From Acidimicrobiia bacterium (GTDB taxonomy: Bacteria > Actinomycetota > Acidimicrobiia > IMCC26256 > PALSA-555): DNA of 64,000 nucleotides. Positions 1 to 64,000 of this stretch are shown piece by piece (positions within the stretch are counted from its first letter, which is position 1; each line of letters opens with the position of its first letter). The notes under the pieces were generated by a model. It saw only the letters and a list, made by a program, of their open reading frames with translations, ran no database searches and was not told where the DNA came from. The position numbers and the translations under genes are program-made. Where the stretch lies: assembly GCA_035948415.1 (NCBI GenBank), contig DASZJD010000080.1, positions 2,306 to 66,305 on the forward strand. Direction: 5' to 3'.

Positions 1-154
1 TCGGCCCTGCACGACCCGCGCAGTGGAAGGCCGGCGTGCTCGCCGCCCACAACTATGGATTTCCTGGATGACATCCATCGAGCTGGTCGCTCACGATGGG
101 CGTGGACGCACGCAACAGGCGTGCGAAGTCTGAGCCCCAAACCGGAGGATCCGC

Positions 155-772
155 ATGACGAGCGACACACGCCGGGACCCGATCACGGACCATCTTCTGA
201 CGCCAAAGAATGCGGCCCTCGTCGTGATCGACTACCAGCCGACCCAAGTCCAAGCGGTCAAGTCGGTCGACCAAGAGCTATTGGTCGACAACATTGTCTC
301 GGTGGCGCGCCTGGCGCGGACCTTCGACCTACCCGTGGTGCTCTCGACCGTCCAGGTGGCCAGCGGCCGCGAGGCGCCAACGATCCCCGAGCTGAAGGCG
401 GTCCTCTCTGACTGCCCCGAGATCGACCGTACGATGATGAACTCCTGGGAGGACACCGAGTTCCGCCAGGCCGTCGAGGCAACGGGCCGGCGGAGGCTGA
501 TCATGACGGCGCTGTGGACCGAGATCTGCCTTGCCTTCCCGACGCTCGACGCCCTGCGCGACGGCTTCGAGGTCTACCCGGTGGTCGACGCCGTGGGCGG
601 GACGTCGACGGAGGCCCACCGTGCCGGAATTGATCGCATCGTCCAGGCGGGCGCGCACCCCATCAGTTGGGTCGGTCTCGCAGGCGAACTCCAACGGGAC
701 TGGGCGCGCACCGAGACTGTCGCCGACGTTGTCGACATCGTGCTGACCACCCGCCTGCTCGCCAACGCGTGA
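155..772 (+). CDS. isochorismatase-family cysteine hydrolase
   Basis: 205-aa ORF with 'ALVVIDYQ' and 'ALWTEICL' motifs typical of the isochorismatase/nicotinamidase-like fold. Recognised by eye only. Confidence 0.75.
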   Translation: MTSDTRRDPITDHLLTPKNAALVVIDYQPTQVQAVKSVDQELLVDNIVSVARLARTFDLPVVLSTVQVASGREAPTIPELKAVLSDCPEIDRTMMNSWEDTEFRQAVEATGRRRLIMTALWTEICLAFPTLDALRDGFEVYPVVDAVGGTSTEAHRAGIDRIVQAGAHPISWVGLAGELQRDWARTETVADVVDIVLTTRLLANA

Positions 773-793
773 CCGAGACGGAAGGTAACAGGC

Positions 794-1042
794 ATGAAGA
801 TCGCATTGACCGGTGCAACCGGGTTCATGGGGTCCCACGTCCTCGCGGAGCTGCTTTCGCACGGGCACGAGGTCGTTGCCCTTGTCCGCGACGACGCTGA
901 AGCAGCGGGTGTCGCGGCCCGGGGCACTAGTCCGGCCGTGGTCGACCTCTACGACCGACCCGCGGTCGTCAAGCTGTTCACCGACGCGCACGGCGCCGTC
1001 CACACGGCAAGCCCAGGTGACTGGAGTAGCCGTCGCGACTAG
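794..1042 (+). pseudogene. N-terminal fragment of an NAD(P)-binding epimerase/dehydratase-like (Rossmann) protein
   Basis: 'MKIALTGATGFMGSHV' is a GxxGxxG Rossmann start, but the ORF stops after 82 aa at '...HTASPGD'. Full-length members are roughly 300 aa, and no continuation is visible in any frame. Confidence 0.55.
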
Positions 1043-1159
1043 AGCAGACAGCAGCCACGAGGGTGGAGTTGGCATTCGCGAGCGCGAGTGCCGTGTGCTC
1101 CCGTGTGTGCCCTACACGACAGTCACTGCCGACTGTGGACGACCCGAAGGGAGTGTTCA

Positions 1160-1600
1160 ATGGCCAGCGCTGAGCAACTCGAGGCTCACAAGAAGATCGC
1201 CCGCGACTACATCGACCAAGTATTCAATCAGCACAACCCCGGAAAGGCGGTCGACTTTGTTACAGACGACGTCATCTGGCACGGCAACAGTCTCGGCGAC
1301 ATCGCCGGCGCGGACAATCTTGCGGGGTTATTGAACTCATTCATTGGAGCGTTGCCAGACTTACATGCGGCTGAGCAAGACATCGTCGCGGAAAATGACC
1401 TAGTCGTCATTCGACTGATCGTCACCGCCACCGTCAAGGGAACACTCCTCGGCGTGCCCGCTGACGGAAAGCCGGTTGAGTGGAGCGCCGTGGACATCTA
1501 CCGCGTGAGTGACGGCAAGATCAGCGAAGAATGGGCCGCGGACGACATCGCGACGATCATGACGCAGATCGGCGCTTTCAAGCCGCCCTGGCTGGCCTGA
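1160..1600 (+). CDS. SnoaL-like / ester-cyclase-like NTF2-fold protein
   Basis: Internal ATG at 1160 of ORF 1088..1600, preceded by 'gaaggga'. The sequence 'KKIARDYIDQVFNQHNPGKAVDFVTDDVIWHG...' is typical of SnoaL-like polyketide-cyclase-fold proteins. Confidence 0.65.
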   Translation: MASAEQLEAHKKIARDYIDQVFNQHNPGKAVDFVTDDVIWHGNSLGDIAGADNLAGLLNSFIGALPDLHAAEQDIVAENDLVVIRLIVTATVKGTLLGVPADGKPVEWSAVDIYRVSDGKISEEWAADDIATIMTQIGAFKPPWLA

Positions 1601-1737
1601 CAGCCGGCTGTGCCAGCCGTCGGGTTCGCCGATCCGAACGAGTTAACCCGCCGCGCCAGCTCGGCACTGAACGATCCAACCGAAGCTCCGACAGGGCCAT
1701 CGCCGAGGGCCCGCAGGCGTTCCTCGACAACCTTGGA

Positions 1738-1974
1738 ATGATGTTCACTCGCTGGGAGAAGCAGGCCTTCAACGTCACCACGATGTTCGGCTCGAAGGAG
1801 GACGTTGCTGTGTTCGGCGACTTCCGCTACAAGTCGCACTTGCTGGGCAAGGTCGTGAGCTCTCCCTTCTCGATCCTCGTGAAGGTGGTCGACGGGCAGG
1901 TGACCTATCTCCAGTTCCAAGAGGACTCGTACGGAGGGTGGCACCGCCTTGGAACGGAGGACGCGAACCCGTGA
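1738..1974 (+). CDS. small NTF2-like protein (N-terminus uncertain, possibly truncated)
   Basis: The C-terminal part of ORF 1531..1974 ('FGDFRYKSHLLGKVVSSPFSILVKVVDGQVTYLQFQEDS') looks like the C-terminal sheet of an NTF2-like fold. Its stop overlaps the MFS start as GTGA at 1971-1974. The upstream part of the ORF is Arg-rich and unconvincing. Confidence 0.4.
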   Translation: MMFTRWEKQAFNVTTMFGSKEDVAVFGDFRYKSHLLGKVVSSPFSILVKVVDGQVTYLQFQEDSYGGWHRLGTEDANP

Positions 1975-3512
1975 GCGGCACCAGTGAGCGCGCGACGGCC
2001 ACCACCAATCCCTGGCTGGTGGTCGTCATCGTGTGCGTGGCGCAGTTCATGGTCGTCTTGGACGCGACGATCGTGAACGTGGCGTTGCCGTCGATCCAGC
2101 GTGGCCTGCGTATGAGCCCGTCGAGTCTGCAATGGGTGATCACCATGTACACGCTGATTTTCGGCGGCTTCATTTTGTTGGGCGGGCGCGCCGGTGACCT
2201 GATCGGGCGGAAGCGGGTGTTCGGCGCCGGGATCCTGCTGTTCTCGGGGGCCTCGCTGTTGAACGGCCTTGCCCAGTCATCGGGGATCTTGATCGCCGGT
2301 CGGGGGCTACAAGGGCTCGGGGGCGCATTGCTCGCGCCGGCCGTGCTGGCGATCATCACGACGACCTTCGCCGACGCCAAGGATCGCGCCACGGCGCTGG
2401 CGATTTGGAGCGGGATCGCCGCCGGCGGCGGCGCCGTGGGTCTCCTGCTGGGCGGCATCCTGACCGATCTCGCTTCGTGGCGATGGGTCTTCTTCGTCAA
2501 CGTGCCCGTCGGCGCCGCTCTTGCGATCGCGACGGCACGGTACGTCCCCGAATCCCGAGCCCAGCTGGGACACCGGACGTTCGATCTGCCCGGAGCGGCA
2601 GCGGTCACCGGCGGTCTGCTCGCGCTCGTGTTCGGGATCGTGGAATCGAACACGTACGGATGGGGCTCGACCCGCACAACGGTGTCCTTGGCGGTGGCCG
2701 TCGCGTTGCTCGCGGCATTCCTGGCGATCGAGTCGCGGAGCCCGGCGCCACTCGTGCGACTCGGCATCTTCCGGCTACGCAGCCTCGCGGCCGCGGACCT
2801 CACGCTCCTGCTCGCTTCAGCCGCAGTGTTCTCGACGTTCTTCTTCGTCTCGCTCTACCTGCAGCAGATCCTCCGGTACAGCCCGCTGCGCGCGGGCGTC
2901 GCGTTCCTTCCGCTCTCGGCAGGAATCGCAACGGGCGCCGTCGTGGCGCGCAAGGTGGTCCCCCGCCTCGGCGTTCGCGTCGTGCCCCTGATCGGACTCG
3001 CGCTCGCGACCGGCGGCATGATTGTCCTCACCCAGCTCCCCGTGCACGGAAGCTACGCGTCCGATCTCCTCACCGGCCTGCTTCCCATCGGCCTCGGCTT
3101 GGGACTCACATTTGTTCCCATCACCTTGGCCGAGACGAGTGAAGTGAGCCCTCAAGATGCCGGGCTCGCATCCGGGTTGCTCAACACCGCCCAGCAGGTC
3201 GGGGGGTCAATCGGGTTGGCGGTGCTCGCGACCCTCGCCGCGAGCCGGACCTCGAGCCTGCTCCACAGCCCCGTGGGTCTCGGCTCTGTTCCGGCCGCGC
3301 GAGTTTCCGGCTTCCACGTCGCGTTCACCGCCGCCGCCGTACTGCTCGGCGCGGCCTGGACCGTCGTGGCGCTGGGCCTGAGAACCGCCCGGGCCCGTGC
3401 GCCCGGACCGGTCGAGGTGGCGCCTGATGCCGCCGCCCGAGCGGTCGGATGCGCACAGTGCGCGCCCGTGCTGATCGGCGTCGGCGAACAGCAGACCGCT
3501 ACTTCCGTCTGA
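1971..3512 (+). CDS. MFS transporter, DHA2 (EmrB/QacA-like, 14-TMS type) drug:H+ antiporter
   Basis: 'FMVVLDATIVNVALPSIQRGL' N-terminal signature, many hydrophobic segments and a length of about 513 aa. Start set at GTG 1971, in frame with ORF 1938..3512. Confidence 0.85.
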   Translation: MSGTSERATATTNPWLVVVIVCVAQFMVVLDATIVNVALPSIQRGLRMSPSSLQWVITMYTLIFGGFILLGGRAGDLIGRKRVFGAGILLFSGASLLNGLAQSSGILIAGRGLQGLGGALLAPAVLAIITTTFADAKDRATALAIWSGIAAGGGAVGLLLGGILTDLASWRWVFFVNVPVGAALAIATARYVPESRAQLGHRTFDLPGAAAVTGGLLALVFGIVESNTYGWGSTRTTVSLAVAVALLAAFLAIESRSPAPLVRLGIFRLRSLAAADLTLLLASAAVFSTFFFVSLYLQQILRYSPLRAGVAFLPLSAGIATGAVVARKVVPRLGVRVVPLIGLALATGGMIVLTQLPVHGSYASDLLTGLLPIGLGLGLTFVPITLAETSEVSPQDAGLASGLLNTAQQVGGSIGLAVLATLAASRTSSLLHSPVGLGSVPAARVSGFHVAFTAAAVLLGAAWTVVALGLRTARARAPGPVEVAPDAAARAVGCAQCAPVLIGVGEQQTATSV

Positions 3513-3693
3513 GCTTCCCTCAGGTTGGCGCACATCATCGAGCCTGAGCTCTGGTCGGACAAGGGGAGTCACCGAGGCTGAGATTCGACTTGGCGACGAG
3601 AATGCGCGTCGGTGCTCTGGGCCCTTCAGGACTCGCGGGCTGACCTGGGCTATCGCCAACGCGTCCTACAAGAAGCAGCGACGCAACAAGGAC

Positions 3694-3802
3694 ATGACCG
3701 AGATCGTCAAAATGAAGGGGGCGGGGCCACTCCCTGACGATCGACAGCGGCTGGCAGGAGGTCGCCGAGACCGCCCTCAAGTTCGTCAAGCGGTTCGTCT
3801 AA
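3694..3802 (+). pseudogene. frameshifted 3' relic of an alpha/beta-hydrolase-like gene
   Basis: One frame reads 'DMTEIVKMKGAG' and the next frame reads 'GHSLTIDSGWQEVAETALKFVKRFV*'. They join across the G-run at about 3718-3727. The joined 'KGAGHSL...FVKRFV' resembles the catalytic-His C-terminus of alpha/beta hydrolases. No upstream body is visible. Confidence 0.3.
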
Positions 3803-3982
3803 CTGTCCGGCGATCCACGGCGCGATCGGGCTTTTCCGTCGTCTTCTCAGAGGCAGTCGCCGACTAAGCAGAGTCGAGTCGGTGCTTGCACCGCGACATC
3901 GTCGCAGCGAGGTGTAGCAATTTGTCCGCCATGGCCTCGGAGGTCAAAGGCCAACGGGGTTACTCGCAAGAGAGGAGAGGTT

Positions 3983-4420
3983 ATGGAGCCCGCGACAGGT
4001 ACACCGGAGGCGGACGCTGTCGAGTTCCTCGAGCGGTGTCATGACGCCCTAAGGCAGCACACGGGCGGTGACCCGCGGCCATACCTCGCGCTTTGGTCTC
4101 AAGCTGAAGACGTTTCGCTCATGGGAGGGGTGGGCGGTCACCAGGTCGGGATTGCCGCGGTGCGTGAGCTTCTGACGGCGACGGCCAAGACGCTCAACTA
4201 CACGACGTGGAGCGCAGAGACCCTCGTCGCCTACTTCGGCGATCCGCTCGGTTTCACCGTCGAACTCGAGCGGCTCACTCGGCAGATCGACAATGAGATG
4301 GAGGAGATGTCACTGAGAGCGACGTCCGTCTACCGTAGAGAGGAAGGCGCCTGGAAGGTCATCCACCGTCACGGTGACGGTCTCATGACGGTCGAGATCG
4401 ATCCCGAGGGCAGACGCTGA
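3983..4420 (+). CDS. SnoaL-like/DUF4440-like NTF2-fold protein
   Basis: 145-aa ORF preceded by 'gagaggagagg'. The ending '...EGAWKVIHRHGD' is typical of ketosteroid-isomerase-like NTF2 proteins. Confidence 0.6.
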   Translation: MEPATGTPEADAVEFLERCHDALRQHTGGDPRPYLALWSQAEDVSLMGGVGGHQVGIAAVRELLTATAKTLNYTTWSAETLVAYFGDPLGFTVELERLTRQIDNEMEEMSLRATSVYRREEGAWKVIHRHGDGLMTVEIDPEGRR

Positions 4421-4866
4421 ACACACCGGCTTCGCCTCCGTGCCGCAACTCGAGTCGGGTCTTTCGAGGCGCCATGGAAGGGCACCTCGGGGCGATGGCC
4501 ATCGTCAACATGTCTGCGCGTTGGGGGACGGTCCAACCCGGCCTCGCGCCGCCTCAGAAGCGTCGCTCTGTCGAGCTGCTCGCCGCAACGATCCGACCGC
4601 GGCGAACTTGTGGTCGGCAGGGGCCCGGGCTCCAGTCGCACCGGTGAGCGGACGCCCACCAGCCCCAAATAGCCTCTGCAGCCTCGCGGTCAACTTCGCG
4701 ACGACTATGGGTGTAGATCGACGAGAGCCCAGACACGCTCAGCTCGCAGACATCACCCGGATGGTCCCGGCAATTGATGGGCACATGATGGGCAAGCCCC
4801 CATCATTCGGCCCGCCGACACGCCCAAGCCAGGAACCGAAATGGCCCCTGAGCAGGGAACCCGTCT

Positions 4867-4941
4867 TGGAGGCGGCGGTGGGAATTGAACCCACGTCCAG
4901 GGTTTTGCAGACCCTTGCCTGGGCCACTCGGCTACGCCGCC
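4867..4941 (-). tRNA. tRNA-Cys (anticodon GCA), CCA encoded
   Basis: Hand-folded cloverleaf from the reverse complement GGCGGCGTAGCCGAGTGGCCCAGGCAAGGGTCTGCAAAACCCTGGACGTGGGTTCAATTCCCACCGCCGCCTCCA. It has a 7-bp acceptor stem, a 5-bp anticodon stem with loop CTGCAAA (anticodon GCA), a 5-bp T stem with loop TTCAATT, and a 3' CCA. Confidence 0.9.
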
Positions 4942-5018
4942 GACGCGCCGCCTGAGACGAGCGGCGGACCGCCGAGGCTAGCGCTTTACTGCGCCGGCTC
5001 GGCTGCCGATCCAAGGAC

Positions 5019-5954
5019 GTGGCCGGTCCCGTCGCGATGGTTGAGCTCGCGGACGTCCGGCGGACTTTTGGCGCCGTGGTCGCCGTCGAGGCGCTCAGCT
5101 TGCGGGTGCCGGCAGGGTCGGTCACCGTGCTCCTGGGACCCAACGGCGCCGGCAAGACGACGGTCGTGCGCCTAGTGACCGGGGCGCTGGCGTCGCACGG
5201 CGGGAGCATCCGCGTCCTCGGGTTGGACCCAGCCAGCCGCGACGGCTCCACCGTGCGCCGGCGGTGCGGCGTGGTCCCGGCACGGCCCGCCCTCTACGAC
5301 CGGCTGACCGGCTACGACAACCTCCGCTACAGCGCGCAGCTGTTCGAGGTTCCGAAGGACCGCATCGACGAGCGCATCAGCGATTCCGCCGAGCGCTTCG
5401 GGATCGAGGCGGCCCTCGACACGCGAGTCGGCGCGTACTCGACCGGCATGCGCGCACGACTCGCGCTCGCTCGGGCGGTGCTCCACGAGCCCGACCTCCT
5501 GCTGCTCGACGAGCCGACCGCAGGGCTGGATCCGGAATCGGCTCGGGCCGTCCTCGGCCTCATCGACGATCTCGCCACGCGTGGCAAGGCCGTGTTGATG
5601 TGCACGCACCTCCTCCTCGAGGCCGAGGGCCTCGCCGATGAGGTCGTCGTGCTCGACCACGGTCGGGCGCTCGTCTCCGGCTCCCCGGAGCAGCTGACGC
5701 GCCGCTACTGGCCCGCCGCCCGCGTGCTCGTCGACGCCGACGATCCCACCGTCCTCGATGGCGCACGGAACCTGCCGTTCGTCCGCTCCTACGACCGCAA
5801 CGGGGCTGCGACCGTCGAGCTGACCGACCTGGGCCACGTCCCCGACCTCGTGGACGCGCTCGTCGCGGCGGGCGCCCGCCTGCGCCGGGTGGAGCCGCAG
5901 ACGCCGACGCTCGAGCAGCTCTACTTCGCGATCCGACGGGAGTCTCAGCCATGA
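5019..5954 (+). CDS. ABC transporter ATP-binding protein (ABC-2 type system)
   Basis: Walker A 'GPNGAGKTT', signature 'YSTGMRARL' and Walker B 'LLLLDEP'. The exact start is uncertain (alternative 'MVELADV'). Confidence 0.85.
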   Translation: MAGPVAMVELADVRRTFGAVVAVEALSLRVPAGSVTVLLGPNGAGKTTVVRLVTGALASHGGSIRVLGLDPASRDGSTVRRRCGVVPARPALYDRLTGYDNLRYSAQLFEVPKDRIDERISDSAERFGIEAALDTRVGAYSTGMRARLALARAVLHEPDLLLLDEPTAGLDPESARAVLGLIDDLATRGKAVLMCTHLLLEAEGLADEVVVLDHGRALVSGSPEQLTRRYWPAARVLVDADDPTVLDGARNLPFVRSYDRNGAATVELTDLGHVPDLVDALVAAGARLRRVEPQTPTLEQLYFAIRRESQP

Positions 5955-6778
5955 CCAGCCGCGCCCCCTCTCGGGCGCTCGTGATCGCCCGCACCGACCT
6001 CCGCCAGCTCCGGCAGTCTCGCGACTTCTGGGTCCCCCTGGCGATCATCGCGGGCCTCTTCTTCGTCGTGCTGCCGGCCGTGCTCCTCCTGCTCATCACC
6101 CATGTGTCCGACGTGCACCTCGTGAAGCAGCTCAGTGACATCGTCGGCAGCCTGCCGAAGCAGCTCCGTGCCCGCGTCAAGGGCGCGCCCGGACCCGCTC
6201 AGGCTTCCTACGCCCTCGCGGTCTACCTGTTCGCGCCGCTCGCCATCATCGTCCCGTTGACCGTGTCGTCGGCCGTCGGGGCCAACACCGTGATCGGCGA
6301 GCGCGAGCGCGGCAGCGGCGAGTTCCTCGCCCACTCCCCCGCCCACGAGCGCGAGATCTACGTGGGCAAGCTCATCGCCAGCCTCGTTCCCGGCTACCTC
6401 GCCGCCGCGGTGGGCTTCGCCTGCTACTCGCTCGTCGTCAACCTGACCGTGGGTCCCAAGGTCGGCGGCTGGTTCTTCCCGACCCGGAACTGGTGGATCC
6501 TCGTCCTGTGGGTGCTGCCCCCCTTCATCGCCCTCGCGTTGGCGGTGATCCTGGCGATCTCGGCGAAGGTGTCCAGCGCCGCCGCCGCGCAGCAGGCCTC
6601 CGCGCTCGTGACGCTGCCGCTGATCCTCGTCGCCTACACCGTGGCCAGCGGCACGCTCTTCCGCGCCGAGGCGGTGGCGTTGGTGGTCGGCGCGCTGGCG
6701 TGGATCGCCGCGTTCGTGGCGCTGTGGCGGGGGTCGCGCGCGGTCCAGCGGGAGCGCCTGCTGGGGATGGGCGGGTAG
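5951..6778 (+). CDS. ABC-2 type transporter permease
   Basis: ATGA overlap with the upstream ATPase. The 275-aa product has about six hydrophobic segments. Confidence 0.7.
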   Translation: MTSRAPSRALVIARTDLRQLRQSRDFWVPLAIIAGLFFVVLPAVLLLLITHVSDVHLVKQLSDIVGSLPKQLRARVKGAPGPAQASYALAVYLFAPLAIIVPLTVSSAVGANTVIGERERGSGEFLAHSPAHEREIYVGKLIASLVPGYLAAAVGFACYSLVVNLTVGPKVGGWFFPTRNWWILVLWVLPPFIALALAVILAISAKVSSAAAAQQASALVTLPLILVAYTVASGTLFRAEAVALVVGALAWIAAFVALWRGSRAVQRERLLGMGG

Positions 6779-6823
6779 CCGGTCCGGGACGCCCGGGCTC
6801 GGCCGCCTCCTCGGACCGGGCAA

Positions 6824-6842
6824 GGGCCGCGGTCCGCGGCCC
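6824..6842 (+). terminator. GC hairpin downstream of the ABC permease (possible factor-independent terminator without a U-tract)
   Basis: GGGCCGCG-GTC-CGCGGCCC forms a perfect 8-bp stem with a 3-nt loop, 46 nt after the stop at 6778. No T-run follows. Confidence 0.3.
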
Positions 6843-6885
6843 CGGGCCGGGTCGATGACCTGAACCTCCGCGTAGCATCGAGACC

Positions 6886-8292
6886 GTGACCGGGGGCGTG
6901 CAGCTGTTGGCAGTGGGTGCCGCCGCGCCGAGCTGGCGCCTGCCGGCCGCCGACGTCGCCGCCGCGTGGGGCCGGGCGGGCGGCTCGGGCCACACCGCCG
7001 TCTGCGCCCCCGACGAGGACACCCTGACCCTGGCCGCCGAGGCCGCCGGCCGAGCCCTGGCCGTGTCGGGCCTGCAGACCGACATCGTCGACGGCCTGTG
7101 GTGGGGCACGACCCGTCCGCCGTTCGCGGAGGGGCCCAGCCACGCCGTGCTCGCCCGGGCCGTCGGGCTCTCCCACCGCTCCGGCGGCGCCCTGTGCTCG
7201 GGGTCGTCCCACGCCGGCCTCGAGGCGCTGCTCGGCGCCGCCGACGCGGTCGGCGCCGGGACGGCTCGGGTGGCGCTCGTCGTGGTCTCGGACGCCATCG
7301 TCCCCGGCCTCGGGACGCCGTTCGAGGCCCGGTCCGGCGCCGGCGCCGCCGCCCTGGTCCTCGTCTCCCACGGCGGCGCCGCCACGCTCGGCCCGCGGGT
7401 CACGCGCACCCACCCGTACCTCGACCGGTACCGGGGCGACGGCGAGCCCGCGACCCGGGACCTCTACGACAGCCGGCTGTTCCGCGAGGAGATCTTCCTC
7501 CCCACGATGCGGGAGCTCGGCGCCCAGCTCGGCGCCCTGGCGGTCGACCGCTGGTCGCTGCCCGACCCGGACGGGCGTCTCGGCGCCACCCTGGCCCGCC
7601 AGGTCGGGGCGGGCACACCGGCCTCGGCGGGGGTGTACGCGGCCGTCGGCGACAGCGGCGCCGCCGCCGCGCTCCTCGGTGGGCTCGCCGCCCTCGACGC
7701 CGCCGGGACCGTCGGGCTGATCGGCTGGGGCGGAGGTCGCGCCACCGGGGTGGCGATCACCGCCCGGGAGCCGGTCCGGGGCGCCGCTCGCGTCCCCGCC
7801 GCCATCAGCGGGGGGCGCACCGTCACCTACGCCGAGGTCCTGCGCGCCCGCGGGCAGCTGGTGTCCTCGGGCGAGACGGTCCCGATGGGCGTCCCACCCG
7901 AGAGCGCCCAGTTCGTGCGCGGCGCCGACGAGATGCTCGGGCTGCTCGGCGCCCGCTGCGTCGACTGCGGGACGATCAACACGCCGCCGTCGATCCATCC
8001 CCACTGCATCAGCTGCGGGAGCGCGAAGTTCGTCCTCGAGCCGCTCGCCCGGCGCGGCCGCGTCCACACCTTCGTCGTGAACCACACCATGCCCGCCCCG
8101 TTCGTCGCCCCCCTCCCCCTGGCCGTGATCGACCTCGACGACGGGGCTCGGGTCATGCTGCAGGTCACCGAGCCCGCCGAGACCCTGGCGCTCGGGAGCT
8201 CGGTCGAGCTGCTCGTCCGGCGCTACGCGCACGAGCGCGGCGCCCCGGTCTACGGCTACAAGGCCCGCCCGGTGAGCACGGAGGCATCATGA
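6886..8292 (+). CDS. thiolase-fold (HMG-CoA-synthase/KAS-III-like) domain fused to a C-terminal DUF35 Zn-ribbon/OB-fold domain
   Basis: The N-terminal roughly 320 aa are thiolase-fold-like ('GGALCSGSSHAGLEAL'). The C-terminus has 'CVDCGTINTPPSIHPHCISCGSAKF' (4-Cys ribbon) followed by OB-like 'GRVHTFVVNH...LAVIDLDDGARVMLQV'. ATGA overlap with the next gene. Confidence 0.7.
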   Translation: MTGGVQLLAVGAAAPSWRLPAADVAAAWGRAGGSGHTAVCAPDEDTLTLAAEAAGRALAVSGLQTDIVDGLWWGTTRPPFAEGPSHAVLARAVGLSHRSGGALCSGSSHAGLEALLGAADAVGAGTARVALVVVSDAIVPGLGTPFEARSGAGAAALVLVSHGGAATLGPRVTRTHPYLDRYRGDGEPATRDLYDSRLFREEIFLPTMRELGAQLGALAVDRWSLPDPDGRLGATLARQVGAGTPASAGVYAAVGDSGAAAALLGGLAALDAAGTVGLIGWGGGRATGVAITAREPVRGAARVPAAISGGRTVTYAEVLRARGQLVSSGETVPMGVPPESAQFVRGADEMLGLLGARCVDCGTINTPPSIHPHCISCGSAKFVLEPLARRGRVHTFVVNHTMPAPFVAPLPLAVIDLDDGARVMLQVTEPAETLALGSSVELLVRRYAHERGAPVYGYKARPVSTEAS

Positions 8293-9467
8293 GCTGGAAC
8301 CGCGTCGCCGTCGTCGGCGCCGGGCTCATCAAGTTCGGTGAGCTGTTCGACCAGAGCTACGAGCAGATGGCTGCGGGCGCGTTCGCCGCCGCGGTTGAAT
8401 CCGTCGACCACGGCTTCGAGCCCGACCAGGTCGAGGCCGCGTTCGTCGCCACCCAGCGCGGCACGCTCTGGGGCCAGGAGGGCATCGGCGGCAACACCGT
8501 CCCCTCCGCGATCGGCCTCGCAGGGATCCCCTGCACCCGGATCGAGAACGCCTGCCCCTCCGGCGCCGACGCCTTCCGGGTGGGCGCGATGGCGGTCGCC
8601 AGCGGGGTCCTTGACGTCGTCCTCGTGATCGGCGTCGAGAAGATGCGCGACAAGTCGAGCGAGGAGGGGCTCCTCGCTCGGGCCGCGGCCGGGCACCCGA
8701 TCTTCACCCGGGGCGAGACGGCACCGGTGCTGTTCGCTCCGTTCGCGACCCGGCACATGCACGAGTTCGGCACCACCCGAGAGATGCTCGCCGCCGTGGC
8801 GGTCAAGAACCACGCCAACGGCGCCCGGGACCCGTACGCGCACTTCCAGAACGAGATCACGGCTGAGGACGTGCTCGCCTCACCGCCGGTCTGCCACCCC
8901 TTGCACCTCCTGGACTGCTGCCCCCAGACCGACGGCGCCGCCGCGACGCTCCTCGTGCGCGCCGACCTCGCCGACCGGTTCACCGATCGGCCCGTGTACG
9001 TGGCCGGCTTCGGGTCGGCCACCGACCACCCGTACCTCCACGAGAAGTCCAGCTTCGTCGGGCTCAAGGCGACCCAGCTCGCCGCGGAGCGCGCCTACGG
9101 GATGTCGGACCTCGGACCGGCCGACATCGACTGCGCCGAGGTCCACGACTGCTTCACGATCACCGAGATCCTCGACATCGAAGACCTCGGCTTCGTCGAC
9201 AAGGGCAAGGGCGGGGTGTCGTCCCTCGCCGGCGAGACCGCCCTCACCGGCCGCATCCCGATCAACACCTCGGGGGGGCTGCTCGCCAAGGGCCACCCCA
9301 TCGGCGCCACCGGCGTGGCCCAGCTCACCGAGTGCTGGTGGCAGCTGCGCGGCGAGGCCGGTGACCGCCAGGTCGAGCTCCGCCACGGCAACGCGCTCCA
9401 GCACAACGTCGGCGGGCGCGGCTCCGGCGTCTCGGTCATCAACATCCTCACCACGAACCAGCCGTGA
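8289..9467 (+). CDS. SCP-x/nonspecific-lipid-transfer-type thiolase
   Basis: Starts at 'MSWNRVAVVGAGLIKFGE' inside ORF 6966..9467 (ATG overlaps the upstream TGA). Contains 'ENACPSGADAF' (active-site Cys) and the C-terminal 'GGLLAKGHPIGATG'. Confidence 0.8.
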   Translation: MSWNRVAVVGAGLIKFGELFDQSYEQMAAGAFAAAVESVDHGFEPDQVEAAFVATQRGTLWGQEGIGGNTVPSAIGLAGIPCTRIENACPSGADAFRVGAMAVASGVLDVVLVIGVEKMRDKSSEEGLLARAAAGHPIFTRGETAPVLFAPFATRHMHEFGTTREMLAAVAVKNHANGARDPYAHFQNEITAEDVLASPPVCHPLHLLDCCPQTDGAAATLLVRADLADRFTDRPVYVAGFGSATDHPYLHEKSSFVGLKATQLAAERAYGMSDLGPADIDCAEVHDCFTITEILDIEDLGFVDKGKGGVSSLAGETALTGRIPINTSGGLLAKGHPIGATGVAQLTECWWQLRGEAGDRQVELRHGNALQHNVGGRGSGVSVINILTTNQP

Positions 9468-10258
9468 TCCGTTACGACGTGGGCGACGACCACGTCGCGC
9501 GGATCACCCTGGACCGGCCCGAGGCCAAGAACGCGCTCACGATCGAGATGCGCGACGACATCGTCGCCGCCGTCCGCTCCGCCCGGGCCGATCCCGCGGT
9601 GCGGGCGCTCCTCGTCAGCGGGGCCGGCGACGCCTTCTGCGCCGGCATGGACCTCACCGCGTCCACCGTCGCCCACGCGGCGTCACCCGACTTCGAGACC
9701 CGCAGCACCGCCGAGGCGCTGCGGGTGGGCGTGCAGACCTTCATCCGCGAGCTCTGGGACCTCGACAAGCCGACGGTCGCCGCCGTCAACGGCGCCGCCG
9801 TGGGCCCCGGCGCCCACCTGGCCCTCGCGTGCGACTTCGTGCTCGTGCACGCGGACACCCGCTTCCTCTGGTCGTTCGCCCGGTGGGGCCTCGTGGTCGA
9901 CGCCGGCGGCGCCTACCTGCTCCCGCGCCTCGTCGGCCTGCCCCGCGCCAAGGCCATGGTGATGCTCGGCGACGGCGCGCGTGGCGCCGAGGCGGTCGAG
10001 CTCGGGCTCGCGTACCGGTGCGTGCCGGCCGACGAGCTCGACGCGGCCGCGCGCGAGCTCGCCGGCCGCCTCGCCCGCGGACCGACCCGCTCGCTGGGCC
10101 TCTCGAAGCGGCTCCTGAACACCAGCTTCGAGACGCCGCTCGAGCGGTCGCTCGAGCTCGAGGGCGCCTACCAGTCGCTCGCCGCGACCTCACGGGACCT
10201 CGCCGAGGGCATGACCGCATTCCGTGAACGTCGCGACCCCGACTTCGAGGGCCGCTAA
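9464..10258 (+). CDS. enoyl-CoA hydratase/isomerase (crotonase family)
   Basis: 'ARITLDRPEAKNALT' and 'GAGDAFCAGMDL' crotonase motifs. GTGA overlap with the thiolase. Confidence 0.85.
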   Translation: MIRYDVGDDHVARITLDRPEAKNALTIEMRDDIVAAVRSARADPAVRALLVSGAGDAFCAGMDLTASTVAHAASPDFETRSTAEALRVGVQTFIRELWDLDKPTVAAVNGAAVGPGAHLALACDFVLVHADTRFLWSFARWGLVVDAGGAYLLPRLVGLPRAKAMVMLGDGARGAEAVELGLAYRCVPADELDAAARELAGRLARGPTRSLGLSKRLLNTSFETPLERSLELEGAYQSLAATSRDLAEGMTAFRERRDPDFEGR

Positions 10259-10446
10259 CCCGACCTCGGTCGACGCCGCCGACGGCCCGGCTACGATCCT
10301 GACGCCTCCGTCAGGTGCCCGGCACGCGGCCGCGACCGGAGCCGACGACGTGCGGCCGGGCCAGCGTCGAACGACGCCGCCACGGACCGGCCGGGGCCGC
10401 GATCGCCGACCCGAGCGACGCGCCGACACGAGCGGGAGGGTTAGGG

Positions 10447-11364
10447 ATGGGCGCCTTCGACGGGAAGGTTGCGGTCGTCACCGGGGCGGGGCGCGGCATC
10501 GGCCGGGCCGAGGCGCTGCTCCTCGCCGCCGAGGGCGCCGCGGTGGTGGTGAACGACCTGGGCGGCGAGCGCAGCGGGGAGGGCGCCGACCAGCGACCGG
10601 CCCAGCTCGTCGTCGACGAGATCGTCGCCAACGGGGGCCGGGCCGCGCCGAACTACGACGACATCTCGAGCTGGGACGGCGGCGCCGCGCTGGTCGAGCA
10701 GGCCGTCGACGGCTTCGGCGGCCTCGACGTCGTCGTCAACAACGCCGGGATCCTCCGGGACAAGATGAGCTTCAACATGTCCGAGGAGGAGTGGGACGCG
10801 GTGATCCGCGTCCACCTCAAGGGCCACTTCGTGCCCAGCCGCCACGCCGCCGCGTACTGGCGGTCCAAGAGCAAGGAGACCGGCGAGCCCGTCGGCGCCG
10901 CCATCGTCAACACCGCCTCCGAATCGGGCCTGTACGGCAACGCCGGGCAGCTGAACTACGCCGCCGCGAAGGCCGGCATCGCGGCGATGACGATCGTGCT
11001 CGCCCGCGAGCTCGACCGGTTCGGGGTCCGGGTGAACGCCATCGCCCCGGTGGCGCGCACGCGTCTCACCGAGGACCTGGCCGGCGGCGCGTTCGAGGCC
11101 AAGGAGGGCGGCTTCGACGCCTTCGCGCCGGAGAACGCGGCCGCCGGCGCGGTCTGGCTCGCCTCCCCGATGGCGGACGGCATCACCGGCCAGGTGCTGA
11201 AGATCCAGGGGGGGCTGGCCCAGATCGTGCGGGGCTGGCGCCCGATCACCGAGGTCCGCGACGACAAGCCGTGGACCCTCGCCGGCCTCGCGGCCAGCCG
11301 CGACGCCCTCTTCGCCCGGTCCGACCCGGGCCTGCCGCCGTTCTTCCCGCCGGTCGAGGGCTGA
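10447..11364 (+). CDS. short-chain dehydrogenase/reductase (3-hydroxyacyl-CoA dehydrogenase-type SDR with C-terminal extension)
   Basis: Internal ATG 10447 ('MGAFDGKVAVVTGAGRGIGRA' = TGxxxGxG) and the 'NYAAAKAG' YxxxK motif. The upstream 44 codons of ORF 10315.. are Arg/Pro-rich. Confidence 0.85.
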   Translation: MGAFDGKVAVVTGAGRGIGRAEALLLAAEGAAVVVNDLGGERSGEGADQRPAQLVVDEIVANGGRAAPNYDDISSWDGGAALVEQAVDGFGGLDVVVNNAGILRDKMSFNMSEEEWDAVIRVHLKGHFVPSRHAAAYWRSKSKETGEPVGAAIVNTASESGLYGNAGQLNYAAAKAGIAAMTIVLARELDRFGVRVNAIAPVARTRLTEDLAGGAFEAKEGGFDAFAPENAAAGAVWLASPMADGITGQVLKIQGGLAQIVRGWRPITEVRDDKPWTLAGLAASRDALFARSDPGLPPFFPPVEG

Positions 11365-11371
11365 CCGGGCC

Positions 11372-12553
11372 GTGCGCCTCACGTTCGGGCCCGACGTCGA
11401 GGCCTTCCGCGCCGAGCTCGTGACGTTCCTCGACGAGCACGCTCCCGCCGAGGCGCTCGTCGGCTTCGACGTGGCGGACAGCGGCGCCGAGGAGCGCGAC
11501 GAGCTGATCCCCGCGTGGTCCCGGACCTGGCAGGCGACGCTCTTCGACGCCGGGTGGATGATCCCCGGCTACCCGCCCGAGCTCGGCGGGCGCAACGCCA
11601 CCCCGGTGCAGACCCTCGTGTACCTCGAGGAGATGGCGCGCCGGCGGATCCCCCGCTCCCTCCACTTCCCGGGCTACGCGATCGTCGCCCCCAGCCTCCT
11701 CGAGTTCGGCGACGTCCAGCAGCAGGCGCTCGTGGCCCCCGCCATCCGCGGCGACACGATCTGGTGCATCGGCATGAGCGAGCCGAACGCCGGCTCCGAC
11801 CTCGCCGGCCTCCAGACCCGGGCCGAGCTCGACGGGGATCGCTTCGTCGTCAACGGCCAGAAGGTGTGGACGAGCTACGCGATGGTGGCCGAGAAGTGCT
11901 TCGTCTACGTCCGCACCGACCCGACCGTGCCGAAGCACCAGGGCATCAGCCTCCTGATCGTCGACATGGACACGCCCGGCATCGAGGTGCGCCCCCTCCG
12001 CCACCTCAGCGGGGCCGCCAACTTCGCCGAGGTGTTCTTCACCGACGTCGAGGTCCCGGCCGCGAACCTGGTCGGGGCGCTCAACGACGGGTGGCGCATC
12101 ACCCAGGGCTCGCTCGCCCACGAGCGGGCCGGGCTGTGGGTCGAAGGCGTCTCTCGGCTCGAGGCCACGGTGCAGGCGCTCGTCGACCTCGCGACCCGGC
12201 GCGGCCTGACCGGTGACGCCGGCGTGCGCCGCCAGCTCGCCGCCCTCTACGAGCAGGCGGCCTCGCTCCGCGCCCTCGGGTACAAGGGGTTCGCCAGCTA
12301 CGCGCAGGGCTCCTCGGCCCCCGAGCACTCCTACCTGAAGATGGCGACCTCCGAGCTCGGCAAGGCCGCGTACGAGCTCGGGATGCAGCTCCAGGGCGCA
12401 CACGGCGCCACTCGCGACCGCGAGCGCGGGGAGGAGGACGGACGCTGGGTGAACCTGTTCTTCATGAGCTTCGCGAACACGATCGCCGGCGGGAGCAGCG
12501 AGATCCAGCGCAACATCATCGCCCAGCGGGTGCTCGGGCTCCCGAGGTCCTAG
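11372..12553 (+). CDS. acyl-CoA dehydrogenase (full-length subunit)
   Basis: 393 aa with 'CIGMSEPNAGSDLAG', 'QKVWTSYA' and the C-terminal 'GGSSEIQRNIIAQRVLGLP', which are typical ACAD motifs. Confidence 0.85.
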   Translation: MRLTFGPDVEAFRAELVTFLDEHAPAEALVGFDVADSGAEERDELIPAWSRTWQATLFDAGWMIPGYPPELGGRNATPVQTLVYLEEMARRRIPRSLHFPGYAIVAPSLLEFGDVQQQALVAPAIRGDTIWCIGMSEPNAGSDLAGLQTRAELDGDRFVVNGQKVWTSYAMVAEKCFVYVRTDPTVPKHQGISLLIVDMDTPGIEVRPLRHLSGAANFAEVFFTDVEVPAANLVGALNDGWRITQGSLAHERAGLWVEGVSRLEATVQALVDLATRRGLTGDAGVRRQLAALYEQAASLRALGYKGFASYAQGSSAPEHSYLKMATSELGKAAYELGMQLQGAHGATRDRERGEEDGRWVNLFFMSFANTIAGGSSEIQRNIIAQRVLGLPRS

Positions 12554-12556
12554 CGC

Positions 12557-13558
12557 GTGGACTTCACCCTCTCGGACGAGCAGCAGCTGCTCCGTGACAC
12601 GGCCCGCACGCTGCTGGCCAAGGAGTGCCCGACGACGCTCGTGCGCGCCCACATCGAGGACCCGTCGGTCGCCGATCCCCTCTGGGAGCGGCTCCGCGAC
12701 TTCGCGCCGCTCGGGCGGGGGCCGCTCACCGACCTGTGCCTCTTCGTCGAGGAGACCGGCTTCGTGGCCGCACCCGGGCCGTTCTTCGCCACCACTGCGC
12801 TCTTCGCCCCCGTGCTGGCCGCCACCGCGGACCCGCGGCAGGACGCCGCGCTGGCCGGCGAGGCCACCGGCACGGTGGCGCTGGCGGGCGCCGACGGCGT
12901 GTGGCGGGTCAACGCCGAGCCGGTGAAGTGCTTCGTCCCCGAGCTCGACCGGGTCGAGTGGGTCGCCGTCGTCGCGCCCGGGCCGACGGTCACGGTCGTG
13001 CCGACCACCGGGCTGCCGACCCGGCTCCTGACCACGGTCGACTGGTCCCGTCGACTCTTCGAGCTCGACACGCGCCAGCTCGGGGCGTCGCCCGTCGCGG
13101 TCGACCCGGGCGCGCTCGACGCGGCCGTCCGCCGAGCCACGGTGGCCCTGGCGGCCGAGCTCGTCGGCACGGCCCGGCGCATGCTCGACATGGCGCTCGA
13201 GTACGCCAAGCAGCGGGTCCAGTTCGACCATCCCATCGGGTCGTTCCAGGCCATCCAGCACCGGATGGCGGACCTGTCGCTGGCGGTCGAGCGGGCCGAC
13301 GCCGCGGTGCAGTACGCGGCCATGACCTTCGACGCCGACGACCCCGAGGCTCGACGGGCCGCGCACGTCGCCAAGGCCGCGGCCGGCGCGGCCGCCACCG
13401 GCGCCGCCAAGGACAGCATGCAGGTGCACGGCGGGATCGGGTACACGTGGGAGCACGACCTCCATCTCTTCATCCGCCGCGCCTACGGCGCCGAGTCGTG
13501 GCTCGGCACCACCGCCTGGCACCACGACCAGCTCGCCGGTCTCCTGCTCGATCGCTGA
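12557..13558 (+). CDS. acyl-CoA dehydrogenase family protein (shorter partner subunit)
   Basis: 333 aa, starting 3 nt after the preceding ACAD. The C-terminal 'QFDHPIGSFQAIQHRMAD' and 'MQVHGGIGYTWEHDLHLF' are ACAD helical-domain motifs. Confidence 0.8.
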   Translation: MDFTLSDEQQLLRDTARTLLAKECPTTLVRAHIEDPSVADPLWERLRDFAPLGRGPLTDLCLFVEETGFVAAPGPFFATTALFAPVLAATADPRQDAALAGEATGTVALAGADGVWRVNAEPVKCFVPELDRVEWVAVVAPGPTVTVVPTTGLPTRLLTTVDWSRRLFELDTRQLGASPVAVDPGALDAAVRRATVALAAELVGTARRMLDMALEYAKQRVQFDHPIGSFQAIQHRMADLSLAVERADAAVQYAAMTFDADDPEARRAAHVAKAAAGAAATGAAKDSMQVHGGIGYTWEHDLHLFIRRAYGAESWLGTTAWHHDQLAGLLLDR

Positions 13559-13630
13559 GCCGCGCCCCACCGCGCACCGGATCCCGACGCGACGGAGCGA
13601 GCGCGCCGTCCCCGACCGGCGGCGGGGCCG

Positions 13631-15142
13631 CTAGATGCGAGCCGCCCGGCCCGACCAGTGCTGCTCGCGCAGCACCCGCTTCAGCACCTTGCCGTTCGGC
13701 TGGCGGGGCAGCTCGGCGACGAGCTCGAACGAGGACGGGACCTTGAAGTCGGCGAGGTGCTCGCGGCAGAAGACCCGGAGCTCCTCGCCGGTGACCGGCG
13801 CACGTGCCTCGACCACGGCCGCGAGCTGCTCGCCGAGGCGCTCGTCCGGGACGCCGAACACGGCGCAGTCGACCACCGCGGGATGCTGGTACAGGACGTC
13901 TTCGATCTCGCGCGGGTACACGTTGACGCCGCCGCGGATGACCATGTCGACCGCCCGGTCGGTCAGGTAGAGGTACCCGTCGGGGTCGACGTGCCCGACG
14001 TCGCCGACGGTGAAGGCGTCGTCGCGCCACGCCCCCGCCGTCTTCTCGAGGTCGGCGTGGTACTCGAAGCGGGCGCCGCCGGGCGGGCGGACGTAGATCA
14101 GCCCGGTCTCGCCGACGGGGACCTCACGCCCCTCGAGATCCAGGATCCGCACCTCGACGCCGGGCCAGGGCCGGCCGACGCTGCCGGGCCGCGCCAGCCA
14201 CTCCGCCATCGAGATGCGCGTCGCGCCCCCCTCGCTCATCCCGTACAGCTCGGCGACCTCGCAGGGCGCGAGCGCCTCGATGATGCGGCGCTTGACCGGG
14301 ACCGGGCACGGCGCGCCGGCGTGGACGATGAGCCGCAGCGACGAGAGGTCACGCTGCCGGCGCTCCCGCTCCGGCACCTCGAGGACGCGGATGAAGTGGG
14401 CCGGCACCATGAACGTGCGCGTCACCCGATGGCGCTCGACGAGGCGCAGCCACTCCTGGGCGTCGAAGCGCTCGAGGATCACCGTCGTCGCGCCAACGTA
14501 CAGAGCGGCCATGGTCCAGCCCCCGGGGCCGGCGTGGTAGGCGGGACCGGAGACGAGGTGCACGTCGTCGGCCGACCAGCCCCAGAGCGCGAGCTGGCCC
14601 CGCATGTTCGAGCCGCCGCGGGCGCGGTCCGGGCGGCCGTGGACCACGCCCTTCGGGCGACCCGTGGTCCCCGAGGTGTAGAAGATCGGCGCGTCGAGGG
14701 CCTCGATCGGCAGGGGCGGGCCGCTGCCGTCACCCGCGATGGCGGCCTCGTACTCGTCGGGCACCACCAGCAGCTCGCACCCGCTCGCGGCCGCCAGCGC
14801 GGCGCGGCACGACTCGAGCAGGTCCCGGTGGGCGACGAGGAGGCGGGCCCCCGAGTCGGCGAGGATGTAGCCGAGCTCGCCCGCGGTGAGATGCCAGTTC
14901 ACGAGCACGACGGGCGCGCCGAGCTTCGTCGCCGCGGCCCAGGTCTCGAAGAACTCGAGGCCGTTCGGGAGCATCACCGCGACGCGGTCGCCCGGTCCGA
15001 CCCCGGCGCGCTCGAGCCCGCGCGCGAGCCGGGTCGTCCGCTCGTCGAACGCCGCGAAGGTGCGCACCTCGTCGCCGATCACGAGCGCGGGCTTGTCGGG
15101 CGTCGCCCGCGCGTGCGCGGTGATCCCCAGCTCGTCGCTCAC
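13631..15142 (-). CDS. acyl-CoA synthetase / AMP-dependent ligase (FadD-like)
   Basis: 'YTSGTTGRPKGV' AMP-binding motif and 'GDVGHVDPDGYLYLTDR'. 503 aa. Confidence 0.85.
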   Translation of the reverse strand: MSDELGITAHARATPDKPALVIGDEVRTFAAFDERTTRLARGLERAGVGPGDRVAVMLPNGLEFFETWAAATKLGAPVVLVNWHLTAGELGYILADSGARLLVAHRDLLESCRAALAAASGCELLVVPDEYEAAIAGDGSGPPLPIEALDAPIFYTSGTTGRPKGVVHGRPDRARGGSNMRGQLALWGWSADDVHLVSGPAYHAGPGGWTMAALYVGATTVILERFDAQEWLRLVERHRVTRTFMVPAHFIRVLEVPERERRQRDLSSLRLIVHAGAPCPVPVKRRIIEALAPCEVAELYGMSEGGATRISMAEWLARPGSVGRPWPGVEVRILDLEGREVPVGETGLIYVRPPGGARFEYHADLEKTAGAWRDDAFTVGDVGHVDPDGYLYLTDRAVDMVIRGGVNVYPREIEDVLYQHPAVVDCAVFGVPDERLGEQLAAVVEARAPVTGEELRVFCREHLADFKVPSSFELVAELPRQPNGKVLKRVLREQHWSGRAARI

Positions 15143-15314
15143 CGCTAGCGCCCCATCTGACGGTGGTCGGCGCGGCCGTCCGTCACGCCGGCATCGTGCC
15201 CGTCGAGGTCGTCGCGCTGCACGGCGCCGGTCCCCCGTCGCGATCGCCCTGCGATCGCCGCGGCGAGAGCGGTCCGGACCGGCGGTCCAACCCGGCCTCC
15301 GCCGGGACGGGACG

Positions 15315-16091
15315 CTACGCGCGCAGCGCGCCGGGCTCCTCGAGCCACCGGTTCAGCGCCGCCGTGCGGGCGTTCCGACAGATCAGGACGTGCTCGACGG
15401 CCCGGCGGATGCGGCGCTGCTGTCCGGCCGTGACCGCGACCTGGCGGAGGAGGAAGTCGGCCATGCGGCCGTGGTCCTCCTCGGCGTAGGCGTGAACCTT
15501 GAAGTTCTCGACCTCGAGGTCGTAGTGCTGACGCATCCCCTCGTAGAGCATCTTGGCGTAGTTCGTGGAGGCCGCGAACCGCTCGCCGGCCCAGCCGAAG
15601 GCGGCGAGACCCTCCTCGTACGAGCGCCGCATGTAGTAGAGGGTGGTGAACACCGACCCGATGCTCTCGGGCATGGCCCGGTACGAGAGCAGCTCTTCGC
15701 CCGAGATCCCCAGCTGCCCGGCCCAGGTGACCTTCATGTCGACGTGGTTGTGGTCGCCGGTGTAGCCGGTCTCGTCGGCGAGGTTCTGGAGCCAGTGCGC
15801 GAAGTGCTGGCTCGAGCCCAGGTTGAGGGCGTCGACGTCCGGGGCCAGGCTCACGATGGTGCCGAACTCGGTCGTGTACCACTTGCCGAGGAAGTAGTAC
15901 TCCTTGGACAGGCGCCGGAGGAGCTCCTCGGACAGCGATCCGTCGGCGACGCGCTCCCACACCAGGTTCTTCTCGGTGGCCACCTCGGCCTGCAGCGCCT
16001 CGAGCGAGGCCATGAACTCGTCGACGGGCAGGGCGGGCCCGTCCTCGGCGCCGACACCCCTAATGTCTCGGAACTCGCGCTGCTCGGTCAC
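15315..16091 (-). CDS. heme-oxygenase-like fold, iron-containing redox enzyme family (TenA/PqqC/CADD-like)
   Basis: 258 aa, all-helical. Spaced acidic/His pairs ('ADETGYTGDHNH', 'HAYAEEDHGRMAD') resemble di-metal ligand sets of heme-oxygenase-like enzymes. The assignment is tentative. Confidence 0.5.
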   Translation of the reverse strand: MTEQREFRDIRGVGAEDGPALPVDEFMASLEALQAEVATEKNLVWERVADGSLSEELLRRLSKEYYFLGKWYTTEFGTIVSLAPDVDALNLGSSQHFAHWLQNLADETGYTGDHNHVDMKVTWAGQLGISGEELLSYRAMPESIGSVFTTLYYMRRSYEEGLAAFGWAGERFAASTNYAKMLYEGMRQHYDLEVENFKVHAYAEEDHGRMADFLLRQVAVTAGQQRRIRRAVEHVLICRNARTAALNRWLEEPGALRA

Positions 16092-16189
16092 GCCGCTCCT
16101 CCCCCTGCCGCTCGGCGGCCGGTTCCGGCCGAGGGTTTAGGATAGACGTGACAACGGCGTCAGGTTCTGGCCGAGCGGGGAGGAGCGGC

Positions 16190-18001
16190 ATGAACGTCGA
16201 CCTGGTCCAGCTGGCGGGGAGCCGCGGCCGGCTCAGCGGGGCGACGGTCGATCCCGTCACCGCCGAGGTCGTGCGCGGCGCGATGGAGACCATCTGCTTC
16301 GAGATGGCGACGTACGTCTCACGTACCGCCACCACGCCGATCCTGAACCAGAGCAACGAGCGGAACGCGACCGTGCTCGACTACCGAGGCCGTCTCGCCG
16401 CGCTGTCGGTCGGCATCCCGCAGTTCATGCTCACCTCGACGCTGCCGGTCCGCTTCGCCCTCGAGTTCCTCGGCGTCGACGAGTTCCACGAGGACGACGT
16501 GTTCGTGGCCAACGACCCCTACCACGGCGGCGGCCACCTGCCCGACTACAACGTCTTTGCGCCCGTGTTCGCCGATGACGGCCACGGTGGGCGCCGCATG
16601 GTCCTCATCGCCAGCATCCAGTGCCACCACGGCGACACCGGCGGCGGCGTGCCGGGCGGCTACAACGTCACCGCCGGCGACATCTGGGGTGAGGGCGTCC
16701 GCTGGCCGGTCGTGAAGGTGCTCGACCGGGGCGTCGAGCGGCGCGACGTCCTGTACGCGCTGCAGGCCAACAACCGCATCCCGGACTACATCGGTGACCT
16801 GCGAGCTCAGATCGGCGCCGCGCAGCTCGGGGCGGCCCGGCTGAGCGACGTGATCACGCGGTTCGGGCTCGGCGCGGTCGAGGGCAGCGTCGACGTGATG
16901 ATCGACTACGCGGCGAAGCGCTTCCGCGAGGAGGTCGCGACGTGGCCCGACGGGGTCTACGAGGCCGACGCCTACGTCGACCACGACCCGCTCGGTCACC
17001 CCGACATCCGTCTCCACGTCAAGATCACCGTGGACGGCGACCACCTCACGATCGACTACACGGGAAGCGACACCCGTCAGGAGATCCAGGCCTGGTCGAC
17101 GTACGGGAACACGCGCGGCTACACGGTGGCCCAGATCGCCTCGATGATGGACCCGGAGATCCCCAAGAACGAGGGCTTCTTCGACCAGATCCGCCTCGTG
17201 GTCCCCGCCGGCTGCGTGCTGAACCCGCACCCCGGCAAGCCGGTCAGCGCCGGCACCCACCATCCCGGCGCCGACGTCGGCGAGGTGATCGCGGTCGCGA
17301 TGCAGGACGTCCTGCCGGACAAGGCGGTGCCGCAGACCTACAAGACCGGCATCCCGACCATCATCGTCGGCGTCGACCCCCGCACCGGCCAGCCCTTCAC
17401 GGACCACTCCGCCGAGGTCTACGCGGGCTGGTGCAACGCGGCGAAGGGCATGGACGCGTGGGGCGCCCAGAACGCGTCGTTCGGGAACCTCTGGAAGGCG
17501 ACGGCCGAGATCAACGAGAGCCTCTACCCGCACGTCCAGTGGTCCCGTGACTACCGCACCGACTCCGGCGGCGCCGGCGAGTGGCGGGGGCTGTGCGGCA
17601 GCCACTACGAGAAGGAAGTGCTCGTCGACGCCAAGGTGTACACGTACGTCGTCGGGATGAAGTACCCGATGCCGGGGATCTGCGGGGGCCGGCCGGGCGC
17701 GCCGAACGAGATGGTGATCCGGTACGGCAGCGACGATCCGTTCCGGGTGCAGCACACCGCCGAGTGGGTTCCGATCGGCGCCGGCCAGCGGGTCATGTAC
17801 GACTACGGCGGCGGCGGCGGATGGGGCGATCCCCTCGACCGCGACCCGGCGGCCGTGCTCGACGACGTGCTCGACGAGTACGTCAGCGTCGAGGGCGCCG
17901 CCCGCGACTACGGCGTGGCCCTGTGCGGCTCGCTCGAGGACCTGACGCTGGCCGTCGACGCCGACGCCACCCGGGCGCTCCGAGCCTCGGTTCGCGCCTG
18001 A
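16190..18001 (+). CDS. hydantoinase B / oxoprolinase family protein (HyuB-like)
   Basis: ATG 16190 preceded by 'ggggaggag'. 'VDPVTAEVVRGAMETICFEM' and 'NDPYHGGGHLPD' are typical HyuB motifs. Confidence 0.85.
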   Translation: MNVDLVQLAGSRGRLSGATVDPVTAEVVRGAMETICFEMATYVSRTATTPILNQSNERNATVLDYRGRLAALSVGIPQFMLTSTLPVRFALEFLGVDEFHEDDVFVANDPYHGGGHLPDYNVFAPVFADDGHGGRRMVLIASIQCHHGDTGGGVPGGYNVTAGDIWGEGVRWPVVKVLDRGVERRDVLYALQANNRIPDYIGDLRAQIGAAQLGAARLSDVITRFGLGAVEGSVDVMIDYAAKRFREEVATWPDGVYEADAYVDHDPLGHPDIRLHVKITVDGDHLTIDYTGSDTRQEIQAWSTYGNTRGYTVAQIASMMDPEIPKNEGFFDQIRLVVPAGCVLNPHPGKPVSAGTHHPGADVGEVIAVAMQDVLPDKAVPQTYKTGIPTIIVGVDPRTGQPFTDHSAEVYAGWCNAAKGMDAWGAQNASFGNLWKATAEINESLYPHVQWSRDYRTDSGGAGEWRGLCGSHYEKEVLVDAKVYTYVVGMKYPMPGICGGRPGAPNEMVIRYGSDDPFRVQHTAEWVPIGAGQRVMYDYGGGGGWGDPLDRDPAAVLDDVLDEYVSVEGAARDYGVALCGSLEDLTLAVDADATRALRASVRA

Positions 18002-18024
18002 GTCGTCCGGACCTCACCAGCACG

Positions 18025-20085
18025 ATGGGTTACCGGCTCGGCGTCGACGTCGGCGGGACGTTCACCGACCTGCTCTGCGTCACCCCCCAGGGTGAGGTCG
18101 TCTTCGACAAGACGCCCACCACGCCCGACGACCAGTCGACGGGGGTGATGAACGGGCTGCGCCAGCTCGCGGAGCGATTCGGGATGACGCTGTCGCAGCT
18201 GTGCGGCGAGCTGGACATCCTCGTGCACGGCACGACGACCGCCGACAACACCATGATCGAGATGAACGGCGCTCCGACGGGTCTGCTCGTCACCGAGGGC
18301 CACCGCGACGAGATCGAGATGCGGCGCGTCCACAAGGAGGAGATCTGGGACCCCTCCTACCCGGCGCCGCCCCCGATCGCCCGGCGGCGGGCGCGGATCC
18401 CGATCCCCGAGCGGCTGAACTTCCGGGGCGAGGTGATCCGGCCGCTCGACGAGGAGGCGGTCCGGCGGGGGGTTCGGCGCCTGCGCGCACTCGGGGTCCG
18501 CTCGGTGGCAGTCATGTTCCTGTTCTCCTTCGTGAACCCGGCCCACGAGCGCCGGGCGGCCGAGATCGTGCGAGAGGAGTTCCCTGACGTCGAGCACCTC
18601 TCGCTGTCCCACGAGGTGATGGCGCGCGGCCCCGAGTTCGAACGCGTGTCGACGACGCTCGTCAACGCGTACGTCGCGCCCCGGATCGCCAGCTACGTGG
18701 CGAGCCTCCAGGACAAGCTGCGGGCCGCCGGGTACGGCGGCGCCTTGCTCATCATGCAGTCGACGGGTGGGGTCATGCCCCCCGAGTACGTGTCGAAGCG
18801 GGCCGTGACGCTGCTCGCCTCCGGCCCGACCGGCGGGGTCATGGGCGCGGCGCTCGCGGCGTCGCACGTCGGCGTCCACGACTTCGTGGCCGTCGACATG
18901 GGCGGGACGAGCTTCGACGTGTGCCTGGTCCGCGACGGCCAGCCGGAGATCAAGACCGACTGGAACTGGCGGTACCGCTACTACATCGGGCTGCCGATGG
19001 TGGACGTGCAGAGCGTCGGCGCCGGTGGCGGCTCGATCGCCCGGGTGCGCCAAGGCGCGCTGCTCGTCGGGCCCGAGAGCGCGGGCTCGTCGCCCGGGCC
19101 GGTCTGCTACGGGCGCGGCGGGACCCGGCCCACGGTGACCGACGCCGACGCCCTGCTCGGGTACCTGCCGGTCGCCGGGTTCGCCGGGGGCCGCATGCGC
19201 CTCGACGTCGACGGCGCCCGCGCCGCCCTCGGGCGGGAGGTCGCCCATCCGCTCGGCATCGACCCGGTCGAGGCGGCGTGGGGGGTCCAGCGCATCGTGA
19301 ACGCCAACATGGCGAACGCGACTCGTCGGGTGCTGGCCTCGCACGGCGCCGACGCCCGGACGCTGCGGATGATCGCCTACGGCGGCAACGGGCCCGTCCA
19401 CGCCTGGGCCGTGGCGCGCGAGCTCGGCATCGACCACGTGCTGATCCCCCGCGCCGCTCCCGCGTTCTCGGCCCTCGGCGTGCTCGTCGCCGACTACGTG
19501 GTCGACCTGGTCCGCGCGTACGTCGTGCCGCTGTCGCAGGTCGAGCTCGAACGGGTCCGCTCCGCCATGTCGGAGCTGCGCGACGAGGCGGCCAAGGAGC
19601 TGGAGCCGACCGGGCTGGCCGGTGACGACGTCGAGCTCGGCCTGTTCGCGCAGATGGCGTACCCGGGCCAGAACTTCGACATGAGCGTGCCGGTGCCCGA
19701 GGCCGAGGCCCTCGGCGAGGCCGGCCTCCTCGATCTCGCCGAGCGGTTCCACGACGAGCACGAGCGCGACCGCGGCTTCTCGTTCCGAAACCAGCAGCCG
19801 GTGCTGCGCGGCGTCCGGCTGGTGGCCCGGGGCCGCACCCCGAAGCCCGACCACCTGGCCGAGGTGGGGTCGATCGCCCGGTCGGAGTCGGCTCGCCGCG
19901 ACGGCCGCCCGGTCCACTTCGGCGACGGGTTCGTCGATACGCCGGTCTACGACGGGGCCGTGCTCGGCGTCGGCGCCGAGGTCCGCGGGCCCGCGCTCGT
20001 CGAGGAGCCGTTCACCGTCCTCGTCGTGCCCCCCGGCGCTCGCGCCCGCGTCGACGAGCAGGGCAACTACGAGCTCGAGCTGTGA
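18025..20085 (+). CDS. hydantoinase A / oxoprolinase family protein (HyuA-like)
   Basis: Starts at 'MGYRLGVDVGGTFTDLL' inside ORF 17581..20085. 686 aa. Confidence 0.85.
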   Translation: MGYRLGVDVGGTFTDLLCVTPQGEVVFDKTPTTPDDQSTGVMNGLRQLAERFGMTLSQLCGELDILVHGTTTADNTMIEMNGAPTGLLVTEGHRDEIEMRRVHKEEIWDPSYPAPPPIARRRARIPIPERLNFRGEVIRPLDEEAVRRGVRRLRALGVRSVAVMFLFSFVNPAHERRAAEIVREEFPDVEHLSLSHEVMARGPEFERVSTTLVNAYVAPRIASYVASLQDKLRAAGYGGALLIMQSTGGVMPPEYVSKRAVTLLASGPTGGVMGAALAASHVGVHDFVAVDMGGTSFDVCLVRDGQPEIKTDWNWRYRYYIGLPMVDVQSVGAGGGSIARVRQGALLVGPESAGSSPGPVCYGRGGTRPTVTDADALLGYLPVAGFAGGRMRLDVDGARAALGREVAHPLGIDPVEAAWGVQRIVNANMANATRRVLASHGADARTLRMIAYGGNGPVHAWAVARELGIDHVLIPRAAPAFSALGVLVADYVVDLVRAYVVPLSQVELERVRSAMSELRDEAAKELEPTGLAGDDVELGLFAQMAYPGQNFDMSVPVPEAEALGEAGLLDLAERFHDEHERDRGFSFRNQQPVLRGVRLVARGRTPKPDHLAEVGSIARSESARRDGRPVHFGDGFVDTPVYDGAVLGVGAEVRGPALVEEPFTVLVVPPGARARVDEQGNYELEL

Positions 20086-20086
20086 G

Positions 20087-20665
20087 GTGACCGCCGCTGC
20101 GCCCGGCTTCTTCAGCGCCGGGCAGCACGCCGTGGTCGCCGCGGCCTGCGACCGGCTGATCCCGGCGTTGGACCGACACCCGGGTGGCCGGGCGCTCGGC
20201 TGCGCCGACTACATCGACGGCCTGCTCAGCGCCTTCGCGGTCGACCCGCCGCGGGTCTGGGCCGGGGGGCCGTTCTCGGGCCGCGCCGGCGGCGAGGCGG
20301 GCTTCGCCGCCTTCCTCCCGCTGTCCCGGGTCGAGGCGCTGGCCTGGCGGACGCGCGTCGAGGGGTCACGCGGGATCCCGGAGCGCGAGTTCAACGGCCC
20401 CGTGCCGGGCTGGCAGCAGGAGTACCGCGACGGGCTGGCCGCGCTCGGGGCCGACTTCGCGGCGCTCAGCCTCGCCGACCAGGACGCGCGCCTCGACGCG
20501 GCGCCAGGCTTCAAGGCGCTCCTCTACACCCACGCCTGCGAGGGCGCCTACGCCGCCCCGGAGTACGGCGGGAACCGCGACCTCGCGGGCTGGCACGCGA
20601 TCGGCTTCCCCGGCGACGTCCTGCCGCGCGGCTACACCGACGACGAGGTCACCGGCCGTGCGTAG
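20087..20665 (+). CDS. gluconate 2-dehydrogenase subunit-3-like small subunit
   Basis: 192 aa, starting 1 nt after the hyuA stop. 'FFSAGQHAVVAAACDRLIP' and the C-terminal 'APEYGGN' match the small partner of two-component GMC-type dehydrogenases, as I recall the family. Confidence 0.6.
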   Translation: MTAAAPGFFSAGQHAVVAAACDRLIPALDRHPGGRALGCADYIDGLLSAFAVDPPRVWAGGPFSGRAGGEAGFAAFLPLSRVEALAWRTRVEGSRGIPEREFNGPVPGWQQEYRDGLAALGADFAALSLADQDARLDAAPGFKALLYTHACEGAYAAPEYGGNRDLAGWHAIGFPGDVLPRGYTDDEVTGRA

Positions 20666-20695
20666 GCCTCGAGCCTTCGGGGCGACGGCCGGCGT

Positions 20696-22393
20696 GTGAC
20701 CGACGCCGACGCGGTCATCATCGGCTCCGGACCGGCGGGTGCCACGACGGCCGACGTGCTGACCGCCGCGGGCTGGTCGGTGATCATGCTCGAGAAGGGC
20801 CGCAACCACCTGCTGGCGCTCGACCCGCCGTTCGAGCCCCTCGGTCACGTCAGCAACGACGAGCTGAAGCTGCTGTTCCGGCACTTCCTCGGGCCGGACC
20901 CGTTCCTCGAGCCGCGCACCTTCCGCCGCCGCGAGGCCGAGGGCGACCGGCTCGTCGCCGGGGCGGTGAACAACCTGCCGTCGACGGTCGGCGGCGGCGG
21001 CTTCCACGCCGACGGGAAGCTGCCGCGCTTCCGCGACGTGGACTTCCGCGCCCGCTCCGAGCTGGGTCCCGTCGACGGCGCCGACGTCGTCGACTGGCCG
21101 TTCGGCTACGACGAGCTCGAGGCCTACTACGCCGCCGCGGAGCGGGTGGTCGGGGTGGCCGGCGACCACACCGCCAACCCGTTCGCGTCGTGGCGGTCGG
21201 GGCCGTATCCGATGCCGCCGGGACCCGACATGTTCTGCGCCGCGCTGACGTCGGAGGCCGCGACCGGCCTCGGGTACCACCCCTACCGGGCCCCCACGGG
21301 GGTCAACAGCGTCGAGTACGACGGTCGCCCGGCCTGCGTCAACTGCGGCTTCTGCGGGTTCTTCGGGTGCCCGATCGAGGCGAAGGGCGACCCGGTGGCG
21401 CCGCTGCGCCGCGCCCTGCGCACCGGCCGCTGCGAGGTGCGACCCGAGTCCTACGTCACCGAGGTCGTCGTCGACCGCACCGGACGGCGGGCTCGCGGCG
21501 TGCGGTACCTCGACGCCGACGGGGTCGACCGGGAGGTCGCTTCCGACCACGTGGTCGTGGCCGCGGGCGCGTTCGAGACGCCCCGACTGCTCCTGCGCTC
21601 CGAGCTCGGCAACCCCGACGTGGTGGGCCGGTACCTGATGTTCCACTTCCAGACCTACGTGCTCGGCGTGTTCCCGTTCGGGCTCCACGGCCACCGGGGT
21701 CGGTCCGTGACGCACCTCATGGACGACCCGATCGTCCCGGATCGAGCCGCCGAGCACGCGGCCCGGGACGCGGGCCTCCCCTACTTCCGGGGCGGGATCG
21801 TCGAGCACGGCGCGGGCGGGCACCCGATCCTCGAGGCGATCTACCTCCACCCGGGTGCGGTGCACACTCGCCTCATGCTCGAGTCGCCGATGCGCGAGCG
21901 CCTGGCCGCGTTCACGATGCAAGGCGAGGACCTCCCCCAGGCGGCGAACCGCGTGGACCTCGACCCGGTCGTCAAGGACGTCTGGGGCGCGCCGGCGGGC
22001 CGAGTCACGTACGCCGCGCACCGCCACGAGGTCGCGTGCGCCGAGCACTGGGCCCCCCGGCTCGAGGAGGTCATGCGCCGAGCGGGCGCCGAGGCCACGT
22101 TCTGGGTCACCTCCCCGCCGCTCGAGGACGCGCGCGGCCGGGTGGCGCGCGACCCGACGCCGATCTCGCGCCACGTCATGGGAACGGCGCGGCTGGGCGC
22201 GGATCCGCGGACCAGCGTCTGCGACGCGTGGCAGCGGCTGCACGACGTCGACAATGTCGTGATCACCGACTCCTCGGTGTTCCCGACCTCGGCCGGCTAC
22301 GGCCCGACGCTCACGATCGTGGCCTTGGCCATCCGGGCCGCTCGGGCCCTGGCCGGGCTGGACCCGCTCCGCTCCACGCCGCCCCCGACCTAG
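20696..22393 (+). CDS. GMC-family FAD oxidoreductase (large subunit)
   Basis: 'DAVIIGSGPAGATTA' FAD fingerprint and the C-terminal 'HVMGTARLG...NVVITDSSVFPTS' GMC signature. Confidence 0.85.
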   Translation: MTDADAVIIGSGPAGATTADVLTAAGWSVIMLEKGRNHLLALDPPFEPLGHVSNDELKLLFRHFLGPDPFLEPRTFRRREAEGDRLVAGAVNNLPSTVGGGGFHADGKLPRFRDVDFRARSELGPVDGADVVDWPFGYDELEAYYAAAERVVGVAGDHTANPFASWRSGPYPMPPGPDMFCAALTSEAATGLGYHPYRAPTGVNSVEYDGRPACVNCGFCGFFGCPIEAKGDPVAPLRRALRTGRCEVRPESYVTEVVVDRTGRRARGVRYLDADGVDREVASDHVVVAAGAFETPRLLLRSELGNPDVVGRYLMFHFQTYVLGVFPFGLHGHRGRSVTHLMDDPIVPDRAAEHAARDAGLPYFRGGIVEHGAGGHPILEAIYLHPGAVHTRLMLESPMRERLAAFTMQGEDLPQAANRVDLDPVVKDVWGAPAGRVTYAAHRHEVACAEHWAPRLEEVMRRAGAEATFWVTSPPLEDARGRVARDPTPISRHVMGTARLGADPRTSVCDAWQRLHDVDNVVITDSSVFPTSAGYGPTLTIVALAIRAARALAGLDPLRSTPPPT

Positions 22394-22457
22394 GACCGGT
22401 TCCAGCCGCGCGCGTCGCCTGCACGCTCCGGCCGGCGCCGCGGCGCCACGGCGGGTT

Positions 22458-24230
22458 TTGAACTCACCCGCCGCGCCGCCCACAATGGCGCCAGCCGAGA
22501 GCTCCGGCGCGCTGGGCTCGTCGCACGGATCGAATCAGCACGGTCCTAGCACCGCGTCCGAGGAGCCGATGGACCGCACCTCCCTGCAGCCACCGGGTCG
22601 AAGCCCGTGGGACCCGCAGCGGCCGCTCCCGGTGCCGCGCTTCGCCGTGGGCACCGTGGCCGGGCTGGCCGCGGTCGTGGTCATCGCGGCCGCGGTACCC
22701 GACACGATCGCGCAGCCGAGCATCCCGGCCGGTCTCATGCTGCTGGCGGTCGTGCTCGCCGCCATCGTCGGCGGCGTCGCCGCGGGCTGGATCGTGCTCG
22801 TGGCCAGCCTCGGAGCGTTCCTCTACGTCTTCGAGTCGCCCCACGACCAGTTCGCTCGGCACAGCTTCGTCGACTGGGCCGCGATTGGCACCATCGCCGC
22901 CGTCGGGTTTGTGCTCATCGTCGCCGTCGGGACCCTGCGTCGCAGCGCCCGCCTCGCTCGGCTCGGCCAGGCCCGCTTGGACGTGCTCCTGCGGGTGTCC
23001 TCGCACTTCGACGACGACCTCGACCCCGACGCGGCCCTCCGCCAGATCGCCGCCGCCGCCGTGCCGGCGTTCGCCGACCACTCGGTGATCGACCTCCTGG
23101 ACGACCACGGCGGGTTCCGCCGGATCGTCGCCGCCGACCTCGACCCCCTGACCGCCGAGTACGCGGCCAACCTCGAGCGCTACCCACCCGAACCCGGCCG
23201 CGACGACCACCCGTCCTGGCAGGTGGTGCGGACGGGCAAGCCCATGCTCGTCAGCTCGGTCGACGACGCCGTCCGGGTCGCCGTCACGCAGTCGCCGGAG
23301 CACCTCGAGATCATTCGGATGCTGAACCGCCAGTCCCTCCTGATCGTGCCGATCCCAGGCGAGGGACGTCCGATCGGCGCGCTCACGCTGGCCCAACGAG
23401 CCGCGTCTCGCCGCCGGTTCTCGAAGCACGACATCCCGGTGGCGGTCGAGCTCGGCATCCGGGCCGGGAGCGCGCTGCAGAACGCGTTCGCGCACGCGCA
23501 GGTGCGCGACTCGTTCGTCGACATCCAGCGCCAGCTCCTGCCCCGACGGCTCCCGGCCATCGACGGGGTGGAGCTCGGGGCTCGCTACGTGCCCGCCGGC
23601 GCCGCCAGCGAGGTCGGCGGCGACTGGTACGGAATCGTGCCGATCAGCGCCGATCGCGTCGGCCTGGCCGTGGGCGACATGGTGGGGAACGGGCCGATCG
23701 CGACGGCGGCGATGGCGCGGGCCCGGTACGCGCTGCTCGCGCTCGCGCATCGCGGGGCCGAGCCCGAGCGCGTGCTCACGGAGCTGAACCAGCTGCTCTT
23801 CGCGGTCGAGGCCTCCGACATCCTCACCGTCGTCTACGGGATCCTCGACCTCGGGCAGCGTCGCTGGACCGAGGCCCGGGCCGGGCACATGCCGACGCTG
23901 CTGCGCCCGGCGGGATCGGACGCTCGGGTGCTCGATTCGAAGCCCGGGGTCCCGCTCGGGGTGCTCGCCGACGCCCATTACCACCAGGAGGAGCACGAGA
24001 TCGGGCCCGGCTCCATGGTCGTCCTCTACACCGACGGGCTGGTCGAGCGACGCGGCGAGGTCCTCGACGTCGGCATCGAGCGCCTCCGCAGCCGGCTGCG
24101 CGACGTCGGCTCCGACCTGGACGCCGCCTGCGCCGTCATCACGCACGAGCTCGTCGGGGACGTGCCGGAGGACGACGTGGCCCTCCTGATGGCGCGCGTC
24201 GGGGCCGCGTCCGCCGCCCTCGATCGGTAG
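22458..24230 (+). CDS. membrane-anchored GAF + PP2C/SpoIIE-family Ser/Thr phosphatase
   Basis: N-terminal hydrophobic segments, a central GAF-like region, and the C-terminal 'EVGGDWYGIVPI...GLAVGDMVGNG...YTDGLVER'. The start is uncertain. Confidence 0.8.
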   Translation: MNSPAAPPTMAPAESSGALGSSHGSNQHGPSTASEEPMDRTSLQPPGRSPWDPQRPLPVPRFAVGTVAGLAAVVVIAAAVPDTIAQPSIPAGLMLLAVVLAAIVGGVAAGWIVLVASLGAFLYVFESPHDQFARHSFVDWAAIGTIAAVGFVLIVAVGTLRRSARLARLGQARLDVLLRVSSHFDDDLDPDAALRQIAAAAVPAFADHSVIDLLDDHGGFRRIVAADLDPLTAEYAANLERYPPEPGRDDHPSWQVVRTGKPMLVSSVDDAVRVAVTQSPEHLEIIRMLNRQSLLIVPIPGEGRPIGALTLAQRAASRRRFSKHDIPVAVELGIRAGSALQNAFAHAQVRDSFVDIQRQLLPRRLPAIDGVELGARYVPAGAASEVGGDWYGIVPISADRVGLAVGDMVGNGPIATAAMARARYALLALAHRGAEPERVLTELNQLLFAVEASDILTVVYGILDLGQRRWTEARAGHMPTLLRPAGSDARVLDSKPGVPLGVLADAHYHQEEHEIGPGSMVVLYTDGLVERRGEVLDVGIERLRSRLRDVGSDLDAACAVITHELVGDVPEDDVALLMARVGAASAALDR

Positions 24231-24289
24231 CCCCGTGGGCGGCGGCGGCCCGAACCCGGGCCCCGGCCGGCCCCAGTGCCCCGGACCCC

Positions 24290-24338
24290 TTGACTGATGA
24301 CCGGTGGTCATTTATAAGTGACCATTGGTCAGTAAGAT
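24290..24338 (+). promoter_or_regulatory. sigma70-like promoter overlapped by two TGACC-N3-GGTCA palindromes (putative TetR operators)
   Basis: TTGACT (24290-24295), a 17-nt spacer, then TATAAG (24313-24318). Palindromes aTGACCggtGGTCAt (24297-24311) and TGACCattGGTCA (24319-24331) have centres 21 nt apart. AGGAGG at 24351 precedes GTG 24361. Confidence 0.5.
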
Positions 24339-24360
24339 CGGGCGGACGAGAGGAGGCGCC

Positions 24361-25593
24361 GTGTCCGTGATCGACGTCGACCTGGACGAGGTGGACCCGT
24401 TCGGGCTCGAGTGGCGCCAAGCGCCGTGGCCCCTGTACCGACGGTTCCAGGACGAGTCCCCGGTCCACCGGTTCCCGCAGGGCGGGTGGCTCCTGACCCG
24501 GTTCGAGGACTGCAGCGAGGTGCTCCGCGACCGTCGCTTCGGATCGGACCCGTCGAACCTGAACGAGACCGGACGCGCCGCGATCGGCGCCAACGACGTG
24601 TACCAGCCGGGGAGCTCGGTGCTCCTCTTCATCGACCCGCCCGACCACACCCGGATCCGCTCCCTCGTCTCGAAGGCGTTCACGCCGAAGGTCGTGAGCC
24701 GGCTCCGCCCCTGGCTCGAGGGGCTGGTCGACCGGCTGCTCGACGCGCGGGTCGAGCAGGGCGAGCTCGAGGTGCTCGCCGACCTCGGCTACCCGCTGCC
24801 GGCCGAGGTCATCTGCCAGCTGCTCGACGTGCCGCTCCGCGACCGCGACCAGTTCCGCGACTGGTCGGCGGCCGCCTCCCGTCTCCTGGACGGGAACCTC
24901 GAGCCCGCGGCCCAGGAGGCCGGCGTCCTGGCCACGATGCAGCTCTTCGGCTACTTCGCCGAGCTGCTCGAGGACCGCCGGCGCCACCCGGGTGACGATC
25001 TCCTGTCCGGCCTCGTGGCGGCGGAGGAGGAGGGCGACCGGCTGACGCCCGAGGAGCTGCTGACGACGGTCGTGACGCTGTTCGTGGCCGGGTACGAGAC
25101 GACGATGAACCTCATCGGCAACGGCACGCTGGCGCTGCTCGACCACCCGGGCCAGCTGGCCGCGCTCCAGGCCGACCCGTCGCTCGCTCGTCCGGCGACC
25201 GAGGAGGCGCTCCGGTACGAGGGACCGGCCCAGCTCGTCCCTCGCGTCGCGCTGGAGCCGCTGCGGGTCGGCGAGGCCGAGGTCGAGGCGGGCGATTCGG
25301 TCGTGGTCGGGATCGCGGCGGCGAACCGCGACCCCCGCCGGTTCGCCGATCCCGACCGCTTCGACCTGCACCGCGCCGACGCCGGGCACCTGGCCTTCTC
25401 GCTCGGGCCGCACCACTGCCTCGGCGCCGCCCTGGCGCGGCTCGAGGCCGAGGTCGCGTTCGCGGCCATGGCCCGGCGCCTGCCGCAGCTCGAGCTCGCC
25501 GGTGACCGGCCCCGCTTCCGCGCCCACGCCATCCTGCGCGGCCTCGAGGCCCTCCCGGTCCGGTTCACGCCGGGCCCGCGGTCGGCCGAGTGA
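24361..25593 (+). CDS. cytochrome P450
   Basis: 'FSLGPHHCLGAALARLE' heme-thiolate loop and 'AGYETT' I-helix. Start at GTG 24361 with an AGGAGG RBS. Confidence 0.9.
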   Translation: MSVIDVDLDEVDPFGLEWRQAPWPLYRRFQDESPVHRFPQGGWLLTRFEDCSEVLRDRRFGSDPSNLNETGRAAIGANDVYQPGSSVLLFIDPPDHTRIRSLVSKAFTPKVVSRLRPWLEGLVDRLLDARVEQGELEVLADLGYPLPAEVICQLLDVPLRDRDQFRDWSAAASRLLDGNLEPAAQEAGVLATMQLFGYFAELLEDRRRHPGDDLLSGLVAAEEEGDRLTPEELLTTVVTLFVAGYETTMNLIGNGTLALLDHPGQLAALQADPSLARPATEEALRYEGPAQLVPRVALEPLRVGEAEVEAGDSVVVGIAAANRDPRRFADPDRFDLHRADAGHLAFSLGPHHCLGAALARLEAEVAFAAMARRLPQLELAGDRPRFRAHAILRGLEALPVRFTPGPRSAE

Positions 25594-26201
25594 CCGAGGT
25601 CGCGGCACCGCGCTGGCAGCGCCGGCCCGAGGCGCGCCGGGACGAGCTCCTCGACGCCGCCCAGCGGCTCTTCACCCGGCACGGCCTGGCCCAGACCAGC
25701 GTCGCCGACATCGCCGCCGAGGCGGGCGTCGCCAAGGGCAGCGTCTACCGGTACTTCGAGAGCAAGGAGGCGCTCCTGAGCGCGCTGAAGGACCGGTTCT
25801 TCGAGCGCATGATGGAGCGGGTCACGGCCGTGGTCGCGGCGATGCCGGACGCCGGCTTCTTCGAGCTGGCCGACGCCGCGATCGACGCCACCACCCGGCT
25901 GCTGTTCGCGGAGGCCGACCTCGTCGAGCTGTGGTCCCAGGGCACGGCGCCGGAGCGCGGCGACGAGTTCGCGCGCGGGATCGCCCTCCTGGCAAGCACC
26001 TACGAAGCGGGTATCCGGGATGCCGTCGCCGACGGGCGCGTCGACTGCGCCGACCCGCGGACCACCTCGCTCCTGCTCGTGTACGCGGTGCAGGGCACCG
26101 CGACCCACGCCATCCTGAACGGCGGGGGTCCCACGCCCGACGAGGTCATCGCCGCCGCGCAGACCATGACCCGACGGGTGCTCGGGCCGCCCGCCCGCTG
26201 A
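25590..26201 (+). CDS. TetR-family transcriptional regulator
   Basis: 'TSVADIAAEAGVAKGSVYRYFESKEALL' HTH. GTGA overlap with the P450 stop. Confidence 0.85.
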   Translation: MTEVAAPRWQRRPEARRDELLDAAQRLFTRHGLAQTSVADIAAEAGVAKGSVYRYFESKEALLSALKDRFFERMMERVTAVVAAMPDAGFFELADAAIDATTRLLFAEADLVELWSQGTAPERGDEFARGIALLASTYEAGIRDAVADGRVDCADPRTTSLLLVYAVQGTATHAILNGGGPTPDEVIAAAQTMTRRVLGPPAR

Positions 26202-26283
26202 GCCGCCCTCGCTGAGCGCCCGGCGCGGCGTCCACCGGGCGCGATCGGCTCGCCCCGCCGCAGGTGCCCACCGCATCGACTCG

Positions 26284-27660
26284 ATGCTGCTGAGAGTGAG
26301 CAACTGTTCACCGCCGGTGGTAGCGTGCCATCGACCGAGTTCGATGGTTGGAGGGGCACGCCACGCGGCGTCGGCTGGTACCGGGATAGTGGCTTTGCGC
26401 AGCCGATATCGATGGGAGGGTCACGCGGCCCTCGCCCGGGGGGTGCGCGCCCTCGCGCTGCTGCTGCCCTTGGGGCTGGCGTTCGCAGCCGCCTTGGCCA
26501 CCAGCCGTTGGGTGTACCGATACCGGGGCGACAGGCCGTTGGCCTGGGTGTTGGCGTGGATCCTCGCGGTGACGGGTTCCGCGATGGTGGCCCTCCTGTG
26601 GTCGAGGCGTCTCAGCGTTCGCGCGCTGGTGTTCGCCACCCTGCTCGGGCTCTCGCTCGAGTTCCCTTCCCCGGCGCCGTCGCGGTGGCGTCTCACGGTG
26701 CGCGCCCACAGCCTCCCGCTGCTGCAGGCGCGGATGGAGGACGCGATCACGGGCAACGGCTCGGCCCAGGCGTCCATCGCCGCGGCGCTCGGCGCCACGA
26801 TGACTGCCTACGGCGAGCGCAGCTCTCGCGACCTGACGCGGAAGCTGGTCTCGGGAGCCGTGGTCCTGAGCGCGGCCACGCTGGTGATCAGCGTGGTGCT
26901 GGGACCCGCCGGACACCCAGGTCGGACCACACCGTCGAGGGCGGCCGCCGGCGCCCGGGTCCGGGAGGGCCCGCCGCTGAGATCCACGCAACCGCCGGCG
27001 CCTGCGGCGACGGCCCCGGTGCCGGTGACCCCCGCAACCGTGAGTCCGCCGACCGCTCCGGGGGCTGCGGCCGCGGCGGCACCGACGGGCCCGGCACCCG
27101 CGGCCCCGGCGCCAGCAGCGGTGGCTTCACCGACCGCTCCGGTGGTTGCGGCCGCAGGGGCGGTCGTGGCCCCTGCTACTCCGGCGCGCTCCGTGATTTC
27201 AACGACCGCTCCGGGGGCTGCGGCCGCGGCGGCACCGACGGGCCCGGCGCCCGCGGCCCCGGCGCCAGCAGCGGGGGCTTCACCGACCGCTCCGGTGGTT
27301 GCGAACCCAGCGGCGGTCCTGGCCCCGGCAGCCTCGCCGTTCCGGGCAGCAGGCGTTCCTCCGTCCCCGCCCGGATCCGGCCCGCCGCTCGGCTCCGGTC
27401 AGCCCGGCCCCGGCTCGCCGGTCGCCGCGATCACGTCGCCCGAGCCCGCCCCCAGCGGATCCCCGACCCTGATCCCCCCGTCCCCGGACGTCGTGCCCGC
27501 CGGCGCGCCGGGGTCTGCTCCCCCGGCCCCCCCGGCGCTCGTCGGGGTCGTCGGGCCTGCGACGCCGGAGTCGCCCTTCGGGACGCCCCCGGTTGTCCAG
27601 GGCACCGGGGAGCTGGTCTCGGTCAGCCAAGCCGGACCCGAGCCTGGGCCCGGCAGCTGA
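26284..27660 (+). CDS. membrane protein with long Pro/Ala-rich C-terminal region (function unknown)
   Basis: The N-terminal half has about four hydrophobic segments. The C-terminal roughly 230 aa are P/A/T/G low complexity and contain the internal duplication. The start is uncertain. Confidence 0.45.
   Translation: MLLRVSNCSPPVVACHRPSSMVGGARHAASAGTGIVALRSRYRWEGHAALARGVRALALLLPLGLAFAAALATSRWVYRYRGDRPLAWVLAWILAVTGSAMVALLWSRRLSVRALVFATLLGLSLEFPSPAPSRWRLTVRAHSLPLLQARMEDAITGNGSAQASIAAALGATMTAYGERSSRDLTRKLVSGAVVLSAATLVISVVLGPAGHPGRTTPSRAAAGARVREGPPLRSTQPPAPAATAPVPVTPATVSPPTAPGAAAAAAPTGPAPAAPAPAAVASPTAPVVAAAGAVVAPATPARSVISTTAPGAAAAAAPTGPAPAAPAPAAGASPTAPVVANPAAVLAPAASPFRAAGVPPSPPGSGPPLGSGQPGPGSPVAAITSPEPAPSGSPTLIPPSPDVVPAGAPGSAPPAPPALVGVVGPATPESPFGTPPVVQGTGELVSVSQAGPEPGPGS
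27051..27303 (+). repeat. in-frame 100-nt duplication (two copies, 153-nt offset)
   Basis: Copy 1 is 27051-27150 and copy 2 is 27204-27303. Aligned by hand, they differ at 2 of 100 positions. Both encode 'TAPGAAAAAAPTGPAPAAPAPAA.ASPTAPVVA'. Confidence 0.9.
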
Positions 27661-27834
27661 GGCGGGCGCTCAGCGCACGTAACGACAGGCCGTGCACGAC
27701 GCACGGAGCCCGTCCAGCCACGGGACGACGAGGGTCGGGTGGCGGGCCCGTCGTTGAGCGTCCTCCGCCTTCCCGGCCGATCCGCCGACCTCGGCGCGGA
27801 CTCCGTGAGCAGAGCCGGCGCACAAGCGACCGGA

Positions 27835-29442
27835 CTAGTAGGCGCCGCGCTTGCGGAGGACCACGGGCACCGTCTTGGCGATGATGGCGAGGTCGCGCCA
27901 CAGCGACCAGTTGTCGACGTAGTACAGGTCGAGGCGCACATACTCGGAGAAGTCCAGGTTGCTGCGACCGCTCACCTGCCACATGCCCGTGAGCCCCGGC
28001 CTGACTCGCAACCTCGAGCGCAGCTCGAGTGTCCATTGGTCCATCTCCGAGAACAGCGCTGGCCTCGGACCGACCAGGCTCATCTCGCCTCGGACCACGT
28101 TCCACAGTTGAGGGATCTCATCGATGGAGAATCGGCGAATCGTGCGCCCAACTCGGGTGATCCGCGGGTCTTCGTGCACCTTGAAGAGCGGACCGTCGGC
28201 CTCGTTCCGGTGGCGCAGGTCGATGATCAGGTCTTCGGCGTTCGCGACCATGGTGCGGAACTTGAGGACCCGGAATGGCCGACCGTCCCTCCCCACTCGG
28301 ACCTGCGAGAACAGCACTGTGCCCGGGCTGTCCAGCTTGATGACCAGCGCGACCAAGCCGAGGAGCGGGGCAAGGACGATGAGCGCGATTGCTGAGCAGA
28401 CGAGCTCGAAGCTGCGCTTCGCGACGGCGCGCCACCCCCCGTAGTGCACGCGTTCGACATAGACGATCGGCGTGGTGCCGAGTGGTCGAACGGTGAGTCG
28501 CTCGGCATCGATGCCCTGCAACGAGGACGACATCTCCACGTGGACGCGGGCGTCGACGAGCTCGCGGACCAGTCGATTACAGGCCGCGGCAGTCACCGCA
28601 GTGGTGGCGACGATCACACCGCCGGCGCCGGTCGCGCGAACCACGCTCAGCGTGTCGGCGACTCGACCGGCGACCGGTACGCCGAGGAGATCGGTCACTC
28701 CGCTGTCGTCGGTGACCCCGACGACCCGGTAACCGAGCACCGGGTGTGTGATCAGCAGGCCGCAGATCGACTCCGCCTCGGCGTTCGCGCCGACGACCAC
28801 GACCAAACGCAGTGACCGACCCGAGCGCCGCAACTTGTTGAACCAGGCGCGGGCGGCGCCTCGCTCGACGACGCAGGTGGCCACCGTGGTCGGGAAGCAC
28901 AGCACCAGCCAACCTCGTGAAACGTGTTGCTTCGCCATGAAGCTGACGGCGGCCATCAGCAGCGTGCTCGTCAGCACCGCGTGGGTCAGGCGACCCGTTT
29001 CGTCGAGCCACGACGTGATATGGCGGGCCTCGTACAGGCGGTACCACGAGAACACGCCCAGCCACAGCGGGATTGACACGGACCCGATCACCACGCTGAG
29101 GCTGGTGGTCGTGCCGTCGGGCCTGTTCCTCAGCACGAACGCCGCCATCAGGCCGAGCTCGATCGCAACCAGGTCGGCGAGCACGGCGCATGCCTTCAGC
29201 AGCCCCGGGTTGTACGGCCGGACGGCGCTTGGCCACGCGGCGCCATCGCCGGCGCGCGGCCGAGGCTCTTCGGTGCGGGTCCGGGCGTCGCCGGCGTAGG
29301 TCCGGGCGTCGCCGACTAGCACGTCGACCCGCCGGGGTCGCGTCCGCGCCGCAGTGGACACGAGGCCGTGGCTCGGCTCGACGGACGCCGGGAGTGTCGG
29401 CTGATGCGACCCGAGGGTGCGGAGCCGGCGGGCCCGGACCAC
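27835..29442 (-). CDS. polyprenyl-phosphate glycosyl-1-phosphate transferase (bacterial sugar transferase, WbaP/EpsB-like initiating enzyme)
   Basis: C-terminal domain 'LDSPGTVLFSQVRVGRDGRPFRVLKFRTM...SLVGPRP', preceded by TM segments and a Rossmann-like linker. The true start is probably downstream of 29442, because the first roughly 80 codons are Arg-rich. Confidence 0.8.
   Translation of the reverse strand: MVRARRLRTLGSHQPTLPASVEPSHGLVSTAARTRPRRVDVLVGDARTYAGDARTRTEEPRPRAGDGAAWPSAVRPYNPGLLKACAVLADLVAIELGLMAAFVLRNRPDGTTTSLSVVIGSVSIPLWLGVFSWYRLYEARHITSWLDETGRLTHAVLTSTLLMAAVSFMAKQHVSRGWLVLCFPTTVATCVVERGAARAWFNKLRRSGRSLRLVVVVGANAEAESICGLLITHPVLGYRVVGVTDDSGVTDLLGVPVAGRVADTLSVVRATGAGGVIVATTAVTAAACNRLVRELVDARVHVEMSSSLQGIDAERLTVRPLGTTPIVYVERVHYGGWRAVAKRSFELVCSAIALIVLAPLLGLVALVIKLDSPGTVLFSQVRVGRDGRPFRVLKFRTMVANAEDLIIDLRHRNEADGPLFKVHEDPRITRVGRTIRRFSIDEIPQLWNVVRGEMSLVGPRPALFSEMDQWTLELRSRLRVRPGLTGMWQVSGRSNLDFSEYVRLDLYYVDNWSLWRDLAIIAKTVPVVLRKRGAY
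29278..29313. repeat. 15-nt perfect direct repeat with 21-nt period
   Basis: GGTCCGGGCGTCGCC occurs at 29278-29292 and again at 29299-29313. It lies in the ambiguous 5' region of the sugar-transferase ORF. Confidence 0.85.
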
Positions 29443-30047
29443 GCACTGGCGGTCGAGTCAGGCGGTCCGCGCCTCGACCGTGACCACGGCGTCTCGGGCC
29501 GCCGCCGGCTCGAGCGGGTGGCACATCCCGGGCTCAGCCGGGGCGTTGGGGTTGCTGCGGCCGAGGCCCGCCGCGGGGCCCGTCGGGCTCCGGGGGCACG
29601 GCCGGCCTGAGGTCCGACAAATCGGACATCCCATCCCAAGACCGCCACGCTTGGGCCCTACCACTTTACGTGGAGGCTCAAACACTGAAAGTGACAAGGG
29701 CCGAGTTCGGCCTGGCCGGGCGCCGGGGGTTTGGCCGTCCCGACCGAAGCACCCGGGCGCCCCGGCGACCTGTGGCGGTGAAGCGAGGCAGGAACCGACA
29801 CGTCGCGATCCGGTCTCCACCCCCACTCGGGCCGGGCGAGCGGTGCCCTCCCTCGGGACTCGTCGCGCGTTGGCGGCCGATTGATCTCGTGGAGACCGCG
29901 CCGCCGGGCGCACGCTCGGACAGCGCGTCGCACCCCGCGAAGACGGAAACGAATCGGCACGTCCCGTGGACGTGGCGGTGAATCGCGGTCGACCGGCAGG
30001 CTCCAGCCAGGTGGCGCGCTCCCTGCGTTTCCGCGGGTCCGTTCGCT

Positions 30048-30290
30048 CTAGCCCTCGGCCTGGGCCCGGAACTTGTCGTAGAGCTCCGCAACGGTTGTCT
30101 CGCTGAGCGCCTCGGGGTCATAGAGCGATTCGTCGAACTGGATGCCGGCGCGCTCTTCGATCTCGTACACCCATTCCATGATGTCGAGGGAGTCGGCGTC
30201 GATCGTCGCGAGCCGGGAGCCGGGCTCGACCGTGCTGTCCTCAGAGATCGTGCGGAGCTCGCCGATCACCTCGTCAAGGGAGGGAAACAC
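30048..30290 (-). CDS. acyl carrier protein (phosphopantetheine-binding)
   Basis: 80 aa with 'IDADSLDIMEW' (DSL phosphopantetheinylation motif), acidic. Confidence 0.75.
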   Translation of the reverse strand: MFPSLDEVIGELRTISEDSTVEPGSRLATIDADSLDIMEWVYEIEERAGIQFDESLYDPEALSETTVAELYDKFRAQAEG

Positions 30291-30436
30291 CGATCTCCGA
30301 TCTCGAACACTGCGGGCAGCTCAGCGCTGGGCACGGACTCTAGCGGTGAGGCCGCTGACCCCACGCCGCGCCGACGCGGTGCGGATGGGCACGTCGCGGG
30401 GGGCCTCGAACGACCGCCCGCGAGCACCGGGCGGAC

Positions 30437-31171
30437 TCACGACGACCGACCGCCGACGCGTCCTCGGGGAGTCGGCCGAGGGACCGCGGTTTCCGGGGGT
30501 CGCACCCACCACCCGTCGTCGCGCCGCTTCGGTCGCTGCGGGTAGATCTCGCGTGCCGTGCGGACGGAGGCGGCGACCGCGGCCATGATCCGGTCCGTCG
30601 CGGCGCAGAGGTCCTCGTCCGGCCCCACCGAGAGCGGCCGCCCGACGACGACGCTCACGGAGACGCCGGGGCGCAGCCGACGCTTCCGTCCCTTCGGGTA
30701 GAGGCGCTGGGCGCCCCAGACGCCGACCGGCACCACCGGGGCCCGGCTCAGGCCGGCGAGCCACGTGATGCCGGTCTTGCCGGGCATGGGGTCGAGGTCG
30801 TCGGAGATACCGCCTTCCGGGAAGATGCCGAGGCACTCCCCGCGCTCCAGCGCGGCCAACGCGGGCGCCAGCGAGCTCCCGGCCGCGACGGTGCCACGCG
30901 GCACCGGGATCTGGTGGGTATGGGTGAGGAAGAAGCGCGCGCCGCGGTGGCGCCAGAGCTCCGACATGGCGAGGAAGCGCACCTTGCGGCCGGTCCGCTC
31001 ACCGAGCCAGAGCAGGAGGAGCGGATCGAGGAAGGACACGTGGTTGCTCGCCAGCAGCACCGGGCCGGCGCGGGGAACGTGTTCCTGGCCCACCATCGTC
31101 AGCCGGAACATCGGGCGGATCGGATAGAGCAGGACCCGACCGAGTCCCCAGACCGGCTCCATCCCGCCCAC
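30437..31171 (-). CDS. lysophospholipid/1-acylglycerol-3-phosphate acyltransferase family (PlsC-like)
   Basis: 'ASNHVSFLDP' (HX4D) and 'IFPEGGIS' motifs. Confidence 0.8.
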   Translation of the reverse strand: MGGMEPVWGLGRVLLYPIRPMFRLTMVGQEHVPRAGPVLLASNHVSFLDPLLLLWLGERTGRKVRFLAMSELWRHRGARFFLTHTHQIPVPRGTVAAGSSLAPALAALERGECLGIFPEGGISDDLDPMPGKTGITWLAGLSRAPVVPVGVWGAQRLYPKGRKRRLRPGVSVSVVVGRPLSVGPDEDLCAATDRIMAAVAASVRTAREIYPQRPKRRDDGWWVRPPETAVPRPTPRGRVGGRSS

Positions 31172-31474
31172 CCCTACGCGGGGAGGCCGGTCGACCGGCG
31201 GTCGGATCGCGCCGGCGCGCGCCCCGACTCGAATCGGCGTGCGCGAGGGCGTAGGGGATCCGGTGGGTCGGCCTCACCGGCGGCGCACGCGGCCAGGGCG
31301 AAGCCCGTGGCCCACGCAACGGCCTGGAGCGGCGGCTCGCTGCATCCGGGAGCCGTCATCGGTCGGTGGCGCGGAGCGCGCCCGAGTGAGCGCAGCGGCA
31401 TGCTCGAGTCCCTCCGGTGACGACGGCCCACGCGGGCGCGCGAAACTACACCCGCCCAGACGAACGTCGACACG

Positions 31475-32764
31475 GTGCCTGAGGGACATCACATGGTGGG
31501 GAATGGTCACAGCGCGCCGGGGGACGGGCGGCGGCCGGCACGCGTCGCCGTGACCGGGCTCGGCGTGATCTCGCCCGCGGGCTCGACCGTGGAGCGCTTC
31601 TGGACCACGTTGCTCGCTGGACGCTCCGTCGCGGCACCGGTGCAGCGGACCGACGTCTCGGAGGCGTCGATCCAGTTCGCGTGCGAGGCCCGCGACTTCG
31701 ACCCTCGCTCGGTGCTCTCCGAGAAGGAAGCGCGCCGCACCGATCGCTTCGCGCAGTTCACGATCGCCGCGGCCGAGGCCGCCTACACCGACGCCGGGCA
31801 ACCGGACGTCGACGGGGCGCGGGTGGGCACGATCGTGGGCAACGGCCTGGGCGGCCTGGAGACGGTCGACCACGGTGCCCGCGAGTTCCTCGGGATGTTC
31901 GCGCCCGGCCTGAAGGGCCGCATGAACCCGCTGTTCGTGCCGACGGTCATGCCGAACGCGGGCGCCGCCCACGTCAGCATGCGGCGCGACTTCCGGGGAC
32001 CCTGTCTGACGATCTCGACTGCGTGCGCGGCCGGCGCGCACGCGGTCGGCGAGGGGCTCCGCCTGCTCCGGGACCGCAGCGCCGATCTCGTCGTCGTGGC
32101 TGGCGCAGAGGCACCGGTGACGCCGTCGGTGCTCGTGGCCTTCGGGGCTGCGCACGCGCTCTCGGAGCGGTCGGCCGACCCCGCCTCGGCGTCACGTCCG
32201 TTTGACGCCGATCGCGATGGCTTCGTGCTGGCCGAGGGCGGCGCCGCCCTCGTCCTCGAGCGGTACGAGGACGCCGTCGCCCGTCGGGCGCCGATCCGCG
32301 CCGAGCTCCTCGGCTACGGGCGAAACACCGACGCCTACCACCTCGTGGCGCCACCACCCGACGGGCGGGGTGCCGTGGACTGCATGCGCCTGGCCCTGGA
32401 GGACGCCGGGCTCACGCCGAGGGACGTGGCCCACGTCGACGCCCACGGCACCTCGACCCCGCACAACGACGCCGCTGAGGCGGTGGCCATCCGGACCCTG
32501 TTCGGCCCCAACGCGCCGCCGGTCACGTCGATCAAGGGGGTGCTCGGCCACGCCATCGGGGCCGCGGGAGCGATCGAGGCCGTGGCGAGCGTGCTCACGA
32601 TCGCGGAGCGCTGCATCCCCCCCACCGCCAACTTCACGACCCCGGACCCCCAGATCGCGCTCGACGTGGTGACCGAGCCCCGGCCGCTCGGCGACGGGGC
32701 CGTCCTCTCGAACTCCTTCGCCTTCGGCGGCCACAACGCCGTTCTCGTCTTCGGAGCGCCCTGA
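31475..32764 (+). CDS. beta-ketoacyl-ACP synthase, KAS I/II type
   Basis: 'RVAVTGLGVISPAG', active-site 'TISTACAAGAHA', and 'DAHGTSTPHND' plus 'GHAIGAAG' (Cys-His-His triad). The start could be the internal 'MVGNG'. Confidence 0.9.
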   Translation: MPEGHHMVGNGHSAPGDGRRPARVAVTGLGVISPAGSTVERFWTTLLAGRSVAAPVQRTDVSEASIQFACEARDFDPRSVLSEKEARRTDRFAQFTIAAAEAAYTDAGQPDVDGARVGTIVGNGLGGLETVDHGAREFLGMFAPGLKGRMNPLFVPTVMPNAGAAHVSMRRDFRGPCLTISTACAAGAHAVGEGLRLLRDRSADLVVVAGAEAPVTPSVLVAFGAAHALSERSADPASASRPFDADRDGFVLAEGGAALVLERYEDAVARRAPIRAELLGYGRNTDAYHLVAPPPDGRGAVDCMRLALEDAGLTPRDVAHVDAHGTSTPHNDAAEAVAIRTLFGPNAPPVTSIKGVLGHAIGAAGAIEAVASVLTIAERCIPPTANFTTPDPQIALDVVTEPRPLGDGAVLSNSFAFGGHNAVLVFGAP

Positions 32765-32814
32765 CGCTCGGCGTCCCCGGGCTCGGACCGGGTCCGGCGA
32801 CCTAGAGTCCGCCC

Positions 32815-33282
32815 GTGAGCGACAGCACGAAGGCGCCGGTCGGATCGCAGGCTCCGGACTTCACGCTCCCGCGATCGGGGGGCGGCGACGTGACCCTCTC
32901 CTCCTACCGCGGTCGCCCGGTGGTGCTCGCCTTCCTCCGGGGCTACGCCTGACCGTTCTGCCGGCGGCACCTCGCGCAGTTGCGCGACGACTACGAGCAG
33001 TTCCAGGGCGCAGGAGCCGAGATCCTGGCCGTGTCGGCGGAGCCGGCGCGTGCATCGGAGGCGTACCTCCAGTCGCATCCGCTGCCGTTCCCGACGCTGA
33101 TCGACGAGGACCACACCGTCTTCGACGCCTACGACGCCACGAGCCGACTGATCTCGCTCGGCCAGCGGCCCGCGCTCTTCGTCATCGACGGTGACGGGAT
33201 CGTGCGCTTCGACGAGGTCGGAGCGCAGCAGTGGAACATCCCCTCGAACCGCACGGTGCTGCAGGTCCTCGAATCCCTCTGA
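32815..33282 (+). CDS. peroxiredoxin-like (AhpC/TSA, CxxC-type 'PRX-like2') protein with in-frame TGA at 32950-32952; candidate selenocysteine codon or nonsense pseudogene
   Basis: GTG 32815 opens 45 codons 'VSDSTKAPVGSQAPDFTLPRSGGGDVTLSSYRGRPVVLAFLRGYA'. These are followed by TGA and then, in the same frame, 'PFCRRHLAQLRDDYEQFQGAGAEILAVS...ALFVIDGDGIVRF...'. The ORF track shows only the 3' part (32980..33282). Confidence 0.6.
32972..32987 (+). promoter_or_regulatory. perfect palindrome downstream of the in-frame TGA (candidate SECIS-like hairpin)
   Basis: TCGCGCA-GT-TGCGCGA. As RNA this gives a 6-bp stem with an AGUU loop, starting 22 nt after the U of UGA. Hand-folded only. Confidence 0.3.
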
Positions 33283-33321
33283 GCGGGGGCGGGTGGTCCC
33301 GCCGACGAGCCTCGAGGTCGC

Positions 33322-33798
33322 TCAGCCGCGGGGCGACGCTCCGGCCGGCACGGCCTCGACGTCCCTCGCGCCGACCCACTCGCCGCAGGCCGGACACGCC
33401 AGCTCGGGGTGCATGACCGTCCCGCATTCTCGGTGACGGAGCTGAACCGGCGGCTCCTCGCCGGCGTCCATCCACCGGTCGCCCCAGCGCAGCAGCGAGA
33501 CGATCACGGGGTAGAGGTCCAGGCCCTTCGGCGAGAGTCGGTACTCGTATCGGTCGGGGTGCTCCGAGTACCGGCGGCGCTCGAGGATCCCGTGCTTCAC
33601 GAGGGTCTTCAGCCGCTCGGCCAGCACCGGGCGCGGCGCGCCGGTCCGGGCCTGCAGATCCTCGAAGCGACGCGTGCGCATGAACGCCTCGCGCAGGATC
33701 AGCATCGTCCAGCGGTCGCCGACCACCGAGAGGGCCCGGGCGATCGAGCAGTGCTGGTCACCAATCTCGCTCCAACGCACCCTCGTGACCGTAGTCAC
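33322..33798 (-). CDS. HxlR-family transcriptional regulator with C-terminal Cys-rich extension
   Basis: 'CSIARALSVVGDRWTMLILREAF' is the HxlR signature. The C-terminus is 'HRECGTVMHPELACPACG'. Start set at GTG 33798, so only the last 158 codons of ORF 33322..34569 are used. Confidence 0.8.
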   Translation of the reverse strand: MTTVTRVRWSEIGDQHCSIARALSVVGDRWTMLILREAFMRTRRFEDLQARTGAPRPVLAERLKTLVKHGILERRRYSEHPDRYEYRLSPKGLDLYPVIVSLLRWGDRWMDAGEEPPVQLRHRECGTVMHPELACPACGEWVGARDVEAVPAGASPRG

Positions 33799-34018
33799 CT
33801 TGCGTTCGAAAAGCAAACCCACTAGGTTCTGAAGTTGAACCGAAGGGGAGGCCGCACGTGAGCGAGGAACCGGGACTGCGTCGTCAACGCCGCCACGGGA
33901 GTGGCCGCCGATGGCGCGCCCGGCGACACCGACGCACGGCCTCGGTCGTCGGCCCGGCCCCCTCGGGCCGACCGGCCCGGATCCACCACCGCGCTCACCG
34001 TGCCGGGGGAAGAAGCAG

Positions 34019-34501
34019 GTGAAGACGACCGATCTGAAGATCGACCTGCTGCGGTCGGTTCCCGGATTCGCCGACCTGAGCGAGCGCCAGCTCGCCCGGT
34101 ACGCACCGCTCTTCGACGAGGTCAAGGTCGCCGCGGGGGTGGTGCTGGCGCGCGAGGGCGAGGTCGGCCGCGAGCTGGTGGTCATCGTCGAGGGACGGGC
34201 CACCCTCGAGCGCCGCGGCGCGGCGAGCGAGGTGCTCGGCCCGGGCGCCTTCGTGGGCGAGACCGCCATCCTCGGCGAGGTGCCCCACTGGTCCAGCGTG
34301 GTCACTCGGACCCCGATGCGGCTCTTGGTGGCCGGTCGAGAGAGCTTCCGGGCGCTCGGCAGCGACCCCGACCTGCTCCGCCGGGTCGCCGCCACCCTTG
34401 CCACTCGGTTGCGGGCGGCGCCCGATCCGCACGGGACCGCCGCGCTCAGAAGCGCGCCCGCTCCCCCCGTGCGAGCCGGCGCGGCACCGACGTTCGCCTG
34501 A
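34019..34501 (+). CDS. cyclic-nucleotide-binding domain protein (no DNA-binding domain evident)
   Basis: GTG 34019 after 'gggggaagaag'. 'LLRSVPGFADLSERQL', 'GEVGRELVVIVEGRATL' and 'GPGAFVGETAIL' are cNMP-binding motifs. Confidence 0.7.
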   Translation: MKTTDLKIDLLRSVPGFADLSERQLARYAPLFDEVKVAAGVVLAREGEVGRELVVIVEGRATLERRGAASEVLGPGAFVGETAILGEVPHWSSVVTRTPMRLLVAGRESFRALGSDPDLLRRVAATLATRLRAAPDPHGTAALRSAPAPPVRAGAAPTFA

Positions 34502-34639
34502 GCGCACCGCGCGTTCCGCCTGGCGGACCGGTCAGGCTCCCCCACGGCTGCTCGCGAGCCGCCGGCCACCCCCGAGGCGGCCGCCAGGTCCGGCGCGAGT
34601 GGACGGCACGGCCCGGCCGGGGGGAGCCGGGCCGTGCCG

Positions 34640-35449
34640 CTACGTGGCGCGCCGGTAGCGGGCGACCGCGAGCGGCGCGCAGACGGCGACGATGCCGACG
34701 ATCCACGCCAGCGCGCTGAGGACGTGGGAGCTGACGGCGCCGCCGAGGGTCAGGGTGCGCACCGCGTTGACGACCACGGAGACCGGCTGGTGCTTCGCGA
34801 ACACCTGGAGCCAGCCAGGCATCGACGCCACCGGGACGAACGCGGAGGACGCGAACACGAGCGGGGCGAGGATCGGGAATGACGCGGCCTGCGCCGTCTC
34901 GCTGTCGCGGACTGACAGGCCCACGATGGCGAACACCCAGGACAACGAGTACGCGAAGGCAAGCACGAGGCCGAGCCCGGCGACGATCGACAAGGCGCCG
35001 CCGGTCGGGTTCCACCCGACGGCCAGCCCGACCACGCACATCAGGCCGACGACGAACACGTTGCGAAGCAGGTCGGCGAGGGTGCGCCCGAGGAGCACCG
35101 CGGAGCGAGCCATCGGCAGCGACCGGAAGCGGTCGACGAGGCCCTTCTGGAGGTCCTCGGCGAGGCCGACGCCGGTGGTGAGCGCGCCGAACACGACCGT
35201 CTGCACGAAGATGCCCGGCATGAGGTAGTCGACGTACGGAACGCCCGGAACGTTGATCGCGCCGCCGAAGACGTAGCGGAACATCAGCACGAAGATGACG
35301 GGCTGGATCGTCGCGAAGACGAGCAGCTGCGGGTTCCGTCGGATGTTCAGGACGTTCCGCCACGCGATGGTCAGCGCGTCACCGACCACAGAGGGTCGGC
35401 CGACAGTCCGAGTTGACGGGGCGGTCAGGGTCACAGGGGGCGCGGTCAT
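34640..35449 (-). CDS. ABC-2 type transporter permease (DrrB-like)
   Basis: 269 aa with six hydrophobic segments. 4-nt overlap with the upstream ATPase gene. Confidence 0.8.
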   Translation of the reverse strand: MTAPPVTLTAPSTRTVGRPSVVGDALTIAWRNVLNIRRNPQLLVFATIQPVIFVLMFRYVFGGAINVPGVPYVDYLMPGIFVQTVVFGALTTGVGLAEDLQKGLVDRFRSLPMARSAVLLGRTLADLLRNVFVVGLMCVVGLAVGWNPTGGALSIVAGLGLVLAFAYSLSWVFAIVGLSVRDSETAQAASFPILAPLVFASSAFVPVASMPGWLQVFAKHQPVSVVVNAVRTLTLGGAVSSHVLSALAWIVGIVAVCAPLAVARYRRAT

Positions 35450-36414
35450 CGGTTGACTGCCTCCTTCTCGTCGGCGGCGTGGCCGGTGAGGGTCAGGAAC
35501 ACGTCGTCCAGCGTCGGCTCTCGAAGCGCCATGGCGCGGGGCTCGAGGCGCTCGGCGTCGAGGACGCGCACCGCCTGGAGCATGGCCTGGGCGCCATCAG
35601 CGACGTTCACACGGACCTCTTTGCCGTCGACGGCGAGCTCGCCGACCCGATGGAGCCGTGCCGCCGCGCTGCGGGCGGTGTCGGGGTCGTCGAACGCGAC
35701 CTCGATGATCGTGGCACCGAGTCGGGCCTTCAGCTCGCTGGCGGTGCCTTCGGCGATCAGGGTGCCGCGATCGATGACGACGATCCGGTCGGCGAGGCGG
35801 TCGGCCTCCTCCAGGTACTGGGTCGTCAGGAGCAGGGTCGTGCCGGCGTCGACGAGCTCCTCGATGAACGCCCACAGCTCGGTGCGGCCCTGCGGGTCGA
35901 GCCCGGTCGTCGGCTCGTCGAGGAAGAGCACCGGCGGCTCATGGACGAGCGCGGCCGCCAGGTCGAGCCGTCGGCGCATCCCGCCCGAGAACGTGCGGAC
36001 GAGGCGGTCGGAGGCGTCGGCGAGGTTGAAGCGCTCGAGGAGGGTGTCGGCGCGGCGGACGACGTCGGCCCAGGGCAGGTGGGTGAGCCGGCCCACGAGG
36101 CGCAGGTTCTCCCTGGCGGTGAGGTTCTCGTCGACGGCGGCGTACTGGCCGGCCAGGCCGATGACGGCCCGGGTCCCCATCGGGTCCTCGGTCACGTCCT
36201 GGCCGAGGACCTCGGCCCGTCCCCGATCCGGCTTCAGCAGCGTGGTCAGGATCCGGACCGCGGTGGTCTTGCCCGCCCCGTTGGGGCCGAGCAGGCCGAG
36301 GACGGTGCCGACCGGCACCTCGAAGGACACGCCGGCGAGGGCGTGGACGTCCCCGAACGACTTGCCGAGGTCGACGGCGCGGATGGCGAGGCTGGCGGTC
36401 ACGGGGGTTTCCAT
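35446..36414 (-). CDS. ABC transporter ATP-binding protein (DrrA-like)
   Basis: 'GPNGAGKTT', 'FSGGMRRRLDLA' and 'VLFLDEPTTGLDP'. Confidence 0.9.
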   Translation of the reverse strand: METPVTASLAIRAVDLGKSFGDVHALAGVSFEVPVGTVLGLLGPNGAGKTTAVRILTTLLKPDRGRAEVLGQDVTEDPMGTRAVIGLAGQYAAVDENLTARENLRLVGRLTHLPWADVVRRADTLLERFNLADASDRLVRTFSGGMRRRLDLAAALVHEPPVLFLDEPTTGLDPQGRTELWAFIEELVDAGTTLLLTTQYLEEADRLADRIVVIDRGTLIAEGTASELKARLGATIIEVAFDDPDTARSAAARLHRVGELAVDGKEVRVNVADGAQAMLQAVRVLDAERLEPRAMALREPTLDDVFLTLTGHAADEKEAVNR

Positions 36415-36453
36415 GACCGGATCCTACGCACTATGCTTCAGGTAAGTCAAATA

Positions 36454-36491
36454 TCCGAGTCCTCGGAGATTTGGAGCCTTGAACACTCCAA
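36454..36491. promoter_or_regulatory. two inverted repeats in the drrA/marR divergent intergenic region (candidate MarR operators)
   Basis: TCCGAG-TC-CTCGGA (36454-36467) and TTGGAG-N9-CTCCAA (36471-36491), in a locally AT-richer 101-bp gap. Confidence 0.35.
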
Positions 36492-36515
36492 GCAAGCCCA
36501 GGAAGGCGTAACCTC

Positions 36516-37001
36516 GTGGGTGTGACAAGGGTCACGAAGGAGCAGCTGGCCCGGAGCGCGTGGGAGCTGCTGGTCGCCTACACGTTCTCGCAGCGATCGG
36601 CGCTCGCCGACATCGCGCGCGAGCTCGGTCTCACGCCCGGGCACACGAAGACCATCCTCGAGCTGGATCCGGACGAGGGCCGCTCCATGGGGGAGCTCGC
36701 GACGGTGCTGGCCTGTGACGCCTCGAACGCGACCTGGCTCGTGGATCGGCTCGAGGAGCGCGGCCTGGTGGAACGTCAGCCGCATCCCGGTGATCGGCGC
36801 GTGAAGTCTGTCGTGCTGACGCCCGAGGGCGCGAAGACGCGGGCCCTCCTCATCGAGCGGCTCGCGACCCCACCGGAGGACCTCGCGACGCTCGACCGCG
36901 CCGACCTCGAGGCCCTCCTCGACGCGCTCGGGCGTCTCCCACCCCATCCACCGTTCTGGTCGCCCGCGCACCGCTCGGCGACGGGCGCCCCGACCGGGTA
37001 G
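36516..37001 (+). CDS. MarR-family transcriptional regulator
   Basis: 161 aa with the winged-helix core 'MGELATVLACDASNATWLVDRLEERGLVERQPHPGDRRVK'. Confidence 0.85.
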   Translation: MGVTRVTKEQLARSAWELLVAYTFSQRSALADIARELGLTPGHTKTILELDPDEGRSMGELATVLACDASNATWLVDRLEERGLVERQPHPGDRRVKSVVLTPEGAKTRALLIERLATPPEDLATLDRADLEALLDALGRLPPHPPFWSPAHRSATGAPTG

Positions 37002-37139
37002 GCCGGGCTCGCGACCGCTCGGCCGCGGTGGCGGGCGGCAGGGTCCGTCCCCGACGCCGGTGACCGGGTCGGTTGTGGTCCTCCTGGAAATCCCGTTCCT
37101 GGTCCCGTAGAACAGGAGCAGCAGAAGGGACGGACCCCC

Positions 37140-38237
37140 GTGGGCGAAGCGGTTCGCGGTGTCATCGCCTCGGCGCCCGGCGAGCCGGTGACGGTCGAGA
37201 CCATCGTGGTCCCGGACCCAGGCCCCGGTGAGGCGCGGGTGCGGGTGCAGGCGTGCGGCGTCTGCCACACCGACCTCCACTACCGCCAGGGCGCGATCGG
37301 TGACGACTTCCCGTACCTGCTCGGGCACGAGGCCGCAGGAACCGTCGAGGTCGTGGGCGAAGGCGTCACCGACGTCGCACCGGGCGATTTCGTCGTCCTG
37401 AACTGGCGGGCCGTCTGCGGCCAGTGTCGAGCCTGTCGTCGCGGGCGTCCGTGGCACTGCTTCGGCTCGCGCAACGCCGAGCAGCAGACGACGCTCGCAG
37501 ACGGAGCCCCGCTCTCCCCCGCCCTCGGCATCGGCGCGTTCGCCGACAAGGTGCTCGTCGCCGCGGGCCAGGCGACGAAGGTCGACCCGGCCGCACGCCC
37601 CGAAGCCGCGGGTCTGGTCGGCTGCGGCGTCATGGCCGGATTCGGGGCGGCCGTCAACACCGGTGCCGTGACACGCGGCGACAGCGTCGCGGTGTTCGGG
37701 TGCGGTGGGGTCGGCGACGCCGCGATCGCCGGCGCTCGGTTGGTCGGCGCGGGGATGATCATCGCCGTCGACACCGACGCCAGGAAGCTCGACCAGGCGC
37801 AGGCGTTTGGCGCGACCCACACCATCGACTCGTCCCGCGTCGATCCCGTCGAGCGCATCCGCTCGCTCACCGACGGGAACGGGGTCGACGTCAGCATCGA
37901 GGCGGTCGGCCATCCCGACGTGCTCCGTCAGGCCTTCTACGCCCGGGACTTGGCCGGCACGCTCGTCCAGGTCGGTGTACCCGCGCCATCGATGCCGCTG
38001 CCCGACATCCCGATGATCGACTTCTTCGGCCGAGGCGGCGTGCTCAAGCCGTCGTGGTACGGCGACTGCCTGCCGAGCCGCGACTTCCCGCTGCTGATCG
38101 ATCTCTACCTCCAAGGCCGCTTCGACCTGGATCGGTTCGTGTCAGAGACCATTCCCCTCGAAGGAATCGAGGAGGCCTTCGCCAAGATGCGCCGCGGCGA
38201 GGTCCTGCGGTCGGTCGTCGTCCTCGACGCGCCGTGA
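37140..38237 (+). CDS. class III Zn-dependent alcohol dehydrogenase, S-(hydroxymethyl)mycothiol/glutathione dehydrogenase-like
   Basis: '[10 protein letters not shown]', 'GHEAAGTVE', '[15 protein letters not shown]' (structural Zn) and 'GCGGVG'. Confidence 0.8.
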
Positions 38238-38353
38238 GCGCCGCGTTCGGCGAGGCCGGACCCGATCGTTCGGTTCGTGATGGCGAAGCGTCGAAACGAG
38301 GGACGAGCGCGTCTGCCTCGAGCGGTCGGCGGACCCCCGCAGTAGCCTCGGGC

Positions 38354-39184
38354 GTGCCCGCTCCCACTCGCCGTCGCGTGACCTCGGTTCGGGTGCGCGC
38401 CGTCGACGGCACCGTGGTGGCGGAGCGCCCGGACCGGCTCGTCACCGAGGAGCCGCTGGAGATCCGTGTCCACGGCCCGGGGCAAGCGCCGCAGCCGCTC
38501 GCGGTCACGATGCGGACGCCGGGCGATGACTTCGAGCTCGCCGTCGGCTTCCTCATCACCGAGCAACTGGCGACGCCGGGCGACGTTGCATCCGTCACCT
38601 ACTGCGTCGGCAACGGCGGCGCGCCCGAGTACAACCTCGTGAACGTCGGGCTGACGCACCCGGTCTCCGTGCACGGTCGGACGTTCCCGGTCAACGCCAG
38701 CTGCGGCCTCTGCGGCGCGACGACCATCGACGACGCGCTCCGCGACACCTCCCCGGTCGGTCCGGGCCCGATCGTCTCGCGGTCGGTCCTCGTAACGCTG
38801 CCGGATCGGCTCCGGGATCGCCAGGCCGTGTTCGCGGCCACGGGCGGACTGCACGCCGCCGGGCTCTTCACGGCTCGCGGCGACGTCATCGTGCTCCGAG
38901 AGGATGTGGGTCGACACAACGCCCTCGACAAGGTCGTCGGTCACCTGGCCCTGCACGGCGACCTGCCGGCACGCGACACGATCGTGGCGGTGTCGGGACG
39001 CCTGAGCTATGAGATCGTGCAGAAGTCCGCCGTCGCGGGGATCTCGGTCCTCTGTGCCGTGTCGGCCCCCTCGAGCCTGGCCGTCGACGCGGCCCGACGC
39101 GTCGATCAGACCTTGGTGGGCTTCCTGCGGGGAGACCGGTTCAACGTCTACACGGGCTCCGAGCGCGTCGACCTGGACCGCTGA
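38354..39184 (+). CDS. fdhD: formate dehydrogenase accessory sulfurtransferase FdhD
   Basis: GTG 38354 within ORF 37424..39184. 'EEPLEIRV', 'NASCGLCG' and 'RHNALDKVVG' are FdhD motifs. Confidence 0.85.
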   Translation: MPAPTRRRVTSVRVRAVDGTVVAERPDRLVTEEPLEIRVHGPGQAPQPLAVTMRTPGDDFELAVGFLITEQLATPGDVASVTYCVGNGGAPEYNLVNVGLTHPVSVHGRTFPVNASCGLCGATTIDDALRDTSPVGPGPIVSRSVLVTLPDRLRDRQAVFAATGGLHAAGLFTARGDVIVLREDVGRHNALDKVVGHLALHGDLPARDTIVAVSGRLSYEIVQKSAVAGISVLCAVSAPSSLAVDAARRVDQTLVGFLRGDRFNVYTGSERVDLDR

Positions 39185-41425
39185 GTGGCCTGGCCAGGAT
39201 CGGCGAGGGTCCGGAGCCCCCATCGGACACGATCCGATCTCTGGGTCGGTTTCCGCCCGTATGGCCTGGGGGAGACCAAACCCAACCACTACGCGGAGAT
39301 CCTGCGCACCATCTGGACCAACCGCGACAACCTGCGGTACGCGTGGCGGATCCTGCGCCGAGGCGTGTGCGACGGCTGCGCGCTGGGGGTCGCCGGGTTC
39401 CACGACTGGACGCTCGAGGGCGTGCACCTGTGCACGACACGCCTGAACCTGCTGCGGGTCAACACGATGGGAGCGCTGGACCCCGCGAGGCTCGCCGACG
39501 TGGCCAGCCTGCGCGACGAGGCTGGTCCCGTGCTCCGAGGACTCGGGCGCCTCGCCCATCCGATGGTGCGCCGCCGGGGTGATCGCGGCTTCGCCCGGAT
39601 CTCCTGGGACGAGGCCCTGGATCTCCTCGCCGGGCGGATCCGAGCCTCGACGCCCGATCGGCTCGCCCTGTACCTGACGGCGCGAGGGCTCACGAACGAG
39701 ACGTATTACGTCGCCCAGAAGGTCATGCGGTTCCTCGGCACCAACAACATCGACAACGCGGCCCGACTGTGCCACGCGCCGTCGACGCTGGCGCTCAAGC
39801 GCTCCATCGGCGTGGGCGCGACGACCTGCTCGTACACCGACGTCATCGAGTCCGATCTCATCGTGCTGTTCGGTGCCAACGTCGCCAACGCCCAGCCCGT
39901 GTTCATGAAGTACCTGTACCTGGCCCGCAAGCGCGGCGCCCAGGTGATCGTCGTGAATCCGCTCCGCGAGCCGGGCCTAGACCGCTACTGGGTGCCCAGC
40001 AGCGTCGAGAGCGCCCTCTTCGGCACCCGGATGACCGACGAGTTTGTGCCCGTGCATGTCGGCGGGGACGTGGCGTTCCTGAACGGCGTCCTCAAGGTGC
40101 TCGTCGCCGAGGGCGGAATCGACCGTGGCTTCGTCGACGAGCACACGACCGGCTTCGACGCCGTGGTCGCCGAGGTGGATCGTGAGTCCTTCGACGAGCT
40201 CGAGACCCGCTCTGGGGTGTCCCGAGCCGCGATGGAAGCGTTCGCCCGCCGGTACGCGTCCGTTCGATCGGCGGTCCTGGTCTGGTCCATGGGCATCACG
40301 CAGCACTGCGCCGGGGTCGACAACGTGGCCGCGATCGTCAATCTCGCCCTCGCGCGCGGCAACGTCGGGCGCCGCGGCGCCGGCCTCATGCCCATCCGCG
40401 GCCACTCCGGCGTGCAGGGCGGCGCCGAGATGGGGGCGTACGCCACCGCGCTCCCCGGGGGGGCGCCCGTTGACCCCACCAGCGCGGCCGCCCTGAGCGA
40501 GCGCTACGGCTTTCGCGTTCCGTCCGAGCCCGGGCTCACCGCCGAGGCCATGCTCGAAGCCGCCGAAGGCGGGGGTCTCGACGTGCTCTGGACCAGCGGC
40601 GGCAACTTCCTCGAGGTGCTGCCCGACCCCAACCGGGTCGAGCGCGCCCTCGGCCGTGTGCCCCTCCGGGTCCATCAGGACATCGTCCTCTCGAGCCAGA
40701 TGCTCGTCGACGGCGAAGCCGTCCTGCTGCTGCCCGTCGCGACCCGTTACGAGCAGCGCGGAGGTGGCACCGAGACGACGACGGAGCGTCGCATCGTGTT
40801 CAGCCCCGAGATCGCCGGGCCCCGGATCGGTGAGGCGCGCAGCGAGTGGGAGGTCTTCGTCGAGATGGGCCGCCGCGTCGATCCCGAGCGCGCAGAGCTC
40901 GTTCGGTTCGCGTCGGGCGACGCCATCCGAGCGGAGATCGCCAGCGTCGTGCCCACCTACGCCGGCGTCGAGCGGCTCCGCCGCACCGGGGATTCGATCC
41001 AGTGGGGCGGGGCACGCCTCTGCGAGGACGGTCTGTTCCCGACCCCGGACGGTCGCGCCCGCTTCACGCCGGTGGTCCCGGCGTCAGCGAGCCCCGACGA
41101 CGGCCGCCTGCGTCTCGCGACTCGCCGCGGCAAGCAGTTCAACACGATGGTGATGGCGGAGCGCGATCCCCTGACTGGTGCCCGACGCGACGCGGTGTTC
41201 CTCGCTCGTGCCGACGCGTCGCGCCTCGGCGTCGGTGACGGCGACGCCGTCGTGGTGCGCTCGCCCCACGGAGAGCTGCGTGCCCGCGTCCACGTCTCCG
41301 ACGTCAGGCCTGGCAACGCGCAGCTGTTCTTCCCTGAGGCCAACGTGCTCTTGCCGATGGGGCGGCGCGGCGAGTCCGGAATCCCCGACTACACGGATCG
41401 GGTCGAGATCGTCGCCGCGAGCTGA
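39185..41425 (+). CDS. FdhF/YdeP-family molybdopterin oxidoreductase (single-subunit formate-dehydrogenase-like)
   Basis: 'GVCDGCALGVAGFHDWTLEGVHLCTTRLNLL' N-terminal region and 'NIDNAARLCHAPS' active-site segment (Cys, codon TGC). 746 aa, starting directly after the fdhD stop. Confidence 0.85.
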   Translation: MAWPGSARVRSPHRTRSDLWVGFRPYGLGETKPNHYAEILRTIWTNRDNLRYAWRILRRGVCDGCALGVAGFHDWTLEGVHLCTTRLNLLRVNTMGALDPARLADVASLRDEAGPVLRGLGRLAHPMVRRRGDRGFARISWDEALDLLAGRIRASTPDRLALYLTARGLTNETYYVAQKVMRFLGTNNIDNAARLCHAPSTLALKRSIGVGATTCSYTDVIESDLIVLFGANVANAQPVFMKYLYLARKRGAQVIVVNPLREPGLDRYWVPSSVESALFGTRMTDEFVPVHVGGDVAFLNGVLKVLVAEGGIDRGFVDEHTTGFDAVVAEVDRESFDELETRSGVSRAAMEAFARRYASVRSAVLVWSMGITQHCAGVDNVAAIVNLALARGNVGRRGAGLMPIRGHSGVQGGAEMGAYATALPGGAPVDPTSAAALSERYGFRVPSEPGLTAEAMLEAAEGGGLDVLWTSGGNFLEVLPDPNRVERALGRVPLRVHQDIVLSSQMLVDGEAVLLLPVATRYEQRGGGTETTTERRIVFSPEIAGPRIGEARSEWEVFVEMGRRVDPERAELVRFASGDAIRAEIASVVPTYAGVERLRRTGDSIQWGGARLCEDGLFPTPDGRARFTPVVPASASPDDGRLRLATRRGKQFNTMVMAERDPLTGARRDAVFLARADASRLGVGDGDAVVVRSPHGELRARVHVSDVRPGNAQLFFPEANVLLPMGRRGESGIPDYTDRVEIVAAS

Positions 41426-41586
41426 CCGGGCAACTCGGACCTGGTTCCGGTCGGGCTCGTCGCCGCTTCCGGGCGTCCCCTTCGGATCGATCGGCACTCC
41501 GTCAGTGGTCGATCGAACGGATCACGACCCGGCGGCCCGATCCGGTGGCCGGCTCCGCGCCGGCGCTGAGCGCGCGACGACGCCCG

Positions 41587-42438
41587 TCAGCGAGAGGCTC
41601 GAACGATCCACGCCGCGGCGCCGAGGCAGACACCCTCGGGGGTCTGGTGGCCGGCGAGCGCGTCCCGAACCGCGTCGGTGGCGCGGGCTTCTGCGTCCGC
41701 CGCAGCGTCGGCGAAGATCGCTCGCGCCATGCCGGTCCCCCGCAGGAACTCCAGCGTCTCCTCGAGGCTGCCGCCGCCGCCCAGCAGCATCGGGGCCTCG
41801 ACCGGCCCGACGTCGACATCTCGAAACCCGGCGGTTCTCAGCACCTCGGCGGTGCGATCGGGGTCGGCGAGCGCGAAGGGCCCGGGCGCGCCGGGGGGAC
41901 CGAGGTCAGGCAGCGGGATCTGGGTGGCGGCGGCCATGCCCGGCACCAGCACCCACTCGTTCTGCGGCAGGCCCTGCCAGCACACGAACACGAGGCGCCC
42001 GCCCGGCTCAGCCGCTCCGGCCAGATTGGCGAACGCGGCGACCGGATCGTCGAAGAACATGACCCCGAACCGGCTCATCACGACATCGCGGCTCCCGCGG
42101 CCAACGTCCGCGACTTGCGCGTCGGCGACCTCGAACCGGACGTTCTGAATCGCCTCGTCGCTCGCCCTGCTGCGCGCACGGTCGATCATCGGACGCGAGA
42201 CGTCCAGGCCGAGCGCGTCACCGCCCCTGGCCGCCGCAGCGGCGGCGAACGTCGTCGTTCCGGTCCCACATCCCACGTCCAGTACCCGATCCCCCGGACC
42301 GATTGCCGCCACCGTGAGCAAGTGATCGGTGAACGGACGCAGCATCGCGTCGTAGCGGGCCTGATGGTCGATCCAGTGGCGCGCCTCGTCCGAGTTCCAA
42401 TACTCGATCTGCTCCGCGTTCGCGCCGTTGCTCGTCAC
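41587..42438 (-). CDS. class I SAM-dependent methyltransferase
   Basis: 'RVLDVGCGTGTTT' motif I. 283 aa. Confidence 0.8.
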   Translation of the reverse strand: MTSNGANAEQIEYWNSDEARHWIDHQARYDAMLRPFTDHLLTVAAIGPGDRVLDVGCGTGTTTFAAAAAARGGDALGLDVSRPMIDRARSRASDEAIQNVRFEVADAQVADVGRGSRDVVMSRFGVMFFDDPVAAFANLAGAAEPGGRLVFVCWQGLPQNEWVLVPGMAAATQIPLPDLGPPGAPGPFALADPDRTAEVLRTAGFRDVDVGPVEAPMLLGGGGSLEETLEFLRGTGMARAIFADAAADAEARATDAVRDALAGHQTPEGVCLGAAAWIVRASR

Positions 42439-43454
42439 GGCTCGTCTTCCTCGAGCGACGTCGCGACCGCCGGCGACGCCGCTCCCAGCTGGGCGCGCCA
42501 GGGCGCCACGTCGAGGTTCGGGTAGCGCGCCGCGGTCTCGTCGAGCAACGCCGCGTCCCAGATCGGGTGCCCGGGTGGGGGGAACCCGAAGAGTTCGAGC
42601 TGGCGCGGCGTCGACCCCTCAACGAACTGAGTCCACGCTGGAAACGTCGCTCGCGACTGCACCGAGGTGTACCCGATCCAGTCCTGGCCCGCGACCTTGA
42701 AGCTGACGTTGAGGAGGAAGCGTGCGCCTCCGGGCGCCGTGAGGTTCACGGCGCGATGGAAGACGTCGGGGCGGTAGGCGAGCAAGGACCCGCGCATCCC
42801 GGCTGCCGGCCGCTCCCGGGAATACAGCTCCGGGTCATTGGCCGGCATGATCAACGGCGCGGTCGGCGAACGACCTGGTGAGTCGCGAAGCGACACGAGA
42901 TGTGTCGGAGCGGTTCCAGCGTCCACGTCCGAGAGGTAGAGGAACGACTCGACGTGCAACCACGGGGTTTCAGCGCGAGGCGGCAGCCACGAGTGGTTTC
43001 GGTCGGTGTGCATCGGCTGCTCGTAATTCGTCTCACCCGTGTACTTGGCCGACACGCCCACCTGGTATAGGCGCAGGTCGTCCGTCGCCAGGAGCCGCTC
43101 GGCAAGGTCGACGATCGCCGGGTGGACGCACAACCGGTTGAGCCGGCCCGACCCCGAGAACGGGAACTCCGCTCGCCACGTGTGCTGCTCGGGCCGGAAC
43201 CCGGGTCCGTCGGGCGGCCACGTGAACGAGTGACGCGGCGGGGCTGGCTCGCCGAGCCACTTCTTGGTCTCCCCGGCTGGATCGGCGTGGTAGTCCGCCG
43301 GAGTGGGGAAGAGGTCCGGCAGGTCCTCAGCCGCGGCGTCGATCTCGTCGGTGCCGATCAACCCGTCGACCAGCACCCACCCGTGCTCGCGCCACGCGTC
43401 GACCTCGTCGTCACGGGCGCGTCGCCCGGCGTGCGTCGCGAGGTCGCGGGCCAT
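42435..43454 (-). CDS. phytanoyl-CoA dioxygenase (PhyH)-like Fe(II)/2-oxoglutarate oxygenase
   Basis: 339 aa. The N-terminal 'WREHGWVLVDGLI' and the 'MHTDRNHSW' / 'FHRAVN' spacing resemble the PhyH family. 4-nt overlap with the methyltransferase. Tentative. Confidence 0.55.
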   Translation of the reverse strand: MARDLATHAGRRARDDEVDAWREHGWVLVDGLIGTDEIDAAAEDLPDLFPTPADYHADPAGETKKWLGEPAPPRHSFTWPPDGPGFRPEQHTWRAEFPFSGSGRLNRLCVHPAIVDLAERLLATDDLRLYQVGVSAKYTGETNYEQPMHTDRNHSWLPPRAETPWLHVESFLYLSDVDAGTAPTHLVSLRDSPGRSPTAPLIMPANDPELYSRERPAAGMRGSLLAYRPDVFHRAVNLTAPGGARFLLNVSFKVAGQDWIGYTSVQSRATFPAWTQFVEGSTPRQLELFGFPPPGHPIWDAALLDETAARYPNLDVAPWRAQLGAASPAVATSLEEDEP

Positions 43455-43564
43455 GCCAAAGGACTAGCGACCCGTCGCCGGCTGGCGCAAACTCGAGCCC
43501 GGCCGAGCGTGTCGAGCCCGGCGTCCAACGCCGCCTCGGTGCGCCGTCTCGTCGGACTCGGTGC

Positions 43565-43960
43565 TCAGGGCGATGCTGCGACCCGGGCGGCCGCGTCGGC
43601 ACGCTGGTCGAAGCCGCGGATGTCCACGATGCGCCCGGAACGGATCCTGACGACCTGCCAACGATCCACCTCGCCACCCCCTGCCTGCGCCGCGGGGTTG
43701 CCGCTGACCCGAAGACCGATGAGGAGCTGGTCGCCGTGCACCGTCATCTCGGTGACCCGGGCCCGGACGCCGGCGGTGCGTCCGCGTTGGTACCAGGCCA
43801 GCACCTGGTCCCGGTTCGTGCAGCCCGGCGCGGGGTCGTCCGGGGCGCCCCAGCGCACGCTTGGGTCGAGCAGGTCGCTGACTGCGGCCAACTCCGCTGA
43901 CTCCAGCGCGGCGCGGACGCGTTCGACGATCTCCCGTCCCACCGCCTGCCGTTCATCCAT
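43565..43960 (-). CDS. SnoaL-like NTF2-fold protein
   Basis: ATG 43960 ('MDERQAVGREIVERVRAALESAELAAVSDLLDPSVRWG...RIRSGRIVDIRGF'). Confidence 0.55.
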   Translation of the reverse strand: MDERQAVGREIVERVRAALESAELAAVSDLLDPSVRWGAPDDPAPGCTNRDQVLAWYQRGRTAGVRARVTEMTVHGDQLLIGLRVSGNPAAQAGGGEVDRWQVVRIRSGRIVDIRGFDQRADAAARVAASP

Positions 43961-44369
43961 CGAGCCGCCTCCGCCGCTTCGCCTTCGAGATGGTGTCAGA
44001 CACCGAGAGGGAGTGCCGGTTCCGGCGCCTGTCGGCACGACCTCGACGGTCGAACGAATCTCGGCTCGCTGGGAGGTCCTCCTCGGGCGCTCGACACGAT
44101 CGAGACGGGTCAGCACACTGTCTCGCCATGTCATCCCTGACCGCCGGGCGAGGCGCGGGCCGGACTCGCGATGGCGGAGGCCGGCCCGAACGCGGGCGGT
44201 GCGACGGCGCGCACCCTAGCCTGGAGGGGCCGGGCCCTACCTGGGAGGGAACCACGGAAACGACGACCGCCCCCTTCGTCAACTGGCAGTCCTGCTCGAG
44301 TGTCTTTGAGGAAGCGTCGTACAGGACACGTGACCTGGCCGGGAATCGGCCGGTCCCCTGACACAGCAC

Positions 44370-44729
44370 ATGGAGATTTTCAAGGAGTTCTCCTTCGAGG
44401 CCGCCCACCGTCTCCCGCACGTACCGGTCGGGCACAAGTGTTCTCGCCTCCACGGCCATTCGTTCCGCGTGAGCGTGCACATCGAGGGGCCGACCGGCGC
44501 GGAGACGGGGTGGGTACGGGACTTCGCGGACCTGAGCTGCGCGATGGAGCCCGTCCTGAGGCGGCTCGACCACTACTACCTGAACGACATCGAGGGACTC
44601 GACAACCCCACCAGCGAGACGCTGGCTCGTTGGATCTGGGAGCGGTTGCTGCCCGCGCTGCCCGGACTGTCGCAAGTCGTGGTGCGCGAGACCTGCACGT
44701 CGGGATGCGTGTACCGAGGCGAGCCGTGA
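44370..44729 (+). CDS. queD: 6-carboxy-5,6,7,8-tetrahydropterin synthase
   Basis: 119 aa. '[26 protein letters not shown]' and '[18 protein letters not shown]...[12 protein letters not shown]' are near-canonical QueD. Confidence 0.9.
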
Positions 44730-45412
44730 GTGCGCCCCGATCGGTGGATTCGGGCTCGGCGAACCGCGTCGCGGTCCTCTCGAGCGGCGGCCTCGACAGC
44801 GCGGTGCTCATCGCGGAGTTCCTGAAGCTGGGTCACGTCGTCCAACCCATCTACGTGCGGTTCGGCTTGGCCTGGGAGAAGGTCGAGGAGGAGCAGCTCC
44901 GGCGCTTCCTCGGCACGCTCCCTGGGCACCGAGCTCATCCCGTGCTCACGCTCGACTTCCCGATCACCGATGTCTACGGCTCACACTGGAGCGTGTCCGG
45001 CGATGACGTGCCGGATGCGACGTCCACCGACGACGCCGTGTACCTACCCGGCAGGAACCTGCTGCTGCTCGCCAAGTCGAGCATCTGGTGCGCGCTCCAC
45101 GACGTTCGCAACCTTGCGCTCGGGACGCTGAAGGGCAACCCGTTCGCCGACAGCAGCCGTGCCTTTTTCAGGATCGTCGAGTCGGCGGTTCATACCGCGC
45201 TGAACTTCGACCTCGAGGTGATCACCCCGTTCGCCGGGCTCACCAAGTCCGAGGTCCTCGAACGGGGGCGCGGTCTCGAGCTTCACCACACCTTCTCGTG
45301 CATCGACCCGCAGGGCGACCAGCACTGTGGGCGCTGCAACAAGTGCGCCGAGCGCCGGCGCGCGTTCGCAACGTTGGGGATCAACGACGGCACCCGGTAC
45401 GCGGCGCTCTGA
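44726..45412 (+). CDS. QueC-family PP-loop ATPase (divergent 7-cyano-7-deazaguanine synthase-like)
   Basis: GTGA overlap with queD. '[13 protein letters not shown]' PP-loop and the C-terminal 4-Cys cluster '[21 protein letters not shown]'. The central region reads '[16 protein letters not shown]' where, as I recall it, canonical QueC has 'CETDFSGYPDC'. Confidence 0.75.
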
Positions 45413-45430
45413 GACCGGCCGGAGGGCCTC

Positions 45431-46342
45431 GTGACCGGGGTTTACGTGGCCCCGATCTCGTTCGGGTTGGGCGACCTCGTGGTGTCGTTGCCGGTCATCC
45501 AGGCCCTCGTCGCCGAAGGCCGTGCGGGGGGTCACGAGACGTGGGTGGTGGCGCGCTCGGTCGGACAGGCCCGGCTCGCCGAGCGCATCGAGGGCATCGC
45601 GGGGACGGTGTCCGAGGACGAATTCGATCCGACCCAGTGCCCAGGTCGCTTCATCGATCTTCGCGACCATCCCCTCCAGCGTGACTACTGGTGGGGCTCA
45701 CCGGAGTTCGAGGACGCGGTCGGGCCGTTGTCGATCAACGAGATCCTCGGCCGCATCAGCGCCGACTTCGAGATCAGCGCGGACTTCGGGCGCCCGGCTC
45801 CCTTGCTCTCGCACCCTCGACCAGAGGCCAGCGAGCAGGTCCTCTTCGTCGCCGAGACCGATGGGGCGACCAAGCGATGGGCCACCGAGCGTTGGGCGAC
45901 ATTGGCGGAAAGGATCGAAGCGCTTGGCGTCGAGGTCCGTCTCGTCACGCCAACGGCTGCGGACGGCGACATGCACGGAGCCGGCATTGAGCAGCTACGA
46001 GCCCCGAGCCCCGGCGACGCCGTGGATCTCCTCGGTGCCTGTCGCGCGGTGGTCGGCGTCGACACCGGCCTGACGCATATCGCGGTGCAACAGCGGACAC
46101 CGACGGTCACGATCTGTCGACAGCCGCCGACCTTCTTTCGGCCGTGGCCCCACTGTCGCGCCGTCGTCGGTCAGCGCTGCGACGACGTGTGCGCATCCCT
46201 CAACCGTGACCAGGCGTATAACGCACGGGTGAGTCTGCGTGGATTTCAATGGCGGCCGCGCGTCTGCCCGGTTGGAGCGCGCTGTCTGGATCCGATCCAC
46301 CCCGACCGCGTGATGGACGCCCTCCGGGAGCTCGAGTGGTAG
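45431..46342 (+). CDS. glycosyltransferase family 9-like (heptosyltransferase-type GT-B)
   Basis: The N-terminal 'ISFGLGDLVVSLPVIQAL' and C-terminal 'AVVGVDTGLTHIAVQQRTPTVTI' resemble GT9 motifs. It starts 19 nt after the queC-like stop. Confidence 0.6.
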   Translation: MTGVYVAPISFGLGDLVVSLPVIQALVAEGRAGGHETWVVARSVGQARLAERIEGIAGTVSEDEFDPTQCPGRFIDLRDHPLQRDYWWGSPEFEDAVGPLSINEILGRISADFEISADFGRPAPLLSHPRPEASEQVLFVAETDGATKRWATERWATLAERIEALGVEVRLVTPTAADGDMHGAGIEQLRAPSPGDAVDLLGACRAVVGVDTGLTHIAVQQRTPTVTICRQPPTFFRPWPHCRAVVGQRCDDVCASLNRDQAYNARVSLRGFQWRPRVCPVGARCLDPIHPDRVMDALRELEW

Positions 46343-46374
46343 GCGACCTCGAACCCGGCCAACGCGGCCGGCAG

Positions 46375-47475
46375 ATGTGGTCAGCGTCTGATCGGCAAGC
46401 ACCGAACAGCGTGCCCGTGGACTCGTGCGCGCAACACGGCGTCAGGAACTCGCAGCCCGAAGGGATCGGGCGTGTGGTTGCCATCGGCGAAATCTGTGCG
46501 TGGAACAACCTGGGCCGCAACGTGGTCTTCGCGTCCAGCGACCTCCGGCCCGTGGCGATCTTCGGGGAGACGCGTTTCCCCGAAGATGATGAGCTGTCGC
46601 AATACGACCTCGATGTCCACGCCATCGTTGATCTCCCGGGCATCGACGTCGTCGTGGTTCTCAACCACCTGGGTCTGATCCGGGCCTTCCGACGATCAGA
46701 CATTCGCGCTGGTCCGGCGCGGCGCCTCCATCCACTGTGGACGCGAACATTTGCCGCGGACGTGGAGCGCCTCGTGGCCGTCGGAGATCGACTCGTGGGG
46801 TCCCGGCCACGCGGGGCGGACGCGGGCGGATTGCTGGTCTCCGAACCCATCGGGGGGATGCCGAGCCGCTCACCGGTGGACGCCGACACCCAGCTCGAGA
46901 CTTGGGGAGCGGTCACCGCACTCGTGGGGCTGCCCGCCGGTGGCGACGACCGTGTAGCCGTCGGAGGGGAGGGGCGAGTCGCGCTCGTCTCAGCTCGGGA
47001 CGGCCGCGTCGACGACGTTCGCTGGGAGGTCGAAGTTGGGTTTCAGCCCGCGGGGCTGCTGTGGGACGGCACGCTCGTGTGGGCGGCGGGTCACGAGTCG
47101 GACACCGCGGCGATCGGCGACTACGAGTGGGAGAAGCTGCGCGGCGGCGGATTCGCGGGCCTGGACCCCGTCGATGGGGACATGGTCGTTCACGGCCACT
47201 TCTCCGACGACCTGGGATGGGGGAACGGGGGCATGGCCGTCGCGATCGCTGGCGGCGCGGTGTGCGGGATCGGCCAGACCGGCGAATTGCACCTGTTCCG
47301 CGCCCGGGACGGGGAGCCGCTCGGACACACCGCTCCCTTCGCTCACCGCTCCCTCGGGATCGCGCACACGGCCGCCGTCGGTGAGCACGTCCTCTACGGC
47401 TTCAACCGAGGCGGCTACCGCCTCCGCCGCGTCGCAGTTTCGAGCATCGCGCGTCTTGCCGGTGCCCGGGGGTGA
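46375..47475 (+). CDS. hypothetical protein, possibly beta-propeller (PQQ-like repeat) fold
   Basis: ATG 46375. Recurrent 'G.V.LV.ARDG..' and 'GELHLFRARDGEPL' strand-turn motifs. No catalytic motif recognised. Confidence 0.4.
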   Translation: MWSASDRQAPNSVPVDSCAQHGVRNSQPEGIGRVVAIGEICAWNNLGRNVVFASSDLRPVAIFGETRFPEDDELSQYDLDVHAIVDLPGIDVVVVLNHLGLIRAFRRSDIRAGPARRLHPLWTRTFAADVERLVAVGDRLVGSRPRGADAGGLLVSEPIGGMPSRSPVDADTQLETWGAVTALVGLPAGGDDRVAVGGEGRVALVSARDGRVDDVRWEVEVGFQPAGLLWDGTLVWAAGHESDTAAIGDYEWEKLRGGGFAGLDPVDGDMVVHGHFSDDLGWGNGGMAVAIAGGAVCGIGQTGELHLFRARDGEPLGHTAPFAHRSLGIAHTAAVGEHVLYGFNRGGYRLRRVAVSSIARLAGARG

Positions 47476-47498
47476 CGAGGCGACCCCAGGGTCGGTGG

Positions 47499-48050
47499 CT
47501 ACGGCGCGTACAGCTTCAGCTGCTGGTAAGGCATGAACCGTCGGCTTCCCTTGCGCACGTCCTGGAGGAGGCCGTCAAGCGCCTCCTCAAGCGCAGCGAG
47601 ATGGCGACGAAGGACCGGCAGGCGCCCTGCGAGCGAGTTGGTGTCCGAACCGCGGGAGGCGACCGCGCGTTCGGTGTGATGGATGCGGATCACCAGCACG
47701 GAGAGACGATCGAAGACCATCGCCGGGCTCTCGGTGGCGAGCGGGGCCGCGGCGACCTGGGAAACGGCGGCATCGATTCCAGCGTCGATCGCTTCGATCA
47801 GGCGGTGTCGCGTCGCGTTGAGCCGGTCGATCGCTCGCTTCGCGCTGGCAACGGTCGCGTCGTCCGCGCCGACCGTGCGGCCATCGTCCTCGAATTGCCA
47901 CTGAGCGATGTTCGTGCTGTGCAGCTCCCCGAGCAGCCCGGCGGCGTGCCCACCGCCCGCCGGCTGACCCTCGCCCTCACGAAGGATTCGGCGGAACTCC
48001 GCCGACACGCTGCTTGCGGACAAGCGACTCGGGTCAGAGAGCGGATCCAT
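47499..48050 (-). CDS. DUF4254-like protein
   Basis: ATG 48050. 'LHSTNIAQWQFEDDGR...AKRAIDRLNATRHRLIEAID' matches the signature I recall for DUF4254. From memory only. Confidence 0.45.
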   Translation of the reverse strand: MDPLSDPSRLSASSVSAEFRRILREGEGQPAGGGHAAGLLGELHSTNIAQWQFEDDGRTVGADDATVASAKRAIDRLNATRHRLIEAIDAGIDAAVSQVAAAPLATESPAMVFDRLSVLVIRIHHTERAVASRGSDTNSLAGRLPVLRRHLAALEEALDGLLQDVRKGSRRFMPYQQLKLYAP

Positions 48051-48066
48051 GAGCAACCGGCGCGGT

Positions 48067-48441
48067 CTACAGGCGAGGTGGGACGGCCGGCTCGGTGCAG
48101 AGCGGCCGTCGCTCATGTGCGGGGAACCGGTCAGCGAGTTCAAGCACTCGACCAACTCCGCGGTCGTCGATCGTGGAGGGAACCGGTGAGAGGTCGAAAT
48201 CCAGCGCGAATCCTGCTGCGCGGACGACCCGGTCGAGGGTCGCGACCGTCGGAACTTTGACGCCCGCCTCGTACGCCGACAGCGTCGAGTGAGAGGTACC
48301 CGCGAGCCGGCCGAGCTGCCGGAGGGAGAGGCCGGCCCGGCCCCGAGCCAGACGAATCACGCCGGCGGCATCCACATCCTGATGGTATCCGATCGGATAC
48401 CAGAGGCCCCGCAAGATCGAAAGGTGACCGATTAGTCTCAT
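48067..48441 (-). CDS. XRE-family helix-turn-helix protein
   Basis: 'LARGRAGLSLRQLGRLAGTSHSTLSAYEAG' HTH. It ends 16 nt upstream of the DUF4254-like gene. The start is uncertain. Confidence 0.65.
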   Translation of the reverse strand: MRLIGHLSILRGLWYPIGYHQDVDAAGVIRLARGRAGLSLRQLGRLAGTSHSTLSAYEAGVKVPTVATLDRVVRAAGFALDFDLSPVPSTIDDRGVGRVLELADRFPAHERRPLCTEPAVPPRL

Positions 48442-48491
48442 GTCCCCCGGCCGTCTGTCTCCCCGAAGGTTCACAAGCCCAGGAGGACCAG

Positions 48492-48878
48492 ATGAGTGAC
48501 AAGACCAAGGTCCGGATCACCGACGTGCGCACCGTAGGCGTGCCCGTCACCGACCAGGACCGGGCGGTGGAGTTCTATGTCGGCAAGCTCGGATTCGAGA
48601 TCCGCCTCGACGCCCCGCTTGGCGACGGCGGCCGGTGGATCGAGCTGGCGCCGCCCGGAGCTACGACGACGATCGCCCTCGTCCGTGCGCGCGATGGGAT
48701 ACCTGCGGGCGTCGAGACCGGCATCCGTTTTACGACGGCCGACGCCGACGCCGAGCACGCCGACCTGCAGGCCAGGGGCGTCGACAGCGACGATGTGTTG
48801 CGTTGGCCGGGCGTGCCGGCCATGTTCGCCTTCCGCGACCAGGATGGCAACGGGCTCGAGATCGTTCAGAGTGCCTGA
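48492..48878 (+). CDS. VOC-family (glyoxalase/bleomycin-resistance fold) protein
   Basis: 128 aa with '[20 protein letters not shown]' and '[13 protein letters not shown]'. Confidence 0.8.
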
Positions 48879-48913
48879 GACCGGCTGAGGCCATTCTGCA
48901 TGAGGAGGTTCAG

Positions 48914-49192
48914 ATGAGCGTGTTGAGGAAGCGCTTCACCGCACCGTTGCAGAGGAGTCCCAACAAGGGTGGCTGGACCTTCGTGGTCATGCCCGACTCG
49001 GTCGAGTTCTTCGGCACTCGGGGGCTGGTCAAGGTGCGAGGAACCGTTGACGGATATCCCTTCCGGAGCTCCTTCATGGCGATGGGCGACGGCACCCACA
49101 AGCTCCCGATCAAGGCCGACGTACGCAGAGCCATCGGGAAGGAACGAGGCGACAACGTCACCATCCGGCTGCAGGAACGGCTCAACTCCTGA
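48914..49192 (+). CDS. DUF1905 domain protein
   Basis: ATG 48914 after 'tgaggagg'. '[48 protein letters not shown]'. Confidence 0.7.
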
Positions 49193-49413
49193 GCCGGCCG
49201 ATGGCTCGCCGCATTTCCCGGAGACAGCCACACCGGGACCTTCAGCGCCTCGAGAACGGCTCTCGACGAGAGAGCCTCCGTGTCCCGCCGCCCCTCACAG
49301 AGGCGGCGGGTGCGCGAGTTGGCCGGATGCGCCGCGAACGCGTCGACACAGCCGTCAAACCGCGAGTGCACTAGCTCGATGCGGATCAGCTTCATCGCGA
49401 CCATCGCTGGCCG

Positions 49414-50373
49414 TTAGATGAGCACGAGCACGAGATAAACGCTGTAGATCGTAAGAACCGCGAAGCCGGCCAGGCGTCGGAGCTCGCCACGAGGTCCGCC
49501 TAGAGCGACGATGAGCAGCGGCAGTCCGGCCGCGAGCCAGGCGGCTCCCGTCACTCCGCCGTTGGGCAGCGGGTGTATGAGGGCGGCGACGCCGAGGGTT
49601 GCCGTGGCGTTGTAGGCCGCGGAACCGATCACCCCGGCGACCGCCAATTCAGTGATGCCACGACGGGCGGCCGACCAGGCCAACGCGAACAGCTCGGCGG
49701 TGGTCGCCAACGCGACGAAGGTCAGCCCGACGGCGCTGTCGGCCAGCCCGAGGCTGTCGACGATCTGCTCGGCGCCGCTGACCGCGAGTCGTCCGCCGAG
49801 GGCCATGATCCCGACGCCGACCAGCAACAGCAAAACCGCGACCGCGCCACCTGCCTCGACGGGGTCCTCGGATGCGGGTGACGCAGCCTTGGCGCTTCCG
49901 TGGACGAACGCCTCCGTCAGTTCACCGATGGCGGGCGGCCGACGCTCGATCCGCCAAACAACAAAGAGCCCGCCGACGTAGGCCGCCACGAGCACTGCGC
50001 CGCCGGCCCGGGTCAGGCGGCCCACCGACAACAGCACGGCCGCCACCGTCCCAGCCCCGGCGGCCGCGAAGGCATAGCCGCGCACCCGCTTTCCTATCGG
50101 GAGGCCGACCAGTACCGCAATCAGGCCCAGCACGAGGGTCAGCATCGTGATGTTGGCACCGATGGCGTCGCCGACGGCGATCCCACCGCGATGACGAGCC
50201 GAGGCGAACACGGCGGTGACCAACTCCTCCGGCTCGGCGCCCGCCACGACGAGACCGACCGCCAGCGCGGTGACGCCGATCCGGCGGCCCGCTCGTGCAG
50301 CGTGCTCGGCGAACAACTCGGCGCCGACCGTCAGCAGCGCGGCTGAGAGCGCCAGAAGTATCAAGCCGGTCAC
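49414..50373 (-). CDS. Ca2+:cation antiporter (CaCA / sodium-calcium exchanger) family membrane protein
   Basis: 319 aa and highly hydrophobic, with two internally repeated halves and 'GAEPEEL'/'ATTAELF' alpha-repeat-like motifs. Confidence 0.75.
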   Translation of the reverse strand: MTGLILLALSAALLTVGAELFAEHAARAGRRIGVTALAVGLVVAGAEPEELVTAVFASARHRGGIAVGDAIGANITMLTLVLGLIAVLVGLPIGKRVRGYAFAAAGAGTVAAVLLSVGRLTRAGGAVLVAAYVGGLFVVWRIERRPPAIGELTEAFVHGSAKAASPASEDPVEAGGAVAVLLLLVGVGIMALGGRLAVSGAEQIVDSLGLADSAVGLTFVALATTAELFALAWSAARRGITELAVAGVIGSAAYNATATLGVAALIHPLPNGGVTGAAWLAAGLPLLIVALGGPRGELRRLAGFAVLTIYSVYLVLVLI

Positions 50374-50638
50374 TCAATCAGCCTGCCCGGAGGGTCGTCG
50401 TGTGAGGGGGACCCAAGGCTGGCAAGCGACCAGAGCCGCGTCGGTGCGAACCGACTACAGGCTCCTTCGACGGACCCATATCTCGAGTGTCGGGCTCGCC
50501 TCCAGGGTGTGATGACCACGGTGGCTGTTGAGGCGTCCGGGGTCCGCAATGAAGAAAGGAAGCGGGGTTCGTAACGGATTTTCGGCCCGGCGTCAACCGC
50601 GCGGCGCAGCTGGTCGCCTAGCCGGAATCACTCCAGCA

Positions 50639-51316
50639 CTAGGACGGCTTGGCATCGGCATATTCGTCGTGCCAGTTCCACCACTTGTACGGTTCGGTTT
50701 GGGGGTAGTCCTCGGGCGAGTCCTCCCAGTCCTCCTGGCGTCCGAGCGCCGTAATGTCGAGGTAGCTCCAAGTGCTCCCCATCGCTTCGTCGCCGCGGTT
50801 GTTGATGAAGTAAGTCCGGAACACGCGGTCGCCGTCGCGGATGAACGCGTTCGTGCCGTGCCATTCGTCCACGCCGAAGTCGGTGGCGAAGTCGTCCGTC
50901 ATCGTGTACCAGGGCATCGTCCAGCTCATCCGCGCCTTAACGCGCTCGATGTCTGCCTGCGCCGCGGGCGAGACGAAGACGAGAGTTGTGTCGCGGGCGT
51001 TCAAATGGGCGACATGGGCGACCTGGTCGGCAACGAGGGAGCAGCCGATGCAGGCATGGTCGGGCCAGCCGTACACATCGGGTTCGAAGAAGGCGCGGTA
51101 GACGATCAGCTGACGGCGGCCTTCGAACAGGTCGAGGAGGCTCGCTCTGCCCTTGGGTCCGTCGAACTCGTACTCCTTCTCCACAGCCAGCCACGGCATC
51201 CGCCGACGCTCGGCGGCGAGCGCGTCACGGGCGCGGGTCAACTCCTTCTCCTTCACGAGCAATTGCCGGCGCGCCGCCTCCCACCCGTCGGGCGACACGA
51301 TCGGGGGTGTGTTCAT
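50639..51316 (-). CDS. DUF899 thioredoxin-like protein
   Basis: 'WEAARRQLLVKEKELTRARDALAAERRRMPW' and 'CIGCS'. Confidence 0.8.
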   Translation of the reverse strand: MNTPPIVSPDGWEAARRQLLVKEKELTRARDALAAERRRMPWLAVEKEYEFDGPKGRASLLDLFEGRRQLIVYRAFFEPDVYGWPDHACIGCSLVADQVAHVAHLNARDTTLVFVSPAAQADIERVKARMSWTMPWYTMTDDFATDFGVDEWHGTNAFIRDGDRVFRTYFINNRGDEAMGSTWSYLDITALGRQEDWEDSPEDYPQTEPYKWWNWHDEYADAKPS

Positions 51317-51602
51317 CGCAGACTCCTATCGGGTGTTCGTCTCCAACATCGTCACGACCCGGCCCGTGCCTCGGAGCGGGCGGCGCGGCTGCTCAAATAT
51401 CGGGATCGCCCATAGCTCTCGGCTTCGTTGTGGATTGGGCATCGTGTTTGGAATGAAGGACGCGGGCCTCGGACAGGCCGAGCGGCAGTCGTCCCAGGCG
51501 ACCGATCGCGGCTCGAAGCGCGATGGCGATTCCGCTGCCGTCCGACGAGCGGTGCGAGCCACTCTTCGAACGGCACCCCAGCGACGTGCGCAATCGTCAT
51601 CG

Positions 51603-52319
51603 CTAGCTGGCCTCGTACTGGTCATGCCGATGAAACCACGACAGGTCGCCCTCGTTGCGGCCGAGCGGCGCCCGATCGAGCCATTGCCACATCGTCCACA
51701 GCACGTCGAGGCCGCGGGCATACGCGGAGTAGGTGTGGAAGACGTCGTCGCCGTCACGCGCGAACGCGCTCATGCCGGGTTGCTCGCCCGACCAGTCGCG
51801 CCAGGCGACGTTCTCCTCCTCGAGCTGCGCCTGGTCCTTGTAGTTGTACTCAACCGGTGCCACCGCGGGATCGATCGTCACATGGAAGTCGTAGTTGAAG
51901 CTGCTCCCGAACGACGAGATCCAACGGAAGTTCCATCCCATGCGTCGCTTGTACGCGACGAGGTTGGCGAGCGGCGCGCGCGACACCACGGCGAACGCCA
52001 CATCGTGGTGCTCGAGGTGCGGGACGCTGCCGGCGAATCCGTCCGCGACCGCCGAGCAGCTCGGACAGCCTTCGTCCCAGTCCGGCCCCAACATGAAGTG
52101 ATAGACGAGCATCTGCGAACGCCCCCCGAACAGATCGCGCAGCGACGCGTCGCCGTCTTCGGTCGCGAACCGGTAATCCTTCTCAACCGGCACCCAGGGC
52201 AGGTCACGCCGCCGTCGCGCAAGCTCGTCGCTGCGGCGCGTTAATTCCTTCTCAGCTTCGAGCAGCTCGAGGCGAGCTGCAAGCCATTCGTCGCGCGTGC
52301 CGAGTGTGTGGGATGCCAT
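51603..52319 (-). CDS. DUF899 thioredoxin-like protein (paralogue)
   Basis: 'WLAARLELLEAEKELTRRSDELARRRRDLPW' and 'CPSCS'. Confidence 0.8.
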   Translation of the reverse strand: MASHTLGTRDEWLAARLELLEAEKELTRRSDELARRRRDLPWVPVEKDYRFATEDGDASLRDLFGGRSQMLVYHFMLGPDWDEGCPSCSAVADGFAGSVPHLEHHDVAFAVVSRAPLANLVAYKRRMGWNFRWISSFGSSFNYDFHVTIDPAVAPVEYNYKDQAQLEEENVAWRDWSGEQPGMSAFARDGDDVFHTYSAYARGLDVLWTMWQWLDRAPLGRNEGDLSWFHRHDQYEAS

Positions 52320-52632
52320 CGGCGCTTCGTCTCCTTCCGGTGGCGGTCGTGCGACCTACGCCGACACCACTCTCGTCCAACATCCTCACGAATCAGTCCC
52401 CATCTTGGACTGGGTCGTACCGCCCAACTCACGTGGGGCGTCCGACCATCCCGCCTCATCCGAGGCCCGCGCTTCGTCATCCGGATGCCCGGACTGATGG
52501 ATCTCGGCCACCGTCGAGGTCGATGACGGTTGGAAGGTCACGGTCACGATCGAGTCCTGGAACCGGGTCACGCGCGAAGACCACGTGGAAGACCCGCGAG
52601 TCAGAGCGGGGGACCGAGGTCTGTTCACGTGC

Positions 52633-53685
52633 TCATCCACCGATCGCTGGGCCGGCCGGTGTGACCGGCGGGAGGTCCGTGGTTGAGAGGATCCCTGGTG
52701 GCGCTGCGCAGACGTAGGGGATGGCGTTGACTGGCCGGTTCGCGGTGTACGCAGGTGTGAAGGACCCGATCTCGTCGAGCGGGATTGGGAAGGCCAGCTC
52801 GACGTCGAGTGGAGCGTCGCCCTTCACCTGCACACGCCACCCAGTTGGGCGCAACTCCCAGGCCGGCTCGATCTCCGTGGTGCAGTACCAGGTCGGTGTG
52901 AAGCGGATGCGGTCGGTGCCGCCGCTGCGCCCGATGATCCGAGTGCGCTGCGCGGCCACGGAGCCGGCCGAGATCTGACCGGCGACGATGGAGGTGGTGC
53001 GCCGGGCCGCGGCGACTTCTCCGGTACAGATCCACTCGTCGACGGCGCAGCCGGCGGCTTCGGCAAGGATGCCGAGCGCTGGTCCGAACTCCCCAAGCAA
53101 GAAGGATGAGCGGTTCGGGTCGAAGGATTCGAGCGGCCGACCGAATCCCATGAGCTCGAACAGCAGATTTGGCGAGTCCCGTCGCGAGAGGTTCGCGAAC
53201 TCGTCGATCTCGATCGCCTCGACCCGGCGCTGCAGGGAGAGCAGCGCCAAGGGAAGCGCGTCGGTGATGAACCCGGGACTGCTTCCAGTTGCGTAGATAG
53301 ACGAGCTGCCCCGGGAGCATGCACGCTCGATGGCCGCGCGCCGCCCCTCACCCAGCCGCTCCCCCCGGGCGAAGAGCTCACCGCGGGTGGTGACGACGTT
53401 CGTACCGGCCTCGAGCAGCGCGACGACATCATCGAGCTCAAGGGCACTTGGCATGTACAGCGCACAGTCGGCGCCGAGGGCGTGGATAGCGCCCCGGTCG
53501 GTGGTCGCTGCAATCCCGCTTGGGTCCTCGCCGCAGAGGACTCCCGCGTCGACACCGTCCTTGGCCGGGTCGTAGACCAGCACCCCGACTAGCTCAAGGG
53601 ATGGGTGTCGGATCACCTCGCGTAAGGCGCGCAGGCCGATGTTGCCGGTGGCCCATTGCACGACTCGGTAGCGCGAAGGGCTCAC
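52633..53685 (-). CDS. NAD(P)-binding DapB-like / amine-dehydrogenase-like oxidoreductase
   Basis: 'YRVVQWATGNIGLRALREVIRHPSLELVGVLVYDPAK', an N-terminal Rossmann typical of the dihydrodipicolinate-reductase-like family. Confidence 0.6.
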   Translation of the reverse strand: MSPSRYRVVQWATGNIGLRALREVIRHPSLELVGVLVYDPAKDGVDAGVLCGEDPSGIAATTDRGAIHALGADCALYMPSALELDDVVALLEAGTNVVTTRGELFARGERLGEGRRAAIERACSRGSSSIYATGSSPGFITDALPLALLSLQRRVEAIEIDEFANLSRRDSPNLLFELMGFGRPLESFDPNRSSFLLGEFGPALGILAEAAGCAVDEWICTGEVAAARRTTSIVAGQISAGSVAAQRTRIIGRSGGTDRIRFTPTWYCTTEIEPAWELRPTGWRVQVKGDAPLDVELAFPIPLDEIGSFTPAYTANRPVNAIPYVCAAPPGILSTTDLPPVTPAGPAIGG

Positions 53686-54027
53686 CGACCCCGGCCCCTG
53701 AGGGGTTGAGCCTCGAGGGCTTCCGGCGCGAGCACCTCGCGGCGCTGTGTCGTCATCGCCTCAGCTCAGGGGGAGCCCGACCACGGCTGATAAGTCAAGT
53801 CTTGAGCCATTCGGGGACGACCTCCGGCTGGGCGCCCGCAGCCGCACGCCGTCGCTTCGTTCAATGACCCCCTCGTCGGTGCCGAGATAGGGGCTGATTA
53901 CCGCCGGGTCGTGGCGCACGTGGTTCCCGTTCCGACAGGCGATACTGCGCGCGCCGCGCTGCAGCCGCGGCACGCGGGTCATTTAACACCTGTGTCGCTC
54001 AGCGTCAGATCCCGCACCATTTCTACC

Positions 54028-54085
54028 GAGCTCTCTCGCTCCGGGCTGACGTTGAAACAGCAGCCGCGTCAGCCCGAGCGAGCTC
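54028..54085. other. long imperfect stem-loop in a 498-bp intergenic gap
   Basis: The left arm (54028-54051) pairs with the right arm (54067-54085) for at least 16 bp, including CCGGGCTGACG/CGTCAGCCCGG, with a 15-nt loop. Hand-paired. Confidence 0.5.
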
Positions 54086-54183
54086 CAGTGATTGGGGAGC
54101 GCGTCCTGGCCGCCTCGTTGCGGCGGAAACCTCGCTCTCCTAGATTGTGAACGGAGTAATCGTCGACATGCGTCGGGGGTTCG

Positions 54184-55398
54184 ATGGACGACGTCCTTGC
54201 CGGGATTCGAGTGGTCGAGGTGGCGAGCTGGACATTCGTGCCCATCTCCGGCGCGGTGCTGTCGGAGTGGGGCGCCGACGTCATCAAGGTCGAGCACCCG
54301 GCCAGCGGCGACCCCCAGCGCGGGCTGGTGTCGTCGGGGCTGGTCCCGGGCGCGGCGGGCGTCAACTTCATGTTCGAGATCCCGAACCGGGGCAAACGCT
54401 CGGTCGGCCTCGACCTCTCGACCGACGACGGACGGGAGCTCCTCTACCGGCTCGTGGAGAGCGCCGACGTCTTCGTCACGAACTGCCTCCCCGGCGTCCG
54501 TTCGCGTCTCGGGATCGACGTCGAGGACATTCGGGCGCGCAACCCGAGCATCATCTACGTCCGCGGCACGGGACAGGGCACGCGCGGTCCGGACGCCGAG
54601 AAGGGTGGGTTCGACGGCGCGTCGTTCTGGGCTCGGGCCGGGCTGGCCATGGCGTTCAAGGACTCGGCGTCCGAGTGGCCAGTAGACCAACGGCCTGCGT
54701 TCGGGGATGTGATGGGCGGGCTGACGATCGCCGGCGGCATCGCCGCTGCGCTGCTGCGACGCCAACGGATGGGCGTCCCATCGGTCGTCGACGTGTCCCT
54801 CCTGAACCTCGGGATGTGGAACCTCGCGCCCGAAATCACGTCGGCGAAGCTGTACGAGCACACCGAGATCCCGACGTTCGACCGCGACTCCCTGCCGAAC
54901 CCGCTCGTCGGCACGTACCCGACGAAGGACGGCCGGTTCCTCATCCTCGTGCTCCTCCAGGCCGACCGCTACTGGCCCGACCTCTGCCAGCACCTCGGGC
55001 GTCCCGACCTGCTCGAGGACCCACGCTTCAAAGACGCGCCGGCCCGCTACGAGCACCGCCGTGAGTGCATCCAGGTTCTGCGCGACGTGTTCCGGACTCG
55101 TACCTACGACGAGTGGCGGGAGCGGCTGCAGACCCTCGAGGGCGTCTGGGCCCCCCTCCAGACGCCGCTCGAGGTGCACGACGACCCGCAGGCCGGCGCC
55201 AACGGCTACCTCGAGCCGATCACGGCCGGCAGCGGCCAGGAGTTCGTGCTGCCCGCCAACCCGGTGCAGTTCGACGAGACACCCCCCTCGGTGCGCGCCG
55301 CCCCCGGGCACGGCGAGCACACCGACGAGGTGCTGCTCGAGCTCGGGCTCACCTACGACGAGATCCTCGAGCACAAGGTGAGCGGAGCGGTGCTGTGA
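54184..55398 (+). CDS. family III CoA-transferase (CaiB/BaiF-like)
   Basis: 'LAGIRVVEVASWTFVPISGAVLSEWGADVIKVE' and 'GFDGASFWARAG'. Confidence 0.9.
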   Translation: MDDVLAGIRVVEVASWTFVPISGAVLSEWGADVIKVEHPASGDPQRGLVSSGLVPGAAGVNFMFEIPNRGKRSVGLDLSTDDGRELLYRLVESADVFVTNCLPGVRSRLGIDVEDIRARNPSIIYVRGTGQGTRGPDAEKGGFDGASFWARAGLAMAFKDSASEWPVDQRPAFGDVMGGLTIAGGIAAALLRRQRMGVPSVVDVSLLNLGMWNLAPEITSAKLYEHTEIPTFDRDSLPNPLVGTYPTKDGRFLILVLLQADRYWPDLCQHLGRPDLLEDPRFKDAPARYEHRRECIQVLRDVFRTRTYDEWRERLQTLEGVWAPLQTPLEVHDDPQAGANGYLEPITAGSGQEFVLPANPVQFDETPPSVRAAPGHGEHTDEVLLELGLTYDEILEHKVSGAVL

Positions 55399-56675
55399 CG
55401 GACATCGACACCATCGATTTCTTCCGTGACGAGTCGCTCCTCCCGGATCCGTACCCGTACTTCGACGAGCTGCGGGCGCGGTGCCCGATCCAACGCGAGC
55501 CGCATCACGGCGTGGTCATGGTCACGGGGTACGAGGAGGCCCTCGCCGTGTACCACGACATCGACACGTTCTCCTCGTGCAACTCCGTGACCGGCCCGTT
55601 CCCGGGCTTCCCGGTCCCGCTCGAGGGCGACGACGTCAGTGGGCTGATCGAGGCGCACCGCGACGAGCTGCCCTTCAGCGACCAGCTCCCGACCCTCGAC
55701 CCGCCCGTGCACACGGCGCACCGGGCGCTGCTCATGCGGCTCATCACGCCGAAGCGCCTGAAGGAGAACGAGAAGTTCATGTGGCGCCTCGCCGACCAGG
55801 TGATCGACGAGTTCGCCTCCGACGGCAAGTTCGAGCTCATCCACCAATACGCAGGGCCCTTCGCGATGCTCGTCGTCGCCGACCTGCTCGGGGTGCCCGA
55901 GGCGGACCACCGCATGTTCCGACAGGAGCTCGGCACCCGACCCGACCGCGCCGTCGGCAGCACCGAGCGCGACGCGATGGCGCATCGCCCGCTGGAGTTC
56001 CTCTACGAGGCGTTCACCCGATACATCGAGGATCGACGCCGCGCGCCGAGCGACGACGTCATGACCGGCCTCGCCGGGGCGACCTTCCCGGACGGCTCCA
56101 TCCCCGAGGTGATCGACGTCGTCCGCATCGCGGCGAACCTGTTCGCCGCCGGCCAGGAGACCACCGTGCGACTCCTCGGCTCCGCCTTCCAGCTCATCGG
56201 CGAGGACCCGGACCTCCAGCACCGCCTTCGGCACGAGCGTGAGCGCATCCCGAACTTCATCGAGGAGACGCTCCGTTTCGAGAGCCCCGTCAAAGGCGAC
56301 TTTCGGCTGGCCCGAGTGCCAGCCCGGATCGGCGGCGTCGACATCCCGGCCGGCACCACGATCATGGTGTTGAACGGGGCTGCCAACCGTGACGCCCGCC
56401 AGTTCGAAGACCCGACGACCTTCCAGCTCGACCGGTCGAACGCCCGCAAGCACCTGGCGTTCGGGTTCGGCATCCACACCTGTCCCGGAGCGCCCCTTGC
56501 GCGCGCCGAGGGATGCATCAGCGTCGAGCGGCTGCTCGACCGCCTCGGCGACCTCAGGATCTCCGAGGCCGACCACGGACCCCCCAACGCCCGCCGGTAC
56601 CGCCACGTGCCGACGTACATCCTGCGCGGCCTGCGAGCGCTGCACCTGGAGTTCACGCCCCGCGACGGGCAGTGA
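55395..56675 (+). CDS. cytochrome P450
   Basis: GTGA overlap with the CoA-transferase. 'DPYPYFDELRARCP', 'AGQETT' and 'FGFGIHTCPGAPLARAE'. Confidence 0.9.
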   Translation: MTDIDTIDFFRDESLLPDPYPYFDELRARCPIQREPHHGVVMVTGYEEALAVYHDIDTFSSCNSVTGPFPGFPVPLEGDDVSGLIEAHRDELPFSDQLPTLDPPVHTAHRALLMRLITPKRLKENEKFMWRLADQVIDEFASDGKFELIHQYAGPFAMLVVADLLGVPEADHRMFRQELGTRPDRAVGSTERDAMAHRPLEFLYEAFTRYIEDRRRAPSDDVMTGLAGATFPDGSIPEVIDVVRIAANLFAAGQETTVRLLGSAFQLIGEDPDLQHRLRHERERIPNFIEETLRFESPVKGDFRLARVPARIGGVDIPAGTTIMVLNGAANRDARQFEDPTTFQLDRSNARKHLAFGFGIHTCPGAPLARAEGCISVERLLDRLGDLRISEADHGPPNARRYRHVPTYILRGLRALHLEFTPRDGQ

Positions 56676-56678
56676 GAC

Positions 56679-56738
56679 CGGCACCGGGCGGAAACGGGCT
56701 TCTCTTTTTTTGAGATTGGTGCTATCGTCCCGGTGCCG
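56679..56738 (+). other. 10-bp perfect inverted repeat flanking a T7 run between the P450 and the Rieske gene
   Basis: CGGCACCGGG (56679-56688) pairs with CCCGGTGCCG (56729-56738). The 40-nt spacer contains TTTTTTT (56705-56711), the only long T-run I noticed in this window. Confidence 0.45.
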
Positions 56739-56761
56739 TCGCCTGACCGGAGGACGACCCC

Positions 56762-58048
56762 ATGCCGCACTTCACGAAGCCCGACGAGGGGTCCTGGACC
56801 GAGCACTACCCCGACCTCGGCACCGGGCCGGTCTCCTACGCGGACTCGATCTCGCCCGAGGTCTACGAGCGCGAGCGTGACGCGATCTTCGGCCGCACCT
56901 GGCTGAACGTCGGCCGCGTCGAGCAGCTCCCGAAGGTCGGCAGCTACTTCACGAGGGAGCTCGACGTCGCGGGGACGTCGATCGTCATCGTTCGCGCCGC
57001 GAAGGACGAGATCCGCGCCTTCCACAACATCTGCCGGCACCGCGGCAACAAGCTGGTGTGGCAGGACTACCCACTCGAGGAGACGAGCGGCACCTGCCGC
57101 CAGTTCACCTGCAAGTACCACGGCTGGCGCTACAACCTCGAGGGCGAGTGCACCTTCGTGCAGCAGGAGTCGGAGTTCTTCGACCTCGACAAGAAGGACT
57201 TCGGCCTGGCGTCGGTCCAGGCCGACGTCTGGGAGGGGTTCATCTTCGTGAACCTCGACCCGACCAACACGACGACGCTCCGCGAGTACCTGGGGAAGTT
57301 CGCGAAGGGGATGGAGGGCTACCCGTTCAACAAGCTAACCCAGGTGCACAAGTACCGCGCCGAGGTGGGAGCGAACTGGAAGCTCTTCGTCGACGCGTTC
57401 ACCGAGTTCTACCACGCACCTGTTCTGCACGCGAAGCAGAACGTCGGCGAAGAGGCCCGCAAGCTCTCCGAGGTCGGCTACGAGGCGCTCGCGTACGAGC
57501 TCGACGGCCCGCATGGCATGGTGTCCACGTGGACGGGCCCGACGCCCCCCCGCGACCTGAGCATCTACAAGCCGATCGAGCAGAAGGTCCGCAGCGGTCT
57601 GTTCGGACCGTGGGAAGCACCCGATATCGGGGTCGACGAGCTGCCGCCGGGAATCAACCCGTCCGGGAACAAGTCTTGGGGCCTCGACTCGTTCCTCTTC
57701 TTCCCGAACTTCATGGTGCTGATCTGGAAGCAGAACTGGGTCATCACGTACCACTACTGGCCTACGTCGTACAACAGCCACATCTTCGAGGGAACTTGCT
57801 ACTTCACACCGCCGACGAGCGCCCGGGAGCGTCTCGCGCAGGAGCTTGCGGTTGTCACCTTCAAGGAGTACGCGCTTCAGGACGGGAACACACTGGAGGC
57901 CACGCAGCGGATGCTCGAGTCGCGTACTCCCATCAAGGCGTTCCCGCTGAACGACCAGGAGATCCTGCTCCGCCACCTCCACAAGACCGCGCAGCGCTAC
58001 GTCGCCGAGTACGACCGGACCGTCGCCGCCGTGGCCGCGCCGGTATGA
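56762..58048 (+). CDS. Rieske [2Fe-2S] non-heme-iron oxygenase, alpha (catalytic) subunit
   Basis: 'CRHRGNKL...CKYHGWRY' Rieske motif and 'NWKLFVDAFTEFYHAPVLH' mononuclear-iron motif. RBS 'ggagga'. Confidence 0.85.
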   Translation: MPHFTKPDEGSWTEHYPDLGTGPVSYADSISPEVYERERDAIFGRTWLNVGRVEQLPKVGSYFTRELDVAGTSIVIVRAAKDEIRAFHNICRHRGNKLVWQDYPLEETSGTCRQFTCKYHGWRYNLEGECTFVQQESEFFDLDKKDFGLASVQADVWEGFIFVNLDPTNTTTLREYLGKFAKGMEGYPFNKLTQVHKYRAEVGANWKLFVDAFTEFYHAPVLHAKQNVGEEARKLSEVGYEALAYELDGPHGMVSTWTGPTPPRDLSIYKPIEQKVRSGLFGPWEAPDIGVDELPPGINPSGNKSWGLDSFLFFPNFMVLIWKQNWVITYHYWPTSYNSHIFEGTCYFTPPTSARERLAQELAVVTFKEYALQDGNTLEATQRMLESRTPIKAFPLNDQEILLRHLHKTAQRYVAEYDRTVAAVAAPV

Positions 58049-58392
58049 CCGAGGAGCCGACGAACATGGCGCCCTTCCCCAACGAGTTCGCGGACCTCGA
58101 GCCGTTCGCCGACTGGGCGGTCCCAACCGAGCGGGCCCGCTACGCCAAGCGCATCTCGAGCACGATGGAACAGCTGCAGGCCTTCTACGACGCCGCCTTC
58201 CCGCGGATCGACGACGCCCTCGCCTACCTCGACCAGCACCAGCTCGACGCGCTCGCCGAGGACGGGAAGCGCTTGCTGTGGCTGTACTGCGCGCTCATGA
58301 CCGCCTCGTTCCCGGTTGAGGCATGGCGACAGCCACGCGTCCCCGACAGTGGCGCCGCCAGCTTCGACGCCGTGCTGGAACCCGCCGTCTAA
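58045..58392 (+). CDS. hypothetical 115-aa protein translationally coupled to the Rieske oxygenase
   Basis: ATGA overlap at 58045-58048. Acidic and helical-looking, with no motif I recognise. Confidence 0.45.
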   Translation: MTEEPTNMAPFPNEFADLEPFADWAVPTERARYAKRISSTMEQLQAFYDAAFPRIDDALAYLDQHQLDALAEDGKRLLWLYCALMTASFPVEAWRQPRVPDSGAASFDAVLEPAV

Positions 58393-58396
58393 GTCG

Positions 58397-59659
58397 TCAC
58401 GCGGCGCGGTCGCGGGCGTCGTCTCGGAACACCTCACCGCCCTTCATCACGAACCGAACCTGCTCGGTCACGGCGATGTCGGCGAGCGGGTCGCCCGGGA
58501 CGCCCACGACGTCGGCGAGCAGCCCGGGTTCGAGGCGCCCTCGGTCGTCGGCGTCGATCAGCTCGGCCGACACGGTCGTCGCGGCCCGGATGGCCTGGAG
58601 GGGCGTCATGCCCCGATCGACGAGGGCGAGCATCTCCTTGGCGTTCCTGCCGTGCGGGATCGCCGGTGCGTCCGTGCCACAGGCGACGCGCGCCCCCCGC
58701 TCGATGGCCTTCTTGATGGTCTCCCGTGCGCGGGGGAACACCTCGGCGGCCTTCGCCTGGAGCTCCGGCGCGGCGTGGGAGAGATCCATGCCGTCGGCCA
58801 GATAGGTCGTGGCCACGAGGAACCGGCGACGCTCGATTAGCAGCTCAAGCGTCGCGTCGCTCATCAGCGAACCGTGCTCGATGCAGTCGATTCCGGCCTC
58901 GATGGCGGCGCGGATGCCGTCGTCACCGTGCGCGTGCGCAGCCACCTTCAAGCCGGCGCGGTGGGCCTCGTCAGCGATCGCGGCGAGCTCCTCGTCGGAG
59001 TACTGCTGCGCGCCCGCGGGGCCGGTGTGGGACATCACACCGCCGGACGCGCAGCACTTGATGAGCTCCGCGCCGTGCTTGATCTGGTATCGGACCGCCT
59101 TGCGGACCTCGCTGACTCCGTCGGCGATCCCCTCTTCGACGGTGAGCGGCATGATGTGCGGCGCGAGCGCCTGGAACATCGTCGGATCGAGATGTCCACC
59201 CGTCGGTGTGATCGCGTGGCCGGCCGGCACCACGTGCGGGCCGTCGATCCAGCCGTTGTCGATCGCCTTCTTGAGCGCGACGTCGAGGAGCAGACCCCCG
59301 GTGGGCACGAACAGCCCGAGGTTGCGGACGGTCGTGAACCCCGAGCGCAGCGTTCGTCGCGCGTTGGCCACGGCACGGAGCGTGCGGACCGCGGGGTCGT
59401 CCTGCACGGGGTTGAGCGGACTCGCGTGGTCGGGGCCGCCCAGGAGCAGGTTGACCTCCATGTCCATGAGGCCCGGGAGCAGGGTCAGGTCCGCGAGGTC
59501 GATCACCCGGGCGTCGGCCGGCACCGAGGTCGGCGAGACCTCGGTGATGCGCCCCGCCTCGACCAACAGCTCGCCGGGCTCGACGTACTCGCCCGCGTCG
59601 ACATCGAGCAGACGCGCCGCTCGCACGTGGATGGGTTGGGTTGGTAGTCGGCGAGGCAC
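58397..59659 (-). CDS. metal-dependent amidohydrolase (imidazolonepropionase/prolidase-like subfamily)
   Basis: GTG 59659 after 'aggaagga'. 'LLPGLMDMEVNLL' and 'KVAAHAHGDDG', with the C-terminal 'GSLEPGLLADVVGV' typical of the family. Confidence 0.8.
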   Translation of the reverse strand: MPRRLPTQPIHVRAARLLDVDAGEYVEPGELLVEAGRITEVSPTSVPADARVIDLADLTLLPGLMDMEVNLLLGGPDHASPLNPVQDDPAVRTLRAVANARRTLRSGFTTVRNLGLFVPTGGLLLDVALKKAIDNGWIDGPHVVPAGHAITPTGGHLDPTMFQALAPHIMPLTVEEGIADGVSEVRKAVRYQIKHGAELIKCCASGGVMSHTGPAGAQQYSDEELAAIADEAHRAGLKVAAHAHGDDGIRAAIEAGIDCIEHGSLMSDATLELLIERRRFLVATTYLADGMDLSHAAPELQAKAAEVFPRARETIKKAIERGARVACGTDAPAIPHGRNAKEMLALVDRGMTPLQAIRAATTVSAELIDADDRGRLEPGLLADVVGVPGDPLADIAVTEQVRFVMKGGEVFRDDARDRAA

Positions 59660-59672
59660 CGCGTGTTCCTTC

Positions 59673-60038
59673 CTACGAGGTGAGGACGGGGAGCTGCGCC
59701 CATCCCCGCACGGTGGCAGCGTGGGCCATGACGGCGTGCCGCTCGTCGACCTCCCCGTCCCGCCAGCGCTGCAAGACCTCGTCGAGCGCGACGCGAGCCT
59801 CGAGGCGGGCGAGGGCAGCACCGAGGCAGAAGTGGGGCCCGTATCCGAACCGGTGCGACTCCCAGTCGACGAGCCCCTTCTCCACATCCTCGAAGCGGCT
59901 CAACGCGAAAAGGGCGCACTTCTCGTTGTGGGAGAGCGGCGCCTCTTCCCGCATCCGCCTCCAGGTCGGGGACGGGTTGTTGTCGATCTCGAAGTCGTAG
60001 GGGTCGTAGTAGATCTCGGCGTCGCTCGTCGTCGTCAT
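59673..60038 (-). pseudogene. cytochrome P450 relic with large in-frame internal deletion (121 codons)
   Basis: The P450 N-terminus 'DPYDFEIDNNPSPTWRRMREEAPLSHNEKCALFALSRFEDVEKGLVDWESH' is joined directly to the heme loop and C-terminus 'RFGYGPHFCLGAALARLEARVALDEVL...'. The I-helix and K-helix are absent. Confidence 0.7.
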
Positions 60039-60040
60039 CG

Positions 60041-60811
60041 TCACCTCTCGAGGAAGCGTTCCACGTTCGAGCGCAGCTCGGGCGTGTCGAACGACTCGTT
60101 CTCCGCGGCCAGGGCGAAGTCGATCGTGGTAAGGACGGCCTGCTCCAGGTGGAGGTTGAGGACCCGCTTCGTCGCCTCGACGGCCTGCTGCGGGAGGGCT
60201 GCGATCTTGTGGGCGGTGGCGAGCGCGGCAGGTAGCACCTCGTCGTCTGGGAGCACGCGGTTTGCGAGCCCGATCTCGGCGGCCCGGGCGGCGGTGATCC
60301 GCTCCCCCGTGAAGGCGTACTCCTTCGCGAGCAGCAGGCTGGTGTGGAGCGGCCAGGTGACGGGACCGCCGTCGGCGGCCACGAGCCCGACCGGCACGTG
60401 CGGGTCGGACAGGTACGCCGACTCGGCTATGTACACGACGTCGGCGAGCGCGAGGAGGCTGCACCCGAGGCCGACCGCCGGCCCGTTGACGGCAGCGATC
60501 ACGGGGACGCGGCAGCGCACCATGTTGAGGACGATCTCGCGACCCTCGGCGAGGATGTCGCGGCGCACTCCACGGTCCTTCGCCATCCGGTCGAGGAGGC
60601 CGAAGTCGCCGCCGGCGGAGAATGCCCGGCCCTCGCCAGTGATGACGGCGACGCGGGCCTCGCGGTCTGCGCTGAGCTGCGGGAACAGGTTCGCCAACGC
60701 GTTGTGGAGCTGCTCGTTCACGGCGTTCAGCTGCTTGGGGCGCGAGATCGTCACGATGCGAACGGGGCCGTCGGCCTTCACCTGGATGACGTCGGGCAGG
60801 TCGTAGTCCAT
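60041..60811 (-). CDS. enoyl-CoA hydratase/isomerase (crotonase family)
   Basis: ATG 60811. 'VRIVTISRPKQLNAV' and 'GEGRAFSAGGDF'. Confidence 0.85.
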   Translation of the reverse strand: MDYDLPDVIQVKADGPVRIVTISRPKQLNAVNEQLHNALANLFPQLSADREARVAVITGEGRAFSAGGDFGLLDRMAKDRGVRRDILAEGREIVLNMVRCRVPVIAAVNGPAVGLGCSLLALADVVYIAESAYLSDPHVPVGLVAADGGPVTWPLHTSLLLAKEYAFTGERITAARAAEIGLANRVLPDDEVLPAALATAHKIAALPQQAVEATKRVLNLHLEQAVLTTIDFALAAENESFDTPELRSNVERFLER

Positions 60812-60831
60812 TCGGCTCCTCTGAACAGCGC

Positions 60832-61965
60832 TCAGGCGGTCGGCAGACCCAGGATGCGGGTCGCGACGATGTTCTTCTGAATCTGGGATGTGCCCCCCAT
60901 CACGCTCTGGGCCCGGCTGTAGAGGTAGATCTTGAGGGCCTCGTCCTGCGCGTCGCTTGCCGCCGTCGGTCCGGCGACGTCGAGCGCGGCGGCGCCGACG
61001 GCCTGCTCGACCCAGGTCATGAGCAGCTTGTCGATGGAGCCGCCGGGCCCGTGGTCGACTCCATCGAGGCGTTCGGAGAGCCGCCGGCACACATGCAGGC
61101 GCAGCATCTCGGTCTGCACGTACGCCCACGCGACGGCGTCGACCTGGTCGGAGCGGAACGAATCGGGATTGGCCCGTACGGTGGCTTCCAGCTCCTTGAC
61201 GGTCTTGGCGTACCGCGCGACGTAGCCGAGCTCTCCGGGCTCGCGCTCGTGGCTGACGATGGTCATCGCGACACGCCAGCCCTCCCCCGGCTCTCCGATC
61301 ATGTTCGTAGCGGGCGTCCGGGCGGCATCGAACAGCACTTGTCCGAACTCGCTCGCGATGCCGTTGATCATCTTCAGCGGCCGCTGCTCGATGCCCGGCT
61401 GGTTCATGGGGACCGCGAGGAGCGACAGGCCCCGGTGCTTGGGTACGTCGGGGTCCGTGCGAGCGAGGAGGAAGCACCAGTCGGCAACGTCGGAGTAGCT
61501 CGTCCAGACCTTGTGCCCGTTGATCACATAGTCGTGACCGTCCCGGACAGCGGTCGTGCGCAGCGAGGCGAGATCCGACCCCGCGTCCGGCTCGCTGAAC
61601 CCCTGGCACCAGCGCTCGCGCCCGCTGATGATGCCCGGGAGGAACCGATCCTTGATCTCGTCGCTGCCGTGCACCGTGATGCCCTGCACGAGATAGCCGA
61701 GGCTGGGTCGCGGCGGCGCGCCGGCGGCCGCGAGCTCCTCGTCGAGGATCACGTCGAATACCGCCGGGAGCTCAAGCCCGCCGTAGCGCTTTGGCCAGCT
61801 CAGCCCGAAGAAGCCCGCGTCGTAGAGGGTGGTGTGCCACTCCGCCTGGCGGGCCCAGTACTCGTCGTCGGTCGACGACGTGGGGAGGCCGGGGTTGTTG
61901 TCGGCGAGCCACGAGCGCAGGCGGGCGCGGAACTCCGCTTCCGCCGGGGAGTCACGAAAGTCCAT
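60832..61965 (-). CDS. acyl-CoA dehydrogenase (full-length subunit)
   Basis: ATG 61965. 'WCQGFSEPDAGSDLASL', 'HKVWTSYS' and 'GGTSQIQKNIVATRILGLP'. Confidence 0.85.
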   Translation of the reverse strand: MDFRDSPAEAEFRARLRSWLADNNPGLPTSSTDDEYWARQAEWHTTLYDAGFFGLSWPKRYGGLELPAVFDVILDEELAAAGAPPRPSLGYLVQGITVHGSDEIKDRFLPGIISGRERWCQGFSEPDAGSDLASLRTTAVRDGHDYVINGHKVWTSYSDVADWCFLLARTDPDVPKHRGLSLLAVPMNQPGIEQRPLKMINGIASEFGQVLFDAARTPATNMIGEPGEGWRVAMTIVSHEREPGELGYVARYAKTVKELEATVRANPDSFRSDQVDAVAWAYVQTEMLRLHVCRRLSERLDGVDHGPGGSIDKLLMTWVEQAVGAAALDVAGPTAASDAQDEALKIYLYSRAQSVMGGTSQIQKNIVATRILGLPTA

Positions 61966-63004
61966 CGCCCACCCCGAGCCGGGTGCGCTCGAGCTCGCGC
62001 AGCTGCTCGCCAACGTCGCCGAACCATCGGGACGACAGGAGCGCCCGCCGCAGGTAGACGTTGACGATGCACTCCCACGTGTTGCCAATCCCGCCGTGCA
62101 CCTGGATCGCGGTCTCCCCGACGGTCCGAGCGGCGCGCCCGCAGTAGGCCTTGGCGACTCGTCCCGCGGTGAGCGCGCCGTCAGGAGGGAGGTTGTCCAC
62201 CGCCCATGACGCGTGCAGGGCGACGCTGTGCGACCCCTCCATGAGGCAGCGCGCTTCGGCCAGCAGGTGCTGCACGGCTTGGAACGAGCCGATGGGCACG
62301 CCGTACTGCTGACGCTCGGCGGCGTAGGCGACGGTCACGTCGAGGACGCCGCGCATGACCCCGACGAGGTCGGCGCTGGTCAGCGCCAGCCCCAGCGCAC
62401 GCACCAGCGCGAGGTCATCGTCGGTCAGGAGCCGATCCTGGTCGGGAACCACGACCACGGGCGCCTGGGCGCCGACGGTCCGGACCGACCGGCTGAGATC
62501 CGACCCGGTTCCCGACGAATCGTCTGCGCCGTCCAGACCCAGACGCGCGAGGCGGTGCCCGGACCCTTCGGGCGTCAGCACGAACCCGCTGTCGACCTCT
62601 CCGCCGCCGTCGATCACGTGGAGCGGCGCGGCCGTCGTCCCGCCGTGGACGACGGCGAGGTCGACGAGCGACGGCGCGAAGGCGACGACCGTGCCGTCTC
62701 CGACCTGCACGCCGGCGCGGCGGGCGAGATCGCCGGCGAGGACGGGCCCAGCGAAGGCCGCGTCGGCCACCGCCGCCCCGAGCGCCTCGGCGACGATGGC
62801 GGCCTCGACGCCGCCGGCGAGTGGCGTGCCGTCTCCGCCGTCTGCGCGCAGCTCCAGCCAGCCGGCGTCGCGTACCGCCGCGCTGAGCCGCTTCGCCCGA
62901 GTGGCGTCGTCGAGGTCGGCGACCGTCGCGGGACCGAGCTCACGAGCGAGCTGGCGAGCCGAGCGTCGCAGCTCCGCCTGCTCGGCCGTGTCCCGCGTGT
63001 CCAT
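61952..63004 (-). CDS. acyl-CoA dehydrogenase family protein (shorter partner subunit)
   Basis: 350 aa with 'RQQYGVPIGSFQAVQHLLAE' and 'IQVHGGIGNTWE'. It overlaps the downstream ACAD by 14 nt. Confidence 0.8.
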   Translation of the reverse strand: MDTRDTAEQAELRRSARQLARELGPATVADLDDATRAKRLSAAVRDAGWLELRADGGDGTPLAGGVEAAIVAEALGAAVADAAFAGPVLAGDLARRAGVQVGDGTVVAFAPSLVDLAVVHGGTTAAPLHVIDGGGEVDSGFVLTPEGSGHRLARLGLDGADDSSGTGSDLSRSVRTVGAQAPVVVVPDQDRLLTDDDLALVRALGLALTSADLVGVMRGVLDVTVAYAAERQQYGVPIGSFQAVQHLLAEARCLMEGSHSVALHASWAVDNLPPDGALTAGRVAKAYCGRAARTVGETAIQVHGGIGNTWECIVNVYLRRALLSSRWFGDVGEQLRELERTRLGVGDGLS

Positions 63005-63129
63005 CAGGCCCGTCGCTTCATCGTCACCCTGAGGTAGAATGTAGTTTCCGATTTTTGAGAGCGCAATACTCGTCTAACATCGGCGTCACCGCGGCAGCCC
63101 GCCGCGGCGCCGGCTCAGCAGGAGCGCCG

Positions 63130-64000
63130 ATGACCGCCGCCACGACGCCCGTCGACTTCGACCCCTTCTCGGAGGAGTTCTTCGACGATCCGTACGAGCT
63201 GTACGGGCGACTCCGGGACGAGGCGCCCGTGTACCGCAGCGGGCGCTACGGCTTCTACGCGCTGTCGAGGTTCGCCGATGTGCTGGCCGCCCACCGAGAT
63301 TGGGAGACCTTCTCGAGTGAGCACGGCATCGAGCTCTTCATGCTCCTCAACACCGACGTCGAGGAGGTCAGGCGCTACCGGCAGGTCATCATGATGGATC
63401 CTCCGGAGCACGACCGGTTCCGAGCGATCGTCAGCCGCGTCTTCACCCCCCGCGCCGTGAGCGCGCTGGAGCCCATGGTCCGTGAGGTCATCTGCAGCTT
63501 CCTCGACCAGCTGGAGGATGCGGCCGAGTTCGACGCCGTTGCCGACTTCGCGGCGCCGTTCCCGATCGAGGTGATCTCTCGGATGCTCGGCGTCCCGGAG
63601 GCGGACCGTCAGGCGATCCGTCACCGGATCGACCTCGGTCTCCACCGCGAGCCGGGTCAGCTGGAGCCGAGCGAGGAGAACCAGCGGGCGACACTCGAGA
63701 ACGGCATGTACTTCCACCGGCTGACCGCGGAGAAGCGGGCGAACCCCGGCGACGACATGCTGTCGCGGCTCACGCAGGTGACGGTCGATCGCGGTGACGG
63801 CGCCGAGACCGGCCTCGACGACACCGAGATCACCGGCTTCGCGACGTTGCTCGGTGGTGCCGGCGCCGAAACGGTCACGAAGCTCGTCGGCAACGCGGTC
63901 GTGCTCTTCTGGCGGCATCCCGACCAGTGGCAGAAGATCCTCACCGATCAGGGAAAGATCCCGCGCGCCGTCGAGGAGATCCTCCGGTACTGGCCGCCCT
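63130..64000 (+). CDS. cytochrome P450 (5' part; runs off the window end)
   Basis: ATG 63130 after 'caggag'. My own translation reads 'FDPFSEEFFDDPYELYGRLRDEAPVY...MMDPPEHDRFR...GGAGAETVT...EEILRYWPP' (I-helix and ExxR present; the heme loop lies beyond 64000). Not in the ORF track because there is no stop in the window. Confidence 0.85.
   Translation, partial: MTAATTPVDFDPFSEEFFDDPYELYGRLRDEAPVYRSGRYGFYALSRFADVLAAHRDWETFSSEHGIELFMLLNTDVEEVRRYRQVIMMDPPEHDRFRAIVSRVFTPRAVSALEPMVREVICSFLDQLEDAAEFDAVADFAAPFPIEVISRMLGVPEADRQAIRHRIDLGLHREPGQLEPSEENQRATLENGMYFHRLTAEKRANPGDDMLSRLTQVTVDRGDGAETGLDDTEITGFATLLGGAGAETVTKLVGNAVVLFWRHPDQWQKILTDQGKIPRAVEEILRYWPP

Follow-up and report, generated by a model that had tools for sequence, protein, structure and literature searches.

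The locus and its interrupted reading frame

The window, by which we mean the whole 64-kb stretch of DNA analysed here, carries on its forward strand a single reading frame of 155 codons (32815..33282, +), which opens with a GTG at 32815 and closes with a TGA stop at 33280-33282. The sequence-only reading, from which this analysis started, had described the frame as continuous except for one in-frame TGA, and translation confirmed that the sole internal stop is indeed the TGA at 32950-32952 (+), codon 46 of the frame. The translation of 32815-33282 reads VSDSTKAPVGSQAPDFTLPRSGGGDVTLSSYRGRPVVLAFLRGYA*PFCRRHLAQLRDDY...LESL* (asterisks denote TGA), and the predicted product is a selenoprotein of 155 residues with a peroxiredoxin (Prx) fold, in which the internal TGA is the predicted selenocysteine (Sec) codon, U46. 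Homologue alignments place this codon at the head of a U-P-F-C redox motif (32950..32961, +) made of U46 and C49. A bSECIS-like hairpin follows at 32972..32987 (+), lying within codons L53-D58; its stem pairs 32972-32977 with 32982-32987, and the loop AGUU occupies 32978-32981. Further downstream in the same frame is the codon of Pro119 (33169..33171, +), part of the motif GQRPALFVID, which is a predicted cis-Pro that would face the redox motif.

The 45 N-terminal codons located 5' of the TGA (32815..32949, +) are dropped by gene callers, and the ORF list was found, as previously described, to contain in this frame just 32980..33282, an ORF of 100 aa with a TTG start. The TTG start of this listed ORF falls in the hairpin loop. 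At the other end of the frame, an in-frame TAG lies 12 nt 5' of the GTG at 32815, so that a longer N-terminus is ruled out, and the GTG itself aligns with the ATG of the relatives (MSES...). The N-terminus is hydrophilic (VSDSTKAPVGSQ...), and is devoid of any hydrophobic segment. The GC content of the window is 70.9%, and TGA is the stop codon of 18 of its 26 long ORFs; it also closes the 155-codon gene. Because TGA terminates such a large share of the long ORFs (18/26) and is hence the main ordinary stop, the genetic code is not reassigned, and TGA reassignment was rejected as an explanation of the internal codon.

The gene is preceded on the same strand by a beta-ketoacyl synthase gene and is followed by a convergent gene for an HxlR-type regulator, past which come a pair of ABC-2 transporter genes, a gene for a Zn-dependent dehydrogenase and one for a molybdopterin oxidoreductase; the latter, which the sequence-only reading regarded as the other potential selenoenzyme of the window, we take to use Cys, as that reading had it. 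Among the loci of relatives fetched for comparison, no neighbour gene was conserved across clades, and the HxlR regulator likewise was not; since no neighbour is shared across clades, the gene seems to stand alone, and its context offers no functional hint. Strict and relaxed scans of the 64-kb window detected no second TGA-interrupted selenoprotein gene. The TGA at 45410, picked up by the strict scan, was rejected as the stop of a QueC-like gene that is followed in frame by the next gene, starting from a GTG at 45431, and the additions of the relaxed scan were gene boundaries and antisense frames only. By tblastn with E. coli queries, no SelA, SelB or SelD was detected in the 64-kb window or the fetched loci beyond generic GTPases, and no tRNA-Sec was found in the same sequences by ARAGORN or Rfam; the one tRNA of the window is a tRNA-Cys. 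Complete Sec machinery has been reported in Actinomarinales, another order of the class Acidimicrobiia (bioRxiv 10.64898/2026.04.03.716425).

Conservation of the TGA codon and of the downstream hairpin

DNA sequences of relatives were taken from species-representative genomes and from metagenomes, and the codon aligned with residue 46 was tabulated for each. It was TGA in 28 of the 160 loci examined, among them all relatives of at least about 43% identity. Specifically, TGA was found in the clade of 75-82% identity (L081-L086, and L001 from an Acidimicrobiia MAG), in the clade of ~50% identity (L087-L092, and L002 from a Chloroflexi MAG), in a relative of 47% identity (L106), and in the clade of 43% identity (L093, L094, and L003 from an Anaerolineaceae MAG). 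It was also present at the aligned codon of L161, which lies on a 3.55-Mb contig, and of L164, and in each of three divergent representatives of 50%-identity clusters (L165, L166 and L167). The sequence-only reading had suggested that orthologues be inspected for either TGA with a conserved hairpin or TGC; this comparison came out in favour of TGA, not TGC, at each divergence level sampled, together with a conserved and covarying hairpin. Since orthologues carry TGA at every such level, the TGA allele of the window is not unique, and since 18-57% of the residues differ, the TGA-bearing relatives are not copies of one contaminant. TGA-bearing relatives also occurred among unclassified metagenome contigs. 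The scans of genome contigs and of metagenome contigs returned mostly distant PrxQ/AhpE genes, with close relatives numbering just 1 and 6, respectively.

The protein databases were then considered from the side of their gene calls. In a search of 5.8 billion proteins, the best 120 matches showed 72-94% identity, and 119 of these were C-terminal fragments of ~100 aa (100-108 aa) that cover the C-terminal 65% of the query alone. The sole full-length match among the 120, P0057, shows 'W' at the site, yet its DNA (L164) has TGA there, from which it follows that P0057 was called with a code in which TGA=Trp. An exhaustive HMMER search was performed with the C-terminal 100 residues against 1.84 billion cluster representatives, in which 86 of the best 150 50%-identity clusters start at query residues 49-70, i.e., at the first usable start codon past the site. 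The site is spanned by 39 of the 150 best cluster representatives, and 21 of these 39 have Cys there, including P0130, P0215 and P0207. P0130 is a genuine Cys form of the same subfamily (FLRGFGCPFCCRH...SLGQRP...QQWEIP).

In the 42 codons directly 5' of the TGA, most of the substitutions that separate the window from its relatives are at the third codon position. When L085 was compared with the window over these codons, 4, 5 and 23 differences were counted at the first, second and third positions, respectively, corresponding to 22 synonymous and 4 non-synonymous codons, and the same third-position-biased pattern of differences was observed downstream of the TGA. Such mainly synonymous change in the 42 upstream codons shows that translation passes through them in the same frame.

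The sequence-only reading had drawn attention to a perfect palindrome, TCGCGCA-GT-TGCGCGA, at 32972-32987, and it was indeed present as described, forming as RNA a 6-bp stem with an AGUU loop. The 20-nt hairpin has a folding energy of -10.1 kcal/mol, with z = -2.9 against shuffled sequences. Folding of the surrounding 86 nt, which had also been proposed, bore out the expectation in part, in that the hairpin alone stood out (-10.1 kcal/mol, z = -2.9), whereas the wider region folded at the shuffled level (z = 0.14). A comparable hairpin, counted as a perfect 6-bp stem closed by a 4-nt loop that has G among its first two bases, and located 16-37 nt past a TGA, accompanies by chance 18 of the 1238 TGA trinucleotides of the window (about 1.5%), and because of this frequency a hairpin from a single sequence is suggestive, not decisive. 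In the published bSECIS model, the apical loop has 3-9 nt, the upper stem 4-16 bp and the spacing from UGA to loop 16-37 nt, with a G at loop position 1 or 2 that in most cases precedes a G or a U, and a minimum free energy of -7.5 kcal/mol or lower (PMC13188914). The hairpin of the window fits this model in all respects, having a 4-nt loop in which G is followed by U, a stem of 6 bp, a spacing of 25 nt and an energy of -10.1 kcal/mol. Nonetheless, it is the comparative data, and not the lone hairpin, that lift the case for a Sec-encoding TGA above chance.

Covariation in the hairpin was examined on an ungapped alignment (A2) of 19 distinct sequences, an earlier version of which had comprised 16 sequences. 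The distance between hairpin and TGA is constant in all sequences of the UPFC/UPYC clade. In A2, the six proposed pairs show standard pairing in 97.4% of the cells across the 19 sequences, and a displacement of the 3' arm by 1-3 columns lowers the pairing to 17-60% of cells. Compensatory changes on both sides were found in four of the six pairs, with ten additional pair types, and none of 500 shuffles matched either the observed covariation score or the pair-type count. Pair 31-42 occurs as G-C, A-U, C-G, U-G and U-A, and is never unpaired; it joins position 1 of a codon that varies among Ala/Thr/Ser/Leu/Met/Arg to position 3 of the codon located three codons downstream. This second codon specifies Arg in most sequences, but Ala or Thr in L166 and L164. 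L166 has CGC...GCG where GCG...CGC is found otherwise, and this exchange of codons flips three consecutive pairs and keeps the helix. AGUU forms the loop in 18 of the 19 sequences, with AGUC in the remaining one, and the Leu codon in the loop is TTG in all 18 AGUU sequences, although TTG is rare in the window, at 5.6% of the Leu codons of its coding ORFs.

Three Cys forms, namely L168, L169 and L170 (with TGT, TGT and TGC at the site, respectively), retain 3-4 of the six in-register pairs, and their loop-closing pair is broken. Their Leu codons are CTG, CTC and TTA, and the local folding energies are -6.8, -1.2 and -2.5 kcal/mol, in the same order. Since these three Cys forms are without the hairpin, the hairpin goes with the TGA, as would be expected if it serves Sec decoding. 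No Rfam family matched the hairpin or the window gene, even at permissive E-values.

Proposed decoding of the TGA and predicted chemistry of the redox site

The above results, i.e., a frame translated from end to end, a TGA and a hairpin that are both conserved, covariation within the latter and the pairing of Sec and Cys homologues, together with the fold described below, lead us to conclude, with a probability of roughly 90%, that this is a genuine selenoprotein gene decoded via the hairpin. The central proposal of the sequence-only reading, which placed a Sec codon at the leading Cys of a CxxC motif of Prx-like type and a bSECIS downstream of it, is thereby supported by TGA conservation, covariation and alignment. 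As we envisage it, 32815-33282 would give rise to one 155-residue cytoplasmic selenoprotein of the AhpC/TSA fold, with U46-P-F-C49 as its redox centre. During translation, SelB carrying Sec-tRNA(Sec) would bind the hairpin at 32972-32987, the apical AGUU loop of which lies 25 nt past the UGA, and the UGA at 32950-32952 would be read as Sec instead of stop. SelB-dependent decoding is what we infer here, because the decoding machinery was not seen in the window or the fetched loci. In the chemistry that we infer for the two residues, Sec46, positioned directly ahead of the residue with which the active-site helix begins, would act as the nucleophile and form a selenenylsulfide with Cys49, which would be resolved by a thiol reductant such as thioredoxin.

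The AhpC/TSA identity that had been assigned by inspection was upheld by Pfam analysis. With Cys substituted at the TGA, residues 9-132 matched AhpC-TSA (PF00578) at E = 2.6e-33, over profile positions 1-123 of 124, and as the match runs end to end across these residues, the domain spans the TGA. Residue 46 corresponds, as anticipated, to the leading Cys of the CxxC motif both in ResA and in the Cys-form homologues P0130, P0215 and P0207, and PDB sequence alignments match it also to the Thr/Ser of TxxC in BCP/PrxQ. The counterparts of Cys49 are the second Cys of CxxC and the peroxidatic Cys of PrxQ/BCP. In the alignment with translated homologues, Pro119, which is directly preceded by Arg118, shares its column with the cis-Pro of WCxxC proteins of the TlpA/ResA-like type and with the catalytic Arg of PrxQ, and all 36 members of the family alignment have this Pro. 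When the Prx signature, PxxxT/SxxC plus Arg, is traced on the window protein, Arg42 stands in the Pro column, Sec46 in that of the Thr and Pro119 in that of the Arg, and the Cys alone is kept; three of the four catalytic-signature residues are therefore replaced.

For the tertiary structure, the homologue P0057, which is 53% identical to the window protein, was modelled by AlphaFold2. The model (pLDDT 93, pTM 0.90) is one compact domain with the recoded residue just before helix 49-60, and its fold matches the BCP/AhpE peroxiredoxins at TM 0.85-0.88 and ResA at about 0.71. Among the curated NCBIfam models, none reached its cutoff for the window protein. The scaffold is thus predicted to be peroxiredoxin-like, and the redox signature to be that of a CxxC oxidoreductase, as UxxC (U46-P-F-C49) is combined with Pro at the cis-Pro column. 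Reduction of thiol-disulfide or other substrates would be favoured over that of peroxide, at about two to one, a choice made solely on the aligned motif residues.

Of the alternatives, the one that survives best accepts the selenoprotein and makes it a peroxidase, i.e., a Prx variant in which either Sec46 or Cys49 attacks the peroxide and the other resolves. Sec is an excellent peroxide nucleophile; moreover, the best matches in the PDB, by sequence as well as by fold, are peroxiredoxins of the BCP/PrxQ/AhpE type, Cys49 occupies the peroxidatic column, and R118 stands directly before Pro119. We nonetheless consider a peroxidase the less likely reading, although it deserves to be kept in mind, since the Prx catalytic signature has given way to Arg42, Sec46 and Pro119 at three of its four positions, and the pattern of UxxC plus Pro is that of TlpA/ResA-type oxidoreductases. 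The literature, too, names this kind of protein 'thiol:disulfide oxidoreductase', albeit on prediction only (PMC13188914).

The oxidoreductase and peroxidase readings both presuppose that Sec is inserted. It could be argued instead that the UGA is read through without Sec, either by a near-cognate tRNA that inserts Cys or Trp under stimulation by the hairpin, or through Sec machinery that delivers Cys at low selenium. Such read-through would agree with the Sec machinery not being seen in the available sequence, and the hairpin data, while denoting a functional RNA element, do not indicate its binding partner. However, we find it quite improbable: the hairpin fits a SelB-type bSECIS in loop size, loop G-U and spacing; the site is a redox-active Cys position, at which Sec/Cys exchange is the rule for such proteins; and there are forms with a genetically encoded Cys that have given up the hairpin, a change that would make no sense if the UGA already gave Cys.

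There is hardly any room left for a pseudogene, in which an ordinary CxxC Prx-like gene would have suffered a recent TGC-to-TGA nonsense mutation and the palindrome would have arisen by chance in GC-rich DNA. One substitution would suffice for it, the chance frequency of such hairpins (~1.5% of the TGAs in the window) and the shuffled-level folding of the wider region would accommodate it, and the Sec machinery was not seen in the window or the fetched loci. It is contradicted by the presence of TGA in all relatives sampled, as far as about 43% identity, and also in the more divergent clusters, by purifying selection on both sides of the TGA, and by a hairpin that covaries and is lost in the Cys forms. 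Just as negligible is the notion of two small genes, a 45-residue peptide ending at the TGA and a separate 100-residue protein from the TTG at 32980, for although public gene calls list the 100-aa ORF and one contig also has a 43-aa upstream ORF, such a division would break one thioredoxin-fold domain precisely at the residue of its active site, the Pfam match runs across the TGA, the AlphaFold2 model of the full-length homologue P0057 is one compact domain (pLDDT 93), and the supposed start varies among relatives (residues 49-70), being simply the first available start codon. As the TGA is conserved, the upstream frame is under selection and the ATG of the relatives is aligned with the GTG, neither a pseudogene nor a split gene can account for the data.

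Annotation and relation to known systems

The selenoprotein reading corrects the annotation of the gene, the product of which would be a selenoprotein of 155 residues and not a 100-residue fragment that lacks the active site. The same truncation error is found in 86 of the 150 nearest 50%-identity clusters of public databases, and it pervades these databases because the gene falls short of the cutoff of every NCBIfam model and has no match in Rfam. By implication, the high-GC host, whose nearest relative here is an Acidimicrobiia MAG, would decode Sec, and some of its redox metabolism would rely on selenium. The alignment of 19 sequences is an unusually clean, covariation-supported example of a bacterial SECIS, and could seed RNA and protein family models for annotation pipelines. 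No new kind of system is revealed by these results, and their value lies in the annotation and in the example of SECIS covariation. On a more tentative note, the clade may constitute a distinct, mainly Sec-containing subfamily of the Prx fold, with a bSECIS of its own (a C-AGUU-G tetraloop and an invariant Gln-Leu(TTG)), with no curated protein or RNA model, and with a chemistry that is perhaps neither that of Prx nor that of CxxC proteins; we would place this suggestion somewhat below even odds. In such a subfamily, Sec would replace the Thr of Prx and the peroxidatic Cys would be kept, and the carriers are Acidimicrobiia-like and Chloroflexi genomes as well as metagenome contigs.

The hairpin resembles the E. 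coli fdhF-type SECIS and the bSECISearch consensus in being a stem-loop in the coding region past the UGA, with a small loop containing G then U. It differs from them in that its stem is compact, consisting of 6 bp and a tetraloop with no conserved lower stem, and binding by SelB is putative.

With regard to the protein, the best curated score was obtained with the SelL-related redox protein (NF040769), which shares the Prx-like fold and has its redox motif at the same position. However, the window protein scored 72.2 bits and its relatives 50-99.6 bits (the maximum being in the 50% clade), all below the cutoff of 120, and only the N-terminal ~100 of the 173 profile positions are matched. The eukaryotic and aquatic SelL proteins, which are Prx-like, have UxxU, whereas the motif of the window protein is UxxC.

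The ResA/TlpA/CcmG proteins (B. subtilis ResA, PDB 1st9, 3c71) are alike in that their CxxC-type motif occupies the equivalent place, the leading Cys corresponding to U46, and that they have a Pro at the cis-Pro column. These proteins are membrane-anchored or exported and their motif is WCxxC, whereas the window protein is without a membrane anchor or export signal, has an insertion before the Pro, and is nearer in fold to BCP/AhpE; its score with NF002854 was 68.7 bits, against a cutoff of 170. PrxQ/BCP and AhpE (PDB 5enu, 3hjp, 5epf, 1xvw) are indeed the closest in fold (TM 0.85-0.88) and provide the best PDB sequence match (2e-17), with Cys49 in the place of the peroxidatic Cys. In contrast to these enzymes and to their Sec form, 'Prx TxxU', the predicted Sec of the window protein is at the Thr position and not at the peroxidatic Cys, the column of the catalytic Arg has Pro, and the Pro of PxxxTxxC is Arg.

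The closest counterpart is the Prx-like thiol:disulfide oxidoreductase (PF00578; UxxC or UxxU), an established, computationally predicted family of prokaryotic selenoproteins (PMC1794560, PMC2398784, PMC13188914), for which WP_010940744.1 is an exemplar. A bacterial survey of 2006 recorded eight members, mostly from Deltaproteobacteria (PMC1794560), 225 Sec sequences were assigned to 'Prx-like 1, pfam00578, UxxC' in the GOS data (PMC2398784), and a review of 2026 lists the Prx-like thiol:disulfide oxidoreductase as 'predicted with high confidence' (PMC13188914). As judged from sequence, the window gene is an unannotated predicted member, or subclade, of this known Prx-like UxxC kind, the assignment being made by PF00578 and UxxC. 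Common to both are the PF00578 domain, Sec as the first residue of UxxC, an in-frame UGA with a bSECIS in the coding region, the existence of Cys homologues, and the predicted function. Whereas the published family is mainly from Deltaproteobacteria, the clade of the window gene comes from high-GC Acidimicrobiia-like and Chloroflexi genomes, and is distinguished by a signature of its own, namely FLRG-x-x-U-P-F-C-R-R-H, SLGQRP and QQW-x-IPSN.

Sequences flanking the Prx-like gene and a rejected second TGA

The predicted selenoprotein gene and the HxlR regulator gene downstream of it are convergent, and between them lies a GC-rich hairpin, GGCGGG-UGGU-CCCGCC (33288-33303), which begins 5 nt past the terminal TGA of the Prx-like gene. 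Its loop starts only 11 nt from that stop, which is outside the bSECIS range (16-37 nt), and no T-run accompanies the stem; the hairpin could be a high-GC type of factor-independent terminator. On the minus strand, the longest ORF at the HxlR gene (33322-34569) encodes 415 amino acids, of which the HxlR domain occupies residues 282-369 only. It is likely that this ORF is an artefact of the high GC content, and the true gene for the regulator is probably far shorter.

Another TGA in the window, at 45410-45412, was considered as a Sec codon and rejected. It is the stop of a QueC-like gene (44171-45412, plus strand), and the next gene on the same strand (45431-46342) opens with a GTG at 45431 in the same frame, so that the pair mimics a single ORF interrupted by TGA.

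Database entries, a Cys form and gene neighbors

Among the 120 best matches, the sole ‘full-length’ database entry was P0057, a homologue 53% identical to the window protein. It appears full-length because the TGA in its gene (L164, 243-722) was rendered as Trp in the public gene call, which was evidently made under a code in which TGA specifies Trp. Another member of the family, the 175-amino acid representative P0156, reads ‘FLRG---PFWRRH’ at the site, i.e., three residues are deleted and the second Cys is replaced by Trp; this is possibly a degraded copy, or else a sequencing or assembly error. The Cys-form homologue P0130 (L168, 501-956) carries TGT and a weakened hairpin at the same place (-6.8 kcal/mol), with AGCU as the loop and CTG as the Leu codon. 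This hairpin looks like a SECIS in decay since a Sec-to-Cys conversion.

In the Chloroflexi-type clade of roughly 50% identity, a same-strand ORF, about 275 amino acids long where complete, lies directly downstream in five loci (L002, 2818-3666; L087, 6471-7295; L090, 6219-7331; L091, 500-1333; L092, 1862-2281). In a divergent carrier (L166, 933-2303), a DoxX-family gene lies upstream of the Sec gene and a MarR-family regulator gene overlaps its stop, flanks that hint at a redox or stress context.

TGA at active sites outside the main clade

In the fetched loci, TGA was found at the same aligned position in three further Prx-like clades, namely U-M-Q-C (L150, L007, L099, L104, L107 and L095), W-U-P-F-C of Poribacteria (L042 and L040), and W-U-P-D-C (L121 and L120). 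The U-M-Q-C clade retains a C-AGUU-G loop and a GC stem, with a slightly ambiguous register. In the other two clades the folding is different. TGA also occupies the peroxidatic-Cys position of PrxQ-type genes in L146 (around 1355-1370, ‘TPG*TLQ’) and L017 (around 10118-10135, ‘TPG*RKQ’); both probably encode Sec-peroxiredoxins that belong to the known TxxU type.

Follow-up and report, generated by a model that had tools for sequence, protein, structure and literature searches.

A conserved gene cluster of Acidimicrobiia joining queD and a divergent queC-like gene to GT9 and DUF4254 genes, with a possible role in making a glycosylated metabolite

A chromosomal gene cluster in an Acidimicrobiia MAG couples queD to the gene of a divergent QueC-family protein, continues with genes for a GT9-family glycosyltransferase and a beta-propeller protein, and converges on a DUF4254 gene. 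It was studied in a window of 64,000 nucleotides, by which we mean the whole stretch of DNA analysed. The adjacency of the genes is far beyond chance; most of 81 species-level loci share it. As a tentative explanation, the QueC-like enzyme may activate the product of QueD with ATP, and amidation and glycosylation may then turn it into an undescribed metabolite. No description of such a cluster was found in the searchable literature.

Layout and conservation of the locus

The conserved layout consists of two convergent operons, with queD, the QueC-like gene, the GT9 gene and the propeller gene on one strand, and the genes for a TrxR-like flavoprotein and DUF4254 on the other. The features of the window are listed in Table 1. 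A sequence-only reading had described a GTGA coupling of the first two genes, and the coordinates agree: the QueD stop codon TGA (44727–44729) overlaps the GTG start at 44726. The GT9 gene follows closely, as was also read, but the gap between the QueC-like stop at 45412 and the GT9 start at 45431 is 18 nt rather than the 19 nt first given. The other two spacings were correct, with 23 nt between the propeller end at 47475 and the convergent DUF4254 stop at 47499, and 16 nt between the stop of the upstream XRE gene at 48067 and the DUF4254 start at 48050.

Table 1. Features of the cluster and its surroundings, in positions of the window
Feature	Position	Strand	Basis
queD, near-canonical 6-carboxy-5,6,7,8-tetrahydropterin (CPH4) synthase	44370..44729	+	PF01242, TIGR03367
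Divergent QueC-family PP-loop ATPase, carboxylate-adenylating amidoligase type (predicted)	44726..45412	+	PF06508
GT9-family GT-B glycosyltransferase, extra conserved four-Cys cluster	45431..46342	+	PF01075
Cluster-specific beta-propeller protein (predicted), no family assignment	46336..47475	+	AlphaFold, Foldseek
DUF4254 protein, helical bundle (predicted), convergent with propeller gene	47499..48050	-	PF14063
Deletion junction, ~1.68 kb of closest relative absent	48063..48096		blastn vs L086
XRE-family HTH regulator, neighbour through deletion	48067..48441	-	HTH_31, HTH_3

Conservation of the arrangement in other genomes, on which the earlier reading depended, was found in about 65–77 of the 81 species-level loci, where QueD, QueC-like, GT9 and propeller genes converge on DUF4254 and TrxR-like genes. 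Neighbouring queD and QueC-like genes are seen in 77 of 80 loci; GT9 is present in 73/75, the propeller gene in 69/71 and DUF4254 in 65/71. In 50 of 77 loci the end of queD and the start of the QueC-like gene share a GTGA, ATGA or TTGA, and overlaps and 4-nt couplings run throughout QueC-like, GT9 and propeller genes, with median gaps of 5 and -4 nt. The same six genes are found together in Acidimicrobiia and Solirubrobacterales, and without DUF4254 in Rokubacteria, while the flanks differ. The dN/dS values of the cluster genes (0.25–0.33) indicate purifying selection. The QueC-like protein is present in at least 572 genomes, its relatives in other genomes share 53–79% identity, and none was found on 2.9 million viral contigs.

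As had been noted from the sequence, queE, folE, queF and tgt are missing nearby, both among the 10 flanking genes scanned and around three homologous loci annotated with Pfam. The cluster does not include queE or folE.

Protein families of the cluster

QueD is near-canonical, as first read. It matches PTPS (PF01242) with 126 bits and passes the cut-off of the QueD equivalog TIGR03367 (105.7 against 89.25). The C-x3-HGH motif is present, and the matches to solved structures are strong (192 bits for PDB 2OBA and 181 bits for E. coli QueD, 4NTM).

The QueC-like protein was rightly set apart from orthodox QueC. Its score with Pfam QueC (PF06508) is 89.7 bits against a threshold of 22, yet with the QueC equivalog TIGR00364 it reaches 65.4 bits, well under the cut-off of 150.3, and in profile comparison with the PDB it appears marginally nearer to Cap9 (60.3 bits) than to QueC (56.1 and 44.7 bits). 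Canonical QueC (PF06508 cluster 1; PDB 2PG3 and 3BL5) has the same fold, a similar size (~228 aa) and the SGGxDS PP-loop, here SGGLDS, and likewise adjoins queD. Also shared are the RN loop (LPGRN here, VPxRN in QueC), the aromatic-x-Asp substrate motif and the C-x8-C-x2-C-x2-C Zn site. However, the canonical signature residues Q37, H39, C134 and Y189 are all substituted. F46-G-L48-A-W50 takes the place of Y-x-Q-x-H, so that Y-x-Q-x-H-x-x-E becomes F-G-L-A-W-E-x-V-E; F140-A-D142-S takes the place of Y-P-D-C, and Ile that of Y189, a position at which the change to Ala inactivates E. coli QueC. The central segment does differ from QueC, but by less than the first reading claimed, for F-A-D-S aligns with Y-P-D-C and the nucleobase-binding aromatic residue and Asp are retained. 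The changes of Y35 and Y131 to F are conservative; E. coli QueC Y131F retains partial activity. Unlike canonical queC, the gene was never seen beside queE in the annotated neighbourhoods and is followed by the GT9 and propeller genes.

Cap9 (type IV CBASS, PDB 9NTO) and QatC (QatABCD) are QueC-family enzymes that ligate 7-carboxy-7-deazaguanine (CDG) to a protein N-terminus, and the fold is therefore able to use amines other than ammonia. Cap9 has the motif spacings aromatic-x-X-x5-E and aromatic-x-D-[CS]-x3-F in common with the QueC-like protein. All four of its nucleobase contacts (L83, R86, Y115 and D117) are kept, aligning with L107, R110, F140 and D142, which are invariant across the QueC-like family.

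The GT9 assignment is upheld by PF01075 (54.1 bits, threshold 22), with only the C-terminal half matched. Among solved structures, WaaC comes nearest (E = 1.6e-3). In common with WaaC and WaaF (PDB 2GT1 and 1PSW), the protein has the GT-B fold, and the donor-site motifs K192 and D261-T-G-L-x-H266, as well as an N-terminal G-x-G-D, can be aligned; these motifs suggest an ADP-sugar donor. Conservation among 70 orthologues reaches at least 95% at G12, G14, D15, K148, D211–H216, R78–G89 and C250/C254/C279/C285; the donor-site motifs and the catalytic Asp region are retained. However, all LPS heptosyltransferase equivalogs score far under cut-off (45 bits against 185 in the WaaC/WaaF comparison), and the host, a monoderm actinobacterium, has no LPS. 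The N-terminal domain differs and contains an invariant RDH..QRD.WWG loop, and the protein also has the additional four-Cys cluster, which resembles the metal finger found in protein heptosyltransferases. We know of no GT family 9 enzyme that acts on a pterin or deazapurine.

The DUF4254 protein passes the Pfam threshold as well (PF14063, 106.5 bits against 27). Its AlphaFold model (pLDDT 88.6) is a helical bundle of six helices, with no fold match in the PDB. The association of DUF4254 with GT9, brought up in the sequence-only reading, is real: the link has been reported (PMC9425974), no family adjoins other DUF4254 genes more often than GT9, and fusions with GT9, GT2, kinase-like and nucleotidyltransferase domains are found, among them GT9-DUF4254 and GT9-APH-DUF4254. 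The linkage holds across phyla, and by adjacency and fusions DUF4254 is a general GT9 partner. Elsewhere, in Bacteroidota and further phyla (RfaF-linked DUF4254, PMC9425974), the same two families are adjacent, whereas in the present cluster the two genes run in opposite directions and DUF4254 is transcribed together with the flavoprotein gene. QueD, QueC-like, propeller or TrxR-like neighbours occur in 0 of 80 such loci elsewhere; the QueD/QueC-like module accompanies the pair only in this clade. The flavoprotein, the conserved DUF4254 partner, has a TrxR fold without the redox cysteines (CxxC in 0/62 sequences).

The propeller protein has no Pfam, NCBIfam or PADLOC match, and all of its 755 homologues are annotated 'hypothetical'. 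The propeller-like repeats seen earlier in a 366-aa protein are in agreement with a confident AlphaFold model, which predicts an all-beta propeller (pLDDT 87.3, pTM 0.88) resembling generic BamB/WD40 propellers in Foldseek (TM 0.5–0.6). Numerous polar residues are invariant. The 366 aa are counted from ATG 46375; GTG 46336, the gene call in another assembly, yields 379 aa and overlaps the GT9 stop.

A possible pathway and its alternatives

The proposed pathway would be distinct from that of queuosine. QueD would convert dihydroneopterin triphosphate to 6-carboxy-tetrahydropterin, and the translationally coupled QueC-like enzyme would bind this 2-amino-4-oxo heterocyclic acid, adenylate its carboxylate with ATP and hand it to an amine, giving an amide and not the preQ0 nitrile. 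GT9 and its usual partner DUF4254 would attach a sugar from an ADP-activated donor, and tailoring or redox steps may fall to the propeller and to the NAD(P)H flavoprotein. The product, perhaps cofactor-like, might be an undescribed metabolite in which a pterin- or deazaguanine-carboxamide is glycosylated. The substrate, amine acceptor, sugar and order of steps are those that we infer. If QueE acts elsewhere, CDG could take the place of CPH4 as substrate, and the enzyme might even retain preQ0 formation.

Clusters of the huimycin/dapiramicin and toyocamycin type likewise hold QueD, a QueC homologue and a glycosyltransferase, with a sugar placed on the heterocycle (PMC7439116). However, such 7-deazapurine clusters have GTP cyclohydrolase I, QueE and a ToyM-like QueC and serve strain-specific secondary metabolism, whereas the present locus lacks folE and queE, uses GT9 and DUF4254, and is conserved across a class.

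Alternatively, a macromolecule could be modified, which we regard as unlikely. The QueC-like enzyme would join the activated heterocyclic acid to a protein amine, as Cap9 and QatC do, and the resulting conjugate, or the target itself, would next be glycosylated by GT9 and DUF4254. Cap9 is the top-scoring solved structure by profile, its variant motif Y/F-x-Q-x5-E is fitted by the F-x-L-x5-E spacing, and Cap9 and QatC show that a protein N-terminus can serve the fold as nucleophile. The cluster-specific propeller could be the substrate or an adaptor, and the four-Cys cluster of GT9 is in keeping with a protein target. Nevertheless, neither the length nor the sequence of the N-terminus is constant in propeller, DUF4254 or GT9, Met is not followed by a conserved Gly/Ala in any of them, and in no cluster protein is an N-terminus fit for Cap9/QatC-type conjugation conserved. 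CD-NTase, Cap10/TGT-like, QatA, QatB and QatD partners are absent from the window scans and from three homologous loci. Cap9 (truncated, ~185 aa) and QatC (~400 aa) belong to mobile defence systems and take host-made CDG, unlinked to queD, whereas here queD is translationally coupled. The locus, chromosomal, syntenic and spread class-wide, is unlike defence islands, and its QueC-like protein has no viral copies.

Ordinary supply of preQ0 for queuosine is less probable still. A divergent but functional QueC would act with QueD and a QueE encoded elsewhere, GT9, propeller and DUF4254 being unrelated neighbours kept by vertical inheritance. The NCBI annotation, 7-cyano-7-deazaguanine synthase, the canonical QueD, the retained P-loop, RN loop, aromatic-x-Asp motif and Zn site, and the adjacency to queD typical of true QueC all agree with such a role. 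In Gemmataceae, moreover, the QueC-like gene stands without GT9, propeller or DUF4254 nearby and with a PTPS gene 2 kb away, and the two modules can thus function separately. Against it are the equivalog score, the replaced signature residues, the couplings that bind QueC-like, GT9 and propeller genes, the persistence of six genes across lineages with differing flanks, and the absence of queE from annotated neighbourhoods.

It is very improbable that the PP-loop enzyme amidates a sugar acid, like WbpG-type amidotransferases, for a cell-envelope or protein-linked glycan built by GT9 and DUF4254, with QueD in a side role. The PF06508 superfamily does include sugar amidotransferases, and DUF4254 occurs elsewhere in glycosylation contexts, fused to or beside GT9, GT2, GT4, kinase and nucleotidyltransferase. 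However, the QueC/Cap9 nucleobase residues and Zn motif are kept instead of the cluster-5 (WbpG) signature, genes for sugar-nucleotide synthesis, flippase and polymerase are not conserved nearby, and the strict coupling to a canonical QueD would be left without explanation. Anti-phage defence of the Qat or type IV CBASS kind, to which weak partial QatC-model matches (26.5 bits NCBIfam, 21.7 bits PADLOC) and the adjoining XRE gene might point, is already disfavoured and scarcely credible, as the QatC scores are far under cut-off (280), no other PADLOC component or defence-system hit was found, the XRE adjacency derives from a deletion, the locus, syntenic across a class at 53–79% identity, does not show the pattern of a variable island, and the QueC-like protein has no relative among the viral contigs.

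The XRE gene and a deletion in this lineage

The XRE gene, with its HTH_31 and HTH_3 matches, had been paired with DUF4254. Their adjacency in the window stands, but the partnership does not. In the closest relative (L086) the gene order is HTH, a 188-aa gene, Pyr_redox_2 and DUF4254. Window positions 48406–48097 correspond in blastn to 2118–2439 of L086, and 48062–44938 to 4118–7247; the ~1.68 kb missing from the window comprise the 188-aa gene and the TrxR-like flavoprotein gene. The same junction is present in five independent assemblies. The XRE protein is 79% identical to the product of the L086 HTH gene, itself 1.7 kb upstream of DUF4254, and a homologue is found in 1 of 81 other loci. 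XRE is no conserved member or partner of the cluster; through a deletion of ~1.7 kb in this lineage, the TrxR-like gene was lost and XRE came to adjoin DUF4254. With the flavoprotein gene lost from the locus of this lineage, the step that it serves would be dispensable, or the pathway would be altered here.

Layout and conservation of the cluster

The queD, QueC-like, GT9 and propeller genes run as an operon on the plus strand and converge on the DUF4254 gene. ORF coordinates bear out the placement of six reading frames, the XRE gene included, in the sequence-only reading. On the window contig NCBI annotates QueD, a '7-cyano-7-deazaguanine synthase', GT9 and DUF4254.

Coordinates of the cluster genes and of other features of the window
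Feature	Coordinates	Strand	Remark
queD	44370-44729	+	QueD equivalog match
QueC-like gene	44726-45412	+	GTG start overlaps queD TGA stop, reading GTGA
GT9 gene	45431-46342	+	18 nt after QueC-like gene
Propeller gene	46375 (ATG) or 46336 (GTG), end 47475	+	366 aa if started at ATG; the GTG start overlaps with the stop of GT9 and yields 379 aa
DUF4254 gene	48050-47499	-	stop 23 nt from propeller stop
XRE gene	48441-48067	-	16 nt upstream of DUF4254
DUF899 genes	50639-51316; 51603-52319	-	two tandem paralogues (predicted dithiol-disulfide oxidoreductase), 2.6 kb from cluster
339-aa protein gene	42435-43454	-	no Pfam match; overlaps downstream methyltransferase gene start by 4 nt
FdhD/NarQ ORF and molybdopterin oxidoreductase gene	37424-41425	+	
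tRNA gene	4870-4941	-	one tRNA gene

A riboswitch upstream of queD was rejected, as Rfam gave no match at the gathering threshold across the window and none with E ≤ 1 between 43400 and 48700; a search for sigma-70-like promoters and intrinsic terminators likewise found none. A precursor-peptide gene was considered and rejected because the spaces are too small: inside the operon the genes overlap or lie 18 nt apart, and in the homologous locus L002 the space before queD measures about 100 nt. The convergent 3′ ends of the propeller and DUF4254 genes overlap in many loci (median about -41 nt from stop to stop; for instance, 10653-10663 in L002), and no terminator-like hairpin was found between the two genes.

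Relatives of the QueC-like protein number in the thousands at 63-79% identity, and a census taking one genome per GTDB species gave at least 572 carriers. The best 80 of these at least 572 carriers are almost all Acidimicrobiia/Acidimicrobiales MAGs, with Solirubrobacterales, Rokubacteria and Gemmataceae also represented. Genes were counted over 81 non-redundant loci, each denominator being the loci with a flank long enough to test. The queD gene was present in 77/80 loci, GT9 in 73/75, the propeller gene in 69/71, DUF4254 in 65/71, and a gene for a TrxR-like flavoprotein of about 308 aa, lying upstream of DUF4254, in 67/70. The adjacency first claimed from the window alone is conserved across genomes, in 65-77 of 70-80 testable loci per gene. 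Packing is tight: at 50 of 77 loci the queD stop runs into the start of the following gene, and the median gaps along the operon are 5 nt and -4 nt. Since the flanking genes differ between loci, the six genes (these five and the QueC-like gene) travel as a unit, and all-versus-all clustering of the locus ORFs gave no conserved neighbours beyond them. An F420-type luciferase-like oxidoreductase (LLM) and a flavin reductase were rejected as core members, being found in 13/81 and 6/81 loci. Read-through ORFs joining QueC-like with GT9, or TrxR-like with DUF4254, occur in some long-read MAGs and fragments, and were not counted as fusions because they may be frameshift errors. In one Rokubacteria MAG the cluster occurs twice, on two contigs (L017 and L019); neither copy has DUF4254, and in each the propeller gene is followed directly by the TrxR-like gene.

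The TrxR-like gene is found nowhere in the 64-kb window. In L086, the closest relative (85-87% nucleotide identity), the gene order is HTH, a 188-aa gene, TrxR-like and DUF4254, and the window XRE is 79% identical to the HTH. Blastn pairs window 48406-48097 with L086 2118-2439, and window 48062-44938 with L086 4118-7247. This pattern indicates that the window lacks about 1.68 kb (L086 2440-4117) and retains 34 bp at the junction (48063-48096); the deletion removed the 188-aa and TrxR-like genes. The identical junction occurs in five independent assemblies, and is therefore a real state of the lineage rather than a misassembly. The rest of the cluster has stayed intact, and comparison of its genes with L086 gives a dN/dS of 0.25-0.33. 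The XRE/DUF4254 pair, which the sequence-only reading had treated as a unit, thus turns out to be a product of the deletion, since the neighbour of DUF4254 in L086 is the TrxR-like gene. Similarly, XRE was rejected as a regulator of the cluster, because junction mapping makes its adjacency to DUF4254 a product of the deletion. In L086 the HTH gene shares its last nucleotides with the 188-aa gene (2463 vs 2466). The two look like an XRE-led two-gene module, possibly a toxin-antitoxin, that is broken in the window lineage.

QueD and the QueC-like protein

QueD matches PF01242 with 126 bits and passes the TIGR03367 equivalog (105.7 against a cut-off of 89.25). It scores 181-192 bits against solved QueD/PTPS structures, of which E. 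coli QueD (4NTM) gives 181 bits, and it carries the C-x3-HGH motif as 'CSRLHGH'. The QueC-like protein passes Pfam QueC (89.7 against 22 bits), which is a superfamily-level model only, and fails both the TIGR00364 QueC equivalog (65.4 against a cut-off of 150.3 bits) and PRK11106 (36.2 against 378). All of 27 family members share the SGGLDS PP-loop and the zinc site C192-x8-C201-x2-C204-x2-C207 without variation. For structure comparison, a profile built from 27 members of the family scored 60.3 bits with Cap9 (9NTO), 56.1 with Pectobacterium QueC and 44.7 with Bacillus QueC; by these scores the margins of Cap9 over QueC are small, and the QueC-like protein is distant from both.

The canonical QueC signature has been defined experimentally as YxQxHxxE, VPxRN, YPDC and Y189 (PMC13329287). 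In the profile alignment the QueC-like protein does not carry the full catalytic signature. A first phmmer alignment had suggested that Y35 is lost, which was rejected as the profile alignment pairs Y35 with F46.

Signature elements of canonical QueC and their counterparts in the QueC-like protein
QueC	QueC-like protein	State
SGGxDS	SGGLDS	kept
VPxRN	LPGRN	kept
C-x8-C-x2-C-x2-C zinc site	identical	kept
Y35-x-Q37-x-H39	F46-G-L48-A-W50	changed; spacing as Cap9 (aromatic-x-X-x5-E)
Y131-P-D133-C134	F140-A-D142-S143	aromatic and Asp retained, Cys gone
Y189	Ile	changed

The failed equivalog and the replacement of Q37, H39, C134 and Y189 uphold the divergence from bona fide QueC that had been suspected, and the public label '7-cyano-7-deazaguanine synthase' for these proteins is probably an over-call. 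The deazaguanine contacts in the Cap9 crystal structure, L83, R86, Y115 and D117, correspond to L107, R110, F140 and D142, all of which are invariant in the QueC-like family. We infer that the protein would still bind and adenylate a heterocyclic carboxylate of the 2-amino-4-oxo type, with altered chemistry (ammonia use, nitrile formation) at the reactive end. No queE or radical-SAM gene was found near the queD-QueC-like pair in the Pfam-annotated neighbourhoods of three homologous loci and the window flanks; at this locus level, the reported absence of queE, folE, queF and tgt holds.

Recent work has shown that immune systems have taken over QueC-family enzymes to conjugate nucleobases to proteins. 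Among described systems, those nearest to the cluster are canonical QueC, Cap9/QatC, the huimycin- and toyocamycin-type clusters, and the GT9-DUF4254 pair. Toyocamycin/huimycin-type clusters encode GTP cyclohydrolase I (folE), QueD, QueE and QueC, whereas only QueD and the QueC-like protein are encoded here. A full-text literature search found no paper describing the QueD/QueC-like/GT9/DUF4254 combination, and the latest survey of the QueC family (2026) mentions no glycosyltransferase-linked branch (PMC13329287). We rate the QueC-like protein as a new branch of the QueC family, whose genetic context is likewise new and is widespread. The branch is large (at least 572 species-level genomes) and strongly conserved, and it resides in abundant, almost uncultured actinobacteria of soil and freshwater.

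Glycosyltransferase, DUF4254, propeller and flavoprotein

PF01075 matches GT9 with 54.1 against 22 bits, in the C-terminal half only, and PF14063 matches DUF4254 with 106.5 against 27 bits; both assignments, made in the sequence-only reading, pass their Pfam thresholds. The equivalogs of LPS heptosyltransferases I, II and III all failed (45.3 against 185.3, 31.3 against 134.6 and 12 against 170.2). The host of the gene is an Acidimicrobiia MAG, and actinobacteria have no LPS. GT9 K148 and D211-T-G-L-T-H216 align with K192 and D261-H266 of WaaC, which we take to be residues of its ADP-heptose site. The N-terminal G-x-G-D15 is conserved, and the acceptor domain contains an invariant RDH..QRD.WWG loop. 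The C-terminal part also holds a four-Cys cluster (C250/C254/C279/C285), probably a metal site, whose conservation across 70 orthologues is at least 95%. To our knowledge it is not a feature of WaaC or WaaF, and it resembles the metal finger of protein heptosyltransferases.

AlphaFold models DUF4254 as a bundle of six helices (pLDDT 88.6), and a PDB fold search with this model gave no significant match. A profile search places 1,370 clusters at 50% identity in the family. At 80 other DUF4254 loci (GC 37-70%), no QueD, QueC-like, propeller or TrxR-like gene was found within 8 kb, and GT9 is the commonest immediate neighbour family (18/92 neighbours). Fusion proteins include GT9-DUF4254, GT9-APH kinase-DUF4254, DUF4254-GT2 and DUF4254-(P-loop-like)-NTP_transf_2. 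Together with the GT9-DUF4254 association observed in Flavobacteria (PMC9425974), these neighbours and fusions corroborate the link between the two families that the sequence-only reading had named. The adjacency to GT9 and the fusions make DUF4254 part of a machinery for sugar activation or transfer. In two proteins of about 600 aa, P0493 and P0531, DUF4254 forms the N-terminal part and is accompanied by a weak P-loop kinase-like region and an NTP_transf_2 nucleotidyltransferase domain, a make-up which hints that DUF4254 may act on or bind nucleotides or nucleotide-sugars. In Gemmataceae, a QueC-like gene (53-55% identity) lies beside murB without the glyco-module, and a PTPS gene lies 2 kb from it in 1 of 3 loci (L083). 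The separate occurrence of the modules indicates that the Acidimicrobiia-type cluster is composed of a QueD/QueC-like module and a GT9/DUF4254 module, plus the propeller and the flavoprotein.

Neither Pfam nor NCBIfam nor PADLOC gives a match for the 366-aa protein. Its AlphaFold model is an all-beta propeller (pLDDT 87, pTM 0.88), and a specific enzyme identity was rejected as the structure search gave generic BamB/WD40 matches only. Polar residues are invariant at many of its positions, which would fit either an enzyme or a specific binding protein. The flavoprotein aligns over its full length with thioredoxin reductases and fails the TIGR01292 equivalog (143.5 against 343). The redox CATC is replaced, by VEPR in L002, and CxxC occurs at this position in 0/62 orthologues; it is therefore not a disulfide reductase.

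Possible products and other features of the window

The mechanism that we propose, tentatively and with rather less than even confidence in the whole, leads from the QueD acid through adenylation and amine transfer to glycosylation and tailoring. QueD would form 6-carboxy-5,6,7,8-tetrahydropterin (CPH4). The coupled QueC-like enzyme would adenylate the carboxylate of CPH4, or of 7-carboxy-7-deazaguanine (CDG) if QueE is encoded elsewhere, and pass the acyl group to an amine. GT9 with DUF4254 would then attach a sugar from an ADP-type donor, and the propeller and flavoprotein would tailor the product or set its redox state. A narrower form of this mechanism, possible though doubtful, is a QueE-independent pterin branch. 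CPH4, so far known to us only as a 7-deazapurine precursor, would be activated directly by a QueC-family ligase to give a glycosylated pterin-carboxamide, which would serve Acidimicrobiia and related bacteria of soil and water as a new cofactor or metabolite. If the QueD product is used without QueE, 6-carboxytetrahydropterin would have a new fate and probably lead to a new metabolite class, and DUF4254 and the propeller family would receive their first biochemical roles. The cluster offers a testable context for three uncharacterised families, namely DUF4254, the propeller and the Cys-less TrxR-like flavoprotein.

Alternatively, the QueC-like enzyme could be conjugating its substrate to a protein in the manner of Cap9/QatC. 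This is unlikely, as the partner genes are absent (no CD-NTase, Cap10 TGT-like, QatA, QatB or QatD in the window or three annotated homologous loci), the QueC-like gene is coupled to queD, and the N-termini of the cluster proteins are variable: those of the propeller and DUF4254 differ in length and sequence across alignments, the GT9 comparison being of two sequences. A target protein encoded outside the cluster is also conceivable. Ordinary preQ0 synthesis with the neighbour genes as bystanders is improbable, since the protein fails the QueC equivalog, its signature is altered and the genes are coupled in an operon. A pathway of sugar-acid amidation is more improbable still. Anti-phage defence is very unlikely, since the QueC-like protein has no relatives on viral contigs and PADLOC found no system in the window, giving partial QueC/QatC-model matches only.

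Other features lie around the cluster. The DUF899 paralogues are not conserved beside it in other loci. The 339-aa protein recurs with >90% identity in several metagenome contigs. An FdhD/NarQ-family domain forms the C-terminus of a 586-aa stop-to-stop ORF, whose true start is probably later, and a 746-aa molybdopterin oxidoreductase follows directly; this order points to a formate-dehydrogenase-like pair. The G+C of the first ~5 kb (1-5000) is 62-68%, against 72-79% in the next 25 kb.
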